Numbered from the stretch's first letter, positions 1-64,000 are shown. The stretch is DNA of 64,000 nt from Alphaproteobacteria bacterium (GCA_965227515.1 CBDDFZ010000002.1:576001-640000); one strand, 5' to 3'. Translations and numbers: made by a program. The notes: generated from the sequence alone by a model not told the origin.

Positions 1-246
1 GGGCTCGCGTTCGGCGACGTCGAGGAAGGAGGCCGGCGCCATCGGCACCACCGCAGCCTCGATCCGCCGCCAGATGCCGCGCGCCGCCGCCGAGGATATC
101 TGCTGGCCGACGATGATGCGCAGCAGCCCCTCGAACCCCGGCGGGTGGCTGCGGACCTCCGGCGGCGGGCCGTGGTCGGCCAGCACCGCGGCGACCTTGG
201 CGTCGCGTGCCGCGACCTCGTCGAGGCCGGCCAGCATTTGACTCAT
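1..246 (-). CDS. DNA-3-methyladenine glycosylase (AlkA/HhH-GPD family), N-terminal part; gene runs off the window edge
   Basis: Manual translation of the reverse strand: MSQMLAGLDEVAARDAKVAAVLADHGPPPEVRSHPPGFEGLLRIIVGQQISSAAARGIWRRI. The GFEGLLRIIVGQQIS-A-A-IW motif is typical of AlkA-family glycosylases. Not in the ORF track. Confidence 0.8.
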   Translation of the reverse strand, partial: MSQMLAGLDEVAARDAKVAAVLADHGPPPEVRSHPPGFEGLLRIIVGQQISSAAARGIWRRIEAAVVPMAPASFLDVAEREP

Positions 247-262
247 GGTCAGGCGCTCAGGC

Positions 263-1162
263 ATGAGCAGCGCCATGCCGCACACGACCCGGTTCGCGCC
301 AAGCCCGACCAACAATCTGCACCTGGGCCATGCCTTCAGCGCGTGGTTCGCGTGGGCAGCCGCCGACGTGGCCGGCGGCGGGCGGTTCCTGGTGCGGATC
401 GAGGACATCGACCGCGACCGCAGCCGGGATGAGTTCATCTCCTCCCAGCTCGCGGACCTGGCCTGGCTGGGCCTCGCCCACGAGACGCCGGTGCTGCGCC
501 AGTCCGACCGGATGGACGCCTATGGTGAGGCGTTGGCGCGGTTGCAGGCGGCGGGCGCGGTCTACCCCTGTTTCTGCTCGCGCAAGGATATCCAGCGCGA
601 GATCGAGGAGTCCGGGCGCGCGCCGCACCTGGACGGGATGGGGGCACCGATCTATCCGGGCACCTGCCGCCATCTGAGCGGGGCGGACCGCGCGGCGCGG
701 ATCGCGGCGGGAGAGGAGCATGCCTGGCGGCTCGATGCCGGCAAGGCGGTGGATCTCACCGGCGCGCTGACGTGGCAGGAAGAATCGCTCGGCCCGATGG
801 CCGTGAAGCCGGAGATCATGGGCGATGTGGTGCTGGCGCGGCGCGACCTTGCCACCAGCTACCACCTCGCCGTGGTGGTCGATGATGCGTTCCAGGGCGT
901 GACACTGGTGACGCGCGGGCGCGACCTGTTTCCCGCCACCCACGTGCACCGCCCGCTGCAGGCGCTGCTCGGGCTGCCGGTGCCGGCCTATCACCACCAC
1001 GACCTCGTCACCGGGCCGGACGGCCGTCGGCTCGCCAAGCGCGATGGGGCGGCCACCCTGCGCGAGATGCGCGCGGGCGGTGCGTCGCCGGCCGACGTGT
1101 GGGACCGGCTCGGCATTGCGGAGGGGGAGCGGCCGCCTGTTTCCAAGGGTGCCGGCACTTAA
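263..1162 (+). CDS. gluQ: Glutamyl-Q tRNA(Asp) synthetase
   Basis: TRFAPSPT, HLGH (HIGH-like), RIEDID, CFCSRK, YPGTCR, VVDD-QGVT-VTRG-DL, RLAKR; about 300 aa with no anticodon-binding domain. Start could be 245, 263 or 275. Confidence 0.92.
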   Translation: MSSAMPHTTRFAPSPTNNLHLGHAFSAWFAWAAADVAGGGRFLVRIEDIDRDRSRDEFISSQLADLAWLGLAHETPVLRQSDRMDAYGEALARLQAAGAVYPCFCSRKDIQREIEESGRAPHLDGMGAPIYPGTCRHLSGADRAARIAAGEEHAWRLDAGKAVDLTGALTWQEESLGPMAVKPEIMGDVVLARRDLATSYHLAVVVDDAFQGVTLVTRGRDLFPATHVHRPLQALLGLPVPAYHHHDLVTGPDGRRLAKRDGAATLREMRAGGASPADVWDRLGIAEGERPPVSKGAGT

Positions 1163-1173
1163 GCTACCTCTAT

Positions 1174-1265
1174 CGTCATGCCCGCACTTGTTGCGGGCAT
1201 CCACGTCTTGTTGGCCGCTCAAGCGGCCATTTTCGTGGATGCTCGGGTCAAGCCCGAGCATGACG
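1174..1265. repeat. Intergenic palindromic repeat, family A (REP/RPE-like, CGTCATG...CATGACG)
   Basis: Terminal inverted repeat with two hairpins, ATGCCCGCACTTGTTGCGGGCAT and ATGCTCGGGTCAAGCCCGAGCAT. Similar copies at 8801, 21672, 25137 and 29773. Confidence 0.9.
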
Positions 1266-1287
1266 GAAGAGGGTGGCAGCGACGGCA

Positions 1288-1848
1288 TCACTCGCCCGTG
1301 TAGTGGTCCGGCCAGTGCTTTTTCACGATCGGGCCGTCGGCGCTGAGCGCGTGGCAGGTGTTCACCGGCGTGCGGCGCACGTCGACCGTGCCGCTGGTGC
1401 CGCGCTCCTTATGCTCGCGGTGGCGGATCGGGTAGATGGTCTGGAACGCGGTGGTCGCAATCGGCCCCAGCAGCTCCAGCAGGTGGGTGCAGCCGTGGGC
1501 GCCGGAGAACAGCTCCTTGGTCTTCCTGGTCCAGCCGCGCGCGATGGTCAGGCCGACCAGCTTCTCGTAGGCCGGGGTGATCTGTGGGCAGATCTTGAAC
1601 GGGTTGGCGTCCATATGCGCCTCCACCCCGCGCACGATGAAGTCGTCGTCGATGGTCAGCCTGAGCCACATATCGTGCACCGGGTCGCCGGGCGCCATCG
1701 CGCCGCGTTCCTCGTTGGAAAACGCATAGGTCTTCTGGTCGACCAGGTGGCCCTCGATATCCCACAGCCCATCCGCCCGGCGGAACCCCTGGCAGGTGAC
1801 GGTGCGCGTGTGCAGGTGCTCGCGCGCGACGGGCTCGGACAGAGGCAT
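1288..1848 (-). CDS. DUF2889-family protein
   Basis: LHTR-V-C-GFRR-DGLWDIEGHL-D-K, HDM-LRL, GCTHL-ELL and TCHA motifs. Confidence 0.85.
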   Translation of the reverse strand: MPLSEPVAREHLHTRTVTCQGFRRADGLWDIEGHLVDQKTYAFSNEERGAMAPGDPVHDMWLRLTIDDDFIVRGVEAHMDANPFKICPQITPAYEKLVGLTIARGWTRKTKELFSGAHGCTHLLELLGPIATTAFQTIYPIRHREHKERGTSGTVDVRRTPVNTCHALSADGPIVKKHWPDHYTGE

Positions 1849-1900
1849 GAGGGGTCTCCTACTTGGTGAGCGCGTCCGCTCTGCACAGCAAAGATTTCAA

Positions 1901-2011
1901 CGTCATTGCGAGGAGCGCCGATCTCGGCGCGACGCGGCAATCCAGAGCAACACATCAACCGCAACGACAATCGCCTGAATCGCCACGGCGCATTCGCGCC
2001 TCGCGATGACG
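1901..2011. repeat. Intergenic palindromic repeat, family B (CGTCATTGCGAGG...CGCGATGACG)
   Basis: Close copy at 50291-50403; terminal inverted repeat with internal hairpins. Confidence 0.85.
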
Positions 2012-2020
2012 ACAGTTCGC

Positions 2021-2902
2021 TCAGAGCACATACAGCAATAGGGCGGGCAGCGTCAGAAACGAAATGGCGGTGGAGATCAGCACCATGCCGGCCACCTCCT
2101 CCGGCTCGCGGCCGTAGCGCTGGGCGAACAGGTAGTTGAACACCGCCACCGGCATGGTGCACTGGATGATCAGCACGCCGCCCTCGACATGGCCCAGGCC
2201 CAGCAGCCACGCCACCGCCACGCCGACACCGAAGCCCATGCCCAGCCGCACAACCGCCAGCAGGGCAGAGCGCGGCAGGCTGCGCAGCTTCAGCCGCGCC
2301 AGCGAGGCACCCAGCGTCATCAGCATCAGCGGAATGGTCAGGTCGCCGATCAGCTTGATGGTGCGGCCCGCCCACAGCGGGGTCTCGAACTCGGTCGCCA
2401 CCACCACCAGGCTGATGATCACCGACCAGATGATCGGCGCGCGGATCAGCCGCCAGGGCGAGAAGGTGCCCGATGCCAGCGCCACGCCGACCGTGAAGTT
2501 GCCCAGCGCGCCCATGGAGAAATAGGCGATACCGGCGGCCAGGCCCGGCTCGCCGAACGCGAACAGGCAGAGCGGCAGGCCCATGTTGCCGGAATTGGAG
2601 AACACCAGTGCCGGCAGATAGGCGCCCTGCGAGAACCGCAGGCTGGCCAGGATGGCGGCGCCGATGGCCAGCATGGCGCCGATGGCGATCAGCGCCGCGA
2701 TCATCATGTCTGTGAAGGCGCCGATGCCGAAGCTGGAGCCGGTCAGGGTGGCGAACACCAGCGACGGCGCGCCGATGTTGGTCGCCAGCGTGGTGACAAA
2801 CGCGGTGTCGTACGGCCGGCCCGACTTGGTCCAGGCAAAGCCGATCGCCGCGCACACGAAGACGGGCGCGATGATCGCGAACAGTTCTGCGGAGACGCTC
2901 AA
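2021..2902 (-). CDS. AEC (auxin efflux carrier / malonate permease) family transporter
   Basis: About 10 hydrophobic segments; NSGNMGLPL, IPLMLMTLG and MPVAVFNYLFA motifs. Confidence 0.88.
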   Translation of the reverse strand: MSVSAELFAIIAPVFVCAAIGFAWTKSGRPYDTAFVTTLATNIGAPSLVFATLTGSSFGIGAFTDMMIAALIAIGAMLAIGAAILASLRFSQGAYLPALVFSNSGNMGLPLCLFAFGEPGLAAGIAYFSMGALGNFTVGVALASGTFSPWRLIRAPIIWSVIISLVVVATEFETPLWAGRTIKLIGDLTIPLMLMTLGASLARLKLRSLPRSALLAVVRLGMGFGVGVAVAWLLGLGHVEGGVLIIQCTMPVAVFNYLFAQRYGREPEEVAGMVLISTAISFLTLPALLLYVL

Positions 2903-2942
2903 GGGGCGACGTTCAAGGCTGGGTGATGTCTCAGTCGGCTTC

Positions 2943-4265
2943 TCAGTCGGCGGCGGGCGGGGTCACGCGCAGCAGCGTCAGCCGGTTCTGCTGGCGGCGC
3001 AGGATTTCGAAGCGGAAGCCGTAGAATTCGAACACCTGCCCCGGCTTGGGAATGCGCCTGGCCTCGTGCAGCACCAGGCCCGCGACCGTGGCGGCGTCCT
3101 CGTCGGGCAGGCTCCAGTCGTATTCGCGGTTGATGTCGCGGATGGTGACGGTGCCGTTGACGATGAAGCTGCCGTCGGACTGGCGGCGCATGCCGCGCAC
3201 GAACGGGTCGTGCTCGTCGTCAATCTCGCCGACGATCTCCTCCAGGATGTCTTCCAGGGTCACCACGCCCATCAGCGAGCCGTACTCGTCGACCACCATG
3301 GCGATGTGCTCGCGGCGGCGGCGGAACTCCTGCAACTGGTGCAGCAGCTCGGTGGATTCCGGGATGAACCAGGGCGTGGCGGCCACCGATGCGATGTCCA
3401 GGGCCGGGGCGTCGTCCCCGTTGTTGGCGTCGTCCCCGTTTCGGGCGGCAGCCGCCTCGTGGGCGCGCAGGGCGCGGATCACGTCCTTGGCGTGCAGGAT
3501 GCCGATCACGTTGTCCGGGTCGTCCTTCCACATCGGCAGCCGGGTGTAGCGGCTGTTCAGCACCTGGGCCAGTATCTGTTCCGGCGGCTGGTCGGCGTCG
3601 ATGGTCTCCACCTCGCTGCGGTGGGTCATGATCTCCGAGACCTCGACGTCGGTCAGGTCCAGGATGCCGCGCAGCATGTTGCGCTCGTGCTCGACCTGGC
3701 GGTCGCCGCCGCCCTCGCTCGGCTCCTCGGCGGAGCCGTGCAGGTCGATGGCGCCGCGCAACTCCTCCTCGCTGTCACTCGACGTCAGGGTGCGCGACAT
3801 GGAGACGCCGAAGATGCCGAGGGTGGCGCGCACCACCACCTGGATGGCGGCCACCACCGGCGCCAGCGCGGCCACGATCGGCTTCATCACCGGCCCGACG
3901 ATCAGCGCCAGCCGGTCGGCGTGGTTGATAGCATAGCTCTTCGGCAGCACCTCGGCGAAGATCAGCACCATCACGGTCATCACCATGGCGGCATAGGCGG
4001 CGCCGGCCTCGGCGAACATGTCGACCAGTATGGCGGTCGCGAGTGCCGTGGCGACGATGTTGACGACATTGTTGCCCAGCAGGATGGCGCCGATCAGGCG
4101 CTCCGGCCGCTCCAGGAGCTGGTTCACGGCGGCCGCGCCCTTGCTGCCCTGCTGCTCCAGGCGGTGCATGCGGGCGCGGCTGACGGCGGTCATCGTGGTC
4201 TCCGATCCGGAGAACAAGGCTGACAGGACCAACAGGATGAAGATGGCGATGAGCGAGGCGATCAT
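2943..4265 (-). CDS. HlyC/CorC (CNNM: DUF21-CBS-CorC) family Mg/Co transport protein
   Basis: [26 protein letters not shown], CBS pair, [27 protein letters not shown], C-terminal CorC domain. Confidence 0.93.
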   Translation of the reverse strand: [440 protein letters not shown]

Positions 4266-4356
4266 CGTGGGGCATACCGTGGCTGGTGGTGAGAAGACGG
4301 AATCAGCATACGAATATTGTTAGCAACGCACGGGCCAGGCCCACAGCAGCCGAACG

Positions 4357-5484
4357 TCAAGCTGCGGCGGCGAGGCGCGTCAGGAGGGCGCGCAGCGTTT
4401 CGACCGGAACGTTGCGTGCCTGGTAGGCATCACCCAGGGCGTGCAGCAGGATGAACACGATCGTACCGGCGCTGACCTTCTTGTCGCGGCCCATGTGGTC
4501 GATGATCCGCTCCACGTCCCAGTTCCGGTCCGGCAGCACGGCGAGGGAGGCGGGCAGGCCCAGCTCGGCCAGGTGGCTGGCAACCCGCGCCTCGTCGGCG
4601 GCGGTGATCGGCTCCCCCATCGCGGCGGAGAGTGCCGTGGCCAGAACCATGCCGATGGCGACGCCCTCGCCATGTAGCAGGCGGCCATCGTAGCCGTACT
4701 CGGCCTCCAGCGCGTGGCCGAAGGTGTGGCCGAAGTTCAGCAAGGCGCGGCTGCCGCGCTCCTTCTCGTCGTCGGCGACGATCCGCGCCTTGGCGCGGCA
4801 GCTCACCGCCACGGCGTGGCGCAGGGCTGCGATGTCGCCGTCGACCACGGCGCGGCCGTTCGCCTCCAGCCACTCGAAGAAGCCGATATCGCCGATCAGC
4901 CCGTACTTCACCACCTCGGCATAGCCGGCCAGCCGCTCGCGGCGGGGCAGGGTGGCCAGCGCGGACAGGTCGGCCAGCACCAGCAGCGGCTGATGGAAGG
5001 CGCCGACAAGGTTCTTGCCGTTGCCGGCATTGATGCCGGTCTTGCCGCCGACGGAGCTGTCGACCTGGGCGAGCAGCGTGGTCGGCACCTGGATGAAGTC
5101 GATGCCGCGCAGCGCAATGGCAGCGGCGAACCCGGTCAGGTCGCCGACCATGCCGCCGCCAAGCGCGATCAGCACGGTCGACCGTTCGATGGGCAGGGCC
5201 AACAGGCGCTCGACCAGTTTCTCCAACTCCGCGAAGCACTTGGTGCCCTCGCCCGGTGGGATTTCCAGCAGCGGCGCATCGATGCCGCCCCTGGCCAGTC
5301 CGGTTTGCAGAGCGCCGCCGTGCAGCAGGGCCACGTTGTCGTCGCTGACGATCACCGCGTTGCGGCCGTTCAGCACCGGTGCCACGAACTCCGCGGCGTG
5401 CGTCAGCAGGTCAGGCCCGACGACGATGTCATAGCCACGGTCGCCGAGTGCCACGCGCACCGTTTCGATATCGGGGCTGGTCAT
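4357..5484 (-). CDS. aroB: 3-dehydroquinate synthase
   Basis: GGG-VGDLTGF, PTTLLAQVDSSVGGKTGIN, KNLVGAFHQP, LLNFGHTFGHA, LHGEGV. Confidence 0.97.
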   Translation of the reverse strand: MTSPDIETVRVALGDRGYDIVVGPDLLTHAAEFVAPVLNGRNAVIVSDDNVALLHGGALQTGLARGGIDAPLLEIPPGEGTKCFAELEKLVERLLALPIERSTVLIALGGGMVGDLTGFAAAIALRGIDFIQVPTTLLAQVDSSVGGKTGINAGNGKNLVGAFHQPLLVLADLSALATLPRRERLAGYAEVVKYGLIGDIGFFEWLEANGRAVVDGDIAALRHAVAVSCRAKARIVADDEKERGSRALLNFGHTFGHALEAEYGYDGRLLHGEGVAIGMVLATALSAAMGEPITAADEARVASHLAELGLPASLAVLPDRNWDVERIIDHMGRDKKVSAGTIVFILLHALGDAYQARNVPVETLRALLTRLAAAA

Positions 5485-6131
5485 GAAGTGAGGGCCTTTT
5501 CCGTCTTGGCCGGGGCCGCCTTGGGGCCGTTCACATAGGCCGCGAGCGCGCGCATCACTTCGTCGGCGGTGACCGACAGCGGCACGTCGCGGGACTCCAC
5601 CACGATATCGGCCTCGGCATAGACCGGATAGCGCTCGGCCATCAGGCGTTCCAGCACCGCGCGATGGTCCTGGTCCTTCAACAGCGGGCGGTTGGTGCGC
5701 CGTGCCACCCGGCGGACCAGCACGTCGCAGTCGGCGCGCAGCCAGATCGAGATGCCGCGCGCGCGGGTCGCCTCTCGGGTGCGGGGGTCCATCCAGGCGC
5801 CGCCGCCGGTGGCCAGCACGTGCGGGGGGTCGTCCAGCAGGCGTGCGATCACCCGCCGCTCGCCGTCGCGAAACACGGACTCGCCGTGGACCTCGAAGAT
5901 ATCGGCGATGGTGCAGCCGGCCGCCGCCTCGATTTCCTGGTCGGCGTCGACGAAGCTCAGCCCCAGCAGGTCGGCCAGCCGCCGCCCCACCGCCGTCTTG
6001 CCCGCGCCCATTAGGCCGACCATCACCAGCGTGCGGTCGAGATGCGCCGCGAGCCGGGAGGGATCTGGGGACTGTTCGCTCAAGTCATGCATAGGCGTAC
6101 TCGCGAAGGGCTTCACGCGGTTGGTTGTCAT
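5481..6131 (-). CDS. aroK: Shikimate kinase
   Basis: GLMGAGKT P-loop, FVDAD-EIE, ATGGG, RPLL; overlaps the aroB start. Confidence 0.95.
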   Translation of the reverse strand: MTTNRVKPFASTPMHDLSEQSPDPSRLAAHLDRTLVMVGLMGAGKTAVGRRLADLLGLSFVDADQEIEAAAGCTIADIFEVHGESVFRDGERRVIARLLDDPPHVLATGGGAWMDPRTREATRARGISIWLRADCDVLVRRVARRTNRPLLKDQDHRAVLERLMAERYPVYAEADIVVESRDVPLSVTADEVMRALAAYVNGPKAAPAKTEKALTS

Positions 6132-6273
6132 GTCCGTCGCCGGCGCGTTGAATGGCGGTCGGCCAGCCGTTACAGTCGGGGCAAGGCGATTCGGCCACGT
6201 GCGGTCCGTGAATGGGCCGCGCGGCGCCCCGGCTGCAGGGGCCTACCTTGCGCAGAATAGAGCAGGTGCCGAC

Positions 6274-6450
6274 GTGCGACAACGACAGCGCTTCGAGACA
6301 CGATCCAGCGGCGGCGGCGGATGGCGCTTCCTGCTGATCCTGCTGGTGCTGCTGATCGTGGGCGGCGGCGTGTTCCTCAGCCAGTGGGATATCGCGCCGC
6401 CGGAAGGCGAGATCGAGATTGTCATCCCCAACGACCGGTTCGTCAATTGA
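6274..6450 (+). CDS. Small single-TM membrane protein upstream of xerD
   Basis: GTG start; MRQRQRFETRSSGGGGWRFLLILLVLLIVGGGVFLSQWDIAPPEGEIEIVIPNDRFVN. Resembles the small ORF usually found between aroK and xerD in alphaproteobacteria. Confidence 0.7.
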   Translation: MRQRQRFETRSSGGGGWRFLLILLVLLIVGGGVFLSQWDIAPPEGEIEIVIPNDRFVN

Positions 6451-7456
6451 CGCCACCGCCCGGCGCGGTGCCAGTTCGAACGCACTTCGGGCCGGTGCCT
6501 TTCGCATAGAGGCGTTCCTGGAAATGATGGTGGCCGAGCGCGGGGCGTCGGCGAATACCGTCGCCGCCTATCGCCGCGACCTGGAGGGTTGTGCCGCCTT
6601 TGCCGCCGCGCGCGGGCTCAGCCTGGACGCGATGAGCGACCGCGACGTCCACGACTGGCGCGCGGCGATGGATGGCGAGGCGCTGTCGCCGCGGACCATC
6701 GCGCGACGGCTGTCGGCGGTGCGCCAGTTCAACCGCTATCTGATCAGCGAGGGCCATCGCGACGACGACCCCACCAACACGCTGGAAAGCCCGCGCCAGG
6801 TGCGCGCGCTGCCGAAGCTGTTGTCGGAAAGCGATGTCGATGCCCTGCTCCGCGCCGCAGCCGAGGTCGACGGCGATGCCGGGGTGCGGCTGACCGCGCT
6901 GATGGAGGTGCTGTACGCCACCGGGCTCAGGGTTTCGGAACTGGTGAACATGCCGTTGGGTGCTTTGGGCCGCGACGGCCGGGTGCTGACGGTGCGCGGC
7001 AAGGGCGACAAGGAGCGGATGGTGCCGCTGACCGAACCGGCCAGGCGGGCGCTGGCGGCCTATCTGGAGGTGCGGGACCGGTTCCTGCCGCCCGCCAAAG
7101 CGGGGGGCGACCGGCGTGCCAACCGTTGGATGTTCCCCTCGCGCCGGCGCGGCGGACAGCCGCTGACCCGCCAGCGCTTCGGGCAGATGCTGAAGGAGCT
7201 GGCCGCCAAGGCCGGCGTGGCGCCCAGCAAGGTGAGCCCCCATGTGTTGCGTCACGCCTTTGCCAGCCATTTGCTGGAGCATGGTGCCGACCTGAAGAGC
7301 GTGCAGCAGATGCTGGGTCATGCCGACATCTCCACCACCCAGATCTACACCCACGTGCTGGAGCACCGCATGCGCGCGCTGGTGGAGAACGCCCACCCGC
7401 TCAGCGGCGCGGTTTCCGGTCATCGGCCCTTGAGCGGCCGGGGCCGCGCTGTATAA
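6419..7456 (+). CDS. xerD: Site-specific tyrosine recombinase XerD
   Basis: AERGAS-NT-AY-RDL, LYATGLRVSELV, VRGKGDKERMVP, SPHVLRHAFASHLL, LGHADISTTQIYTHV; conserved aroK-xerD-accA synteny. Start uncertain. Confidence 0.92.
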   Translation: MSSPTTGSSIDATARRGASSNALRAGAFRIEAFLEMMVAERGASANTVAAYRRDLEGCAAFAAARGLSLDAMSDRDVHDWRAAMDGEALSPRTIARRLSAVRQFNRYLISEGHRDDDPTNTLESPRQVRALPKLLSESDVDALLRAAAEVDGDAGVRLTALMEVLYATGLRVSELVNMPLGALGRDGRVLTVRGKGDKERMVPLTEPARRALAAYLEVRDRFLPPAKAGGDRRANRWMFPSRRRGGQPLTRQRFGQMLKELAAKAGVAPSKVSPHVLRHAFASHLLEHGADLKSVQQMLGHADISTTQIYTHVLEHRMRALVENAHPLSGAVSGHRPLSGRGRAV

Positions 7457-7483
7457 GTGTCGCCGCGCAACCGGGAGAGCGAA

Positions 7484-7777
7484 ATGGCCGCCTACATCAT
7501 TGCCCGCAACAATGTCACCGACCCAGAGCAGTACGCGAAATACCGCGCCAAGGCGCCGGCCGCGATCGCGGCGTTCGGCGGCAAGTATCTGGCGCGCGGC
7601 GGCGCGGTCGAGTGCCTGGAGGGCCCCGGTGAGGACCGGCGCATGATCATCCTGGAGTTCCCGGACATGGAGACCGCGCGCAAGTTCTACCATTCCGAGC
7701 TGTACCAGGAGGCCAAGGCCCTGCGCGAGGGCGCGGCCGACAACCAGATCATCATCGTCGACGGCTACGACGGGTAG
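7484..7777 (+). CDS. DUF1330-family protein
   Basis: AYII---V-DPE-Y--Y, FGGKYLARGG, ILEFP----A--FY-S--YQ motifs. Confidence 0.88.
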   Translation: MAAYIIARNNVTDPEQYAKYRAKAPAAIAAFGGKYLARGGAVECLEGPGEDRRMIILEFPDMETARKFYHSELYQEAKALREGAADNQIIIVDGYDG

Positions 7778-7783
7778 GCAGCC

Positions 7784-8752
7784 ATGGCCCACGTCCGCCA
7801 CTTCCTGGAATTCGAGAAGCCGGTTGCCGAGCTTGAGGGCAAGATCGAGGAGTTGCGCCACGTCGCCAGCGACGGCGAGGTCAACATCGAAGAGGAGATC
7901 GGCAAGCTCCAGACCAAGGTGGAGCGCCAGCTCAAGGCGAGCTACGCCAAGCTGACCGCGTGGCAGAAAACACTGGTCGCGCGCCACCCGGAGCGGCCGC
8001 ACTTCGGCGACTATGTCGACCGCCTGATCGACGACTTCACGCCGCTGGCCGGCGACCGCAATTTCGGCGAGGACAGCGCGGTGATCGGCGGGCTAGGTCG
8101 GTTCGAGGGCCGCACGATCATGCTGATCGGCACCGAAAAGGGCAACGACACCGAAAGCCGGGTCAAGCACCGCTTCGGCGCCGGCAATCCGGAGGGGTAC
8201 CGCAAGGCGCGCCGGCTGATGGAGATGGCCGACCGGTTCTCGGTGCCCGTGCTCACGCTGGTCGATACCGCCGGCGCCTATCCCGGCATCGAGGCCGAGC
8301 AGCACGGCCAGGCCCAGGCGATCGCATCGTGCATCGAGACCTGCCTGGCGGTCCGGGTGCCGCTGATCAGCGTGATCATCGGCGAGGGCGGCTCGGGCGG
8401 CGCCATCGCGCTCGCCGTCGGCAACCAGGTGCTGATGCTGGAGCACTCGATCTATTCGGTGATCTCGCCGGAGGGCTGCGCGTCGATCCTGTGGCGCAGC
8501 GGCGACCAGGCGCAGGAGGCGGCGGACAATTTGAAGCTGACCGCGCAGGACCTGCTGGAGCTGAAGGTGATCGACGACATCATCCAGGAACCGCTGGGCG
8601 GCGCCCACCGCGAGCCGGACAGCGCCATCGACGCCGTCGGCAAGGCGATCGGCAAGGCGCTGCTGGAGGTCGAGGATCTGGACGGCGGCATCCTGCGCGC
8701 GCGCCGGCGCGAGAAGTTCCTGGCGCTGGGCCATTCCGCCGCGACGCATTGA
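7784..8752 (+). CDS. accA: Acetyl-CoA carboxylase carboxyltransferase alpha subunit
   Basis: LEFEKP, ARHPERP, PEGYRKA-RLM, DTAGAYPG, IGEGGSGGA, YSVISPEGCASILW. Confidence 0.97.
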   Translation: MAHVRHFLEFEKPVAELEGKIEELRHVASDGEVNIEEEIGKLQTKVERQLKASYAKLTAWQKTLVARHPERPHFGDYVDRLIDDFTPLAGDRNFGEDSAVIGGLGRFEGRTIMLIGTEKGNDTESRVKHRFGAGNPEGYRKARRLMEMADRFSVPVLTLVDTAGAYPGIEAEQHGQAQAIASCIETCLAVRVPLISVIIGEGGSGGAIALAVGNQVLMLEHSIYSVISPEGCASILWRSGDQAQEAADNLKLTAQDLLELKVIDDIIQEPLGGAHREPDSAIDAVGKAIGKALLEVEDLDGGILRARRREKFLALGHSAATH

Positions 8753-8800
8753 ATCTCAAGGCGTCGTCGTCAGTTCCATTCGCGGCAAATCAACCTTTTT

Positions 8801-8915
8801 CGTCATGCCCGCACTTGTGGAGCCTGTCCTCGGACTTGTTCCGAGGAGGCATCCACGAGATGGCCGCAAAGCGGCCAAAAAGGCGTGGATGGTCGGGACA
8901 AGCCCGACCATGACG
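8801..8915. repeat. Family A palindromic repeat carrying a nested extra hairpin
   Basis: CGTCATGCCCGCACTTGTG[GAGCCTGTCCTCGGACTTGTTCCGAGG]AGGCATCCACG...CGTGGATGGTCGGGACAAGCCCGACCATGACG. Confidence 0.9.
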
Positions 8916-9074
8916 TGGTTGTTCTGTCTTATGTGCCTGCGAAGCGATATGGCCGTTACACGCGGAAACGATGTCCAGATCGGGCTGCGAGCGGCCGATT
9001 GCCTGTGGGCATTCTGGCCGCGCGATGCTTTGATGGGCGGGTCATAACAAGACCACGAGATTCAGGGAGGTAGC

Positions 9075-9797
9075 ATGTCCAGACTGGCAGTCGTCACCGG
9101 TGGTACCCGTGGCATCGGCGCCGCCATTTGCACCGGTCTGAAGGATGCCGGCTACAAGGTGGCCGCGTCCTACGCCGGCAACGACGACGCGGCGAACGCG
9201 TTCAAGGAGGAGACCGGCATTCCGGTCTACAAGTTCGACGTGTCGGACTTCGAGGCCTGCACGGCCGCCGTCGCCAAGATCGAGGCCGACAATGGCCCGG
9301 TGGAAATCCTGATCAACAATGCCGGCATCACCCGCGACGGCACGATGCACAAGATGAGCCACGAGATGTGGCAGTCGGTCATCGACACCAACCTGGGCTC
9401 CTGCTTCAACATGAGCCGCGCGGTGATCGAAGGCATGCGCGAGCGCAAGTTCGGCCGCATCGTCAACATCGGCTCGATCAACGGCCAGGCCGGCCAGTAC
9501 GGCCAGGTGAACTATGCCGCCGCCAAGTCGGGCATCCACGGCTTCACCAAGGCGCTGGCGCAAGAGGGTGCGCGCGCCGGCATCACGGTGAACGCCATCG
9601 CGCCGGGCTACATCGACACCGACATGGTGCGCTCGGTGCCGGAAGCGGTGCTGGAGAAGATCGTCGCCCGCATCCCGGTGGGCCGCCTCGGCAAGGCCAG
9701 CGAGATCGCGCGCGCCGTGCAGTTCCTGGTGTCCGACGACGCCGGCTTCATCACCGGCTCGACCATGTCGGTAAACGGCGGCCAGCATATGTATTGA
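9075..9797 (+). CDS. phbB: Acetoacetyl-CoA reductase (SDR)
   Basis: VTGGTRGIG, NNAGITRD, SINGQAGQYGQVNYAAAK, C-terminal NGGQHMY. Confidence 0.92.
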   Translation: MSRLAVVTGGTRGIGAAICTGLKDAGYKVAASYAGNDDAANAFKEETGIPVYKFDVSDFEACTAAVAKIEADNGPVEILINNAGITRDGTMHKMSHEMWQSVIDTNLGSCFNMSRAVIEGMRERKFGRIVNIGSINGQAGQYGQVNYAAAKSGIHGFTKALAQEGARAGITVNAIAPGYIDTDMVRSVPEAVLEKIVARIPVGRLGKASEIARAVQFLVSDDAGFITGSTMSVNGGQHMY

Positions 9798-9817
9798 GGC
9801 GGTTGCCACACTAGTCT

Positions 9818-9937
9818 CGTCGTCCTCGCCCCTGTGGCGAGGACCTATTCGTGGGCAGGGTCTGCCGGCTTGGCTGTTTGGGCACCGACCGAGTCTGCAA
9901 CATCAATGGGCCCTCGGCACGGGGGCCGAGGGCGACG
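9818..9937. repeat. Palindromic element related to family A (CGTCGTCCTCG...CGAGGGCGACG)
   Basis: Same two-hairpin plus terminal-IR architecture: GTCCTCGCCCCTGTGGCGAGGAC and GCCCTCGGCACGGGGGCCGAGGGC. Confidence 0.7.
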
Positions 9938-9951
9938 GTAACGGGAACCGC

Positions 9952-11001
9952 ATGAACTTCTGCTCTGACAACGCCACCGGTGCCGCGCCGGAGGTGCTGG
10001 CGGCGGTCGGCCGCGCCAATGCCGGCCCGGCCATGCCCTATGGCGACGACCCGCTGACGGCGGACATCTGCGCCCGCATCGCCGAGGTGTTCGAGACCGA
10101 GTGCGCGGTCTTCCTGCTCGCCACCGGCTCGGCCGCCAATGCGCTGGCGCTGTCGCAACTGGTGCCGCCGTTCGGCGCCGTCCTCTGCCACCCGATGAGC
10201 CACGTCAACACCGACGAGTGCGGCGGGCCGGAACTGTTCACCGGCGGCGCCAAGCTGGTCGCCATCGACGGGCCGGACGGCAAGATGGCGCTGGACGACA
10301 TCGCGCCGGTGATACGCCATGCCGAGGCGATGGGGGTGCACAACACACCGCCGCGCGCGCTCAGCCTGACCAACTCCAACGAGTGCGGGCAGGTGCTGAC
10401 GCCGGACGAGACGGCTGCCTATGCCAAGGTCGCCCACGCCCACGGCCTCAAGGTCCACATGGATGGCGCGCGGTTCGCCAATGCGCTGGCGGCGCTGGAC
10501 TGCGCACCCGCCGACGCGACATGGCGGGCCGGTGTCGACGTGCTGTCGTTCGGCGGCACCAAGAACGGCTGTTTCGCGGCCGAGGCGGTGGTGTTCTTCG
10601 ACCCCGCCCTCGCGCGCGAGTTCGGCTATCGCCGCAAGCGCGCCGGCCACCTGTGGTCGAAGCACCGCTTCATCGCAGCCCAGTTCGACGGCTATCTGGC
10701 CGACGGCAACTGGCTGCGCTTTGCCCGCCACGCCAACGCGATGGCCGCGCGGCTGGTCGAGGGCCTGTCCAATATACCCGGCTGTGCATTGGTGCGCCCG
10801 GCGCCGGCCAACGAGATCTTCTTCCACATGGACAAAGCGGTGCGCGACGGGCTGCGCGCCGCCGGCTTCCAGTTCTACGACTGGCCGCACGACGGACCGG
10901 ACGCGGTGCGCCTGGTCACCGCGTTCGACACCGATCCGGACCATGTCGACGCGCTGGTCGGCAAGGCGCGCGACCTCGCCGCCCAAGCCAACGCCGCTTG
11001 A
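9952..11001 (+). CDS. ltaE: Low-specificity L-threonine aldolase (PLP-dependent)
   Basis: F-SDN, YG-D, TGSAANALAL, HMDGARFANA, DVLSFGGTKNG, RKRAGHL-SK-RF. Confidence 0.9.
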   Translation: MNFCSDNATGAAPEVLAAVGRANAGPAMPYGDDPLTADICARIAEVFETECAVFLLATGSAANALALSQLVPPFGAVLCHPMSHVNTDECGGPELFTGGAKLVAIDGPDGKMALDDIAPVIRHAEAMGVHNTPPRALSLTNSNECGQVLTPDETAAYAKVAHAHGLKVHMDGARFANALAALDCAPADATWRAGVDVLSFGGTKNGCFAAEAVVFFDPALAREFGYRRKRAGHLWSKHRFIAAQFDGYLADGNWLRFARHANAMAARLVEGLSNIPGCALVRPAPANEIFFHMDKAVRDGLRAAGFQFYDWPHDGPDAVRLVTAFDTDPDHVDALVGKARDLAAQANAA

Positions 11002-11011
11002 TAACCGACGG

Positions 11012-11704
11012 CTACGAGACCCGCTTGGCCTCGACCGCGAAGGGGCTGAGCCCCAGCCACGTCTGCATGTTGTCCGCCACCTGCCGGTTGCCGGTCAGCT
11101 CAAGCCGGTCCCGCGCCTCGCGCACCGTAGTCAACCCCATCCAGATCGCGGTCATCGTGCGCAGGTCGGTCGACACATAAAGGTCGACGTCGAAGCCGGG
11201 ATCGACACCGCACAGGTCGACCTCGCCCTGTGGCTCCACGACCAGCCACCAATGGCGCTTCGGTGTCGAAAGCTCCGGGTACAGAAATTGTATCACCACC
11301 CGCTGGTCGGGCAGTGGTGTCGGGTCCAGATTGCGGCGCATGTCCCACATCAACAGCGACGGATCCAGGTTCTTCAGCGACGCCTGGGACTCCACCCATT
11401 TCTGCCCCCAGAATCCCATCGCCTCCACCACCGGGCGCAGGTCGCGGCCGGCGTCCGTCAGCACGTACTCGTAGGCGCCACGCTCCGCCGGCAGGGCCCG
11501 TCGCGCCACGATGCCGGAGACTTCCAGCTCCTTCAGCCGTTGCGACAGCAGGCTCGGCGACATCTTCGGCACACCACGGCGCAGGTCGTTGAACCGGGTC
11601 GACCCGGCGATCAGCTCGCGCATCAGCACCATGGTCCATCTCGAGCACAGGATTTCCGCCGCCATGGCGACCGGACAGAACTGCTTGTAGCCGGCGTTCG
11701 ACAT
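11012..11704 (-). CDS. HxlR-family winged-helix regulator with C-terminal SCP2-like extension
   Basis: YKQFCPVAMAAE-L--RWT, RFNDLRRGVP-MS--LLS-RLKEL, DP-LLMWDM-R. Confidence 0.88.
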   Translation of the reverse strand: MSNAGYKQFCPVAMAAEILCSRWTMVLMRELIAGSTRFNDLRRGVPKMSPSLLSQRLKELEVSGIVARRALPAERGAYEYVLTDAGRDLRPVVEAMGFWGQKWVESQASLKNLDPSLLMWDMRRNLDPTPLPDQRVVIQFLYPELSTPKRHWWLVVEPQGEVDLCGVDPGFDVDLYVSTDLRTMTAIWMGLTTVREARDRLELTGNRQVADNMQTWLGLSPFAVEAKRVS

Positions 11705-11767
11705 GCTTCCCCCCATCGCTGCAACACGTAACGGTCACGAGGATAGGAACCGCCGGCGCATCGGCCT

Positions 11768-11806
11768 AGTACAGAAACTGTATCGCCCCGGTACAGATGC
11801 CGGACT
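11768..11806. promoter_or_regulatory. Putative HxlR operator (TACAG-AAA-CTGTA palindrome plus a degenerate second copy)
   Basis: GTACAGAAACTGTATC at about 11769-11784 and GTACAGATGCCGGACT at 11791-11806, in the divergent promoter region. Confidence 0.55.
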
Positions 11807-11895
11807 GGAGGTCCGAACGGCGGTTGCGCGAGCCTGTAGGACCGCGGCGTGCAACGACTCCACACGACCCGCCGCGCGACAACCAGGAGGCAGAC

Positions 11896-12180
11896 ATGGC
11901 ACTGAATCGCTACATCATCGAACGCGAAATTCCCGCGGTCGGATCTCTGGAGCGCGCGCAACTGGCCGGCGCGGCGGCGAAGTCCAACCAGGCGCTCTCG
12001 CAGCTTGGGCCGGATATCCAGTGGGTCGAGAGCTTCGTGGCCGGCGACAAGACGTTCTGCGTCTATCTGGCCAGCGGCGAGGACATCATCGCCAAGCACG
12101 CCGAGATCAGCGGCTTCCCGGCGTCGAAGGTCACCCTGGTGCGCAAGATGATCGACCCGACAACGGAACAGGCGGCCTGA
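11896..12180 (+). CDS. DUF4242-family protein
   Basis: RBS AGGAGG; YIIERE-P, IQWVES-V--DKTFCVY-A, HAE-SGFPA. Confidence 0.88.
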   Translation: MALNRYIIEREIPAVGSLERAQLAGAAAKSNQALSQLGPDIQWVESFVAGDKTFCVYLASGEDIIAKHAEISGFPASKVTLVRKMIDPTTEQAA

Positions 12181-12220
12181 CCGGCGGAGCGGCAGCGGGG
12201 TGGGGCCGCCTGATGGCGGT

Positions 12221-12430
12221 CTACTCCGCCGCCCGCTTCGGCTTGCCCAGGACCGAGACCGGTGTCGCGCCCACATACCAGTCCTCGGCCTCGACGTCCT
12301 CGAACACCACCCACACCGCCTCGTCCGGCAGGTCGGCGACCTCTGCGATGGCGGCGGTAACGCGCCGGGCCATCTCGTCCTTGCGAGATTGCGGGTGCCC
12401 CTTGAGGATGCGGATGTTCACGAACGGCAT
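12221..12430 (-). CDS. 4-oxalocrotonate tautomerase family protein
   Basis: Catalytic Pro-1 (MPFVNI), 69 aa, V-V-FE-V---DWYVG. Confidence 0.9.
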   Translation of the reverse strand: MPFVNIRILKGHPQSRKDEMARRVTAAIAEVADLPDEAVWVVFEDVEAEDWYVGATPVSVLGKPKRAAE

Positions 12431-12538
12431 GCGGTTCCCTCCCGATTTTGGCCGTATCCTGCGCCCGCCCGCACGGTCTTGTCCATTGCCGTGCGGGCGG
12501 CGGAAGAGAAGCCGTCAGCGGCGAGAGGCGGCCGTCGG

Positions 12539-12880
12539 CTACTGAACGACCTGCAGTTCCAGCAGTATCGGGTTCGGGTTGGACTGACGGGGCGGCGGCG
12601 CCATGGTGTCCGCACCATCGAACACGGGCCGGCCCGCACCGCCGGGACGCACGTTGTTGGCCGGATCGAAGGTGCAGTCCGACCAGTCCGCGGCGCAGAT
12701 GACGCAGCCGTCCTCGGTGCAACAGGCCTGGATCGCGCTGCCGGGCGGCTGCGGAATGATCTCGCCGTCGAGCATGCAAATTTCGAGCGGGTCCGCCCCC
12801 TGTTGCGGCGCGGCCTGGGCCGGCAGCAGCGGGATCGAGGCGAAGGCAACCACGGCGGCGAGGGTGAGGAGTTTCGGCAT
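12539..12880 (-). CDS. Small secreted Cys-rich hypothetical protein
   Basis: RBS AGGAG, signal peptide ending AQA, six Cys (C-x17-CC-x4-C-x2-C-x6-C), Pro-rich tail. Confidence 0.7.
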   Translation of the reverse strand: MPKLLTLAAVVAFASIPLLPAQAAPQQGADPLEICMLDGEIIPQPPGSAIQACCTEDGCVICAADWSDCTFDPANNVRPGGAGRPVFDGADTMAPPPRQSNPNPILLELQVVQ

Positions 12881-13032
12881 CTGCGGCTCCTGTGTCCGTG
12901 TATGGCTGGGGGCCGGCCGCGTGATATCGCAATCCGGCAGAAGCGCAGGTGGTGGGCAAAGATGACGAAGGTTTGCAGGTGGTGTGATGGCGCGCACAGG
13001 GGAGGCAGACGGGCGCGCAGGCGCAGCAAGGT

Positions 13033-13911
13033 TCAGCGCGGGCCGACAGCGATCTCCTCATGGACGCCGATGGCGTCGGCGAGCACGTCCCGGTCGACGT
13101 CCCGCGGATTCCATTCGGCCGCCACCCGGCCATTGCGCAGCAGCACGATCCGGTCGGCGAGTTGCAGCACCTCCTCGACATCGTGGCTGACGAACAGCAC
13201 CGCGCCGCCGCGGTCGCAGAAATGCCGGGCCAGCCGCAACACGGTCTCGGTTTGGGCGACGCCCAGAGACGCGGTGGGCTCGTCCAGCAGCAGCACCCGC
13301 GCATCGGCCCGCAGGGCGCGCGCGACGGCAATCGCCTGGCGCTGACCGCCGGAGAGGTTGCGCACCCGGGTTCCCCGGACCGGCACGTCGATGCCGAAAT
13401 CGCGAAAGATGCGCGTCGCCTCGCGCCGCATGGCCCGGTGATCGACGATGCTGAGCAACGGACCCAGCACGGCACGCCGCGGCTCGTCGCCCAGGAACAG
13501 GTTGGCGGTGGCGTCCAGATTGCCGCACAGCGCCAGATCCTGATACGCGGTCGCAATGCCGGCGGCCATGGCGTCACGCGGCCGGGCGAAATGTGCCGGC
13601 GCACCGTCGACCAGAATTTCTCCCGCGTCCGGCTCCAGGGCGCCTGATAACAGCTTGATCAGGGTCGTCTTGCCGGCGCCGTTGTCGCCGATCAGAGCAA
13701 CCGCCTCGCCGGCATGTAGATCGAGGTCGATGCCCGCAATCGCCGGGCGGCCGCCAAAGCCCTTCCATGCATCGCGCAGGGCCAGGACGGTCGGCGGCCC
13801 ATCAATACGTGGCTGGGGCTCTGGATCGTTGCTTTCGGGCTGCACGGTTCGGTTGTCGTCGGTCGGATGCCAGGGGCCACCACCTTGGTGTTTTCGGCAG
13901 CCCCGTGGCAA
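13033..13911 (-). CDS. Sugar-type (CUT2) single-domain ABC ATPase, orphan
   Basis: GDNGAGKT, YQDLAL, LSGGQRQ, LLLDEPTA, VSH. True start probably lies downstream of 13911. Confidence 0.85.
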   Translation of the reverse strand: MPRGCRKHQGGGPWHPTDDNRTVQPESNDPEPQPRIDGPPTVLALRDAWKGFGGRPAIAGIDLDLHAGEAVALIGDNGAGKTTLIKLLSGALEPDAGEILVDGAPAHFARPRDAMAAGIATAYQDLALCGNLDATANLFLGDEPRRAVLGPLLSIVDHRAMRREATRIFRDFGIDVPVRGTRVRNLSGGQRQAIAVARALRADARVLLLDEPTASLGVAQTETVLRLARHFCDRGGAVLFVSHDVEEVLQLADRIVLLRNGRVAAEWNPRDVDRDVLADAIGVHEEIAVGPR

Positions 13912-13926
13912 GCGTGGATGATCTCC

Positions 13927-14427
13927 TTATTCAGCAACCGCCGTGCGCAGGTCGGCGATGTGGCCGTCCCAACCGGCGTCCAGCGCGCTCAACAGGCCGA
14001 ATGCCTCGCCGGACGGCAGGCCCTCGTGGGTCAGCGTCAGGCGGGTGCCGCCTGCAACCTCGTCGAGTTGGTAGGTCACAGTGGTCATCCGGCCGGCCAG
14101 CGGCTTTACGGTGAAGGTGGTGACCAGGCGGCGCGGCGGGTCCGCCTCGATGACGTTGCCCCAGCACAGCGGCTCGGCCTTGCCGTCGTTGCCGGTGGCG
14201 AGCAGGGCGTAGTCGCGGCCCTGCGCGAGGTCGGCATCGGCGCGGTGGAACCAGCGCGCCAGCTTGTCGGCCTGGGTGAGATACGCCCACACCACCTCGC
14301 GCGGCGCGGGGAAGACGGCGGTCTTGGTCAGAACCACGTTGTCGGGGTCGTCGGTTTGCTGGGGCACACGGTTGGCTGCGATGGCGGACATAACGGTTGT
14401 CTCCAGTGGGTTTGCGGTGTCGGTCAT
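13927..14427 (-). CDS. SRPBCC/AHSA1 domain protein
   Basis: APRE-VW--LT----L--WF, DPP-RL, T-LTL-H, GWD motifs; coupled to the ArsR gene. Confidence 0.88.
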   Translation of the reverse strand: MTDTANPLETTVMSAIAANRVPQQTDDPDNVVLTKTAVFPAPREVVWAYLTQADKLARWFHRADADLAQGRDYALLATGNDGKAEPLCWGNVIEADPPRRLVTTFTVKPLAGRMTTVTYQLDEVAGGTRLTLTHEGLPSGEAFGLLSALDAGWDGHIADLRTAVAE

Positions 14428-14756
14428 TTCCGGTCTTCGGCGATGGCGCGGCCCAGGTCGGCGAGGCGCCGATCCCAGAACCGGTCGAAGTAGGCGAGCC
14501 AGTCGGCGGCCTGGCGCAGACCGTCCGGCTCCAGCCGGTTGAGCCGCTCGCGCCCGGCGGTGCGCACGCTGATCAGCGCGCCTTCCTCCAGGACCGTCAG
14601 GTGCTTCTTGATCGCCGCCCGGGTCATCGGGAAGCGCTCGGCAATGGCGCCGATGGTCATCTCGCCATCGGCGAGCTGCATCAGGATCGCGCGGCGGGTG
14701 GGGTCGGCCAGCGCACGGAACGCATCCTGGATGTCGCTGTTCGCCTGCATGGTCAC
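14424..14756 (-). CDS. ArsR/SmtB family transcriptional regulator
   Basis: FRALADPTRR-IL--L, AIKKHL-VLE-G-L, FWD-RL--L; RBS GGGAG before the GTG/ATG start. Confidence 0.9.
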   Translation of the reverse strand: MTMQANSDIQDAFRALADPTRRAILMQLADGEMTIGAIAERFPMTRAAIKKHLTVLEEGALISVRTAGRERLNRLEPDGLRQAADWLAYFDRFWDRRLADLGRAIAEDRK

Positions 14757-14769
14757 GGCGATCTCCCTA

Positions 14770-14822
14770 ACATGAAACCAAACGGTATCGCGTTTATATG
14801 ATACCATGCGGTTTCATGTCAA
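14770..14822 (-). promoter_or_regulatory. Sigma70-type promoter overlapped by a double ArsR-type operator
   Basis: Minus strand TTGACA-N18-TATAAA; boxes GAAACC-N4-GGTATC and GATACC-N4-GGTTTC form a larger inverted repeat ACATGAAACC...GGTTTCATGT. Confidence 0.75.
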
Positions 14823-14852
14823 GGGCCTCGACTGATGTGGGCCTGTCTGCGC

Positions 14853-15671
14853 CTAGCCGCCCTCGCAGTCCTCCGGCACGGTGCTGCCCATGCCGGCGGC
14901 CTCCACCTGCTTGCAGCGGCGGAAGAACACGTCGTGCAATGGCCGCGCCCGCCGCTTCGCGGGGTCGACGCCACGCACCGCCTGCATCCGTTTCGCCAGC
15001 GTGTCGACGTCGGGCAGCGGCGTCTTGGCGGCGCCGACCGCGTCGGCGGCCTGGCCGAGGCCGCTGCACTGCCGGCACATACCGTTCTTGTTGACCAGCG
15101 CGCACAGCCCCTCGTAGCGCCCTTCCATGCTCGTCCGTGCGGCGGCCAGCCGATGGCGCAGCACCGACTCCGAGATGCCGAGCACGTCCGCCGCCTCGCG
15201 GTTGGAGAAGTCCATCACGTCGCGCAGCACCAGGGTGGCCTGCTCGTCCGGCGGCAGCGAGCGGCCGATGCACACGAAGCAGTAGGCGACGTGCTCCTTG
15301 GCATCGAACACGAACTCCGGCTCCATCATGCTGGCGATCACCTCGCCCTGCCATTCCTCGCTGGTGGCGCAGAGGTTGGCGTAGGCGATCTGGCTTTCGC
15401 GCCGCCAGCGTTTCTGCGCGCGCAGATGGTCGATGGCGGTACGTCCGGCAATCGCGATCAGCCAGGTGGAGAACGCGGACCGGCCGTCGAAGCCGGCGAT
15501 GCCGCTCCACGCCTTGGCGAGTGCCGCCTGGGCCAGGTCCTCGCAGTCCTCCGGGTGGCCGATCATGCGCCACAGGAAGCCCTTCAGCTTCGGCATCGCG
15601 GTGGCGACGGCGGCGTCGAACGCCGCCCGGTCGCCGGATTGCAGCCTCTCGGTGAGGGTTGCGGTCGCCAT
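14853..15671 (-). CDS. ECF sigma factor with Cys-rich C-terminal extension
   Basis: Region 2 (EDLAQ, FDGRSAFSTWL--IA), region 4 (LVLRDV--FS--EAA--LG-SE----RL--AR), then CALVNKNGMCRQC. Confidence 0.88.
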   Translation of the reverse strand: MATATLTERLQSGDRAAFDAAVATAMPKLKGFLWRMIGHPEDCEDLAQAALAKAWSGIAGFDGRSAFSTWLIAIAGRTAIDHLRAQKRWRRESQIAYANLCATSEEWQGEVIASMMEPEFVFDAKEHVAYCFVCIGRSLPPDEQATLVLRDVMDFSNREAADVLGISESVLRHRLAAARTSMEGRYEGLCALVNKNGMCRQCSGLGQAADAVGAAKTPLPDVDTLAKRMQAVRGVDPAKRRARPLHDVFFRRCKQVEAAGMGSTVPEDCEGG

Positions 15672-15674
15672 GGC

Positions 15675-16268
15675 TCAGCCCGCCGCGGTCTGGGCGAAGC
15701 TTGGCCTTGCCTGGCTGCGCGCGAACCAGGCCCGCAGGCGCGGGCGGGCGTCGACCACATGGCCGTCGCCGCACTGCGCGATGTGATAGTCCAGCATCGG
15801 CGCGAACATCAGGTCGCCCAGGCCGACGTTGGCGCCGCCGAGCCAGTCGTGCCCGTTCAAGCGTGCCTCCAGCCAGTCGAACACCTTGGCCGCCCCGGCC
15901 ATGTTGTCGGGGTCGGGGGTGTCGCCTTCGCCCTTGGTGTGCACCACGGGGCGGTAGGCATAGTCGACCGCGACCGAGGCATCGGTCAATGCGGCCGCGC
16001 GTGCGGCGCCGTCGGCCGGCATGAGCGCCGGCCCGCCAAACGCTTTGTCCAGGTAGTCGACGATGGCCAGCGTCTCATAGACCGTGGTCTCGCCATGGGT
16101 CATTACCGGCATCTTGCCGAACGGATGCAGCGCGAAGTGGTCCGGCGTGCCATAGGCCAGTGGCCGCAGTTCGTGATCGACACCCTTCTCGATCGCCGCC
16201 ATGCGGGCGGTGCGGGTGTAGGTGGACGGCGCGAAACCGTGGATTGTGACAGTCGACATGGTGCTCAC
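15675..16268 (-). CDS. Glutathione S-transferase family protein
   Basis: STY-R-AR, HPFGK-PV, YET-AI--YLD, WL-G----L-DL, RPSF. Confidence 0.9.
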   Translation of the reverse strand: MSTMSTVTIHGFAPSTYTRTARMAAIEKGVDHELRPLAYGTPDHFALHPFGKMPVMTHGETTVYETLAIVDYLDKAFGGPALMPADGAARAAALTDASVAVDYAYRPVVHTKGEGDTPDPDNMAGAAKVFDWLEARLNGHDWLGGANVGLGDLMFAPMLDYHIAQCGDGHVVDARPRLRAWFARSQARPSFAQTAAG

Positions 16269-16359
16269 TCCTCTTGGTTGATGAAGAGTGAGACGTTCGG
16301 GCCGCCAAAACCCGCCAACCCTTTGAGTTTACGCGATTATTGGCATGCCCCGGTTTGGC

Positions 16360-16725
16360 TCAGGTGTAACCGTCCATAATGTCGTGGCAGGGGTTGGCGG
16401 CGTCGTAGTCGTACTCGTACGCCCAATCGACGATGTCGCCGAACGGATCGACCTCGAGCGTGATGGCGCAGTACCACTGCTCCTGCCAGGCCTCGTTCCA
16501 GTAGCTGTATTCCCAGGTCAGGTCCTTGGCACCGTCGGCATAGTCGTAGACCTCGTCGGGTCGGCCCCAACGGTCGATGATGGTGCGCTCGCTTTGCCCC
16601 AGCACCTGGTCCAGCCGCTCCGCCGCCGTCGGCCCTTGCTGCCCGCCGAGCGAAGAAACGCAAGCGGTCGTTGTCAGGGTCAGAGAAACGGCCAGAGCCA
16701 ACTTGTTGAGATGTTTCAGGGCCAT
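16360..16725 (-). CDS. Hypothetical lipoprotein
   Basis: Signal peptide with lipobox-like TTAC, LG-S---I---WG-PD motif, RBS AAAGGAA. Confidence 0.7.
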   Translation of the reverse strand: MALKHLNKLALAVSLTLTTTACVSSLGGQQGPTAAERLDQVLGQSERTIIDRWGRPDEVYDYADGAKDLTWEYSYWNEAWQEQWYCAITLEVDPFGDIVDWAYEYDYDAANPCHDIMDGYT

Positions 16726-16887
16726 GAACCGTTTCCTTTCATCGTGCTATGCGAAGTCGCCAACTAGGCACATCGTTGCATCGGCGCGTCAAGCCCGCGT
16801 GCCGGGCCTTGTCACGCAGGGTGGGCCATGGCCTGATGGACCCCTGGTTGCGAGCATGTCCCGGCGCCCAACAAAGAGTGGCTGACC

Positions 16888-17337
16888 ATGACCGACGAAC
16901 CTCAAGGATGGCGTCCGCCGCCCATCGTGCGGCCGCTTGCGATCGGCCTGGTCGAGCACAACGACACGATGCTGCTGATGCGTGTCGACGACAGTGCCGG
17001 CCAGTTGAAGGGCTGGCGCCCGCTCGGCGGCGGCATCGAGTTCGGCGAGACCGCGGAACAGGCGGTCAGGCGTGAGTTCCAGGAGGAAATCGGCCAGGAC
17101 CTGTCGGACCTGACCCGTATCGCGGTAATGGAAAACCTGTACGAGTTCAACGGCGCGCCGGGGCACGAGATCGTCTTCGTGTTTCGCTGCACGTTCGCCG
17201 ACGCCAACGCCAACGGCCGCGCGTTCAGCCACATCGAAGACGGTCAGGTCGTTGCCGCGCTGGATTGGGTGCCGCGTGCGCGCCTGGGGCCGTCGGAGCC
17301 GCTGTTCCCGGACGGCCTGTTGGATCACCTGCCGTAA
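16888..17337 (+). CDS. NUDIX hydrolase
   Basis: Nudix box GGGIEFGETAEQAVRREFQEEIG. Confidence 0.9.
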   Translation: MTDEPQGWRPPPIVRPLAIGLVEHNDTMLLMRVDDSAGQLKGWRPLGGGIEFGETAEQAVRREFQEEIGQDLSDLTRIAVMENLYEFNGAPGHEIVFVFRCTFADANANGRAFSHIEDGQVVAALDWVPRARLGPSEPLFPDGLLDHLP

Positions 17338-17479
17338 CGTCTTTACACGAAACCCTCACGCATCCGTGTCGTCGCCGGGGCCCGTCCCCGGTCGCGCATC
17401 CCCCCTGTAAGCGTTAACATTTTCCGCTGAAGGCAGAGGACGATACTGAAAAAGCCGCGAACCGACGGAGGGTCCCCCG

Positions 17480-18367
17480 ATGACACGCAAGACCGCCCAC
17501 GACTTCGACCAGGAACTGCTCGATCTTTATGACAAGTACGCGCACGGCATCATCGACCGGCGCAACTTCATGGACCGGGCCGCCAAGTTCGCTGTCGGCG
17601 GGCTGACCGTGACGGCGCTGGTGGACCAGCTGATGCCGCGCTATGCGCTGGCTGAGCAGGTGGCGCCCGACGACCCGTCGATCAGCGCCGACTACACCAC
17701 CTACAACTCGCCCGACGGCCACGGCGAGATTCGCGCCTATCTGGCGATGCCGGCCGATGCGTCCGGTCCGTTGCCGGGCGTGGTGGTGGTGCACGAGAAC
17801 CGCGGCCTGAACCCGTATATCGAGGATGTGGCGCGCCGGCTGGCGGTGGCCGGTTTCGTGGCGCTGGCGCCCGACGGTCTGACCCCGCTGGGCGGTTATC
17901 CCGGCAATGACGACGCCGGCCGCGAGATGCAGCGCGAGCTGGATGGCGACAAGCTGCGCAACGACTTCTTCGCCGCGTTCGAGAGCCTGCTGGCCCACGA
18001 GGCGACCACCGACAAGATCGGCGCCGTCGGCTTCTGTTATGGCGGCGGTATCTGCAACGCGCTGGCGGTGCAGTATCCGGGCCTGTCGGCCTCGGTACCG
18101 TTCTATGGCCGCCAGGCGGCGGCCGAGGACGTGCCGAAGATCCAGGCGCCGCTGATGCTGCACTACGCCGGGCTCGACGACCGCATCAACGAAGGCTGGC
18201 CAGCCTATGAGGCCGCGTTGATGGAGCATGGCAAGGAATACACCGCGCACTTCTATCCGGAGGTGAACCACGGCTTCCACAACGACACCACGCCCCGCTA
18301 CGACGCGGCGGCGGCGGAACTGGCGTGGGAGCGCACGATCGCCTTCTTCAACGAGAAGCTGGCCTGA
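17480..18367 (+). CDS. Dienelactone hydrolase family protein (YghX-like)
   Basis: LYD-YAHG-IDRR-F leader, [14 protein letters not shown] nucleophile, HGFHND-TPRY. Confidence 0.9.
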
Positions 18368-18464
18368 TCCAGGCACTCCGTCCGGTACCCGGCAGGGTGC
18401 CGGACGACCTCGGCCACAACCGAAACAGCGGATGCCTAGATCGGGATCAGCTTTCGCTGAATCT

Positions 18465-18541
18465 GCACCAGCCCTCACCCCCACCCGGCCACCCACGAAA
18501 GTATTCTGTCTGGGTGGCCGGGTGGGGGTGAGGGCTGGTGC
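18465..18541. repeat. Perfect 31-bp inverted repeat with a 15-nt loop between convergent genes
   Basis: GCACCAGCCCTCACCCCCACCCGGCCACCCA ... TGGGTGGCCGGGTGGGGGTGAGGGCTGGTGC. Confidence 0.9.
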
Positions 18542-18559
18542 CGACTGAAACGATCAGGC

Positions 18560-19771
18560 CTACTCGCCGCCGTGCCCGTGGTCCGGGTCGTCGGCATGGG
18601 CATCGTAGTGCTGCTGTAGCAGGTCGGCGCCGTAGTCGTTGCCGTTCGGGGTACGCACCACCGTGTGGATGTGATCGCGGGTCGGCACGTTGCGCGGCCC
18701 GCCCAGCGCGATCGGGCCCTGGTGGTCGAACTCGATCAGAATGACGGGGCTGTGGATGCGGTAGTAGAACGCCGCCTCCGCATCGGTGCCGCCGATCCAG
18801 GCGATGTAGGTTTCATCCAGGTGCGCCAAGACCTCGGTCATCTTCACCGCGGCGTGGCCGCCGTCCATGTTGCCGACATAGAGCATGATCAGGTCCAGCA
18901 GCAATGTCCTCTGGGTGTCGTCCATGTCGGCGGCCGGGAGCCCGGCGTAGGGCATGACGACGTTGTCCTTGAACATCTCGGTCTGGTTTTCCGACCGGCC
19001 CTCCTTCTCGCCCAGTATGGCCTGGTCGCGCTGTGCCGGCGTGAGCGCCTGCATGAGGTCGAGTGCCGCTGCCTGCTCGGCCTCAAGGATCGCGACGCCG
19101 GCATAGTCGCCCGACGTCGCGGTCACCGGTTCGGAGCCCATGAAGGTGGGCGTCATCACGATCTGGTCGCCCAGGACGAAGTAGTTGACGATCAGGTGGT
19201 GGCCCTCGATCTGCCAGCCCCACGGCTCGGTTGCCGACGGCGTGCCCATGATCGCCAGCCAGTACAGGTGCTCGCCATAGTCCTCGAAATCGGACACCAA
19301 CTCGGCCAGATGGTGGTTGAGCCGCATGATGTCGCGCGAGGTCTCGTATCCCTTGGCGCTGAGCGAGGCGCGGAGCAGGCCGTACGCCGCCTCGCGCTGG
19401 GCTTCGTCCATGGCGGCCAGCGACACGCCTTCGCGCGGGAAGCTGTGGATGTTGGCCCAGTTCCGCCAGGCGTCGGCATCGACCTGGAACTGGACCCTGG
19501 CCCGCTGATCCTCGTCGAGCGCCGCGATGAACGCATTCGCCGCGTCGACAACTGGCGCGGTGGAAACGCCGGTGCTCTCGATCCGGTAGAGGCCGTCTTC
19601 GGGCGTGCCATCGGTCGTGATCCCGACGAACGGTGTGGCCAGCGCCTCCTCGGCCATACCCTGCGGGTCGAAGCCGCCCTGTTGGGCGCAGGCGTGAAAC
19701 GCCACCAGGCTCAGTCCCAGGGTCAGCGTCGTGCCGGCGGCAAGCGTCGTCGTGCGGCGCGCGAAGGTCAT
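18560..19771 (-). CDS. DUF3500-family secreted protein
   Basis: Signal peptide; W--Q-EGHHL--N, TP-F-G-EP, YYRIHSP--LIEFDHQ, HIH-V-RTPNGNDYG. Confidence 0.85.
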   Translation of the reverse strand: MTFARRTTTLAAGTTLTLGLSLVAFHACAQQGGFDPQGMAEEALATPFVGITTDGTPEDGLYRIESTGVSTAPVVDAANAFIAALDEDQRARVQFQVDADAWRNWANIHSFPREGVSLAAMDEAQREAAYGLLRASLSAKGYETSRDIMRLNHHLAELVSDFEDYGEHLYWLAIMGTPSATEPWGWQIEGHHLIVNYFVLGDQIVMTPTFMGSEPVTATSGDYAGVAILEAEQAAALDLMQALTPAQRDQAILGEKEGRSENQTEMFKDNVVMPYAGLPAADMDDTQRTLLLDLIMLYVGNMDGGHAAVKMTEVLAHLDETYIAWIGGTDAEAAFYYRIHSPVILIEFDHQGPIALGGPRNVPTRDHIHTVVRTPNGNDYGADLLQQHYDAHADDPDHGHGGE

Positions 19772-19787
19772 CTCGGGGTCTCCAATG

Positions 19788-20444
19788 TCAGGATGGGCGA
19801 ACGGATGCCGGCTGGCGTTGCGTGCGGCGGGGCCGCCCGTAGCGATGCCAAATGCGGTAGGCGCTGAGCGCGACCAGCGGCGCGAAGTGGACGATGGCGG
19901 CGGTCGGGCTGCCCCAGTTGTGCAGCGCCGCCCAGTGCACCAGGGTCAGCAGGGCGGCGACGTAGGTCAGCCGCTGCACCGGCTTCCACCAGCGGCCGAG
20001 CCTGCGCACGGCCCAGTCGGTGGACGTCGCGGCCAGCGGCAGGAAGATTACAAACGCGACCCATCCGGTCCAGATGTACAGCCGCTCCAGCTCGCCGACG
20101 ATGCGGTCGAGCTCGGCCTTGTCGATCAGGTAGAACAGCGTGTGCAGGGCCGCATACGCGAACGCGGCGACGCCGAAATAACGCCGGTTGCGGACCAGCC
20201 AGCGGGGACCGCGCCAGCCGCGCAGCAGCAGTGCCAGCGGTGTCGCGATCATGGCGACGATCAGCAGCCTGGCCGACGTTTCGCCGGACGGATGGACCAG
20301 GATGTGGAACACCCGCGGATTGTCCGACGCGACGGCGTCGTAGATCATCGGAAACGCGGGAATGGCGAGCAGCAGCCAGAGCAGGTAGGGCGAAACCCGG
20401 TCGGCCGCGCGCGTTATCGCGTGCCACGTGGTGGAGGTTTGCAT
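19788..20444 (-). CDS. MsrQ/YedZ-like ferric-reductase transmembrane heme protein
   Basis: SG------L------TPL, RR--GV-AF-YA-LH, PLA-TS----R-LG--WK--QRL-Y-------H. Confidence 0.85.
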   Translation of the reverse strand: MQTSTTWHAITRAADRVSPYLLWLLLAIPAFPMIYDAVASDNPRVFHILVHPSGETSARLLIVAMIATPLALLLRGWRGPRWLVRNRRYFGVAAFAYAALHTLFYLIDKAELDRIVGELERLYIWTGWVAFVIFLPLAATSTDWAVRRLGRWWKPVQRLTYVAALLTLVHWAALHNWGSPTAAIVHFAPLVALSAYRIWHRYGRPRRTQRQPASVRPS

Positions 20445-20679
20445 GGGCGGGCCTGCGCTATCTTGGGTGCGGGCAGTATGGCGCCTGGCGTGTCGCAGAT
20501 GTTTGTCAGCCTGCATCGGGTTTGTATCGCCGTGTCCCAGGCCCCGCGTTTGAGACACCTTGATACATATTCCCCAGTGGCGCTGCCCGGCGCCTGCGCG
20601 GCACGGGCGCTAGGGGAGGGTCGTGGGGCGTGCTATGGTCCTGTCTCGGTTGTGGCTGATGGATGAGGGGTGGCGTGTC

Positions 20680-21588
20680 ATGGACTTTTCGCGTGTCGGG
20701 TTGCGGGCGGCCATGCTGGGCATGACCGCGGCATTGGCCATGCCCACGGTGGCCGCGCCGGCTGCGGCTGGCGAGCAGGTGATCACCCTGGAGAACGAGG
20801 GCCAGCGCGTGATGGCGACGCTGGAGACGCCCGACAGCGGCGGTCCGGCGCCGGTCGTGCTGCTGCTGCACGGCTTCACCGGCACCCGCGACGAGCTGCC
20901 GATCCAGGACACCGACGAGGGCGTGTTCTCGCGGACCGCCCGCGTGCTGGCCGAGGCCGGCTACGCCAGCCTCCGCATCGACTTTCGCGGCTCGGGCGAG
21001 AGCGGCGGCATGTGGGAGGACACCACGTTCTCCGGCCAGGTGTCGGACGCGGTGATGGCCATCGACCACCTCGCCGGGCACCCAGAAGTCGACGGCAGCC
21101 GGATCGCCATTCTCGGCTGGAGCCAGGGCGGCCTTGTCGGCGCGCTGGCGGCGCAGGCCCGCCCCGACGTGAAAGCGGTCATCCTGTGGGCGCCGGTGGT
21201 GGAGCCCCGGCGCACCTTCGGCGACCTGTTCGGCGACGATTTCATCGAGTCAGCGCTGGTCGCGGCACCGGACGAGGTGATGACGGCGGCCCTGCCGTGG
21301 GGTGTCGACACCAAGCTGCGCGCCGCGTTCTTCCGGGAGTTCGCGACCACCAGCCCCGGCGACGCGATTGCCGACTATCCCGGCCCGCTGCTGGTGATCG
21401 CCGGCAGCAACGACACCGTGGTGGCGCCGCAGCCTGAAACCAGCCAGATCCTGATCGACTACCACGAGGGCGCCGAGGACCTGGTGATCTTCGAGACCGA
21501 TCACGTTTGGGATGCGTTCTCCGGCCCGGCGATGCTGGATGAGAACATGATCCCGACGACGATTGCGTGGCTGGCGCAGCATCTCTAG
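20680..21588 (+). CDS. Secreted alpha/beta hydrolase
   Basis: Signal peptide; LLHGFTG, DFRG-GES, GWSQGG, G--D--V, His near the C-terminus. Confidence 0.88.
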   Translation: MDFSRVGLRAAMLGMTAALAMPTVAAPAAAGEQVITLENEGQRVMATLETPDSGGPAPVVLLLHGFTGTRDELPIQDTDEGVFSRTARVLAEAGYASLRIDFRGSGESGGMWEDTTFSGQVSDAVMAIDHLAGHPEVDGSRIAILGWSQGGLVGALAAQARPDVKAVILWAPVVEPRRTFGDLFGDDFIESALVAAPDEVMTAALPWGVDTKLRAAFFREFATTSPGDAIADYPGPLLVIAGSNDTVVAPQPETSQILIDYHEGAEDLVIFETDHVWDAFSGPAMLDENMIPTTIAWLAQHL

Positions 21589-21671
21589 GAGGCGAGCTCG
21601 CCTCGACGCTTGTTTACTGATCCCGCACCGCGGACTCGTCGTCTGCACGGTTGTGCGCATGCAACTTATCC

Positions 21672-21787
21672 CGTCATGCCCGCACTTGTGGAGCCTGCCC
21701 TCGGACTTGTTCCGAGGGGGCATCCACGAGATGGGCGCCTTAGCGGCCAACAAGACGTGGATGGTCGGGACAAGCCCGACCATGACG
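21672..21787. repeat. Family A palindromic repeat with nested hairpin
   Basis: Near-identical to 8801-8915, including the GAGCCTGCCCTCGGACTTGTTCCGAGG insert. Confidence 0.9.
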
Positions 21788-21873
21788 ATGTGTCTTGGCT
21801 TTTCGGCGCCAGGCGACGTCGGCCTGCTTGCCGGGCCGCGTGGGGATTACCTCTGAATTGGCGGTCGCCCGAT

Positions 21874-22923
21874 CTAACCCTTCCAGTCCACCGCGACGAT
21901 GGCGACCGGGTCGCCTGTTTCGACCCGGCCGGCGCCGCGGGTGCACCACAGCATGCCCGTCGCGCCATAGGCGACGTCCGCCGGTGCGCGGTCCGGCGTC
22001 TCGATGAAATGGACCGCGCCGGCATGGGCGCCTTTTTCGACCGTAGCCCCCAGGGCGTCGGCCGGCTCGAACACGCCGGGCGACGGCGCGAAGGTGAACG
22101 CATCCAGGGTCGGGATCTCGACCAGCCGGGTCGGGCCGGGTGCCGGCAGCGGGGCGGCGCGCAGCACACCGGTATGGACCAGGATGTTGTGGGCGGCGCG
22201 TTCGGCCACCGCCAACGCCGTGCGCTGCACGATGCCCGCACCGCCGAACTCGCTGGCGATGGTCAGGATGCCGCGCTTGGCCGCCACCGCCGACAGGGTG
22301 CGGGTCTCGTCGACGCTGCGCAGGAACATATGGGTTGGTGCGGCCGCCGCCTTCGCCAGCGCGGTCACCCGCGCCATGCGTTCAGGGTCGGCGTGATGGT
22401 GGCAGGTGGTCGACGGCGCGATGTTGAGCCCGCGCCCGCCGGAGTGAATGTCGAACAGCACATCGACATGGGGCAGCACGACGCTGGTCACGTAGTGCGC
22501 CAGCACGTCGGCGAAGGTGCCGTTGGCAGCACCCGGGAAACAGCGGTTGAGGTCGCGGCCGTCCAGCGGCGACATCCGCCGCCCGGCCATCGCCGCCGGG
22601 AAATGCAGCGCCGGGATCATGATGACGCGGCCCTGCACGTCCTCCGGCTGCAGCCGGCGGGCGAGCTTCATCAGGGTGATCTGGCCCTCGTACTCGTCGC
22701 CGTGCATGGCGCCGGTCATCAGCACGGTGGGGCCGGTGCCGTTGGCGACCACCACGATCGGCACGCTGATGGTGCCCCAGCCCGACAGGTCGTTGGAATT
22801 CGGCACCCTGAGCACGGTGACCTGCTTGCCCTGGCCGGCGAAGTCGACGTCGCTGAAGACCTTGCTGGCCGCCGTTTCGCTTGCAGGTGCGGCGGTGTCG
22901 CCGTGGATCGGTGCATCAGCCAT
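21874..22923 (-). CDS. Succinylglutamate desuccinylase/aspartoacylase family deacylase (DoeB-like)
   Basis: G--HGDEYEG, R-SP-DG-DLNR-FPG, DIHSGG, E-GG-G. Confidence 0.85.
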   Translation of the reverse strand: MADAPIHGDTAAPASETAASKVFSDVDFAGQGKQVTVLRVPNSNDLSGWGTISVPIVVVANGTGPTVLMTGAMHGDEYEGQITLMKLARRLQPEDVQGRVIMIPALHFPAAMAGRRMSPLDGRDLNRCFPGAANGTFADVLAHYVTSVVLPHVDVLFDIHSGGRGLNIAPSTTCHHHADPERMARVTALAKAAAAPTHMFLRSVDETRTLSAVAAKRGILTIASEFGGAGIVQRTALAVAERAAHNILVHTGVLRAAPLPAPGPTRLVEIPTLDAFTFAPSPGVFEPADALGATVEKGAHAGAVHFIETPDRAPADVAYGATGMLWCTRGAGRVETGDPVAIVAVDWKG

Positions 22924-23178
22924 GGTCGTGCGGCAATCTCATGCAAGGGTGTTCAGAAAAAGGCGCGTCCAACCGGCGCGGCGCGGGGTAGTGCCAGCGC
23001 GGCGCATCCGGTCTATGATAGCACCGCAATTCGATAATCAAATCGCCACGCCACCTTAGGCAAACGGAAATCCTGGCCGCCGCACGACGCGGTGACGGTG
23101 CCTCTTGTCCGCAAAAGTCCTGCGCGGATGCCGGGGCGCGATCCGAAATCCGGCCGTGGCACTAGGAGGAAACCCTAC

Positions 23179-24213
23179 GTGACGAACCCGCATCTCACCG
23201 ACTATCGCAACCTTGGCCGCTGCGGCATGAGGGTCTCACCGCTGTGCCTGGGCACCATGATGTTCGGCGGGCGCACCAACGAGGCCGACAGCCGCGCCAT
23301 CATCGACCATGCCCGCGCCCAGGGCGTGAACTTCATCGACACCGCCGACCAGTACAACGACGGCGAGTCGGAGCGCGTGGTCGGCAAGGCCATCGCCAAC
23401 GAGCGCGACCACTGGATCGTCGCGACCAAGGTCGCCAATCCGATGGGCACCGGCCCGAACGACGAAGGGCTGTCGAAGCGCTACATCCTGCAGGCGGCCG
23501 AAGCCTCGCTCGACCGGATGGGGATGGACTTCGTCGACATCTACTACCTGCACAAGGAGGACCTGAGCACGCCGCTGGACGAGACCCTGAGCGCGGTCGC
23601 CGACCTGCTGGCCCAGGGCATGATCCGCCACTTCGGCGTCTCCAACTTCCGCTCCTGGCGGATCGCGGAGATCGTGCGGCTGTGCGACGCCCACGGGATG
23701 GAACGCCCGGTGGTGACCCAGCCCTACTACAACATGATGAACCGGATGCCGGAGGTGGAGCAGCTTCCGGTCGCCCAGCACTACGGGCTTGGCATCGTGC
23801 CCTACAGCCCGCTGGCGCGCGGCGTGCTGACCGGCAAGTACAGCAACGATGCCGCGCCGCCCGCCGACAGCCGGGCCGCCGCCAAGGATGTGCGCATCCT
23901 GGAAACCGAGTGGCGGCCGGAGTCCATCGAGATCGCCCAGAAGGTGAAGGCGCGGGCCGAGGCGGCCGGTGTCTCGCCCGGCCATTTCGCGGTGCAGTGG
24001 GTGCGCAACAACGCGCTGGTGACCTCCGTCCTGGCCGGGCCGCGCACCATGGAACAGTGGGAGGACTACGTGAAGGCGCTGGACTACACGTTCACCGCCG
24101 ATGACGAGACCTTCGTCGACGGGCTGGTCGCGCCCGGCCACCCCTCCACCCCCGGGTACACCGACCCGCGCTATCCGCTGGAAGGGCGGGTCGCGCGCAC
24201 CAGCGCGGAGTAG
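23179..24213 (+). CDS. Aldo/keto reductase
   Basis: RBS AGGAGG plus GTG; LGTMMFG, FIDTAD-Y, ATK, D-YYLH, GVSNF, PYSPLA-G-LTGKY. Confidence 0.93.
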   Translation: MTNPHLTDYRNLGRCGMRVSPLCLGTMMFGGRTNEADSRAIIDHARAQGVNFIDTADQYNDGESERVVGKAIANERDHWIVATKVANPMGTGPNDEGLSKRYILQAAEASLDRMGMDFVDIYYLHKEDLSTPLDETLSAVADLLAQGMIRHFGVSNFRSWRIAEIVRLCDAHGMERPVVTQPYYNMMNRMPEVEQLPVAQHYGLGIVPYSPLARGVLTGKYSNDAAPPADSRAAAKDVRILETEWRPESIEIAQKVKARAEAAGVSPGHFAVQWVRNNALVTSVLAGPRTMEQWEDYVKALDYTFTADDETFVDGLVAPGHPSTPGYTDPRYPLEGRVARTSAE

Positions 24214-24218
24214 CGTTC

Positions 24219-25079
24219 ATGCCCAACTTCCCGATCGTCGACACCCACGTCCACCTCTACGACATCCACCACCTCGACTACCCGCTGATCCGAACCATGC
24301 CGGGGCTCGACCGCTCTTTCCTGATGAGCGATTTCGATGAGCACCGCGGCCCGGTGGAGGTCGAAGGGATCGTGTTCGCCGAGGTGGCGGTGGCGCCCGG
24401 CCAGCACGTGGACGAGGCGGCATGGGTGCAGGCGATTGCTGACGAGGATTCGCGGCTGAAGGGCATCGTCGCCCACGCACCGCTGGAGAAGGGAGCGGCG
24501 GTCGAGGAAGACCTGGTCAAGCTGAAGCAGAACGCCGCCATGGTCGGCATCCGCCGGCTGATCGAGATCGAGGCCGATCCCACCTTCGTGTTGGCGCCGG
24601 ACTTCCTGGACGGCGTCAAGCTGCTGCCGAAGCACGGGCTGGTGTTCGACATCTGCGTGAAGAGCTGGCAGATGGCCTATGCCATCGAGCTGGTCGACCG
24701 CTGCCCCGAGGTCAGGTTCGTGCTCGACCACATCGGCAAGCCCGACATCCGCAATGGGCTGAAGGAGCCATGGTGGGGCCAGATCCAGCAGCTCGCCAAG
24801 CGGCCGAACGTGACGGTGAAGTTGTCAGGCGTCATCACCGAGGCGAAGTGGGACAGCTGGCAGCCCGACGACGTGAAGCCCTATGTCGCCCACGTCATCG
24901 AGAGCTTCGGCCTCGACCGGGTGATGTACGGGTCGGACTGGTCGGTCTCCACCATTACCCACCCCTATCCGCAGTGGGTCGCGATCATCGACGAGCTGCT
25001 CGCCGGTTCGACCGAGGAGGAGCAGCGCAAGGTGTTCCGCGACAACGCGATCCGCGCCTACGGCCTGGATATGGTGTAG
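24219..25079 (+). CDS. Amidohydrolase_2 family (sugar-lactonase-like)
   Basis: D-H-H, VLDHIGKP, KLSG, FG-DR-MYGSDW, N---Y-L. Confidence 0.88.
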   Translation: MPNFPIVDTHVHLYDIHHLDYPLIRTMPGLDRSFLMSDFDEHRGPVEVEGIVFAEVAVAPGQHVDEAAWVQAIADEDSRLKGIVAHAPLEKGAAVEEDLVKLKQNAAMVGIRRLIEIEADPTFVLAPDFLDGVKLLPKHGLVFDICVKSWQMAYAIELVDRCPEVRFVLDHIGKPDIRNGLKEPWWGQIQQLAKRPNVTVKLSGVITEAKWDSWQPDDVKPYVAHVIESFGLDRVMYGSDWSVSTITHPYPQWVAIIDELLAGSTEEEQRKVFRDNAIRAYGLDMV

Positions 25080-25136
25080 CGGCGGTTTCTAACACCTCGG
25101 CGGTATCATCACCATTGGTTGAGCCCAAACCATGAC

Positions 25137-25226
25137 CGTCATGCCCGCACTTGTTGCGGGCATCCACGTCTTTCATCGACCGCCGCAGATAAGACGTGGA
25201 TGGTCGGGACAAGCCCGACCATGACG
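25137..25226. repeat. Family A palindromic repeat
   Basis: CGTCATGCCCGCACTTGTTGCGGGCATCCACGTC...GACGTGGATGGTCGGGACAAGCCCGACCATGACG. Confidence 0.9.
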
Positions 25227-25260
25227 ATATTGGATAGTTTCAAACCGACCCTGGTCAGAG

Positions 25261-26127
25261 CTACTCCGCCGCGGTGGCCACGTCGTAGATCGGGTTGTCG
25301 TCCTGCGGTGCCAGGTCGTCGTCGGCCGGCTCCGGGTTGTGGGTCCACCAGCCGGTGGTGTCCTCGCCGCGCGCCAGCACTGCGCGGCCGGCATAGTGCG
25401 GGTCGAGCGGCTTTGAGGCCCCCGGCGCGCAATAGCGGATGGTAAGCCCGCAACGCCGGCGGTCCGACAGATTGCCCACCGAGCCATGGGCCAGCATGTC
25501 GGCATGCAGCGACATGGAGCCCGCCGGCAGCACGTTGGCGACCGGCGTGCCGAATGACTCGGTGTCGGCCAGTTCCTGGCCCAGCACAACATTCGGATCG
25601 TCGCTCTGCCGCCACGGCAGCGGCCCCTGCCGGTGGCTGCCGGGCAGGAACAGCATCGGCGCGTTCTCGTCGTCGGTATCGTCGATGGCGAGCCACACCG
25701 TCACCGTGCGCGCCGGCGACATGAACCAGTAGGACGCATCCTGGTGGAACGGTACCGGCCGGTTGTCGTGCGGCATCTTGCAGAAATAGTGCGACGCCCA
25801 GGCGATCAGGTTCGGGCCGGCGATGTCGGCGACGATGTCGGTGATGCGCGGGTCGCGGACCAGGTTCCAAATCGTGCGCGCCCGGTGCTGGTAGCAGTTG
25901 ATGGCGTAGCTGTCGCGCCCGTCGCCATAGGAGGCGAGCGTGTCGAACAGGGCGTCGGTCTCGGCCCGGATGCGGGCGATCTCGGCGGCATCGAACACCG
26001 GGATCGGCGAGATGAAACCACGTTCGTTGTAGTGGTCGATCTGCGCCTGGGTCAGGTGGCGCGGGGTCGGGTTTGAGATCGGCTGGAAGCTGAGGTCGCG
26101 TTCGGGCTGCATCGTCGGGTCCGGCAT
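25261..26127 (-). CDS. Phytanoyl-CoA dioxygenase (PhyH) family 2OG-Fe(II) oxygenase
   Basis: F-K-P, HQDASYW, VWLAIDD---EN-----PGSH, HGS-GN-S--RR. Confidence 0.9.
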   Translation of the reverse strand: MPDPTMQPERDLSFQPISNPTPRHLTQAQIDHYNERGFISPIPVFDAAEIARIRAETDALFDTLASYGDGRDSYAINCYQHRARTIWNLVRDPRITDIVADIAGPNLIAWASHYFCKMPHDNRPVPFHQDASYWFMSPARTVTVWLAIDDTDDENAPMLFLPGSHRQGPLPWRQSDDPNVVLGQELADTESFGTPVANVLPAGSMSLHADMLAHGSVGNLSDRRRCGLTIRYCAPGASKPLDPHYAGRAVLARGEDTTGWWTHNPEPADDDLAPQDDNPIYDVATAAE

Positions 26128-26266
26128 GGCGTTGTTTGGACCAGAGTATCGACGAACCCCGGGGCATCTTCAACGCCGCGCCGTTGCCCCGGAATTGCCC
26201 AGAACATTTCCATGGCAGATTTCGACCACCTTCGCGAGGGACATCAACGTGAAGGAGGACGATCCG

Positions 26267-26614
26267 ATGTCGATGAAATCCATCGCGGTGGGGGCCGCCC
26301 TGCTGACCGCCGCGGCCAGCCCGGCGCTTGCCGAGTCTTGCGGCCACGATGTTTCGTGCGACGCCGACGGCCAGTGCACGATCTGCTGGGATACCAAAGA
26401 CGGTGTGGAGTGCGCCGAAGACAGCATCGGCTTTGTTGCCGATTTCATCCCGGCCTGCCTCGGCCTGCCGCGCGACGGCGTGGTCGAGACCGCGATACCG
26501 CTGGCGCCGTTCCGCCAGTTCGAGCTGCCGGACACGCGGATACCCACGTTCGAAATCGTGACACCCACGCCGACACCTCTACCCGCGAACCCGGACGGAT
26601 CATATGGCGGCTGA
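26267..26614 (+). CDS. Small secreted Cys-rich hypothetical protein
   Basis: RBS AAGGAGG, signal peptide ending ALA, six Cys, Pro/Thr-rich tail. Confidence 0.72.
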   Translation: MSMKSIAVGAALLTAAASPALAESCGHDVSCDADGQCTICWDTKDGVECAEDSIGFVADFIPACLGLPRDGVVETAIPLAPFRQFELPDTRIPTFEIVTPTPTPLPANPDGSYGG

Positions 26615-26999
26615 TCCCAGCGGAGGTTGAATCCGGCGGCGTCTGATCCTGGCGGCGCAGGTAGCGCAAGGATCGGGGCTTTGCCCGCATACGCCGCCTC
26701 GCCTGGCTGCCTGGCAATAACATTGCCCTGGCAGCGGGCAAAATGGCCGGTTTCTGTCGACGAGGGCGTGTTAATATTTCTGAAAGTTTCACAGTCGGCC
26801 GGAACAAGAAAATCAACGTTAGTCACACTCACCACTTGATTTTTCCTGCGCGATGCCCAATTGTGTTTTGGCGTTTTACAGTCGTTTTTGCGTGTCCGTT
26901 GATCCCGCTGGGGATCGCTCGATCATCCTGAACATTGTGAACGTTTCGGGGGCGGCCGTGCACTTCGTGCGGCGGCCCGTTGTATCTTGTGTGAAAGGA

Positions 27000-27215
27000 A
27001 TGACCGTGACTCACGGAACCGTAAAGTTTTTCAACGCGACCAAAGGCTATGGCTTCATCCAGCCGGACGATGGCGGCAATGACGCTTTCGTCCATATCTC
27101 CGCAGTGGAGCGCGCAGGGATGAGCAGCCTGAACGAAGGCCAGAAGGTCTCGTACGAGCTGGAAGCTCAGCGCAATGGGAAGATGGCTGCGACCAACCTG
27201 GTCGCTCAGGACTGA
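27000..27215 (+). CDS. Cold-shock protein (CspA family)
   Basis: GTVKFFNATKGYGFI (RNP1), DAFVHISA (RNP2); AT-rich upstream region. Confidence 0.96.
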   Translation: MTVTHGTVKFFNATKGYGFIQPDDGGNDAFVHISAVERAGMSSLNEGQKVSYELEAQRNGKMAATNLVAQD

Positions 27216-27222
27216 TCCCAGA

Positions 27223-27248
27223 CGGGCGGCGACCTCGGTCGCCGCCCG
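27223..27248 (+). terminator. GC-rich hairpin after the csp gene (terminator or mRNA stabiliser)
   Basis: CGGGCGGCGACC-TC-GGTCGCCGCCCG; only a weak U-tract follows. Confidence 0.55.
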
Positions 27249-27328
27249 AATTGTATGGGCCATGCGACAAGGCGGTCCTATGTAGCATTGCTGAACTCGC
27301 AGGTGGCCAAGCCACGGAAGGGCATTCC

Positions 27329-27580
27329 ATGTCGGCATCGGCCCGCAGCAAAGCGGAGCAGAAATTCGCCAACCTGACCCGAAAGGACACTGAGGCGCGC
27401 AAAGAGCGCGAACGCGCCTACAACGCCGGGCAGGAAAAAACGGCTCGCCTTCGTGCGCTGAGATTGGCCAAGGAAGCCGCCGACAAAGAGGCCGCGGAAA
27501 AGGAGGCGGCCAACGAGGAACTGGCGGCCGCCAAGGGACCGAAGGCCACGAAACGCAAGCCTGCGAAACCGACGGCGTGA
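27329..27580 (+). CDS. Small basic helical hypothetical protein (type often found next to csp genes)
   Basis: EKTARLRALRLAKEA motif and Lys/Ala-rich tail; stop overlaps the desaturase start (GTGA). Confidence 0.7.
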   Translation: MSASARSKAEQKFANLTRKDTEARKERERAYNAGQEKTARLRALRLAKEAADKEAAEKEAANEELAAAKGPKATKRKPAKPTA

Positions 27581-28611
27581 CAGCCGTCGCAAAGCTCTGC
27601 ACGGAGCAGACTCCACGCGGCCTGCGTGCGCGGACCGCCGCATTTCAAATTCCATCCATCTCGGCCAGTGTCTGGCAATTCGCCACCACCGTTGTGGGTT
27701 ATCTGGCGATTATGGCGACGATGTATCTGGCGGCGGAGTTCTCTGTCGTGCTGACATTGGCACTATCGGTCCTCGCCTCCGGATTGCTCGTCCGCATTTT
27801 TGTCATTCAGCACGATTGTGGGCACGGCTCATTTTTCCAGTCCCGCCGGGCGAACGATCTTGTCGGTTTCGTCTGTGGCCTGCTGACCTTCACCCCCTAC
27901 CAGTTTTGGAAGCGCCAACACGCCGGCCACCACGGTGTTTGGAACAACCTGGACCGACGACAGTCGGGCGCGGACATCTATTCGTCGTGCATCACCGTTT
28001 CGGAATACCGCGCCATGGGCCGTTGGCGCCGCCGTCTCTACCGTTTGACCCGGCACCCTCTGGTGATCAACATCCTGGCGCCGCCGCTGGTGTTCGTGGT
28101 TCTGTATCGCGTCCCGTTCGACACGCCTAAAGCCCGCGTTCGCGAGCATCGCTCGGTCCACGCCACCACCCTGATCATCGCCGCCATGGCGGTGGGCTTG
28201 GGGTTCGCGTTCGGGTTCGACCGGCTGGCGCTGGTCCATCTGCCGGTGATGATCTTGTCGTCGATCATCGGCGTGTGGCTGTTCAGCGTACAGCACTGCT
28301 TTGAGCGCACCCATTGGCGCCGACAGGCCGATTGGGACTATGCCGACGCGTCCATGCTCGGATCGTCGTTCCTGGACCTGCCGCCAGTGCTGCGCTGGTT
28401 TACCGGCAATATCGGCTTCCACCATATCCACCATCTGAACCCCCGGGTGCCCAACTACCGGTTGCGGGCATGCCACAACTCCCATCCAACTCTGAGCCGG
28501 GCGCCGCGATTCACGCTGATGACGGCGCTGCGACAATGGCGCTATATGCTTTGGGACGAAGACCGGGGTCGCATGGTCAGTTATCGTGCGGCGACGGCAG
28601 GCGGTTCGTAG
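27577..28611 (+). CDS. Membrane fatty acid desaturase (Des-like)
   Basis: His boxes HDCGH, HAGHH, QH and HHIHH; P-VPNY-L. Confidence 0.92.
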   Translation: MTAVAKLCTEQTPRGLRARTAAFQIPSISASVWQFATTVVGYLAIMATMYLAAEFSVVLTLALSVLASGLLVRIFVIQHDCGHGSFFQSRRANDLVGFVCGLLTFTPYQFWKRQHAGHHGVWNNLDRRQSGADIYSSCITVSEYRAMGRWRRRLYRLTRHPLVINILAPPLVFVVLYRVPFDTPKARVREHRSVHATTLIIAAMAVGLGFAFGFDRLALVHLPVMILSSIIGVWLFSVQHCFERTHWRRQADWDYADASMLGSSFLDLPPVLRWFTGNIGFHHIHHLNPRVPNYRLRACHNSHPTLSRAPRFTLMTALRQWRYMLWDEDRGRMVSYRAATAGGS

Positions 28612-28792
28612 CGGACCCGCGCCGGGTGCACCGGCGCCTCAAAATGAGCGCTTTTCGCACAAACGTGCGGATTTGTTTCCCGACAAGAAAATAGTTTTCG
28701 TCCCACTTGACGACCCCTTGGCCCGGGGCTAAGTGTCGAATTGCCGGTTGTCACGCCGGTGAGAACGATCAGATCAGGGTAGGGGCGTCACC

Positions 28793-29704
28793 ATGTGCGG
28801 CATCGCCGGCATTCTCTACAAGGACATCGGAGCCAAGCGCAATACGTCTACCGGGCGTGCGCTGATCGACATGCTGGACGGGTGCCAGCATCGCGGTCCC
28901 GACTCCACCGGTTTCGCGCTTTACGGCGACGCAGCACCGGGCCAGTTGCGCATGCGCTTCTTCGTCGGCAGCGGCGACGAGGCCGCGAGCGCCATCCAGC
29001 GCATCAAGGACCTGTTGGCCGAGCGCGGCGCCGAGATCGTCGAGGACGAGGTCATCGGCAACAACTACCGCGTGCTGATGGCGTTCGACGGCGATCTGCA
29101 GAAGCTGGCCTATGACGTGGAGCACGCCGCCAAGGTGATCTCCATCGGCACTTCGCTGGAAATCATCAAGGATATCGGCGGCGCGCACGACGTTGACGAT
29201 GTCTATCACGTGCAATCGTTTTCAGGCACGCACGGGCTGGGCCATGTGCGGCTGGCGACCGAGAGCGACGTGAAGCCGGAAGCGGCGCATCCGTTCTGGG
29301 CCACCGGCTTCGCCGACATCGCCATCGTCCACAACGGCCAGATCACCAACTACTGGAAGATGCGCCGCCGGCTGGAGCAGCGCGGCTTCGAATTCCACAC
29401 CGACAATGACTCAGAACTGATCGCGGTCTATCTCGCCGACAAGCTGCAACAGGGCATCGCGCTGGAAGAGGCGCTGAAGACCTCCATCGACGATCTGGAC
29501 GGTACGTTCTCGTTCCTGGTCTCGACCAAGGACGAGATCGGCTATGCCAAGGACCGCCTCGCGGTGAAGCCGATGGTCATGTACGAGACCGACGACATGA
29601 TCGCGATCGCGTCGGAGGAGGTGTCGCTGAACAAGCTCTTCCCCGGCATGGCGCTGGACACCACCGAGCCGGCCCCCGGCACCTACCGTACCTGGCACCG
29701 GTAG
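28793..29704 (+). CDS. Class II glutamine amidotransferase (GlxB/GltB1-like)
   Basis: N-terminal MCGIAG, HRGPDSTG, GHVRLATES, AHPF, VHNGQITN, TDNDSE. Confidence 0.9.
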   Translation: MCGIAGILYKDIGAKRNTSTGRALIDMLDGCQHRGPDSTGFALYGDAAPGQLRMRFFVGSGDEAASAIQRIKDLLAERGAEIVEDEVIGNNYRVLMAFDGDLQKLAYDVEHAAKVISIGTSLEIIKDIGGAHDVDDVYHVQSFSGTHGLGHVRLATESDVKPEAAHPFWATGFADIAIVHNGQITNYWKMRRRLEQRGFEFHTDNDSELIAVYLADKLQQGIALEEALKTSIDDLDGTFSFLVSTKDEIGYAKDRLAVKPMVMYETDDMIAIASEEVSLNKLFPGMALDTTEPAPGTYRTWHR

Positions 29705-29772
29705 GGCTCAAGTGAAAGTGCGGGACTCCCAGTGGCTCGGCTGTGCGCGTGACCGGTCACGTTATTCTGTTT

Positions 29773-29859
29773 CGTCATGCTCGGGCTTGTCCCGAGCATC
29801 CACGTCTTGGCAACACCTGATCAAAGACGTGGATGCCCGCAACAAGTGCGGGCATGACG
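29773..29859. repeat. Family A palindromic repeat, inverted orientation, within the glutamate-synthase-like cluster
   Basis: Reverse-complement arrangement of the copy at 1174. Confidence 0.9.
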
Positions 29860-29887
29860 GTTCTGTCAAATTCAGTCACGACAACTC

Positions 29888-31873
29888 ATGACCACCAAGA
29901 CAATCGACCTGGCCAAAGTCCCCGTGCGCGAGGCGAACGTGCTGATGCGCGAGATCGCGGCCGCTGGCGACGACATCGAGATCGTCAATCCCGACGCGCG
30001 CCACCACATCGGCGTCGGGCTCACCGTGCCCCATGACGCGCCGAATACGGTGAAGGTGCGCGGGTCCGCCGGCTACTTCTGCGCCGGGCTCAGCGACGGC
30101 GTGCGCTTCGAGGTCGACCACAATGTCGGCTGGGGCCTGGCCGACAACATCTATAACGGCAGCGTCGTCGTCGGCGGCAATGCCGGCGCCATCGCCGGTG
30201 TCGCCATTCGCGGCGCCGAGGTAGTGGTGAAGGGCAACATCGGCAGCCGCGCCGGCCAGGTGATGAAGGCCGGGACCCTGCTGTGCTGCGGCAACGCCAA
30301 TTTCATGGCCGGCTACATGATGTATGGCGGGCGCATCATCATCCTGGGCAACTCCGGCGAGCAGGTCGGCGAAGATATGTCGGCGGGCGACATCTATGTC
30401 GCGGGAGAGGTGCAGTCGCTTGGCTCCGACGCCGAGCTGACCGACCTGCCGGCCGCCGAGCTGGACGATATTCGCGCGTTCCTGGATCGCTACAAGATCC
30501 CGTTCAGCGGCACCTTCCAGAAGGTGCAGAACGCCGGCACCAAGCTACGCTACGGCACCGCCGAGCCGCAGGTGCGCTCGATCCCGTTCTTTTCGTTCTC
30601 CGGCAAGACCGACTACTGGAATACCAAGGTCCAGGAGGACGTCTATATCAAGTCGCAGATCGGCCGGTACCGCATCCGCGGCTATGGCGGCGCGCGCGCC
30701 CTGCCGCATATGTCCGACCTGGCGTTCAGGAAGCCCGTGGTCGCAGAGACGATCCCGTCTAACGTGATCGAGAAGGTCGGCATGTACACCGAGATCGGCG
30801 GCATCAACGGCGCCGATCCGCTGAAGCTGTCGATGCCGGTGATGGTGGCGCCGATGAGCTATGGCGCGCTGTCGGCATCGACCAAGCGCGCCATCGGCAT
30901 GGCGTCCACCCTGTCGAAGATCGCAGAGAACACCGGCGAGGGCGGCATGTCCGACGCCCAGCGCGGCGCCGCCGAGCAGCTTATCTTCCAGTGCCTGGGC
31001 GGGCGCCTGGGCTGGAACATCCACGACATGAAGCGGGCCGACGGCCTGGAAATATACATCAGCCAGGGCGCCAAGCCAGGCCTGGGCGGCCAGTTGATGG
31101 CCAAGAAGGTGACGCCGGAGCTGGCGCGCATTCGCGGCATCCCGCCGGGCATCGACCTGCGCTCGCCGTCTCGCCACCCGGACATCCTGGGCGCCGACGA
31201 CCTGGTGATCAAGGTGCAGGAGTTCCGCGAGGCGACGGGATACAAGCTGCCGGTCTCGGTCAAGCTGGGCGCGGGCCGGGTGCGCGACGACATCAAGATC
31301 GCGACCAAGGACGAGTTCGATTTCGTCGAGCTGGACGGTATGCAGGGGTCGACCGGCGCCGGCTCGGCGGAGGTGCTGGAATATGTCGGTATCCCGACGC
31401 TGGCCGCGATCATCGAGGCGATCGAGGCGCTGGAGGAAATCCATGCGCGCGACAAGATCCAGCTCGTGCTGATGGGGGGCTTGCGCGACGGCATCGACGC
31501 CGTGAAGTCGCTGTGCCTGGGCGCCGACGCGGTGGCGTTCGGCACCGCCACTATCATCGCCGGCGGCTGCATCGCCTGCATGCAGTGCCATATCGGCCAG
31601 TGCGTCACCGGCATCGCCACCCAGGACCCGGCGCACGAGAGCCGCTACAAGCCGGACGTGGAGGCGCAGAACATCCATCGCTTCTTCGAGAGCGTGCGCT
31701 GGCAGATCGCCGCCATCACCGATGCGCTGGGCCATGACAGCGTCACCAAGCTGGGCCGCGACGACCTGGTCGCGCTGACGCCGGAGGCGGCGGCCATCAC
31801 CGGCCTGCCCTACGAGCCGGAGCACCGCGACCTGACCGGCGACATCGCCATCCAGGCCGGGCAAGTGTCATGA
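29888..31873 (+). CDS. Fusion of a GXGXG beta-helix domain and an FMN-binding glutamate synthase domain (GlxC+GlxD-like)
   Basis: N-terminal G-rich repeats (GSAGYFCAG, GNAG, GNIGSRAG, M-GG-I); PMSYGALS, NTGEGG, QGAKPG-GG-L, PVSVK, DG-QG-TG, CIACMQCHIGQC-TGIATQDP Fe-S motif. Confidence 0.9.
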   Translation: MTTKTIDLAKVPVREANVLMREIAAAGDDIEIVNPDARHHIGVGLTVPHDAPNTVKVRGSAGYFCAGLSDGVRFEVDHNVGWGLADNIYNGSVVVGGNAGAIAGVAIRGAEVVVKGNIGSRAGQVMKAGTLLCCGNANFMAGYMMYGGRIIILGNSGEQVGEDMSAGDIYVAGEVQSLGSDAELTDLPAAELDDIRAFLDRYKIPFSGTFQKVQNAGTKLRYGTAEPQVRSIPFFSFSGKTDYWNTKVQEDVYIKSQIGRYRIRGYGGARALPHMSDLAFRKPVVAETIPSNVIEKVGMYTEIGGINGADPLKLSMPVMVAPMSYGALSASTKRAIGMASTLSKIAENTGEGGMSDAQRGAAEQLIFQCLGGRLGWNIHDMKRADGLEIYISQGAKPGLGGQLMAKKVTPELARIRGIPPGIDLRSPSRHPDILGADDLVIKVQEFREATGYKLPVSVKLGAGRVRDDIKIATKDEFDFVELDGMQGSTGAGSAEVLEYVGIPTLAAIIEAIEALEEIHARDKIQLVLMGGLRDGIDAVKSLCLGADAVAFGTATIIAGGCIACMQCHIGQCVTGIATQDPAHESRYKPDVEAQNIHRFFESVRWQIAAITDALGHDSVTKLGRDDLVALTPEAAAITGLPYEPEHRDLTGDIAIQAGQVS

Positions 31874-31883
31874 GCCCCAAGTC

Positions 31884-34403
31884 ATGAGTAACGTCTACAA
31901 CGTGAACCGCATCGACACGCCCGACGTGCCGCCGGACTACGAGGACCACGTGCGCGAGGCGCATTACGTGCCCGCACCCTGTCAGGTGGCGTGCCCGGTC
32001 GGCACCGACGCGCCGTCCTACCTCGCCTATATCTGGGAGGAGGAGTGGGAGAAGGCGTTCGAGGCGATCACCGCCACCAACCCGTTCTCCTCGATCTGCG
32101 GGCGGGTGTGCGACGCGCCGTGCGAGCCGGCTTGCCGCCGCGCCCAGTCCGATGGGCCGGTCGCCATCCGCAACCTGAAGCGGGTGGTGATGGACAAGCT
32201 GGGCAAGGAATGGCGCCCGCCGCAGCACCCGGTCACCCAGAGCCAGACCATCGGCATCGTCGGCGCCGGGCCGGCCGGCCTGACCGCCGCCCACGACCTC
32301 GCCGTCGCCGGCTACAAGGTCGACGTCTACGAGATGTCGGACCGCCCCGGCGGCATGATGATCTGGGGCATTCCCGGCTTCCGCTGCCCGGCGGATGTGA
32401 TCCAGGAGGACATGGACCGCCTGTTCCACAAGTGTCCCGGCATCACGCTCCACCTGAACACGTCGCTGGGCAGCGACGTCACGCTCGATGAGCTGAAGCA
32501 GCGCCATGACGCCGTGCTGCTGACCATCGGCTCGTGGTGGGGCAAGCCGATGGGCATCCCCGGCGAGGACGACGAGCGCGTGGTCGACGGCGTTTCGTTC
32601 CTGCGCCGCATCAATGCCGGCGAGCGGCCGGAACTGCCGGAGACTGTGGTGGTGGTCGGCGGCGGCGACGTGGCGATGGACGCCTGCCGCGCGGCACTCC
32701 GCATGCCCGGCTGCGAGAAGGTGAAGGTCGTCTATCGGCGCGGGCCCGACGAGATTCCGGCGCGCAAGGACGAGCTTGAGGGCGCGCTGAAGGAAGGCAT
32801 CGAGTTCGTCTACAACACCCAGCAGATGGCGGTCGCGCCCGACGGCAACGGCCTGGCGCTGACGTGCGTGCGCACCGAGATGGGCGCGCCCGATCCCGAG
32901 GACGGCCGCCGCCGCCCGGTGGTCGTCGAGGGGTCGGAGCACGACATCGCCTGCGGCATGGTGATCGCCGCCGTCGGCCAGACCGCCGCCTCCGACGAGC
33001 TTGCCGGCCATGGCCTGATGGCGAGCGACCGGGTTGCGACCGAATGGGACGGCATGCGCACCGGCGACCCCAAGGTCTTCGCCGCCGGCGACGGCGCCTT
33101 CGGCGGGTCGACCATCGTGATGGCGATGCAGCACGGCCAGCGCGCGGCGTACTATGTGCGCCAGTTCCTGAATGGCGTCGACGCCCCGCTGCCCTACCGC
33201 ACGCCGTGGCGCACCCGCCGCGTGCGGATGGCCGAGGACATCATGTGGGAGCGTTTCCCGCGCCAGGAGCAGGAGTTCCATGGCGTCGGCGAGAACCCGG
33301 CCGCGTTCCCGGAGATCGAGAGCGGCTACGACGTCGCGACCGCGCGGGCCGAGGCGGCGCGCTGCTATCGCTGCGACGCCGAGACCGGCTCCAGCGACTA
33401 TGCGGTCGCCCATCGCGAGGACATCTTCTCGATGGCGCGCACCAACCCCATCGACGTGCGCAAGAACAAGGCGATGCTGGCCAAGCGCCTGGCGCCGCGC
33501 GCCAATCCTTTCCCGGAGGCGCGGCCGGCCAGCATGGACGACCTGGTTTTCCTGCCGGCGAACCTGTCGCGGCTGGTGATCGACCCCTATCGCGAGGCCT
33601 GCCGCGTCGACACCGACCTCGGCGGCCGCTACGAGTTGGCTCGCCCGTTCATGGTCGGCGGCATGGACGACCTGCCGGAGCAGGTCTGGACGGGTCTTGC
33701 GCAGGGCTTGCAAAAGGCGGGCACGCCCTATGTCGGCGCCCGCAACCCGGGTGTTGGCGTCGACTGGTTCCAGGTCGTCTCGCCGCGCGATACCGCATCG
33801 GCGGACGCCGCGGCCGTGCTGTTCCAGCCCGGCGCCAAGCCCGTGCGCGGCCGTGACGGGCAGCTTTTGGGGCTTGTCATCGACGACCCGGCGGCGGTGG
33901 CCGACGCGGTGCCGGCGGCGTTCGAAGCCGGGTGCGACCTGTTGCTCCTGGACGGCACCGGCTCCATGAACGCCGGCTGGTCCGAGTTGAAGGGCGCGCC
34001 CGACCACTCGATCCTGCGCGAGACCATCCATGTGCTGCGCGACATGAAGCGCGAGGAGCATATCGATCTGGTCTGGTATGGCGGCGCGCGCTCCGGCACC
34101 GATGCCGCCAAGCTGATCGGCATGGGCGCCAAGGCCGTCGTCTACGGCGTGCCGGTGGCGATGGCGATCGGCGGCACCATCACGCCCGACCACCACATGG
34201 CGTTCACCGCCGACCGCAGCGACGAGGACCGCGCCTCGGCGGTGGCGAACCTGATGCAGGCCCATGCCGGCGAGGCGTCGATGATGGCGCGGTGCACCGG
34301 CAAGACCAACCTGATGAACTTGGAGCCGGAGGACCTGCGCGCGATCACCATCGCCACCCACCAGGCGACCGGCATTCCGCTTGTGGGCAAGCACGCGTCA
34401 TAG
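31884..34403 (+). CDS. GltD-like NAD(P)H:FAD/Fe-S oxidoreductase fused to a degenerate glutamate-synthase FMN-barrel domain
   Basis: PCQ-ACP, ICGRVC--PCE--C, GAGPAGL, GGGDVAMD, YRRG, FAAGD, EA-RC-RC; then DDLVFLPANLSRLVIDPYRE-C ... ARCTGK-NL-NLEPEDL. Confidence 0.85.
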   Translation: MSNVYNVNRIDTPDVPPDYEDHVREAHYVPAPCQVACPVGTDAPSYLAYIWEEEWEKAFEAITATNPFSSICGRVCDAPCEPACRRAQSDGPVAIRNLKRVVMDKLGKEWRPPQHPVTQSQTIGIVGAGPAGLTAAHDLAVAGYKVDVYEMSDRPGGMMIWGIPGFRCPADVIQEDMDRLFHKCPGITLHLNTSLGSDVTLDELKQRHDAVLLTIGSWWGKPMGIPGEDDERVVDGVSFLRRINAGERPELPETVVVVGGGDVAMDACRAALRMPGCEKVKVVYRRGPDEIPARKDELEGALKEGIEFVYNTQQMAVAPDGNGLALTCVRTEMGAPDPEDGRRRPVVVEGSEHDIACGMVIAAVGQTAASDELAGHGLMASDRVATEWDGMRTGDPKVFAAGDGAFGGSTIVMAMQHGQRAAYYVRQFLNGVDAPLPYRTPWRTRRVRMAEDIMWERFPRQEQEFHGVGENPAAFPEIESGYDVATARAEAARCYRCDAETGSSDYAVAHREDIFSMARTNPIDVRKNKAMLAKRLAPRANPFPEARPASMDDLVFLPANLSRLVIDPYREACRVDTDLGGRYELARPFMVGGMDDLPEQVWTGLAQGLQKAGTPYVGARNPGVGVDWFQVVSPRDTASADAAAVLFQPGAKPVRGRDGQLLGLVIDDPAAVADAVPAAFEAGCDLLLLDGTGSMNAGWSELKGAPDHSILRETIHVLRDMKREEHIDLVWYGGARSGTDAAKLIGMGAKAVVYGVPVAMAIGGTITPDHHMAFTADRSDEDRASAVANLMQAHAGEASMMARCTGKTNLMNLEPEDLRAITIATHQATGIPLVGKHAS

Positions 34404-34426
34404 GCGAGCAACTTCGCCGCAGGACG

Positions 34427-34771
34427 TCAATTGAGGAAGAAGTATTCTGCAACGGCCTCCGAGGAACCGCCAGGTTCCGTCGGCCGGGCGGGAAACACGT
34501 CCATGGCAGCGTCAATTGCATAATCGACGCTTCCAATGCTGGCGCCACTTGGCCGTGCATCCGCATCTTTGTCGCCGGAGATCAGAGCCAAACCGGGATG
34601 ACCCGAGGTCATCGGCGACACGAACGGCGTCGGGCCTTGGGATGTCAAGCTAGGGGTCGCCGAACCTGGCTGTGCGCGGGAATTCGGGTCGGGTTGCGGC
34701 GGCTCGGCGTCGGCTATTGAGGATCCGACGACAGCGAGAAGCGTGACAATTGTCATAGCGATGCTGCGCAT
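34427..34771 (-). CDS. Hypothetical secreted protein
   Basis: GGAG RBS, signal-peptide-like N-terminus, Pro/Ser-rich; no recognisable domain. Confidence 0.5.
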   Translation of the reverse strand: MRSIAMTIVTLLAVVGSSIADAEPPQPDPNSRAQPGSATPSLTSQGPTPFVSPMTSGHPGLALISGDKDADARPSGASIGSVDYAIDAAMDVFPARPTEPGGSSEAVAEYFFLN

Positions 34772-34920
34772 GATGGTGGCTCCGGTGTCGATCGAACAAT
34801 CTGCCGTCCATACCGGGTTGGTCGTCGTGAGGCCTTATTCGGTTCACATTTCCGCCTGAGTGTCGATCCCTGCCCACGATGGCGCTGCGCGGCATGGGCT
34901 GGTGCATGCTAAGATGAGGC

Positions 34921-35883
34921 ATGAACGGTCGAACGGAGCCATTGCGGTCAAGAGCTTGCCTGCTTGCGACATTGCTGCTGATTGGGCCGCATGCCATGGC
35001 GCAGGACACGTGGCAGCCGGACGCGTTCGGCACGCCGCCGCAGGTCGGTGACTGCCAGGTCTTCCCGGCGGACAATCCCTGGAACTGGGACATATCCGAC
35101 GCGCCGGTGCACCCGATGTCCGACGCCTATATCGCGTCGATCTCCAACCGTGGGCCGCAGAACCTGCACCCCGATTTCGGCGAGAACCCGGCGTACGGTT
35201 TCCCGTACCAGATCGTCGATGCGCGCCAGCCGCCGGTGCCGATCGTCTTCACCGACTATGCGGACGAAAGCGACCCTGGGCCGTATCCGATTCCGCCCGA
35301 CGCGCGCACCGAGAGCGGTGACGACAAGCACGTCATCGTCGTCGATGGCACGGACTGCATGCTCTACGAGCTCTACCTGGCCGAGCGCGCGGGCGACGGC
35401 TGGACGGCGGCGTCCGGTGCCGTGTTCGACCTCGGCTCCAACGCGCTCAGGCCCATGGGCTGGACCTCGGCCGATGCCGCGGGTCTGCCGATCTTTCCCG
35501 GGCTGGCTCGTTATGAAGAGGTGGCCAGCGGCGAGATCCGTCATGCGCTCAGGTTCACCGTGCAGCAGACCCAGCGCGCGTTCATTCCGCCGGCCACCCA
35601 TTGGGCCTCGCTCAGCGACAACCCGGACCTGCCGCCGATGGGCCTGCGCTTGCGCCTGCGCGCCGATTTCGACATCGCCGCCTACAGCGGGCAGGCGCGC
35701 GTCATCCTGCAGGCGTTGCAGCGCTATGGCATGATCCTGGCCGACAACGGCGCCAACTGGTTCATCTCCGGCGCGCCATCGCCTGACTGGAACGACGCCG
35801 AGCTCAACCAATTGAAGCGGGTGCCGGGCACGGCGTTCGAGGCGGTGCTGACCGGTCCCCTGGTGCGGCCGGGGGATTTTTAG
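34921..35883 (+). CDS. Conserved-looking secreted hypothetical protein
   Basis: Signal peptide; FPADNPWN-DIS--PV, SDPGPYPIP, D-H--V-D---C-LYE, WTSADAAGLPIFPGL, I-HALRFT, PPMG-R-RL, YGMI-ADNG. Confidence 0.8.
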   Translation: MNGRTEPLRSRACLLATLLLIGPHAMAQDTWQPDAFGTPPQVGDCQVFPADNPWNWDISDAPVHPMSDAYIASISNRGPQNLHPDFGENPAYGFPYQIVDARQPPVPIVFTDYADESDPGPYPIPPDARTESGDDKHVIVVDGTDCMLYELYLAERAGDGWTAASGAVFDLGSNALRPMGWTSADAAGLPIFPGLARYEEVASGEIRHALRFTVQQTQRAFIPPATHWASLSDNPDLPPMGLRLRLRADFDIAAYSGQARVILQALQRYGMILADNGANWFISGAPSPDWNDAELNQLKRVPGTAFEAVLTGPLVRPGDF

Positions 35884-35889
35884 TTCAGG

Positions 35890-38088
35890 CTATCGAACGG
35901 CACGCCGCGCCCGCTCCAGCATCTCCGGCAACACATTCAGCACCAGTGCGGCGTCGTCGAAGGCGCCGCGGAGCATCGCCAGCAGATCCTTGGCCACCAG
36001 CACCTGCGGCATTTCCTGTTTCAGCAGCGCCAGGATGTCCCGGTCATACGTGATGCGCCCGTTGAGCGCACCGTGGAGGCGCGCCTTGGCGCCCTTGGCG
36101 GCCTGTAGCTCGGCGGCGATGCCGTAGCCGAGTTCGCCGTGGAACTTGATCTCCTGCAACCCGCCGATCATCGTCTCCAGCAGTTCAAGCGTGATGGCTT
36201 CGGTCTTCGGCGGCATCTTGCCGGTCTGCCAGAACGTGCGCAGCATCTCCACGGCCTGCGACAGCAGCGACTTGGCGGCGTCCTGGGCGGCCCCAGGCAG
36301 TTCGGGCAGCTTCTCGAAGTTCTTCATCGCCTCGGTCGCTTTGGCGATCAGAACCTTCACTGCCGGGTCTGCTTTGATTTCGGCCAGTAACAAATCGCCG
36401 ATCTTGGCCACCATCTGCCGCACAATTTCGCCGGGCAGCAGGAACTTGAACGTCACGAGCCCGACGACGTGAATGCCCCGCTGATCGTAGCCGGGCGACA
36501 GCATGGTGGTGAACGTCTTGAAGCGTGACAACGCGATCGTGTAGTCGCGCCCGATCGTGGATCCGATACCGATCCGGTAGACCATCTTGGTGGTCTCGAT
36601 GGCGGCGACAAAGGTCTCGAGGCTGGCATAGGTCTCGAGGTCGAGCCCCGGCAGCTGCATCGCGGTCTCGTGGGCCGGCCGGTCGTCGGCATCAAGGTCG
36701 CCGGTCTGCAAGTAGACCTCATGATCGACCAGGCTGGTGTTCTTGCGGCTGATGGGCGCCTTGGCTTCCAGGTTGACGCGCAGGCCGGCTGTCGCGTCCA
36801 GATTCAGGCCCGGCAACAGCCCGCCGATCAGCGGCAAGACCGCAGCCAGCGAGACCGCGGAGCGGCCCTCGGCGAAGAATTGGACCTTGGCCTTCTCGAA
36901 TTCGGGCACGCCATCCTTGTCGCGCCCGTATTTGGGCTCGATGACAAGGCCGCCGCCGGCTTCAAGGTTCAGGGTGCCGGAAAGGCTGGCGCGCAGGATC
37001 TGCTGTATCAGGCCGCGGAGATTGAAGATGTACCTCCAGCCCTTCTGCTTGTCGTCGAAGAAGACGAACTCGCGGCTGCTGTCCTCCGTCTTGCCGACCG
37101 TGCGCTTGGCCTTGAAGGTGCGGCGCCGCGGGCGGTATTTGCGGCCGGTCTCGGGATCGACGGTGCGCTCGCCCGTGCGTTCGCCGCGGGTACGCACGCC
37201 GGCCTCCGCCAACGCGCCGCCGCGCGCCGAGAGTTTGCCCTCCAGCTTCAGCTTCTTGCGATAGGGGTCCGGCAGCAGCGTCTTCAGGCTGGTCTCGAAC
37301 ACCGATGCCAGCCGCACCTCATCGTCGACACTGGCTATGAACACCAGCAGCGGAAGCAGGCCGGGGTCCTCGAACACCGGAAACTCGAACTCCTCCTCCG
37401 CACGCAGGACAAGGCTGAGTTGGGCCTGGGCCGCGGCGTTGGCGCCGATGCCCTGGCGCGCGGTGGCACGGTCGATCCGGCGTCCGGCTCCGGCGGTGCC
37501 GAGCTGAATGTAGCCGCCGGCCCCGATGCCGGAGTCGAGGCCACCGTCGACGATGCCTTCGCGCTTGAAGGTGAACTTGGTGGCGGTCGACCGGTAGAAA
37601 TTGAACTTGGCCTCGCCGGTCAGCTGGAACGGAACGCCGAATGTTGCGCCGATGGCGCCGTCCACCGCGAACCCGACGCCGACTTTCCAGTAGCGGTCGA
37701 CGATGCTTCGGGCCCAGGCTGTCGCGGCCTCGCCAGCGCGCTCGAAAAGGTCCTGTGCGTCGCGCTGGTAGCCCGAACGCAGCAGATAGCGCAGCAGCCA
37801 CAGCCATACGTCGACGCCGAACTCGATCGGGCCCGGCAACAGGCCTTTCGATGCGCGCAGCAGGCGGCGGTAGTGCTCCGCCAGCTCGATGTCGAAGCCG
37901 TCCTCGATGCGTCTGCCGCGGCTGGCAGCGGCCGGGTCCGGCAGTGCCGTCCCCTGCCGCGCGACCCCGCGATCTGCGGTTCCCCGATCAGCGGTGCCTG
38001 GATCGAGCGCCAGATCGGCAAGCTGTGGGGCAACCCCGCCGGTGCCGGTCGGCGCCAGCGGGTCCAGTCCGCGCGGGTCCTCGGACAT
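35890..38088 (-). CDS. 732-aa hypothetical protein with a Gly-rich beta-strand core and helical ends; partner of the upstream 1123-aa protein
   Basis: Long ORF with protein-like composition; RBS (GGAAGGA) in the 21-bp gap after the upstream stop; no signal peptide; no family recognised. Confidence 0.8.
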   Translation of the reverse strand: MSEDPRGLDPLAPTGTGGVAPQLADLALDPGTADRGTADRGVARQGTALPDPAAASRGRRIEDGFDIELAEHYRRLLRASKGLLPGPIEFGVDVWLWLLRYLLRSGYQRDAQDLFERAGEAATAWARSIVDRYWKVGVGFAVDGAIGATFGVPFQLTGEAKFNFYRSTATKFTFKREGIVDGGLDSGIGAGGYIQLGTAGAGRRIDRATARQGIGANAAAQAQLSLVLRAEEEFEFPVFEDPGLLPLLVFIASVDDEVRLASVFETSLKTLLPDPYRKKLKLEGKLSARGGALAEAGVRTRGERTGERTVDPETGRKYRPRRRTFKAKRTVGKTEDSSREFVFFDDKQKGWRYIFNLRGLIQQILRASLSGTLNLEAGGGLVIEPKYGRDKDGVPEFEKAKVQFFAEGRSAVSLAAVLPLIGGLLPGLNLDATAGLRVNLEAKAPISRKNTSLVDHEVYLQTGDLDADDRPAHETAMQLPGLDLETYASLETFVAAIETTKMVYRIGIGSTIGRDYTIALSRFKTFTTMLSPGYDQRGIHVVGLVTFKFLLPGEIVRQMVAKIGDLLLAEIKADPAVKVLIAKATEAMKNFEKLPELPGAAQDAAKSLLSQAVEMLRTFWQTGKMPPKTEAITLELLETMIGGLQEIKFHGELGYGIAAELQAAKGAKARLHGALNGRITYDRDILALLKQEMPQVLVAKDLLAMLRGAFDDAALVLNVLPEMLERARRAVR

Positions 38089-38109
38089 TTCCCGGTCCTT
38101 CCGCTGCGA

Positions 38110-41100
38110 CTAGCTCTCGTTGCCTTCCTCGTCGACCGGGACCGGCTGGCCGTCGCGGCGATAGACCCGATAGCTGTCCTCGCCGCCATTGCGCCACGCC
38201 TGGTCGCCGGTACGCGCCGCCAGATGATGGTTCTCCAGGCAGGCGCGCTCCAGGTCCAGCATGCGGTGGGCCATCTTGTAGCCCTCCAGCAGCGGCACCT
38301 GGCCGGGCATCGCCTCCACCACCAGCGCGTCCTGGGCTACCTGAACCCGTCGCGAGCTCAGCACCTGGTCGCTGGCTTGCGGGTCGGTGATGAACGCCTG
38401 GCCGCGCATCTGCGCGATCACGTCGTCCAGTTCCTCCTCGCTGTACTGGCGGGCGAGTTGCTGGAACAGCTCGGTGTCGCGCAACTCGTCGTCCGACAGG
38501 GTGGAGAAGTCGCTGCCCGGCGTCATCGTGCGCACCAGCGCCTCGGCCAGCGCCATCGACGGGCCGACGAAATCGAAGATCTCCTCGTCGCCGTGATAGC
38601 CCTGGCGCATCAGGCCCCGGGTCAGTTGCGGCAGCGACAGTCCGCCGAAGGTCTCGGTGCGCAAGATCTTGTCGTAGTCGGTGCGCGGCGAGGCTTGCCA
38701 GATGAACTGCATGTAGTGGCAGATGTTCTGGCGCACGTGGGCGACCACCCGGTCCAGGCGCGAGCGGACGCGCTGATACGCGTCCTCGGCCGTCTGCAGT
38801 TCCTTGGTGGCTGTGGTCAGGGCTTCGCGCAGGCTTTGCAGCCTTGCCTCGTGCTCGCGCGCGGCTTCCGGCGGGTCGCCGGCCGGCAGCACGCGGTTCT
38901 CCGCCACCGTCAGCGCCAGCCTGCGCTCGTCCTGGACCGAGCGGGCCCGCAGTTCTGCCCGCGCCAGTGCCTCGATGTCGCCGACGCCGTTCTCCAGGTC
39001 CGACGACAATTGCGCCGGCAGCACGTTGATCAGGATGTGCGCGTTGTCGGCCAGGAACTTCTCGTCGATTTCCGGTTCGCTCGGCACCGCGCGGGTGCGC
39101 AGCAGCACCGGCCGCAGATCGTGCAGTTCCACGGTCACGGAATACTGCCGCAGCAGCTGGTAGTAGAAGTAGTTGGCGGTGATCTCCTGGTTCGGGTTCA
39201 CCACCTCGATCACCGAATCGGTTTCCTGCTCGACCGTCGTCTCCTCGCGCAGTTTCACCTCGCGCTTCTCGTTGTACGACATGGTCGCCTTCATCGACGC
39301 CTCGGCGATCGACGACTGTGCGGCACGGCTCATCGAGCCGATGGAGATGGTGTTGGTCGAAGTGACGTCCAGGCTGCCGATCACGATATCGAAGCCGCCG
39401 GAGGCCGACAGCGAGAAGTCGAACTTGTTTGTGTTCTCCTTCACGATCTCCGACGTTTCCTTCTGGGTCCGCGTGTAGTCGTTCTGCTGCGAGCGGGCGA
39501 ACTCCTGCACCGTCTGTTCCTCGCCCAGGCGCTTGACGAAGGTGCGGCGGTGGATGCGCTCCTTCTGTGCCGGCATCAGGTTCTTGTGCCCGACCAGCTT
39601 GCCTTTGACGTAGCCCTCCGGCGTCCAGTACTGGCGGTAGATCATCAGCAGGCCCAGGCGCTTCGACCCTTCGCCCCAGCGCTCGCTCCACAACGGCAAC
39701 TGCTCGGCGATGTCGTCCAGCAGCCGGGCGATGATGTACAGGGCATCGTTGATCTGGCCTTCGGCCAGGCGCTGGAAGTCCTTCAGCAGTTGCTCGCTGT
39801 TGCCTTTGGATTTGTCGACGGCATCGCGCATCTCGATGGCCGCCTGCTTCAGGCCGTCCAGGGCATCCTTGAACGGTCCGGCGAGATAGAACAGGTAGCG
39901 GCTGAGGGAGCGCACCTGCTCGTGGTCGTCGATGACCATGTCGCCATAGACCGCGCGCACGTTGCCGGGCCGCAAGCCCTCGATCTCCAGGTAGTCGGCT
40001 TTCTCGTTGCCGTCCTGGTTGCGGCGCATCTTGTCGTCTTCATAGAGACGGTAGTCGGGAACATCGGCAATGGCGATCGCCAGTTTCTCCAGCGAGGCCC
40101 GCGGGTTTGCATCGCCGAGCTTGCCGATGAACTGGCGCCGGCGCGCCGCGGACCGCACCAGGGTGGCGGCCGTGCGCATGCGCCGTTTCCACGCCCGCAC
40201 ATCGGTCAACGACGTCTGTTCGTCGACCTGCATCACCCGACTGAGCAGGTCGCGCGTTTCGGCGGCGACATTCGGCGGCTCCTGCAGGTTGCCGGCTGCG
40301 TCCGGCACCGCCGGATAGGTGCCGAGCACATCCGACAGGCCGAAGCTGTCCAGGAAGTCGAGCACCGCATGGATCTGTGCCGCCGACGCGCGCACCGCGT
40401 CGATGGAACGATGGTCGATGCTGGCGATCTCGGGCCGCAACGGGCCGCATTCGTCCACCGGCACCACCACGGCGTAGTCGTAGAAGATGTGCTCGCGTTG
40501 CAGCAATTGGCCGGGAAATGTGTAGCGCGGCTCGGCATCCACCGGCGGGCGCAGCGGCTGCATGCCGGCATTCACCATCAGATCGTTGGCGTCGCAGGTG
40601 TGCATGAGCGCGGCGCCGGCATCGACGCCGTTTCCGTCGGCGCCGTTTCCATCAGCATTGCCGCCGTCGGTGGTCGCCGTGCCGTCGACGACCGCATCGC
40701 GACGCGGCGACGTGCGGCTGCCGGTGCCGGAGCTGCCTGAGGCGCCGTTGCCCGACCCGTTACCGTTACCGTTGCCGCCCGGCTGGTTGCCGCCGGCGCC
40801 ATTTCCGTTCGGTGGCGTTTCCGCGTTCAACGCGTTCGCCTCACGCGCCGCCAGCGCATCGGTCCAGGCGGGGCGCAGCGGCACCGGTGCCTTCAGGCGG
40901 ACGAGATCGCCCACTTCGGGGATGTCGCCCGGCTGATACATGGTGCCGGCGATGGCGCGCCAGCGGGTGGCGAACAGCGTGATCGCGGCATTGATCTGCT
41001 GCTGGATCGACTGCTGTTGGGCCGCGTTCGCGTTGCCTGCGGGGTATTTGTCGTCCCGGATGGCGGTGCTGATCTCGCACAGGGTCGGTGTCGCCGGAAA

Positions 41101-41481
41101 GTCGTAGAGGACCTCCGACGGCTCGACGTAGCCCGCGGTGGCAAGAACCTGATACTGCTGGGCCACCGGCTGGTCGGCAATTGCGTCAACGTCCATGTCG
41201 TGACCCAGATGCGCGGCCACGTCCGCGACGATGGGCAGGACGCGCGCGACCTCGGCCGCCATGCGTGCCTCGGCCTTCCGGGGGTTCGGTTGCGCGGCCA
41301 CCGCCTTTGCCAGAGCGTCGGCATCGGCAAGCTGGGCCTTGAGCGCGACGTCCCGCAGCACAAGGTGGCGCAGCGTCCGCTCCGCCGGCGACGGCAATGC
41401 CGCTCTCGCGGCCATGCCGTCAAAGAGCTTGGCATTCAAGTCGGCAGGCGCGGCCTTCGACTTCGATGTCTTGTCTATCAT
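38110..41481 (-). CDS. 1123-aa hypothetical protein with a putative beta-pore-forming/translocation hairpin module
   Basis: Long ORF; Gly/Asn linker; YRQ-W---GY--G-L----L-P, then a long S/T/E/K-rich segment with a hydrophobic tip, then NPN---T-NY-YYQL-R-Y; coiled coil. The CDS is well supported; the function is inferred. Confidence 0.85.
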   Translation of the reverse strand: MIDKTSKSKAAPADLNAKLFDGMAARAALPSPAERTLRHLVLRDVALKAQLADADALAKAVAAQPNPRKAEARMAAEVARVLPIVADVAAHLGHDMDVDAIADQPVAQQYQVLATAGYVEPSEVLYDFPATPTLCEISTAIRDDKYPAGNANAAQQQSIQQQINAAITLFATRWRAIAGTMYQPGDIPEVGDLVRLKAPVPLRPAWTDALAAREANALNAETPPNGNGAGGNQPGGNGNGNGSGNGASGSSGTGSRTSPRRDAVVDGTATTDGGNADGNGADGNGVDAGAALMHTCDANDLMVNAGMQPLRPPVDAEPRYTFPGQLLQREHIFYDYAVVVPVDECGPLRPEIASIDHRSIDAVRASAAQIHAVLDFLDSFGLSDVLGTYPAVPDAAGNLQEPPNVAAETRDLLSRVMQVDEQTSLTDVRAWKRRMRTAATLVRSAARRRQFIGKLGDANPRASLEKLAIAIADVPDYRLYEDDKMRRNQDGNEKADYLEIEGLRPGNVRAVYGDMVIDDHEQVRSLSRYLFYLAGPFKDALDGLKQAAIEMRDAVDKSKGNSEQLLKDFQRLAEGQINDALYIIARLLDDIAEQLPLWSERWGEGSKRLGLLMIYRQYWTPEGYVKGKLVGHKNLMPAQKERIHRRTFVKRLGEEQTVQEFARSQQNDYTRTQKETSEIVKENTNKFDFSLSASGGFDIVIGSLDVTSTNTISIGSMSRAAQSSIAEASMKATMSYNEKREVKLREETTVEQETDSVIEVVNPNQEITANYFYYQLLRQYSVTVELHDLRPVLLRTRAVPSEPEIDEKFLADNAHILINVLPAQLSSDLENGVGDIEALARAELRARSVQDERRLALTVAENRVLPAGDPPEAAREHEARLQSLREALTTATKELQTAEDAYQRVRSRLDRVVAHVRQNICHYMQFIWQASPRTDYDKILRTETFGGLSLPQLTRGLMRQGYHGDEEIFDFVGPSMALAEALVRTMTPGSDFSTLSDDELRDTELFQQLARQYSEEELDDVIAQMRGQAFITDPQASDQVLSSRRVQVAQDALVVEAMPGQVPLLEGYKMAHRMLDLERACLENHHLAARTGDQAWRNGGEDSYRVYRRDGQPVPVDEEGNES

Positions 41482-41575
41482 CTGAAAATATCTCGGCGAC
41501 TATTGGGGGTGCCGATAATCAGATCAGACGCATGTGTCCAGGGCATGACCGCCGTGCGACAATGCGCGGGCGATT

Positions 41576-41583
41576 ATGGTTAA
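41576..41583 (-). promoter_or_regulatory. TTAACCAT (CtrA-type 8-mer half site) upstream of the 1123-aa gene
   Basis: Plus strand ATGGTTAA reads TTAACCAT on the coding strand, about 95 bp before the ATG. Confidence 0.4.
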
Positions 41584-41589
41584 TGCGTG

Positions 41590-42471
41590 TCAGTGCCGGT
41601 CCTGGCGCAGATAGACGCGGCCCAGCGCGGCCGGCTCGTCGTCATTGCGGCGGTGGCGCAGGCCGGCGACCACCAGCACGCCGAGGGTCGCGATATAGGG
41701 CAGCATGGTCAGCAGGTAGACCGGCACATCCTCGCCCGAGGCCTGCAGGCGCGGCACCACCGCCTCGATAGCGCCGAACAGCAGCGCGCCGGACAATGCC
41801 AGCATCGGCCGCCAGCGCGCGAAGATGACCAGCCCGACCGCGATCCAGCCACGGCCCTGGGTCATGCCCTCGACCCAGACCTGGCTCGACGCGATGGAAA
41901 TGAAGCCGCCGCCCAGCCCGCAGAGCGCGCCGCCAGCCAGCACGGCCAGGAAACGCCGCCCCTGCACGCCGATGCCGATGGCGTCGGCCGCCGCCGGATC
42001 CTCGCCAACCGCGCGCAGCCTGAGCCCGGCCCGGGTCCGGTTCAGCCACCAGGCGAGGCCGACGGTCAGTAACAGCGCCAGCACGACGTCGATGCCCTGG
42101 CCCAGCACCAGGTCGGGCAGGCCGGGCAGCGGTGCGTTGGTGATCTCGCGGCCGATCAGCCCGGTCAGCCCGTAGCCGAGCGCGACCAGGATCAGCCCGG
42201 TCACCACCTGCTCGGTGCGGAACACCACCACGGCGACACCGAACACCGCCGACAGCAGCAGCCCGCCGACGGGGGCTGCGGCCAGCCCCAGCCATGCCGA
42301 ATTGGTCTCCAGGCAGACCAGGGCGCCGGTCATGGCGCCGCACAGCATCATGCCTTCCGAGCCCAGATTGAGGATGCCCGCACGCTCGTTGACGATCAGG
42401 CCCAGGGCGGCGACCAGCAGCGGTGCGGCATAGCCTGGCGTGGCGGCGATCCAGTTGATCAGGAAGTCCAT
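41590..42471 (-). CDS. Nucleoside/purine-type ABC transporter permease
   Basis: ERAG-LNLG-EGMML-GA, LRAVGE-P-AA, GRGWIA--LVIFA-W-P, LPY--TL. Confidence 0.92.
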   Translation of the reverse strand: MDFLINWIAATPGYAAPLLVAALGLIVNERAGILNLGSEGMMLCGAMTGALVCLETNSAWLGLAAAPVGGLLLSAVFGVAVVVFRTEQVVTGLILVALGYGLTGLIGREITNAPLPGLPDLVLGQGIDVVLALLLTVGLAWWLNRTRAGLRLRAVGEDPAAADAIGIGVQGRRFLAVLAGGALCGLGGGFISIASSQVWVEGMTQGRGWIAVGLVIFARWRPMLALSGALLFGAIEAVVPRLQASGEDVPVYLLTMLPYIATLGVLVVAGLRHRRNDDEPAALGRVYLRQDRH

Positions 42472-43534
42472 TCAGCCGGCCCTCGGATGTGCCACGTGCA
42501 CGCGATAGCGGGCGGCGAAGTCGACCACCACGACGCTGAGCAGGATCACTGCCTCCAGCACCTGGATGACCGCCAGCGGCAGTTGGTAGAACGCCTTCAG
42601 TGCGTCGCCGGAGACATAGACGCCCGCCAGCACCAGCCCCACCGGCAGCACCGCCACCGGGTTCAGCCGGGCCAGAAGCGCGATCAGGATGGCGCTGAAC
42701 GTCAGGTCGCCGGCGATGTGCTGGGTGAGCCGGTATTCCTGTCCGGCGACGATGACGGCACCGGTCAGCCCGCCGAGCGCGCCGGACAGCCCGACGCCGA
42801 CCAAGAGTGTGGTGACCACCGGCACGCCAGCCCCCTTGGCCGCGCGCGGGTTCTCGCCGACGGCCGCCGCCTGCAGGCCGAAGCGGGTGAACTGCAGCAG
42901 CGCCAGCACCACGACGGCGGCGCCGAGCGCGATCCACAGCCCACTGTGCACATGGCCGTAGCCGATCCTGAGCAGGCGCTCGAACGGGTCGTCGAATTGC
43001 GGCGAGATCGGAAACCCGGTCGCCGGGTCGCGCCACGGCACATAGAGCAATTGCTGCGCGGTCTGATAGGCGATGTAGGTCAGCATCAGGGTCGACACCA
43101 CTTCGCTGACGCCGAGCTTGATCTTCAAGAGTGCCGGGATGCCGATCCACACCGCGCCGGCCAGAGCGCCCGCCACCAGCATCAGCCCCAGCCGCCATGA
43201 CGGGTTGCCGATATCGTCGATGGCGATCCAGCTCGCGACGATGGCGCCGATCCAGGCCTGGCCGTCGACACCGATGTTCCAGAACTTGAGCCGGAGCGCC
43301 AGCACCGCGCCCAGGCCGACCAGACACAACGAGATCGCGCGGGTCAGCGCCTGGGAGAAGCCGCTGTCGGTGGTGAAGACGTAGAGCACGAACTCGTCGA
43401 GCATCGCGCCCGGCCCGACCCCACTGAGCGCGAGGATGGCCATCGCCAGCGCGAGGCCGAGGGCGACCCCCGCCGCCAGTACAACCGCTTGCCGGCGCAG
43501 CGATATGTGCTGGCGCGCGGTGAGGGTGAGGCGA

Positions 43535-43542
<8 letters not shown>
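42472..43542 (-). CDS. Nucleoside/purine-type ABC transporter permease
   Basis: WNIG--GQ---G, EVV-TLML-Y, G-NP-AA--AG, I--ALLARLNP. Confidence 0.92.
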
Positions 43543-45055
<1,513 letters not shown>

Positions 45056-45106
45056 GGGCAGCGGGCCACGGGCAATACCTACCGCATCAACGCACCCTTG
45101 CAGCCC

Positions 45107-46195
45107 CTATTCGGGGATGGTGCCGGTGATGCCCTCGACCAGGTAGTCCATGCCCCACAGCCCACCGTCGTCCAGGCTGGCGCCGTCCTCGACCACCACG
45201 GTGCCGTCCTGCTTCACCACCGGGCCGTCGAACGGGGTGGCGGAGCCGTCGGCGAACGCTGCCCGCCGGGCCATGATCGCCTCGGCCACGTCCGCCGGCA
45301 CCGCCTCGTGCAGCGGCGTGATGTCGGCGGTGCCGTATTCCAGGCCCACCAGCGGCAGGCCCTGGCTTTCCCAATTGCCGGCCGAGATCGCCTCGACCAC
45401 CGGGGTGAAATAGGTGTCCCAGTTGAAGATCACCGACGTCAGGTGCTTGGTGGGGGCCGCGACGCTCATGTCGTTCTGGAACCCGATCGACCAGATGCCG
45501 GCTTCCTCCGCCGCCACCATCGGCGCGGTGGACGACAGGTTGGTCGCCAGCACGTCGGCGCCCTGTTCCAGGATCGCGTCGGCCGCCTGACGTTCCTTCA
45601 CCGGGTCGTACCAGGTGTTGAGGAAGGTCACGATGACCTCGACATCGGGGTTGGTCTCCTGGGCGCCGCGCGCGAAGGCGTTGATGTCCCAGTTCACCAC
45701 CGAGACCGGGAAGCCGGCGATGATGCCGATGGTGCCTGCCTCGGTCATTGCGCCGGCGGCCATGCCGGCCAGGTACCAGGGCTGATAGGTGCGGGCGTAG
45801 AAGGTTTCCAGGTTCGCGGCGGCGGTCTCGCCGGCCACGTTCAGGAACGCGATGTTCGGATATTCCGCCGCCAACTCGACCAGGCCGTCGCCAAAGCCGT
45901 AGCTGGTGCCGATGATGATGTTGTAGCCACGGCTGAGGAAAATCTCGGCAGCCTGGCGCACCGCCTCGCTGGTCTCCTCGACGTTCTCGACAAAGGCCGC
46001 CTCCATGCCCAGGGCTTCCTGCATGCCCAGCCGGCCACGGTCCAGCGCCTCGGTCCAGCCGCCGTCATTGGTGGCCGAGTAGTAGAGGAAGGCGACCTTG
46101 GGCTCGTCCTCCAGCGTCACTTGCGCGTGCGCGGCGGCGCCAAAGCCAGCAAGTGCCAGGCTCAGCCCGGCGGCGATCATCCATCGCGATGTCAT
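45107..46195 (-). CDS. BMP-family ABC substrate-binding protein (purine/nucleoside type)
   Basis: Signal peptide; D-GW, GTS-G-G, YLAG-AAG, INAF--GA---NP, W-DP-KE, M---VEG--G. Confidence 0.9.
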   Translation of the reverse strand: MTSRWMIAAGLSLALAGFGAAAHAQVTLEDEPKVAFLYYSATNDGGWTEALDRGRLGMQEALGMEAAFVENVEETSEAVRQAAEIFLSRGYNIIIGTSYGFGDGLVELAAEYPNIAFLNVAGETAAANLETFYARTYQPWYLAGMAAGAMTEAGTIGIIAGFPVSVVNWDINAFARGAQETNPDVEVIVTFLNTWYDPVKERQAADAILEQGADVLATNLSSTAPMVAAEEAGIWSIGFQNDMSVAAPTKHLTSVIFNWDTYFTPVVEAISAGNWESQGLPLVGLEYGTADITPLHEAVPADVAEAIMARRAAFADGSATPFDGPVVKQDGTVVVEDGASLDDGGLWGMDYLVEGITGTIPE

Positions 46196-46405
46196 CAGTG
46201 TTCCCCTCGTTGCCTGTTACACCCTGCTTGAAGCAACTCATATGCCAGCGTTCGTGACCACGCAACGGACCTTCGCCCGAAATGGACGCCGGCGCCGGGC
46301 GGCCGTTGGCGCGGCATTTGCTGCGCCAGTGCTTGCATGGCGGCGGGGCCGGCGTATCCTGTCGCCGGATCGCTGGGACGACTGTGAGACGATGGGGGTC
46401 TGGAC

Positions 46406-47359
46406 ATGAGCGCGCCCGAGACATTGCCGGTCATCGACATCTCCGGCCTGCGCGGCGGCTCGGCCGAGGCGCGGCGCGAGGTGGCGCGGCAGATCGACAG
46501 TGCCTGCCGCTCGACCGGGTTCTTCTACATCAGCGGCCACGGCGTGCCGCAGGCGGCGATTGACGGCCTGGTCGCGGCGGGCCGCAGCTTCTTCGCCAAG
46601 CCGCTGGACGAGAAGATGGTAGTGTCCAGCGAGAAGTCGGAGCACTGGCGGGGGTATGTGCCGCTGTGCTCCGAGGAGCACAATCCCGGCCACGGCAAGG
46701 ACTGGCACGAGGCGCTGGACTTCGGCCGCGAGCCCCGTCCCGGCGAGCCGCCGAGCGCGGACTTCTACGGCCCCAACCAGTGGCCGGAGGACGCGCCCGG
46801 CCTGCGTGCGGCGGTGGACACCTATTACGCCGCCATGCTGGGGCTGGCGAACGACCTGCTGCGCGGCTTCGCGCTGGCGCTGAAGCTGGACGAGGACTGG
46901 TTCCTGCCCAAGTTCGACTGGGCGGCCGGCTGGCTGCGCCTGCTGCACTACCCGCCGCAACCCGACGGCGGCAGCGATGAAGGCATCGGCACCGGCGAGC
47001 ACACCGACTATGACGCCTTCACCATCCTGTGGCAGGACGGGAACGGCGGGCTGGAAGTGCATCCGCTGGGCGGCGACTGGATATCCGCGCCGCCGATCCC
47101 CGGCACCTTCGTCATCAACATCGCCAACCTGATGCAGCGCTGGACCAACGACGAGTACAAATCGACCCTGCATCGCGCGGTGAACCGCTCCGGCGTCGAG
47201 CGCACCTCGATCCCGTTCTTCCTCAACGCCAACCCGGAGACGGTGGTGGAATGCGTGCCGACCTGCACGCCGGCCAAGCACCCGCCGATCACCGCCGCCG
47301 AGCACGTGCGCGCCCGGGTGCTGGAGTCGCAACCCTTCCGCGAGACCGCCGCCGAGTAA
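46406..47359 (+). CDS. IPNS-family 2OG-Fe(II) dioxygenase, copy 1
   Basis: LPVIDI, GFFYI-GHG, GPNQWP, LRLLHYP, HTD, HR------R-S-PFF. Confidence 0.92.
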   Translation: MSAPETLPVIDISGLRGGSAEARREVARQIDSACRSTGFFYISGHGVPQAAIDGLVAAGRSFFAKPLDEKMVVSSEKSEHWRGYVPLCSEEHNPGHGKDWHEALDFGREPRPGEPPSADFYGPNQWPEDAPGLRAAVDTYYAAMLGLANDLLRGFALALKLDEDWFLPKFDWAAGWLRLLHYPPQPDGGSDEGIGTGEHTDYDAFTILWQDGNGGLEVHPLGGDWISAPPIPGTFVINIANLMQRWTNDEYKSTLHRAVNRSGVERTSIPFFLNANPETVVECVPTCTPAKHPPITAAEHVRARVLESQPFRETAAE

Positions 47360-48366
47360 TGAGCCCGTCGCTTGCCAGGCCCGCCGCGGCCGACGAGATC
47401 CCGGTCATCGATATCGCGCCGCTGATCGCGGGTGACGCCGGCGCCGACGATGTGGTCGCCGAGATCGGGGAGGCGTGCCGCCGCATCGGGTTCTTCGCCG
47501 TCACCGGCCATGGCGTGCCGGCGGAAACCTTGGCCGCCACCGATGCCTGCACCCGCGCCTTCTTCGACCTGCCGCTGGCCGACAAGATGGCGCTGGCGAT
47601 CGAGCTGTCGCCGCACAATCGCGGCTACATCCCGCTGAAGGGCGAGCGCCTGAACAAGGACCGCGCCCACGACGCCAAGGAGGCGTTCAATATCGGGCTC
47701 GACCTCACCGCCGACGACCCGGAGGTGATGGCCGGCAAGCGCTTTCGCGGGCTGAACGTATGGCCGCACCTGCCGGGCTGGCGCGAGGCGATCCTGGACT
47801 ATTTCGACCGCTGCTCGGCGCTGGGGCTGGCGCTGCTGTCGGCCTTCGCCCGCGACCTGGGCGCGCCGCCCGAGCGCTTCGCCGACGATATGGAAAAGCC
47901 CTCGGCGACGCTCCGCCTGCTGCGCTACCCGCCGCAGCCCAATGCCGCCGCGCGCCCGGGCGATGCCGACACCATCGGCGCCGGCGAGCACACCGACTAC
48001 GGCGCGTTGACCTTGCTGCTGCAGCTCGACGGCGGTGGGCTGGAGGTGCGGCGCCGCGACGGTGCGTGGGTGCAGGTGCCGGTGGTGCCGGGCAGCTTCG
48101 TCTGCAACATCGGCGAGTGCATCATGCGGGCGAGCAACGACACCTATGTGGCGACGCCGCACCGGGTGGTGTCGCGGTCGCCGGAGGAGCGGCATTCCAT
48201 CGCCTTCTTCTTCGACCCGAACCCCGATGCCACCATCCAGCCGCTCGACGCCTGCGTCGACGCGAACAACCCGGCGCACTATCCGCCGGTGCCGTTCGGC
48301 GATTTGCTCGCCTCCCGCCTCGATCCCACCTACGACTGGTCGGAAAGGGTTGTCGGCGGTGGCTGA
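47359..48366 (+). CDS. IPNS-family 2OG-Fe(II) dioxygenase, copy 2
   Basis: ATG overlaps the upstream TAA; IPVIDI, GFF--GHG, LRLLRYP, HTDYG, HRV-----R-S-AFF. Confidence 0.92.
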   Translation: MSPSLARPAAADEIPVIDIAPLIAGDAGADDVVAEIGEACRRIGFFAVTGHGVPAETLAATDACTRAFFDLPLADKMALAIELSPHNRGYIPLKGERLNKDRAHDAKEAFNIGLDLTADDPEVMAGKRFRGLNVWPHLPGWREAILDYFDRCSALGLALLSAFARDLGAPPERFADDMEKPSATLRLLRYPPQPNAAARPGDADTIGAGEHTDYGALTLLLQLDGGGLEVRRRDGAWVQVPVVPGSFVCNIGECIMRASNDTYVATPHRVVSRSPEERHSIAFFFDPNPDATIQPLDACVDANNPAHYPPVPFGDLLASRLDPTYDWSERVVGGG

Positions 48367-48367
48367 T

Positions 48368-49351
48368 ATGAGCGCGGCTGACACCGTCCCGGTCATCGAC
48401 ATCGCCGGACTGGACAGCGCCGACCCGGCGGATCGCCAGGCGGTGGCCGACCGGATCGGGGCAGCCTGCCGCGACATCGGTTTCTTCTACATCACCGGCC
48501 ATGGCGTGCCGGAGAAGCTGGTGGACGAAGCCAGGGCCGCGGCGGAGGCGTTCTTCGGCCTGCCGGTGGAGGAGAAGTGCGCGGTGCACATGCGCAATGC
48601 GCCGAACCATCGCGGCTACGTGCCGGTGAACGAAGAGATCATCGACGCCGCCGCGGGCCACGAGCCCCGCGAGGCGATCGACTTCGGTGTCGAGCGCGCG
48701 CCAGACGACCCGGTGACCATGGCCGAGCCGCGCTTCCATGGCCCGAACCAGTGGCCGGCGCGCCCGGCCGGTTTGCGCCCGGCGGTGGAGGCCTATCTGG
48801 ACGCGATGCTGGTGCTGAGCCGCAGGCTGGCGCGCGGGTTCGCGCTGGCGCTCGACATGCCCGAGGATTTCTTCGCCAGCCGCATGAACCACCCGCACGC
48901 GCTGCTGCGCCTGCAGCGCTATCCGGCGCCGGAGACCGAGCGCGACCGCGCGGCGTTCGGCATCGGCGCGCACTCCGACTACGAGTGCTACACCGTGCTG
49001 TGGCAGGACACCTGTGGCGGTCTTGAGTTGCTGAACGCGGCTGGCGAATGGGTGCCGGCGCCGCCGCGCGCGGGCACGTTCGTGGTCAACATCGGCGACC
49101 TGATGGCGCGCTGGTCGAACGACCGCTTCAAGTCCACCCAGCACCGCGCCAAGAACGTGGACCCGACCCGCAGCCGGTTCTCGATTCCCTGCTTCCTGGG
49201 GCCGGACTACGAGACGCTGGTCGAATGCCTGCCGACCTGCTGCGGCCCCGACGACCCGCCGCGCTATCCGCCGGTGGAGGCGGGCGCCTATGTGCACAGC
49301 CGGCTGAGCGACACCTTCGCCTACCTGAAGACCGGTGCTGCTGAGCACTGA
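48368..49351 (+). CDS. IPNS-family 2OG-Fe(II) dioxygenase, copy 3
   Basis: VPVIDI, GFFYI-GHG, GPNQWP, HSDY, NIGDL--RWSND, HR-------R-S-P-F. Confidence 0.92.
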   Translation: MSAADTVPVIDIAGLDSADPADRQAVADRIGAACRDIGFFYITGHGVPEKLVDEARAAAEAFFGLPVEEKCAVHMRNAPNHRGYVPVNEEIIDAAAGHEPREAIDFGVERAPDDPVTMAEPRFHGPNQWPARPAGLRPAVEAYLDAMLVLSRRLARGFALALDMPEDFFASRMNHPHALLRLQRYPAPETERDRAAFGIGAHSDYECYTVLWQDTCGGLELLNAAGEWVPAPPRAGTFVVNIGDLMARWSNDRFKSTQHRAKNVDPTRSRFSIPCFLGPDYETLVECLPTCCGPDDPPRYPPVEAGAYVHSRLSDTFAYLKTGAAEH

Positions 49352-49443
49352 ACTTGCCTCTGCAAGGTCGGTCGCAGGATTGTCGCCACAATCGCCGATA
49401 TACTGCGCTCAGGATCGTATTCCAGACAGAGGGATTTTTCAGG

Positions 49444-49716
49444 ATGCACGCCATTGCCAAGACGATCGCCATCGCGGCGGGTCTGACTGCCGTTTCCGCC
49501 GCCGCCATGGCCGCCGACCTGGAGAACCATGACGACGTCAGCTACGACATCCGGATCATAGACGGCGCGACGACCCACACCTCGATCTCCAGCAACACCA
49601 CCCGCGTCAGCGTGTGCTCGAGCTGCACCATCGAGATCGACGGCATCGGTGCGGTCGAAGTGGACTCCTCTGTCGACGCCGTCATCATCGAGGATGGCGA
49701 GGTCTACACCGAATAG
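49444..49716 (+). CDS. Small secreted beta-rich hypothetical protein
   Basis: Signal peptide ending AMA; L-N-D---Y, CxxC motif; acidic. Confidence 0.7.
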   Translation: MHAIAKTIAIAAGLTAVSAAAMAADLENHDDVSYDIRIIDGATTHTSISSNTTRVSVCSSCTIEIDGIGAVEVDSSVDAVIIEDGEVYTE

Positions 49717-49856
49717 TCGGTGACCCGTCCGAACTGCGGCGGCAAACACGGCGCCATCACCGGCGCGACACACAAACGTAAATGCGCTTGTGTGGCGTAG
49801 GGACGGGTGTGTGTGCCAGATGCGTGCGTGCAACACGAACGCAGGAGACTCCCCCC

Positions 49857-50261
49857 ATGCCACGCACGCCGCTGACCGTTGGCGCCATCGTCGCCGCACT
49901 CTTGGCCGCCGCACTCCTGGCGGCCGCATCTGCCCACGCCGAGGACGACATCGTTGCCGAAGGCACCTTCGCGGGTGCCAGCGGCCACGACACCCGAGGC
50001 GCGGTCACGATCCAGCGGACCGAAGACGGCCTTGTCGTCATATTGGGCGAGGATTTCTTCCATGACGGCGCGCCCGATCCGCGTGTCGGGCTGGGCGTTG
50101 ACGGCGCCTACGACGAGGCCAGCGACATGGGCGCCCTGGAGCAATTGGCCGGCACCCAGACCTATGTCGTGCCGGATGGCGTCGAAGCTGACGCCTACGA
50201 CGAGGTCTACATCTGGTGTCGCCAATACAGCGTGCCGCTGGGTGTCGCTGCCATTGAGTAG
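49857..50261 (+). CDS. DM13 domain protein
   Basis: Signal peptide; G-F-G---H---G, DGAPD, G-L----G-Q-Y--P, V-IWC----V--G-A. Confidence 0.88.
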   Translation: MPRTPLTVGAIVAALLAAALLAAASAHAEDDIVAEGTFAGASGHDTRGAVTIQRTEDGLVVILGEDFFHDGAPDPRVGLGVDGAYDEASDMGALEQLAGTQTYVVPDGVEADAYDEVYIWCRQYSVPLGVAAIE

Positions 50262-50290
50262 TACCAACGCAGTATATTCCTGACCTTTGC

Positions 50291-50403
50291 CGTCATTGCG
50301 AGGAGCGCCTGTTACGGCGCGACGCGGCAATCCAGAGCATCGTGTCCAACGTCACATCAATCGCCTGGATCGCCACGCCCGCTGAAGCGGGTTCGCGATG
50401 ACG
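50291..50403. repeat. Family B palindromic repeat
   Basis: CGTCATTGCGAGGAGCGCC...GCGACGCGGCAATCCAGAGC...TCGCCACG...CGCGATGACG; matches 1901-2011. Confidence 0.85.
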
Positions 50404-50528
50404 CCTCAAGTGATAGAATGTTCAGCGAATATTGCCGTTGGTATGAGACCAAGAGACACATCTCGCCCCACTGGTCTTCGTCAACACAGCTAGCGCGCGT
50501 CGCCTGGGCGCTTCGTTGTGCCGCCAAT

Positions 50529-51962
50529 TCAAGCGGCGGACGACAGCGCCACCATCCGTGCGCGCATGGCCGCCACCGGGCCGGACCAGTCCAGCAGGGC
50601 GTCCGGCCGGTCGAACACCTCCACTGACGAGAACCATGGCCGGCGGCCGGTGCCGAGCGCGGTCCAGTCGGACTGCGGTGCGAGCCGCCAGGTCCTGACG
50701 CCGAGCGCGCCGGCCAGTTCGCCGACCGAGGTGCCGACCGAGATCACAAGGTCGAGGCCCGCGATCAGGCCGGCGAGGCCCTCCAGGTCGTCGTAGACGT
50801 CCAGTCCCGGCATCTGGTGGAGGGTGAAACCTTGCCGCGCCGCGATGGCAACCGCGCTGTCCTCGCCGGTGCCGGTGTCGCGCTGCAGCGAAACGACGGC
50901 GAGACCGGGCAGCGACAGCACCGGCGCCAGTGCGGCCAGGTCGGCATAGACCAGGTTGCGGGTGGAATCGCGCTTGGCGCTCTGCCAGCAGACGCCGACC
51001 TTCATGCCGTCCAGACCGGCCAGCCAGGCGTCGGCCTCGGCGTGCCGGCGCGGATCGGGGCGGAGGTAGCCGCCGGACCCCGCGAACGCATCCATCGTCG
51101 GTCGCAGATGGCCAGGCAGGCTGCCGATGCCGGTCCAGGCCGCGATCGGGCCGAAATCGTCGGTCCATGGGAAGCGCTGGGCGGCGGGCTGTCCGTAGTC
51201 CGCACCGGCATGCCGCGCCACCACCTGCGCATTGGGAAAGGCGCGGGCAAACAGGCCATGCAGTTTCGGGCCGCATTCCAGCACGACCCGGTCGATGCGC
51301 GCCAACAGGTCGGGCACGCACGATGCGAACATCAACTCGTCGCCCAGGCCCTGCTCGCTCCACACCGCCAGCGCGCCAGCCGCTAACGGGCCGCCATCCC
51401 ACCGGGGACCGTCCAGGGGGACCCGGCGGGTCGTGCGCTGCTGCCGCCATTCATAGGCCGGCCAGCCGGCGGCGAGGTCGCCGCAACGCAGCAGGTGGAG
51501 CGCGTGGTTGGTGCGGATATCGGCGTCGTCAGGCGCCAGGGCGAGGGCCGCGCGATACGCCGCGGCCGCGCCGCCATCGTCGTTCAGGCAGACCAGCGCG
51601 TTGCCCAGGTTCGAGCGCACCGTCGCGTTGTCGGGCTGGAGTTCGGCCGCCGTGCGATAGCAGTCGGCGGCGTCTGCGACCGCGCCCATCGCCATCAGGC
51701 TCAGGCCGCGACCGTTCCAACTGTCGGCATGGGCGGGGTCGGCCTGCACGGCTTCGGCGAACAGCTCGGCGGCGCGCGCCGGTGCGTCGGCCCTGCGTTG
51801 CTGCTCGCCAAGCACGTAGAGCGCGCGGGCGAGCGTGGAGGCAACATTCTCGTCGTCCGGCGCCAAGCGGCGGGCAGTGCGCAGCGGCGCGACGGCCTTG
51901 GCCACATTGCCGTCGGCGAGATACCCGCGTGCCAGTTCCTGGAACGTCTGCGCCGCGCTCAC
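50529..51962 (-). CDS. TPR plus GT-B glycosyltransferase, FlmG-like
   Basis: GTG start overlaps the upstream TGA; TPR repeats, then GW--YEWR, EQGLGDE-MFA, LF-R-FP, GSL, YL-PDP, VG--W-S, VSLQ, DDL---A-----LDLV, W--LGT---PW. Confidence 0.8.
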   Translation of the reverse strand: MSAAQTFQELARGYLADGNVAKAVAPLRTARRLAPDDENVASTLARALYVLGEQQRRADAPARAAELFAEAVQADPAHADSWNGRGLSLMAMGAVADAADCYRTAAELQPDNATVRSNLGNALVCLNDDGGAAAAYRAALALAPDDADIRTNHALHLLRCGDLAAGWPAYEWRQQRTTRRVPLDGPRWDGGPLAAGALAVWSEQGLGDELMFASCVPDLLARIDRVVLECGPKLHGLFARAFPNAQVVARHAGADYGQPAAQRFPWTDDFGPIAAWTGIGSLPGHLRPTMDAFAGSGGYLRPDPRRHAEADAWLAGLDGMKVGVCWQSAKRDSTRNLVYADLAALAPVLSLPGLAVVSLQRDTGTGEDSAVAIAARQGFTLHQMPGLDVYDDLEGLAGLIAGLDLVISVGTSVGELAGALGVRTWRLAPQSDWTALGTGRRPWFSSVEVFDRPDALLDWSGPVAAMRARMVALSSAA

Positions 51963-53206
51963 GCCGCCTCGATAGCGGAATTGGCGGCGGGATCGGTGGT
52001 GATCTGGATCGCGTCGATCGCGTTGGTGGCGCGTTGCATCGCCTGCTGGCGCGAGTCGCCTGTGGCAATCACGACGCCGGCCCGTGCCGGGTGGCAGTCG
52101 ACCGGATGCATGATCGCGCCCGGCCGGCACCTCACCTCCGCGAAGGCGATACCCGGCATGTCGGCAATGGCGTCGGCGCCGCGCACGGTCTGCACCACGC
52201 CCGGCGGTGGGAAGATGTAGCGCTGGGAGACGTAGCGGGTGCGCCGCACCGCGAGGTCGGCCGGGTCGACCGGCATGCCAAGCGCATGGCGCAGCACCGC
52301 GCCGATGAAGTCGACGCCGGTCGCCAGCGGGATCTCATGGGTGCAGAAATAGCCGCCGGAAAGCCGGGCCGCGAGTTCGATCACCAGCGGCTTGCCGCCC
52401 TGGACCACGATGTCGCCCTTCACGGTGCCGTTGACGACGCCCAGGCTGGCGGCGGCTCGTGCCACCACCTGGCGGATCGCCTCCTGGGTGTCCTCGCTGA
52501 CACTGCACGGCAGGTCGCCGCCGTCTTCCACGATGTGGGGGTGGTCGAGGTCGAGCCGTGAGTAGTTGCGGTCGGACAGGCCCGGCGTGTGCACCGTGCC
52601 GTCGATGACCAGGCTCTCGGTCGAGACCTGGGGGCCGGCGACGTAGCGCTCGACGATCACGCGGCCGGTCGGCGAGTGACTGCGAGACAGCCGATAGGCC
52701 CATGCCGGGTCATGGCTGCCGGTCAGCCGCAGCACGCCGCGCGCCCCCCGCGAGTCGGCGGGCTTCAGCACCAGCGGATAACCTTGGGAGGCGATGACCT
52801 TGCGCAGCTCGTCGGCGGAGCCGACCTCCTTGAACCAGGGTTGCGGCACCCGGTCCTGCGCGAACTTGCGTTTCATCGCCAGCTTGTCCACGGCGCGCTG
52901 GCCGACCTCGGGCGTGATGCCGGGCAGGCCGAGGGCGGCGTTCACTGCCGCAACGCTATGCGGGCAGTCGGTGGCGACCGCCAGGGCGGCGTCGATACGG
53001 CAGACATCGCGGTGGAACGGCGCCACGGCGGCGACCGTCTCGTCCGGATGGTAGGCGCTGGCAATCAGCGCATGGTCGGCGATCTGGCAGCCCAGCGCCT
53101 GCGGGTCGCGGTCGCTGACCACGACCCGGCAGCCCATGGCCTGGGCCCGGCGAATGGCGGGCACGGTCTCCAGACCGCCGCCAACGAAAAGCACGGTCGG
53201 GGTCAA
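51959..53206 (-). CDS. ATP-grasp domain ligase
   Basis: TTG start overlaps the SDR stop; DK--MK, P-VLKP-D-RG-RGV, E-Y--G---S-E, KGD, IE-A-RL-GG. Confidence 0.85.
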   Translation of the reverse strand: MTPTVLFVGGGLETVPAIRRAQAMGCRVVVSDRDPQALGCQIADHALIASAYHPDETVAAVAPFHRDVCRIDAALAVATDCPHSVAAVNAALGLPGITPEVGQRAVDKLAMKRKFAQDRVPQPWFKEVGSADELRKVIASQGYPLVLKPADSRGARGVLRLTGSHDPAWAYRLSRSHSPTGRVIVERYVAGPQVSTESLVIDGTVHTPGLSDRNYSRLDLDHPHIVEDGGDLPCSVSEDTQEAIRQVVARAAASLGVVNGTVKGDIVVQGGKPLVIELAARLSGGYFCTHEIPLATGVDFIGAVLRHALGMPVDPADLAVRRTRYVSQRYIFPPPGVVQTVRGADAIADMPGIAFAEVRCRPGAIMHPVDCHPARAGVVIATGDSRQQAMQRATNAIDAIQITTDPAANSAIEAA

Positions 53207-53982
53207 AAGTAGAGACCTCCATTCACGTTGATGGTCTGGGCGGTAACGTACCCGGACGCGTCGGACGCCAGCCAGACGGCGGCGGCGGCGACCTCGTCCG
53301 GCGTGCCCATGCGGCGGAGCGGAATGGTGTCCGCAGCTTTCTGGACCGCGGCATTGGCCATGCCGGCCTCCGCCATGTCGGACTGGATCAGGCCGGCGGC
53401 GACAGTGTTGCAGCGGATGCCGTCGGCGGCACCGGTGCGCGCGATGACTTGCGCCAGCGAGATCAGGCCGGCCTTGGAGGCGGCGTAGTGCGCCGTGCGC
53501 GGGCCGCCATACTGGCCGCTGACGGACCCGATCATCACGATCGAGCCACCGCCGGCCGTGGCCATGCCGGGCATCGCCTCCTGGGTGACCACGAACGGGC
53601 CGCGCAGGTTGACCTCCATGATCTCGCGCCAATCGTCGTCGGTGACATCGGCGAAGTCGGTCGGCTTGTTGATGCCGGCATTGTTGACCAGGATCGTCGG
53701 CGTGCCGAAGGCTTCCCGGGCCTCGGCCAGCGAGGCGCGCACCGCCTCGCGGTCGCGCACGTCGGCGGCCCAGGCTTGCGCCCGCCCGCCCATCGCCGCG
53801 ATGTCGGCGACAGTGGACTCGGCAGCGTCGTCGTCGTCCAGATAGGTGACCGCGATGTCCGCGCCGGCCGCGGCCATCGCCAGCGCAATCGCGCGCCCGA
53901 TGCCTCGGCTGCCGCCGGTGACCATGGCCACCTTGCCGGCAAGGGGGGCAGCGCGCGGGCGCCCGGCGCCTTCGCTGGTCAT
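53203..53982 (-). CDS. Short-chain dehydrogenase/reductase (FabG-like)
   Basis: TGGSRGIG, NNAGI, S...YAASK, T-Q-I-VNGG. Confidence 0.92.
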   Translation of the reverse strand: MTSEGAGRPRAAPLAGKVAMVTGGSRGIGRAIALAMAAAGADIAVTYLDDDDAAESTVADIAAMGGRAQAWAADVRDREAVRASLAEAREAFGTPTILVNNAGINKPTDFADVTDDDWREIMEVNLRGPFVVTQEAMPGMATAGGGSIVMIGSVSGQYGGPRTAHYAASKAGLISLAQVIARTGAADGIRCNTVAAGLIQSDMAEAGMANAAVQKAADTIPLRRMGTPDEVAAAAVWLASDASGYVTAQTINVNGGLYF

Positions 53983-54959
53983 GCGGAGGCCCGCCGCGCC
54001 ATGGCGCGCTTCGCGGCGCCAGCGATATGCGTGCCGACCAGGCCGTAGCGTTCGGCCAGTTCCTCCGGCTCGCCGGACTCGCCGAAGCGGTCCGCCACGC
54101 CGACGAACTCGATTGGCACCGGCGCGGTCTGGGCCAGCGCCTCGGCCACCGCGCCGCCAAGCCCGCCATAGATCGAATGGTCTTCCGCGGTCACGATGCA
54201 GCCGGTCTCGGCCGCGCAGCGCGCCAGCAGATCGGTGTCGATCGGCTTCAGGGTCGCCATGTTGACCACCCGCGCGGCGATGCCGTCAGCGGCCAACTGC
54301 TCGGCCGCGTCGAGCGCGCGGGCGACTTCGACGCCGCACGCAACGATGGTGACATCGCTGCCGTCGCGCACGATCTGTCCGCGCCCGATCTCGAACACGT
54401 GGTCGTCAGCGAAAACGCGTCGCGCCGGGCTGCGGCCGGTGCGCATGTAGACCGGGCCGTCGTGGGCCAGCATGGCGGCGGTCGCCTGTGCCATCTCCAG
54501 CGGGTCGGCGGGCGACAGGACCGTAATGTGGGGCAGCGCGCGATAGGCTGCCAAATCCTCAAGGCATTGCGCCGAGCCGCCGTCGGGGCCGGTGTCGAGC
54601 CCGGGATGGCTGGCGACGATCTTGACGTTGCGCCGGTCGTAGCAGATCGACAGCCGCGCCTGTTCCACCGCGCGCAGGCAGAAGACCGCGAACGTGGTCA
54701 CCACCGGCAACAGGCCGACGGAGGCCATGCCACCGGCGGCCGCCATCATGTTCTGCTCGGCGATGCCGAACTGGTAGAAGCGGTCGGGACAGGCGGTGCG
54801 GAAGTGGTGTGCGCCGGTACCGCCGGCGATGTCGGCATCCAGCACCACGACGCGCGGGTCGCGCTGCGCGTGCTCGACCAGCGCCTTGCCGAATGCCTCG
54901 CGCAGGCTGTCGCCGGACGAACCGATCTGTTCCGGTGCCGTCATCACGTTCACGTCCAA
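53979..54959 (-). CDS. Transketolase C-terminal subunit (split transketolase)
   Basis: R-AFG, GIAEQNM---A-G, DG-S-Q--ED, GPVY-R, KPID, EDH---GGLG. Confidence 0.9.
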   Translation of the reverse strand: MDVNVMTAPEQIGSSGDSLREAFGKALVEHAQRDPRVVVLDADIAGGTGAHHFRTACPDRFYQFGIAEQNMMAAAGGMASVGLLPVVTTFAVFCLRAVEQARLSICYDRRNVKIVASHPGLDTGPDGGSAQCLEDLAAYRALPHITVLSPADPLEMAQATAAMLAHDGPVYMRTGRSPARRVFADDHVFEIGRGQIVRDGSDVTIVACGVEVARALDAAEQLAADGIAARVVNMATLKPIDTDLLARCAAETGCIVTAEDHSIYGGLGGAVAEALAQTAPVPIEFVGVADRFGESGEPEELAERYGLVGTHIAGAAKRAMARRASA

Positions 54960-54998
54960 GTGCCCCCCTGTGCTTCCCGTTTCAGTTCCGTGCCGCCG

Positions 54999-55865
54999 TC
55001 AAGGCTGAAGCGCGCCATCGATATCGCGCTCGTCCGCGCCCAGCTCGGTCAGCGCGGAGGACAGTTCCTCGTCGCGAATGCGCACGCTGCCGTGCCACGA
55101 CGGGTCGCCGGCCATGAACGAGACCCCATGGCCCTTCACGGTGTCGGCAATGATCACGCTGGGCCGGTCCTGCACATCCTGCGCCGCCTGGAACGCGGCG
55201 AGGATGGCGGCGATGTCGTGCCCGTCGATGGTCTGGACGTGCCAGTTGAAGGCGGCCCATTTGTCCGCCAGCGGCGCCAGACCCATGATGTTCTCGTTCA
55301 GGTCGTCGCTTTGCAGCTTGTTGTAGTCGACGATGGCGCACAGGTTGGCGAGCTTGTAGTGAGCGGCGCACATCGCGCCCTCCCAGACCTCGCCCTCCTG
55401 CAACTCGCCGTCGCCGAGCATGACGTAGACCTGGGACGGCGACTTGCGGTGCTTGAGCCCCAGGGCCATGCCCACGGCCTGCGAGAAGCCTTGGCCCAGC
55501 GACCCCGTGCTGGCATCCACCCACGGCGCAAACTCCACGTGCGGATGGCCCTGCAGGGGGCTGCCCAGGCGGCGAAACGTCTTCAGCATGTCGCGCGGGA
55601 TCAAGCCGATCTCGGCGGCCACGGCATAGAGCGCCGGGCAGGAGTGGCCCTTGGAGAGCACGAACCGGTCGCGGTCGGGGTGGTCGCGCGCGCCGCGCAG
55701 CACGTTGTGGAACAGAACGGTGAGCACGTCGGCCGCCGACAGCGACCCGCCGGGATGGCCCGAGCCGGCATGATAGATCGCGGTCAGCGCGCCGCGCCGG
55801 ACCCAGGAGGCTCGCTCAGCCAACGCGGCAGGCGGCAAATCGGCATGGGGAGGCTGCAGCACCAT
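54999..55865 (-). CDS. Transketolase N-terminal (TPP-binding) subunit
   Basis: GHPGGSLS, DRFVLSKGH, LQGHP, TGSLGQG, GDGELQEG--WE, TVKG-G, WH. Confidence 0.92.
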   Translation of the reverse strand: MVLQPPHADLPPAALAERASWVRRGALTAIYHAGSGHPGGSLSAADVLTVLFHNVLRGARDHPDRDRFVLSKGHSCPALYAVAAEIGLIPRDMLKTFRRLGSPLQGHPHVEFAPWVDASTGSLGQGFSQAVGMALGLKHRKSPSQVYVMLGDGELQEGEVWEGAMCAAHYKLANLCAIVDYNKLQSDDLNENIMGLAPLADKWAAFNWHVQTIDGHDIAAILAAFQAAQDVQDRPSVIIADTVKGHGVSFMAGDPSWHGSVRIRDEELSSALTELGADERDIDGALQP

Positions 55866-55932
55866 CGCGCCCCTTGTGGTTAAGCATTGATAGCCGGCAT
55901 TCCGGGATAGTCCAACCCTGGGCCGGATTTGC

Positions 55933-55947
55933 TTAAGGGCGGGTTAA
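55933..55947. promoter_or_regulatory. Full CtrA-type box TTAA-N7-TTAA upstream of the transketolase/FlmG-like operon
   Basis: TTAAGGGCGGGTTAA; a further half site (TTAACC on the minus strand) lies at about 55879-55884. Confidence 0.7.
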
Positions 55948-56011
55948 GGCCAGCGGTGCGCCGCCGGTTTGGAGGACATTGTGGCCACCCGTCGACGGCA
56001 GCGGCGGCGGC

Positions 56012-57778
56012 TCAGCCGGTGTGCAGCCAGATGGTGAAGCGGGCGCCGAGCACCTTGCCGCCGTCGCCGATGCGGTTTTCGGCGGTCACGGTGCCGCCCT
56101 GGGACTCGACGATCTGCTTGGAGATGTTCAGGCCAAGGCCGGAATTGTTGCCGAAGCCCTCGGCCTCGGGGCGTTCCGAGTAGAAGCGCTCAAAGATCTT
56201 CAACTCCTTGCCCGGCGGGATACCGGGGCCCTCGTCGTCGATCCGCACGCGCACCATTTCGTCCACCGGCTGGGCGGAGACCTGGATGGTGGCGTCCACC
56301 GGATTGAAGCTGATGGCATTGGAGATGATGTTCTGGAACACCTGCATCAGCCGCGACTCGATGCCGGGCACCCGCAGGCGCTTGGCTTCGCCCAGCGTCA
56401 GCTTGAAGTGCATCGGGCGGTCGGAGTCCGAGCCGTGCATGGAGGAGTAGATCTCCATCAGGCTTTCCAACATGCCGCCCACGTCCACCGCGTCCTGCTG
56501 AGCGCGCGACAGCTCCGCGTCCAGCCGCGAGGCGTCGGAGATGTCGGTGATCAGCCTGTCCAGGCGCTGCACGTCCTGCTGGATGATGCCGAGCAGGCGC
56601 TGCTGCTGATTGGGGTCGGACACCCGGCACACCGTCTCGACCGCGGAGCGCATGGAGGCCAGCGGATTCTTGATCTCGTGCGCCACGTCGGCGGCGAACC
56701 GCTCGATGGCGTCGAGCCGGCTGTAGAGCGCCTGGGTCATGTCGCGCAGGCTGCCGGACAGGTCGCCGATTTCGTCGCCGCGCTCGCTGAAGTCGGGGAT
56801 GTGCACGTCGCGGCCCTGGCCATAGCGCACGCGCTCGGCGGCATCGGCCAGGCGGCGCACGGGGCGCGCGATGGTGCCGGCCAGATAGAACGACAGCATG
56901 ATGGTGAGGCCGATGGCGATGGCGAAGATTTGCAGGACGTCCACCCGCACGTCGCGCAGGGCCGCCTCGATGTCGCGGCCCTCGCGGGTCAGCATCAGCA
57001 CGCCCACGATCGTTTGCAGCGACGTTTCCACCGGCACGGCGACGCTGAGCACCAGGGAGCCGTCCTCGCGCACCCGCGCGCGGGTCTGGGTGCCCAGCTC
57101 ATAGGCGTCCATCACCTCGTCATAGTCGACGGCAAGCTGGATCGGCGATTCGACGTAGAGCTCCAGGTCCTGGTCGTACGGGAACAGGTCGAAGATCGTG
57201 TCGTACATGCTGCTCAGAACCTCCGCCATGAAGTCGCCTTCTGACAGTGGCGGCAGTACCTTGATCGACACGTGGGCGCCGACCGCGCCGACCACCTGCA
57301 GGGTGTCGACGACCAGTTGACGCTCCATGGAGAACAGCCGCGCGCGCAGGTCGGGCGGACCGAAGTTCGAGCTGGCGGGGGCAGCGGCAAGGCGGCGTCC
57401 GATCCGGGCCGCGATGCCCTCGTCCAGCACCTGCTCGCCGGCCTCGTTGAACACGACGGCGGACTCGGCCAGCGCGCTGGCGAAGATCTCGCCTTCGCTG
57501 ACCAGTGAATCGAGCTCGTTCTGGAACAGGTTGTCCCGGTACTCGCCCATGTAGAGGATGGCGCCGACCAGCATGCCGAGCGGGATCAGGTTCAGCACCA
57601 GGATGCGGCGGGTCAGCGGCGACAGCCAGCGCCGCCGCCGCGCGTCCGCCTTTCGCTTGCCGGCGCCCCTGGCCTTCCGGTCGCCCTCGCGCGCGGCCCG
57701 CACGCGACCGCCGTCCTTGCGCTCACGGCTTTCCGCCGCGACGCCAGGGCCGTCGATGCTTTGAATATCTGTCGTCAT
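56012..57778 (-). CDS. chvG: Sensor histidine kinase ChvG/ExoS/BvrS
   Basis: LTRRI---N, stimulus-sensing periplasmic domain, HAMP, FAADVAHEIKNPL-S-RSAVET, ISDASRLDAEL, FERFY--RP--E-FG-NSGLGL-IS. Confidence 0.93.
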   Translation of the reverse strand: MTTDIQSIDGPGVAAESRERKDGGRVRAAREGDRKARGAGKRKADARRRRWLSPLTRRILVLNLIPLGMLVGAILYMGEYRDNLFQNELDSLVSEGEIFASALAESAVVFNEAGEQVLDEGIAARIGRRLAAAPASSNFGPPDLRARLFSMERQLVVDTLQVVGAVGAHVSIKVLPPLSEGDFMAEVLSSMYDTIFDLFPYDQDLELYVESPIQLAVDYDEVMDAYELGTQTRARVREDGSLVLSVAVPVETSLQTIVGVLMLTREGRDIEAALRDVRVDVLQIFAIAIGLTIMLSFYLAGTIARPVRRLADAAERVRYGQGRDVHIPDFSERGDEIGDLSGSLRDMTQALYSRLDAIERFAADVAHEIKNPLASMRSAVETVCRVSDPNQQQRLLGIIQQDVQRLDRLITDISDASRLDAELSRAQQDAVDVGGMLESLMEIYSSMHGSDSDRPMHFKLTLGEAKRLRVPGIESRLMQVFQNIISNAISFNPVDATIQVSAQPVDEMVRVRIDDEGPGIPPGKELKIFERFYSERPEAEGFGNNSGLGLNISKQIVESQGGTVTAENRIGDGGKVLGARFTIWLHTG

Positions 57779-57860
57779 CCGCCGTTACTCGCCGGCAGTG
57801 TCGTGGCCTCGGCCGTTCAGCCCGGCGTTGAGCCTGCGCCGCGTCACCGGCGCGCGCGCA

Positions 57861-58556
57861 TCACGCTTCCTTGTAGCGGTACCCGATGCCATACAGGGTC
57901 TCGATCTGGCTGAATTCCTTGTCCTGCTCGCGGAACTTCTTGCGCAGGCGCTTCACGTGGCTGTCGATGGTGCGGTCGTCGACATAGATGCTCTCGCCAT
58001 AGGCCGCGTCCATCAACTGGTTGCGGTTCTTCACGTGGCCCGGCCGGTGCGCCAGCGCCTGCAGCAGCAGGAACTCGGTCACGGTCAGGTTCAGCGCCTC
58101 GCCCTTCCAGGTGCACATATGGCGGTCCGGGTCCATCACCAGGTCGCCGCGCACGATCATCGACTTCGACGATGTCTCCGGCGTGTCGACCAGTTCGCGC
58201 CGCCGCAGCAGGGTGCGGATGCGCTCGATCAGCAGGCGCTGCGAGAACGGCTTGGTGATGTAGTCGTCCGCGCCCATGCGCAGGCCCAACAACTCGTCGA
58301 CCTCATCGTCCTTGGAGGTCAGGAAGATCACCGGCAACTGGCTGACCTTGCGCAAGCGCGTCAGCAACTCCATGCCGTCCATACGCGGCATCTTGATGTC
58401 CAGCACCGCAAGATCGGCCGGCTTGCCGGTCAGCTCCCTGAGCGCCTCCTCGCCGTCGCTGTAGGTGCGCACATCGAAGCCTTCCGCTTCCAGCGCGATC
58501 GACACCGACGTCAAGATGTTGCGATCGTCGTCCACCAATGCAATTGACTGTGGCAC
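57861..58556 (-). CDS. chvI: Response regulator ChvI
   Basis: [59 protein letters not shown]. Confidence 0.96.
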
Positions 58557-58755
58557 GGACCCAAGCCTCCTTGTTCACATTGTCCCGCGGATCCAGGCGC
58601 GACCGATTCGACCGCCTTCGGAATGAGGCGCCATACTGCCATAAATTGCGGCAATTCCGCAGTCGACCCTACGACAGATATCGCAAAACCGCCATATTTC
58701 GCGCGAACCCACGCCGAATTGCCGTTTCAGACGCTTGTGCGGCCGTAGCGCGCGC

Positions 58756-59730
58756 TTATCCGCGCTCTGCAATCCAGGCCGCGACATCCTCGATCACCGG
58801 CGCCCGGTTCAGGTCGCGCAGCAGCAGGTGGAAGCCGTCGGGGTAGTCGTTGAACTGCGGCGCGCAGGCCGGCCCGGTCTCTTCCAGGCACAGCACGATC
58901 CGCGCCTTGGCCGCATCCACCGAGGCTGAGGGCAGCACGTCCTCGTTGTCGCCATAGAGCACCAGCATCGGCACACCGATGGCCGGCAGGTCCTGGTACG
59001 CGCGGTCCATCAGCCCGACGAGGCCGAAGATGGAGTCGGTGCGCGCCTCCTTCAGCACCAGCGGGTCCTCGGCCATTTGCCGCAGCAGCTCGTAATTGTC
59101 CGACGGCGTGATGCCCAGTCCCTCGCTGGTCAGCGGCAGGAACGGCAACAGGCGAGCCATCAGTTCGGTGATCGCGGTCGCCACGCCGCCCAGGATCGGG
59201 CGTCCCCACAGTGCGGGCGCGACCAGCACCAGCCCGTCCGGCAGAGCTTTCGGGTCGGTGGCCTCGGCGGCGGCCGCCACCGCCATCGCCCCGCCCATGC
59301 TCTCGCCCATCAGGATGATCGGCACGCCGGGGTGGGTCTCGCGCGCCAGGGCGACCGCGCGCTGGGCGTCGGCGATCATGGCATCGGTGCCGCCCCAGAC
59401 CCCGACATCGCGGGTGGCGCCGAAGCCGCGCTGGTCGTAGGCGTAGGTCAGGATGCCGTCTTCCACCCAGTCGGTGGCCGGCAGCTCGAAGGAGAAGCTG
59501 TAGTCATTGTAGCCGTGCAGGGCGATGACGACCGCGCTGGGCTCGGGCCATATGTCGGGGTCCGGCTGCCAGCGGCGCATCGGCAGCACCGAGCCGTCCG
59601 GCGTGATCAGCGCGTCCGGCAGCAGGCGCGGGGCGACGATGTCGGGGCCGATCTCCTGCACATACGGGCCGCAGCCGGCGACCAGGGCCGCCAGCGCAAG
59701 GGCGCACGCACGCACGAGGCCGGCGGTCAC
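58756..59730 (-). CDS. Alpha/beta hydrolase lipoprotein (lysophospholipase-like)
   Basis: GTG start overlaps the ABC stop; lipobox VAGC; HG-NDY, YDQRGFG, GESMGG, H-LLRD. Confidence 0.88.
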   Translation of the reverse strand: MTAGLVRACALALAALVAGCGPYVQEIGPDIVAPRLLPDALITPDGSVLPMRRWQPDPDIWPEPSAVVIALHGYNDYSFSFELPATDWVEDGILTYAYDQRGFGATRDVGVWGGTDAMIADAQRAVALARETHPGVPIILMGESMGGAMAVAAAAEATDPKALPDGLVLVAPALWGRPILGGVATAITELMARLLPFLPLTSEGLGITPSDNYELLRQMAEDPLVLKEARTDSIFGLVGLMDRAYQDLPAIGVPMLVLYGDNEDVLPSASVDAAKARIVLCLEETGPACAPQFNDYPDGFHLLLRDLNRAPVIEDVAAWIAERG

Positions 59731-60680
59731 GCCGCGCGGGTGAGCTGCAGGAAAATGTCCTCCAGGTCGGTTTCCTCGGTGCTGATGTCGACCACCTGGA
59801 TGTCGGCGGCGCGCACCGCTTCCAGGATGTCGCTGACCCGGTCGCGGCTGGGTTGATAGCGGATGCACAGTTCTCGGCTGTTCGACAATTGAGCGTTCAG
59901 GTGGGCCAAAGGCTCGGGAATCGTGTCCAAATCACGGTCGACCTGGAGAATCAGCCCCTTGGCATCCAGCCGCTTCAGCAATTGCGGCGTGCGTTCGCAG
60001 GCGATCACCTTGCCATGGTTGATGATGGCGATGGTGTCGCACAGCTCCTCGGCCTCCTCCAGATAATGGGTGGTCAGCACGATGGTGACGCCCTCGCGGT
60101 GCAGGCGGCGCACATAGTCCCAGAGCTGCTGGCGCAGCTCGATGTCGACGCCGGCGGTCGGTTCGTCCAGCACCAGCACCGGCGGGCGGTGCACCATGGC
60201 CTTGGCGACCATCAAACGGCGGCGCATGCCGCCCGACAGGGTGCGGGCGTAAGAGCTGGCCTTGTCGGCGAGCCCGACGGCGGCGAGGATTTCATCGGTG
60301 GCGCGCTCCGCTTTCGGGACGCCATAGAGCCCGGCCTGAACCTCCAGCGCCTCGCGAGGGGTGAAGAACGGGTCGATGTGCAGTTCCTGCGGCACCACGC
60401 CGATGGCGGCGCGCGCCTGGCGCGGGTCGGCATCGATGTCGATGTCCCAGATGGCCCCGGTGCCGGCGGTCTTGCGCACCAGGCCGGCGAAGATGTTGAT
60501 GAAGGTGGACTTGCCGGCGCCGTTCGGGCCCAGCAGGCCGAAGATGGAGCCGCGCGGCACGGCGAGGTCGACATTGTCCAGGGCGTGGACCGGGCCGTTG
60601 CGCTTGGTGCCTTTGTAAATCTTGGTAAGGCCGCGCGCCTCGATGGCGTGCTGGGGCAGGGATGTCGTGATGTCGTTCAT
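59727..60680 (-). CDS. ABC-2 type multidrug ATP-binding protein (YadG-like)
   Basis: [40 protein letters not shown]. Alternative TTG start at 60701. Confidence 0.92.
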
Positions 60681-60710
60681 GGCTGCGGTCTGTAGCTCCA
60701 ACGCCGGATG

Positions 60711-60770
60711 CGGTCAATTGGGGCGCGGTCAATTGGGGCGCGGTCAATTGGGGCCCGGTCAATTGGGGCG
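60711..60770. repeat. 15-bp tandem repeat, 4 copies (CGGTCAATTGGGGCG)
   Basis: Units start at 60711, 60726, 60741 (one mismatch) and 60756. Confidence 0.95.
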
Positions 60771-60885
60771 CGCGCGAATCGGTCGGGCCTTGCGGCGGCG
60801 CGCAAGCACCCTATATTCGCCGCTCGTTTCACGCTCGAGGCGCGCCATTGCAGAGTACCCGCGCCACCACATCGCCAAAGGCTCC

Positions 60886-62688
60886 ATGACCGACCAGGCC
60901 CACATCCGCAACTTCGCGATCATCGCCCACATCGATCACGGCAAGTCGACGCTGGCCGACCGCCTGATCGAGACCTGCGGCGGCCTGCAGGCGCGCGAGA
61001 TGAAGGCCCAGGTCCTCGACTCGATGGAGCTGGAGCGCGAGCGCGGCATCACCATCAAGGCGCAGACCGTGCGCCTTTCATACACCGCCAAGGACGGCGA
61101 GACCTACGCCCTGAACCTGATGGACACGCCCGGCCACGTCGACTTCGCCTACGAGGTCAGCCGCTCGCTGGCGGCGTGCGAGGGCTCGCTGCTGGTGGTC
61201 GACGCCAGCCAGGGCGTGGAGGCGCAGACGCTGGCCAACGTCTATCAGGCCATCGACGCCGACCACGAGATCATCATCGTGCTCAACAAGGTCGACCTGC
61301 CGGCGGCCGAGCCGGAGCGGGTGAGGGCGCAGATCGAGGACGTGATCGGCCTCGACGCCAGCGACGCGGTGGAGATTTCCGCCAAGACGGGCGTCGGCAT
61401 CCCGGACCTGCTGGAAGCCATGGTCAAGCGCCTGCCGCCGCCCAAGCCGCCCGCCGGCCAAGCCCTGCGCGCGCTGCTGGTGGATAGCTGGTACGACGCC
61501 TATCTGGGCGTGGTGGCGCTGCTGCGGGTCTTCGACGGCGAGCTGTCGAAGGGCATGAAGGTGCGGATGATGTCGACCGGCGCCACCCACGACGTGGACC
61601 GCGTCGGCATGTTCCGGCCGAAGGGCGAACTGGTCGGCAAATTGGAGCCAGGCGAGATCGGCTTCATCACCGCCTCCATCAAGTCGGTGGCCGACTGCAA
61701 GGTCGGCGACACCATCACGCTGGACAGGGCGCCGGCGGAAAAGCCGCTGGCCGGCTTCAAGCCCTCCGTCCCGGTGGTGTTCTGCGGGCTATTCCCGGTC
61801 GACAGCGCCGACTTCGAGGATTTGCGCGAAAGCCTGGGCAAGCTGGCGCTGAACGACGCCAGCTTCCAGTTCGAACCGGAGACGTCGGCCGCGCTCGGCT
61901 TTGGTTTCCGCTGCGGCTTCCTGGGGCTGCTGCACCTGGAGATCATCCAGGAGCGGCTGGAGCGCGAATTCGACCTGGACCTGATCACCACCGCACCCAG
62001 CGTCGTCTATCGCATCCGCATGACCGACGGCAGCATGCTCGAGATGCACAATCCGGCGGACTTCCCCGACCCGGTGAAGATCGACTCGATCGCGGAGCCC
62101 TGGATCAAGGCGACCATCCTGGTGCCCGACGAGCATCTGGGCGCGGTGCTGGCGCTGTGCACAGAACGGCGCGGCGAGCAGCTCGAGCTGACCTATGTCG
62201 GCAGCCGGGCGATGGCGGTCTACCTGCTGCCGCTGAACGAGGTGGTGTTCGACTTCTATGACCGGTTGAAGTCGGTCAGCCGGGGCTATGCCAGCTTCGA
62301 TTACGAGCTGGTGGACTATCGCGAGGGCGACCTGGTCAAGGTGTCGATCCTGGTCAACCAGGAGCCGGTGGACGCCCTGGCGATCATGGTGCATCGCTCC
62401 GAGGCGGAACGGCGGGGCCGGGCGCTGTGCATGCGCCTGAAGGACCTGATTCCACGCCAGTTGTTCAAGATCGCGATCCAGGCGGCGATCGGCGGCCGGG
62501 TGGTTGCGCGGGAGACGGTGAGTGCGCTGCGCAAGGACGTGACCGCCAAGTGCTACGGCGGCGACGTCACCCGCAAGCGCAAGCTGCTGGAGAAGCAGAA
62601 GGCGGGCAAGAAGCGGATGCGCCAGTTCGGCAATGTGGAGATCCCGCAGTCCGCGTTCATCGCCGCGTTGCGCATGGGCGACGACTGA
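60886..62688 (+). CDS. lepA: Translation elongation factor 4 (LepA)
   Basis: [66 protein letters not shown]. Confidence 0.98.
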
Positions 62689-62708
62689 GGGCCAACGGCA
62701 TTAATCAT

Positions 62709-62889
62709 TGTCATCCTTGGCCCGAGCCCCCAGCATTCATGCGGGGCGAGGCGCCGAGGATCCATCGTTGGGCCAGTCCCGGACGCATGCCGGCTTTGGG
62801 TGTGGCCCACCTGCCGGCGGTCTGGCGCATCGGACGCGAATGGACCCTCGACGCGTCGCGCCGATACGGCGCGCCGGTCAAGGGTGACA
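62709..62889. repeat. Long palindromic element (TGTCATCCT...AGGGTGACA), related to the family A architecture
   Basis: Terminal inverted repeat plus inner GGATCCATC / ATGGACCC arms and nested hairpins. Confidence 0.55.
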
Positions 62890-62946
62890 AGAGTGTCGAG
62901 AAGGGGGGCTGAGGCAAGCTGTCCGGCTGCTGCCGACTCCACCAAC

Positions 62947-62978
62947 ACAAAAAGCCACCAAGACAAAAAGCCACCAAG
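62947..62978. repeat. 16-bp direct tandem duplication (ACAAAAAGCCACCAAG, 2 copies)
   Basis: Read directly; adjacent to the terminator U-tract. Confidence 0.85.
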
Positions 62979-62979
62979 G

Positions 62980-63015
62980 AAAAACAAGAAAGAGGGGAGC
63001 CGAAGCTCCCCTCTT
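62980..63015 (-). terminator. Rho-independent terminator
   Basis: AAGAGGGGAGC-CGAA-GCTCCCCTCTT hairpin followed by a T-rich tract on the minus strand. Confidence 0.85.
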
Positions 63016-63042
63016 CCTGTTAGGGCCACAGACTGGGACGGC

Positions 63043-63258
63043 TTAGAAGCAGGCGTATTCCCAGTAGGCGTTCCCGTAGGAGTCGTAGCGAACCTGCCAG
63101 TCGCAGTAGAGGTAGGCGACCTCGACGTCCTGACCCGGCAGGACGATCGAGTTGAGGACCGGGTCCATCTCCGGGAGGACGGAGGCGGACGCGGTGGTTG
63201 CGGCGGTGGCGGTCAGCGCGGCCGCCGCGAGCAGGGTAACAAGCTTGGTCATGGTCAT
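63043..63258 (-). CDS. Small secreted protein (71 aa)
   Basis: GGAG RBS, signal peptide ending ASA, aromatic-rich C-terminus with two Cys, own terminator. Confidence 0.75.
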   Translation of the reverse strand: MTMTKLVTLLAAAALTATAATTASASVLPEMDPVLNSIVLPGQDVEVAYLYCDWQVRYDSYGNAYWEYACF

Positions 63259-63427
63259 TCTCCAGTGTGTGGCCCGTTGGGCCGTTGCGGTAACCTGGAG
63301 ATAACCATGCGCATCGCTTGCGGTTGTGAACCACCGCACAGCCCGCACGCATTTCGTGAAACCTATTCCGCGCAGCCGCAAAGCGGAGGCAGCCTCAGGC
63401 TGTCGGCCTTTGCTGCGCTTGCAACGC

Positions 63428-63460
63428 AAAAAGCCCGGAGGCTATCGCCTCCGGGCTTCT
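63428..63460 (-). terminator. Rho-independent terminator
   Basis: AAGCCCGGAGGC-TATC-GCCTCCGGGCTT with TTTTT on the minus strand. Confidence 0.8.
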
Positions 63461-63509
63461 GCATTCGGTATCCTTCGGCGCCGCCGAAGCGTCGCCGTCA
63501 CGCCATGCC

Positions 63510-63671
63510 TTATTCGGACGGCGCGCTCAGGCCCAGCGGCATCGGGCCGTCGTAGGAGGAGTTGCCGATCTGGTCGTCCGACGGGCCCGGAAACGCACCG
63601 GAGTCAGCGCAGCCAGCAACGGTAAGGCCCAGGGCCAACACGGCGGCGGAGAGTTTGAAGATATTCGTCAT
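63510..63671 (-). CDS. Small lipoprotein (53 aa), not in the ORF track
   Basis: Manual translation: MTNIFKLSAAVLALGLTVAGCADSGAFPGPSDDQIGNSSYDGPMPLGLSAPSE*. Lipobox VAGC, purine-rich RBS, downstream terminator. Confidence 0.8.
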   Translation of the reverse strand: MTNIFKLSAAVLALGLTVAGCADSGAFPGPSDDQIGNSSYDGPMPLGLSAPSE

Positions 63672-64000
63672 TTAGTGAACCCCTTCTTCCAGCGTCCCAT
63701 TACGAACTGGTGTCGCGATCGTTGTGCGGTTTGTCGCGTCACGTGCCAGTGGCAGAGTCGCTCCGCGAATGACGGCGAATAATAAGCACCAATCCGGAAT
63801 TCCTGCAACGGCATCAAACGCCTGCGGTCATTTCTGTTGCAAATGCGGCACAGATCGCAAAGCGCCGTTGCAAAAATGCCACAGATCGCCAAATGCCCAA
63901 GAATGGTGCAGGCATCAGCGCGGGCGGCGCAGGCGGCACAACGCCCGCAACAGCAGTCCGATGATGCCGAATCCAACGAACAACCCCAGCAGCACGAACC

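Follow-up and report, generated by a model that had tools for sequence, protein, structure and literature searches.

The cassette at positions 35,890–41,481 of the window, a 64,000-nucleotide stretch of an Alphaproteobacteria bacterium genome (GCA_965227515.1, CBDDFZ010000002.1:576001-640000), joins a conserved 1123-residue protein of no known family to a downstream gene that is exchanged between loci, and most of the exchanged proteins begin with a short leader of repeated Arg-Gly motifs. We propose, giving it about an even chance of being correct, that this is a polymorphic-toxin cassette in which a conserved carrier or translocator is combined with leader-tagged cargo. No named trafficking route covers cassettes of this kind, and the arrangement looks like an undescribed means of toxin loading or delivery.

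Both ORFs begin with ATG and translate without internal stops (Table 1). The initial annotation had reported two co-oriented ORFs of 1123 and 732 aa with a 21-bp gap holding a ribosome-binding site, and coordinates and junction sequence confirmed this: the large gene ends in TAG (38110–38112), and GGAAGGA follows, 7 nt ahead of the partner ATG (38086–38088). Because relatives exist for both proteins, 33 for the large one at E ≤ 1e-155 and 90 for the partner at E ≤ 0.001, the cassette genes are not chance ORFs. Their surroundings are metabolic, as first described, with glutamate-synthase-like genes at 28793–34403 (+) and two BPD_transp_2 permeases at 41590–43542 (-) on either side. A sigma-70-like match was not found in the intergenic region 5′ of the large gene, and terminator consensus matches such as the one beyond the partner were found 4 times against 3.5 expected. 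Within the window, no immunity-like gene was found 3′ of the 732-aa partner; the gene there is a convergent core gene that is kept in relatives not found to carry the cassette. The two genes flanking the cassette sit on separate contigs in relatives, so no empty insertion site can be demonstrated.

Table 1. Features of the cassette and its borders (positions counted from the first letter of the window).
Feature	Position	Strand	Basis
Intergenic region 5′ of large gene, 108 nt, less GC-rich, possible promoter region	41482..41589	(-)	sequence
Large gene, P0001, 1123 aa, proposed carrier/translocator	38110..41481	(-)	ORF and translation
Predicted N-terminal helical domain, residues ~30–218, clade-1-specific	40828..41394	(-)	AlphaFold2 helices 32–178, pLDDT 78–90
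Gly/Asn-rich linker, predicted disordered, residues 219–295	40597..40827	(-)	sequence; pLDDT <50
Mixed alpha/beta domain, residues 296–520	39922..40596	(-)	alignment A1 and AlphaFold2 model
C-terminal core, residues ~583–1094, common to clade 2	38200..39735	(-)	hhalign, tblastn, models
Putative amphipathic Ser/Thr-rich hairpin, residues 687–715, charged helices either side	39337..39423	(-)	alternation and predicted strands
Intergenic spacer, 21 nt, RBS GGAAGGA at 38096–38102	38089..38109	(-)	junction sequence
Downstream gene, P0002, 732 aa, proposed leader-tagged effector cargo	35890..38088	(-)	ORF and translation
Leader, residues 1–60, three RG[TVLI]: R6–L8, R35–T37, R40–V42	37909..38088	(-)	sequence
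Tandem RG[TVLI] pair of leader	37963–37992	(-)	sequence
Payload body, residues ~115–715, found elsewhere behind eCIS_core/DUF4157 leader	35944..37746	(-)	matched stretches; relatives' Pfam
Terminator-like hairpin between convergent gene ends	35854..35878	(+)	consensus match only

A co-oriented gene lies 3′ of the large gene in all 12 distinct loci of its closer family (clade 1), at distances of −4 to 271 nt, bearing out the two-gene cassette first described, which looks co-transcribed and encodes unannotated proteins. All-against-all BLASTP sorts the 12 downstream proteins into 9 families with no relationship to one another: three loci have a relative of the 732-aa protein, and the other nine contain eight unrelated families. 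Conserved pairing of both genes, which the initial annotation had chosen as its own test, fails, being confined to 3 of the 12 loci. Pfam places DUF4347 in the partners of loci L006, L009 and L011 and an OmpA-like domain in that of L012, and finds nothing in the remaining 6 cargos scanned. L009 and L010 have unrelated partners behind large genes that share 95.6% DNA identity, and homology ends 91 nt past the large-gene stop codon. Gene order is conserved with a variable partner, and the partner has recently been replaced. The ORFs upstream of the large gene also vary by locus (permease, LuxR, M20 peptidase, methyltransferase, TPR), which led us to reject a third conserved cassette gene; an unannotated 290-aa upstream ORF is common only to the near-identical L009 and L010.

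At least two RG[TVLI] motifs occur in the first 60 residues of the partners at 10 of the 12 distinct loci (11 of 13 rows), compared with 92 of 12,681 six-frame ORFs of the same genome (0.73%), and the motif is statistically enriched among partners. Tagged partners bear 2–5 copies of xRG[T/V/L/I] in this stretch, beyond which only 7 such motifs were counted in the partner proteins; those of L002 and L014 have no RG leader. In the search with the 732-aa module, one of 91 proteins, query included, has an RG leader when the first 80 residues are counted, and this protein is the partner of another large gene. The leader tracks the neighbourhood and not the payload family. Eight further ORFs of the genome with at least three motifs were considered as other tagged cargo and dismissed as Arg-rich, spurious-looking frames.

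The payload body of the 732-aa partner is, by homology, related to effector modules. Pfam finds an eCIS_core/DUF4157 leader on 13 of 45 scanned relatives of the module, PG_binding_1 on another 5, Lipase_3 on 4 and SH3_3 on 3, and the module mostly occurs without the large protein, within eCIS-type effectors. Passages of two sources give DUF4157 as a mark of eCIS toxins (PMC8213781) and as a leader of the PVC pathway (PMC3482391, Table 1), and part of a third describes a haloarchaeal contractile system that secretes DUF4157 proteins (PMC11566945). In some relatives the module stands between the leader and a lipase domain, suggesting that the 732-aa module may serve as a delivery or linker module rather than as the toxic part. 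In the 732-aa protein itself, no toxin catalytic domain was recognised (Pfam, NCBIfam, PDB profile), and Pfam found neither a pre-toxin domain nor DUF4157/PF13699. The proposed effector body probably acts on the cell envelope. Its Gly-rich alternating pattern, described initially as beta strands, is apparent around residues 130–225, and the protein has one hydrophobic segment, at residues 410–428 (Kyte-Doolittle). A PEPCK family assignment from the protein atlas (score 0.78) was treated as a chance result.

The large protein, single-copy in the window's genome, has a wider kinship. Named members of its closer family include Cyanobium and an Odinarchaeota MAG, and four relatives of ~650 aa cover only its C-terminal half. 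At least 496 unnamed bacterial and archaeal proteins, with hosts including Streptosporangium, Modestobacter and Deinococcus, make up a second clade that matches the C-terminal ~530 aa (clade 1 versus clade 2, hhalign of alignments A1 and A4: probability 100, E 1.1e-42, 502 columns), and the N-terminal helical region shows no hhalign alignment to it. On these profile comparisons, the C-terminal ~530 aa is the core of a superfamily that is widespread, lacks annotation and has more than 500 members. Matches to this conserved core in tblastn lie on plasmids. Two distant homologues, from Sinorhizobium and a haloarchaeon, both have the gene of a PT-TG (pre-toxin TG) protein 3′ of them; one of these partners carries RG[IL] motifs, the other a duplicated DRMC motif near its start, and at the haloarchaeal locus a 114-aa ORF follows the partner. 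A clade-2 locus of Ciceribacter has no RG leader. No relative of either clade was found among 2.9 million viral contigs, and a phage origin was discarded on this ground; for the anti-phage reading considered below, this absence is neutral.

Pfam, NCBIfam, PADLOC and PHROGs returned nothing above threshold for either cassette protein. The large protein matches no Pfam family even at E ≤ 1, falls into unnamed clusters only in the protein atlas, and has a sole match in PADLOC-DB 2.0 that is weak and not credible (SP_VI, E 0.012, 13.8 bits). Consistent with the initial description, neither protein has a recognised enzyme motif in the family libraries or an N-terminal hydrophobic segment in a Kyte-Doolittle scan, which only roughly approximates signal-peptide prediction; along its whole length, the large protein is free of hydrophobic segments. 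Known export signatures (TPS, VgrG/PAAR, LXG/WXG, DUF4157, MuF) are absent from both in Pfam. Searching the PDB with the large protein gave no sequence match, profile searches with alignments A1, A3 and A4 gave nothing meaningful, and Foldseek at E ≤ 0.001 matched neither its full-length nor its C-terminal model to the PDB, nor the full-length model to BFVD. The top Foldseek rows (MakE/SmhA/NheA, SMC/Rad50, SipB/IpaB) were set aside as coiled-coil-type matches with a query TM below 0.2. A kinship with aerolysin/ETX-MTX2 or protective antigen, raised earlier, finds no match in Pfam, PDB sequence or Foldseek searches.

The modular layout first read from the sequence of the large protein agrees with its AlphaFold2 secondary structure. 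Alignment A1 has invariant residues in the mixed domain (Y320, F322, P323, D335, Y336, P341), which spans 296–517 in the model, and after it the model places a helical hairpin (519–594) and then very long strands (607–653 and 748–796) that enclose a helix, a short hairpin (690–711) and a second helix, followed by a coiled coil (836–918) and an alpha/beta domain (920–1092). The C-terminal core would contain long beta strands, the hairpin, the coiled coil and the alpha/beta domain. Mean pLDDT of the full-length model is 64, falling below 50 across residues 645–756, hairpin included, and a C-terminal model built from a 34-sequence alignment has a pLDDT of 66.8. Across 34 sequences, column hydrophobicity alternates at residues 687–714, where strands are predicted at 690–699 and 702–711 with low pLDDT; this predicted Ser/Thr-rich amphipathic hairpin is conserved, and lies between the very long predicted strands. 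A complex prediction of residues 296–1123 of the large protein, omitting its N-terminal 295 residues, with leader residues 1–75 scored 0.00 and, run with no controls, says nothing either way.

In the arrangement we propose, the 1123-aa protein would be the constant part and the second gene would encode an exchangeable effector with a disordered N-terminal leader of 2–5 xRG[T/V/L/I] motifs. The leader would dock the effector onto an assembly of the large protein, which would move it out of the producer and/or across the target membrane via the amphipathic hairpin, and new effectors would be gained by swapping the whole downstream gene, leader included. Partner toxicity, leader–carrier binding, oligomerisation, membrane insertion and the export route are steps that we infer. 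The possibility raised at the outset that the pair comprises a partner or cargo fits this proposal well.

Polymorphic toxin systems, in the scheme of Zhang, Iyer, Aravind and co-workers (2012; PMC3482391), combine a signature leader at the N terminus with an equally characteristic neighbouring gene, for example VgrG/PAAR with T6SS cargo and LXG/WXG with T7SS. The cassette resembles such systems in its constant trafficking component and exchangeable toxin modules, in the whole-cassette replacement between near-identical loci (L009/L010), in the pre-toxin TG of two clade-2 partners and in the presence of one N-terminal leader across unrelated payloads. It differs in that its constant component stands alone as a protein outside all known families, its leader is a short repeated peptide rather than a folded domain, and its locus has neither a recognised secretion machine nor a downstream immunity gene. 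With eCIS/PVC effectors (DUF4157, eCIS_core, PF13699), the 732-aa body shares a homologous module, but it carries the RG leader in place of DUF4157, and no phage-type sheath was found: PF04984 was absent from the window's genome and four other host genomes. A search for DUF4157 in the window's genome also found none, but control genomes equally gave none. Binary AB toxins (anthrax protective antigen with LF/EF; C2, iota) are alike by analogy only, as a constant, possibly membrane-inserting part serving alternative partners with a common N-terminal recognition element; the window's proteins lack a PA14/Binary_toxB match and a signal peptide, their tag is a short motif and not a ~250-aa adaptor domain, and the partners are far more diverse. 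Elongated strands and a Ser/Thr-rich amphipathic hairpin, both as predicted, recall aerolysin/ETX-MTX2, whereas the large protein is four to five times larger, matches that family in neither sequence nor fold, has charged helices flanking its hairpin and lacks a secretion signal.

One rival reading, unlikely in our view yet still live, makes the large protein a T6SS accessory, an adaptor or carrier that loads the tagged effector on a spike or tube whose genes lie elsewhere in the genome. Genes of T6SS effectors often follow that of their carrier. Four of 5 host genomes encode TssC (PF05943), namely the window's and 3 of the 4 other searchable clade-1 genomes, against a background of 42 in the 200-genome class sample, so that the cassette may rely on a machine already present; however, five genomes are a small sample, and T6SS is commoner in larger genomes. 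The DUF4347 partners recall PA0256, which carries this domain and is described in a passage of PMC8262886 as a putative Hcp-dependent T6SS toxin. Against a T6SS role, the cassette and the T6SS genes lie on different replicons of the window's genome, Pfam finds no VgrG, PAAR, Hcp or adaptor domain (DUF4123, DUF1795, DUF2169, MIX) in either protein or in the scanned flanks, and superfamily members occur in Cyanobium, the Odinarchaeota MAG, Streptosporangium, Modestobacter and Deinococcus. To our knowledge, these lineages lack T6SS. The specific claim that the large protein is a self-contained delivery oligomer of bacteria and archaea, which takes any protein with the RG leader across a membrane via the amphipathic hairpin, independently of T6SS, eCIS and every other known secretion machine, is one that we regard as possible though doubtful.

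An anti-phage or abortive-infection system, with the large protein as sensor and swappable toxic effectors that destroy infected cells from within, would share a layout common among defence systems, in which one large conserved protein goes with varying effectors, and would suit the lack of an export signal in both proteins, the sporadic distribution (the cassette was not found in 40 relatives, nor in 400 other genomes of the class sample) and the position of L002 next to a Prim-Pol/DnaB gene, of the sort that mobile elements typically carry. We nevertheless judge it quite improbable: the abortive-infection option suggested earlier draws no support from PADLOC, where no match is credible, or from flanking genes; the scanned flanks are not defence islands; in the large protein, Pfam and NCBIfam detect neither an NTPase or nuclease nor any other domain of a sensor or enzyme; and the partners' modules are common to secreted effectors (eCIS_core, PT-TG, OmpA-like, PG-binding contexts). 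Encapsulins load cargo through short peptides, including repeated motifs in the disordered N-terminal domains of Family 2 cargo. A protein cage or nanocompartment, with a shell of the large protein and the RG leader as the targeting peptide for packaging, would follow the same logic, as unrelated proteins encoded beside one conserved gene carry a short repeated peptide within a disordered terminal segment; the repeats suggest multivalent binding to an oligomer, and both proteins are cytoplasmic by sequence. This is very unlikely, given that Pfam, PDB and Foldseek show no HK97/encapsulin or other shell match, the cargos are toxin- or effector-like and not the usual metabolic enzymes, and a conserved amphipathic hairpin is unexpected in a soluble shell. 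We attach equally little probability to a binary beta-pore-forming toxin of fixed composition, with the 1123-aa and 732-aa proteins co-evolving as obligate partners in a single pore, even though the genes are tightly coupled, the same pair recurs in L004 and L005 and in other runs whose DNA is near-identical and includes a contig that spans the junction, and a hairpin in the large protein accompanies Gly-rich strands in the partner. The large protein stands beside unrelated proteins at 9 of the 12 distinct loci, the partner's module belongs mostly to eCIS-type effectors without it, and no beta-PFT family matches; the fixed pore-plus-partner reading holds only partly: the large protein is conserved, and the fixed partner gives way to an interchangeable downstream gene (9 families, 12 loci).

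If the large protein proved to be a self-contained device, the leader would serve as a portable tag for loading, and the superfamily, with its more than 500 members, would represent a new mode of polymorphic-toxin trafficking. This mode could cover the 'PT-TG singleton' proteins, whose export route is left open in section 15 of a 2026 survey (PMC13483458). If the polymorphic-toxin cassette reading holds, it would define a new route by a signature neighbour gene together with a signature leader, and so lengthen the short list of known ways to traffic such toxins. It would also provide a function for more than 500 large 'hypothetical proteins' of Proteobacteria, Actinobacteria, Deinococcus, Bacteroidetes, Acidobacteria, Cyanobacteria and archaea, and an export or loading route for the PT-TG proteins of diderm bacteria and archaea. 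The short linear leader is simple to test and a potential loading tag, and the swappable partners are a ready supply of effector families that await characterisation, also if the T6SS or the defence reading applies.

The initial annotation had reported two adjacent, co-oriented ORFs, and both were confirmed on the minus strand: P0001, the large protein and proposed carrier, and P0002, its downstream partner and proposed cargo. The 21-nt gap between them contains GGAAGGA, 7 nt ahead of the P0002 ATG, and near-identical copies of the cassette DNA (95–99%) were found in contigs of four other public runs, with one 1554-nt contig from such runs bridging the P0001/P0002 junction; these are DNA runs, and a look-up of RNA runs listed none. 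The GC content of the cassette is ordinary compared to the rest of the window, and its flanks are metabolic: glutamate-synthase-like genes border it at one end and a pair of branched-chain amino-acid permease genes at the other. The former cluster encodes three proteins: a class-II glutamine amidotransferase of 303 aa, one of 661 aa that combines GXGXG and Glu_synthase domains, and one of 839 aa in which a Fer4_20/pyridine-nucleotide oxidoreductase is fused to a second Glu_synthase-like part. The 320-aa ORF facing the cassette is kept at 68–69% identity in two of three same-family genomes, which makes it an uncharacterised core gene outside the cassette.

Coordinates of the cassette, its surroundings and features of related or secretion loci
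Feature	Sequence	Position	Strand	Basis or remark
P0001 ORF, 1123 aa	window	38110-41481	minus	ORF call and translation
P0002 ORF, 732 aa	window	35890-38088	minus	ORF call and translation
Spacer 5′ of the P0001 gene, 108 nt	window			less GC-rich
Glutamate-synthase-like cluster, three genes	window	28793-34403	plus	Pfam domains
320-aa ORF convergent on the cassette	window	34921-35883	plus	no Pfam match
~290-aa ORF just upstream of the large gene	L009	6877-7749		no Pfam match
~290-aa ORF just upstream of the large gene	L010	1179-2066		no Pfam match
LuxR/GerE regulator and 1039-aa TPR plus Trans_reg_C protein, preceding the large gene	L001 (Competibacter)	4969-9375		
114-aa hypothetical ORF after the PT-TG partner	L024 (haloarchaeal plasmid)	13295-13639		
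TssC/VipB: two full-length genes in tandem, plus a third match that is partial	C1 (other replicon of the window's genome)	~4003749-4006252 and 312653-313162		

Neither P0001 nor P0002 gave a match above threshold in Pfam, NCBIfam, PADLOC or PHROGs; profile searches against the PDB returned nothing meaningful for either protein, and a protein atlas search was uninformative for both. AlphaFold2 models of P0001 (pLDDT 64 at full length, 66.8 for the C-terminal 529 aa) agree with the modular architecture previously sketched for it, comprising a helical N-terminus, Gly/Asn linker, mixed domain, β-hairpin module, coiled coil and compact C-terminus. Foldseek searches of PDB with both models and of BFVD with the full-length one gave no hit at E ≤ 0.001, and the best rows were rejected as coiled-coil look-alikes. 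We identified 33 relatives of P0001 (33–64% identity), nearly all metagenomic, the named ones being from Candidatus Competibacter, Cyanobium gracile, an Acidobacteriota MAG and an Odinarchaeota MAG; across the family, the C-terminal half is much better conserved than the rest. P0001 is single-copy in its own genome and was not found in 40 relatives, where one extra match of 20 bits covered the low-complexity linker only, in 400 other genomes of a class sample, or among viral contigs. Four loci with the large gene came from a pattern scan covering the genomes of 185,579 species and 11 from a metagenome scan, and the family is conserved yet sporadic. Literature on neighbouring topics contained no description of this family, which has no name to search by. 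Four short relatives (P0013, P0030, P0034 and P0035; 626–666 aa) cover the C-terminal half of P0001 only, two of them on contigs longer than 30 kb, and the conserved core may also occur as a stand-alone protein or a split gene.

Searching plasmids with tblastn, we found matches to this C-terminal core at 28–31% identity on megaplasmids of two Sinorhizobium species and Ciceribacter and on one haloarchaeal plasmid. For the Sinorhizobium protein, at least 496 relatives were found, all labelled 'hypothetical', among them proteins from Streptosporangium, Modestobacter, Deinococcus, Pontibacter, Methyloterricola and Thermoanaerobaculia. Profile-profile comparison of this second clade with clade 1 (P0001 and its relatives) gave a probability of 100 and an E-value of 1.1e-42 over 502 columns. 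Because the alignment is confined to P0001 residues ~583–1094 and the N-terminal halves differ, the core of long strands, hairpin, coiled coil and alpha-beta part is what stays constant across a large superfamily that lacks annotation. Fourteen plasmid records of Sinorhizobium medicae and Ensifer canadensis (hits H9–H22) hold a fragment of the clade-2 large protein of 24–30 residues only (residues 895/901–924; 97–100% identity), perhaps as a remnant, perhaps as a short shared element.

Merging duplicate clade-1 loci (L001 = L007 = L008, L004 = L013, L009 ~ L011) left 12 distinct loci, all of which carry a co-oriented gene 3′ of the large gene, at a distance of −4 to 271 nt. These partners fall into nine unrelated families by all-against-all BLASTP; the P0002 type is confined to the window, L004 and L005, and DUF4347 was recognised by Pfam in the partners at L006, L009 and L011, an OmpA-like domain in the one at L012. 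The large genes of L009 and L010 share 95.6% DNA identity, with similarity stopping 91 nt past the stop codon, whereas the partner is a DUF4347 protein at one locus and an unrelated protein of ~800 aa at the other, which amounts to a recent replacement of the entire downstream gene. Upstream of the large gene, no conserved third gene was seen across the loci. The ~290-aa ORF in that position, present in L009 and L010 only (94% identity), could be an accessory gene of their sub-lineage. GerE and BTAD regulators, the same types as at the Competibacter locus, are also described adjoining eCIS operons (PMC8213781).

P0002 and the unrelated Competibacter partner share a peptide, identical at 10/10 positions, near both N-termini, which prompted us to count RG[T/V/L/I] motifs within the first 60 residues of the partners. 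Two to five copies, forming an RG leader, are present at 10 of the 12 distinct loci (11 of 13 rows), with none in this stretch of the L002 and L014 partners, and the remainder of the partner proteins contains seven such motifs in total. In the window's own genome, a six-frame set of 12,681 ORFs (150 aa or longer) contains 92 with at least two copies (0.73%), a background already inflated by Arg/Gly-rich spurious frames; P0002 is the sole credible ORF of that genome with three motifs. When proteins with the P0002 module were searched (query included; first 80 residues counted), at least two copies were found in 1/91, and that single protein is the partner of another large gene. The leader thus tracks the neighbourhood and not the payload family. 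Among clade-2 partners, the haloarchaeal one shows RG[IL] motifs when its start is placed at an ATG further upstream in the same frame; that of Sinorhizobium has a duplicated DRMC motif in place of RG, and in that of Ciceribacter neither motif was seen.

The partners resemble effectors. Residues ~115–715 of P0002 form a module common to 90 other proteins, and scanning 45 of these revealed N-terminal eCIS_core/DUF4157 in 13, PG_binding_1 in five, Lipase_3 in four and SH3_3 in three, and in two relatives the module has a DUF4157 leader before it and a lipase or hydrolase domain after it, at the C-terminus. DUF4157 is described as an eCIS marker, N-terminal in toxins and frequently accompanied by a long linker (PMC8213781); 'PVC-metallopeptidase' is given as the PVC-route leader in Table 1 of PMC3482391, and the sheath-dependent secretome of a haloarchaeon is reported to include DUF4157 proteins, some of them toxic (PMC11566945). 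PA0256, a putative Hcp-dependent T6SS toxin, has DUF4347 (PMC8262886). Both clade-2 partners checked contain PT-TG (E 1e-13 and 3e-9), and RefSeq already labels one of them as such; 'PT-TG singleton' and 'PT-TG toxin' proteins are described as widespread in monoderm and diderm bacteria, their export machinery not known (PMC13483458). No catalytic domain was recognised in P0002, whose module might serve for delivery or as a linker. No immunity-like gene lies 3′ of P0002, the next gene being convergent and kept in relatives not found to carry the cassette. On the haloarchaeal plasmid, the 114-aa ORF is a candidate for such an immunity gene, and its surroundings include a VWA-domain gene and merB.

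The same payload module occurs behind DUF4157 in eCIS contexts and behind the RG leader beside the large gene, which suggests a leader specific to the route and a payload independent of it. Most likely, the effector would be docked onto the large protein by its RG leader, and the repeats in this disordered leader suggest multivalent binding to a putative oligomer. A predicted amphipathic Ser/Thr-rich hairpin at P0001 residues 687–714, its alternation kept in 34/34 sequences, sits in the AlphaFold2 models between predicted strands of 27–29 residues, flanked by charged helices, features compatible with putative membrane insertion. Neither P0001 nor P0002 has a signal peptide that would account for export.

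That the large protein is instead a T6SS-dependent adaptor or carrier is a serious rival reading, because TssC genes occur in the genome of the window and in three of four other host genomes, compared to 42 of 200 in a class sample, and a phage-type sheath was found in none of the five host genomes. The window's genome has at least one T6SS, but on a replicon without the cassette. Counting against this rival, no T6SS marker domain lies within or beside the cassette, and the superfamily is present in lineages not known to have this machinery. Full-length TssC matches also occurred in many very small genomes of the class sample (0.5–2 Mb), which one would not expect of genomes so reduced.

Two further rivals, a defence system and a nanocompartment, are weaker; the RG-leader cassette resembles encapsulin cargo tags by analogy, and we could place it neither among encapsulins or PADLOC systems nor among eCIS effectors proper, aerolysin/ETX-MTX2 or protective antigen. 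Its likeness to binary AB toxins is likewise one of analogy. In its logic it parallels polymorphic toxin systems, here with a separate carrier, as in the pairing of VgrG/PAAR with cargo or of LXG with its partners. Claiming no absence from print, we file the cassette as a putative polymorphic toxin system whose constant partner and leader are both undescribed.
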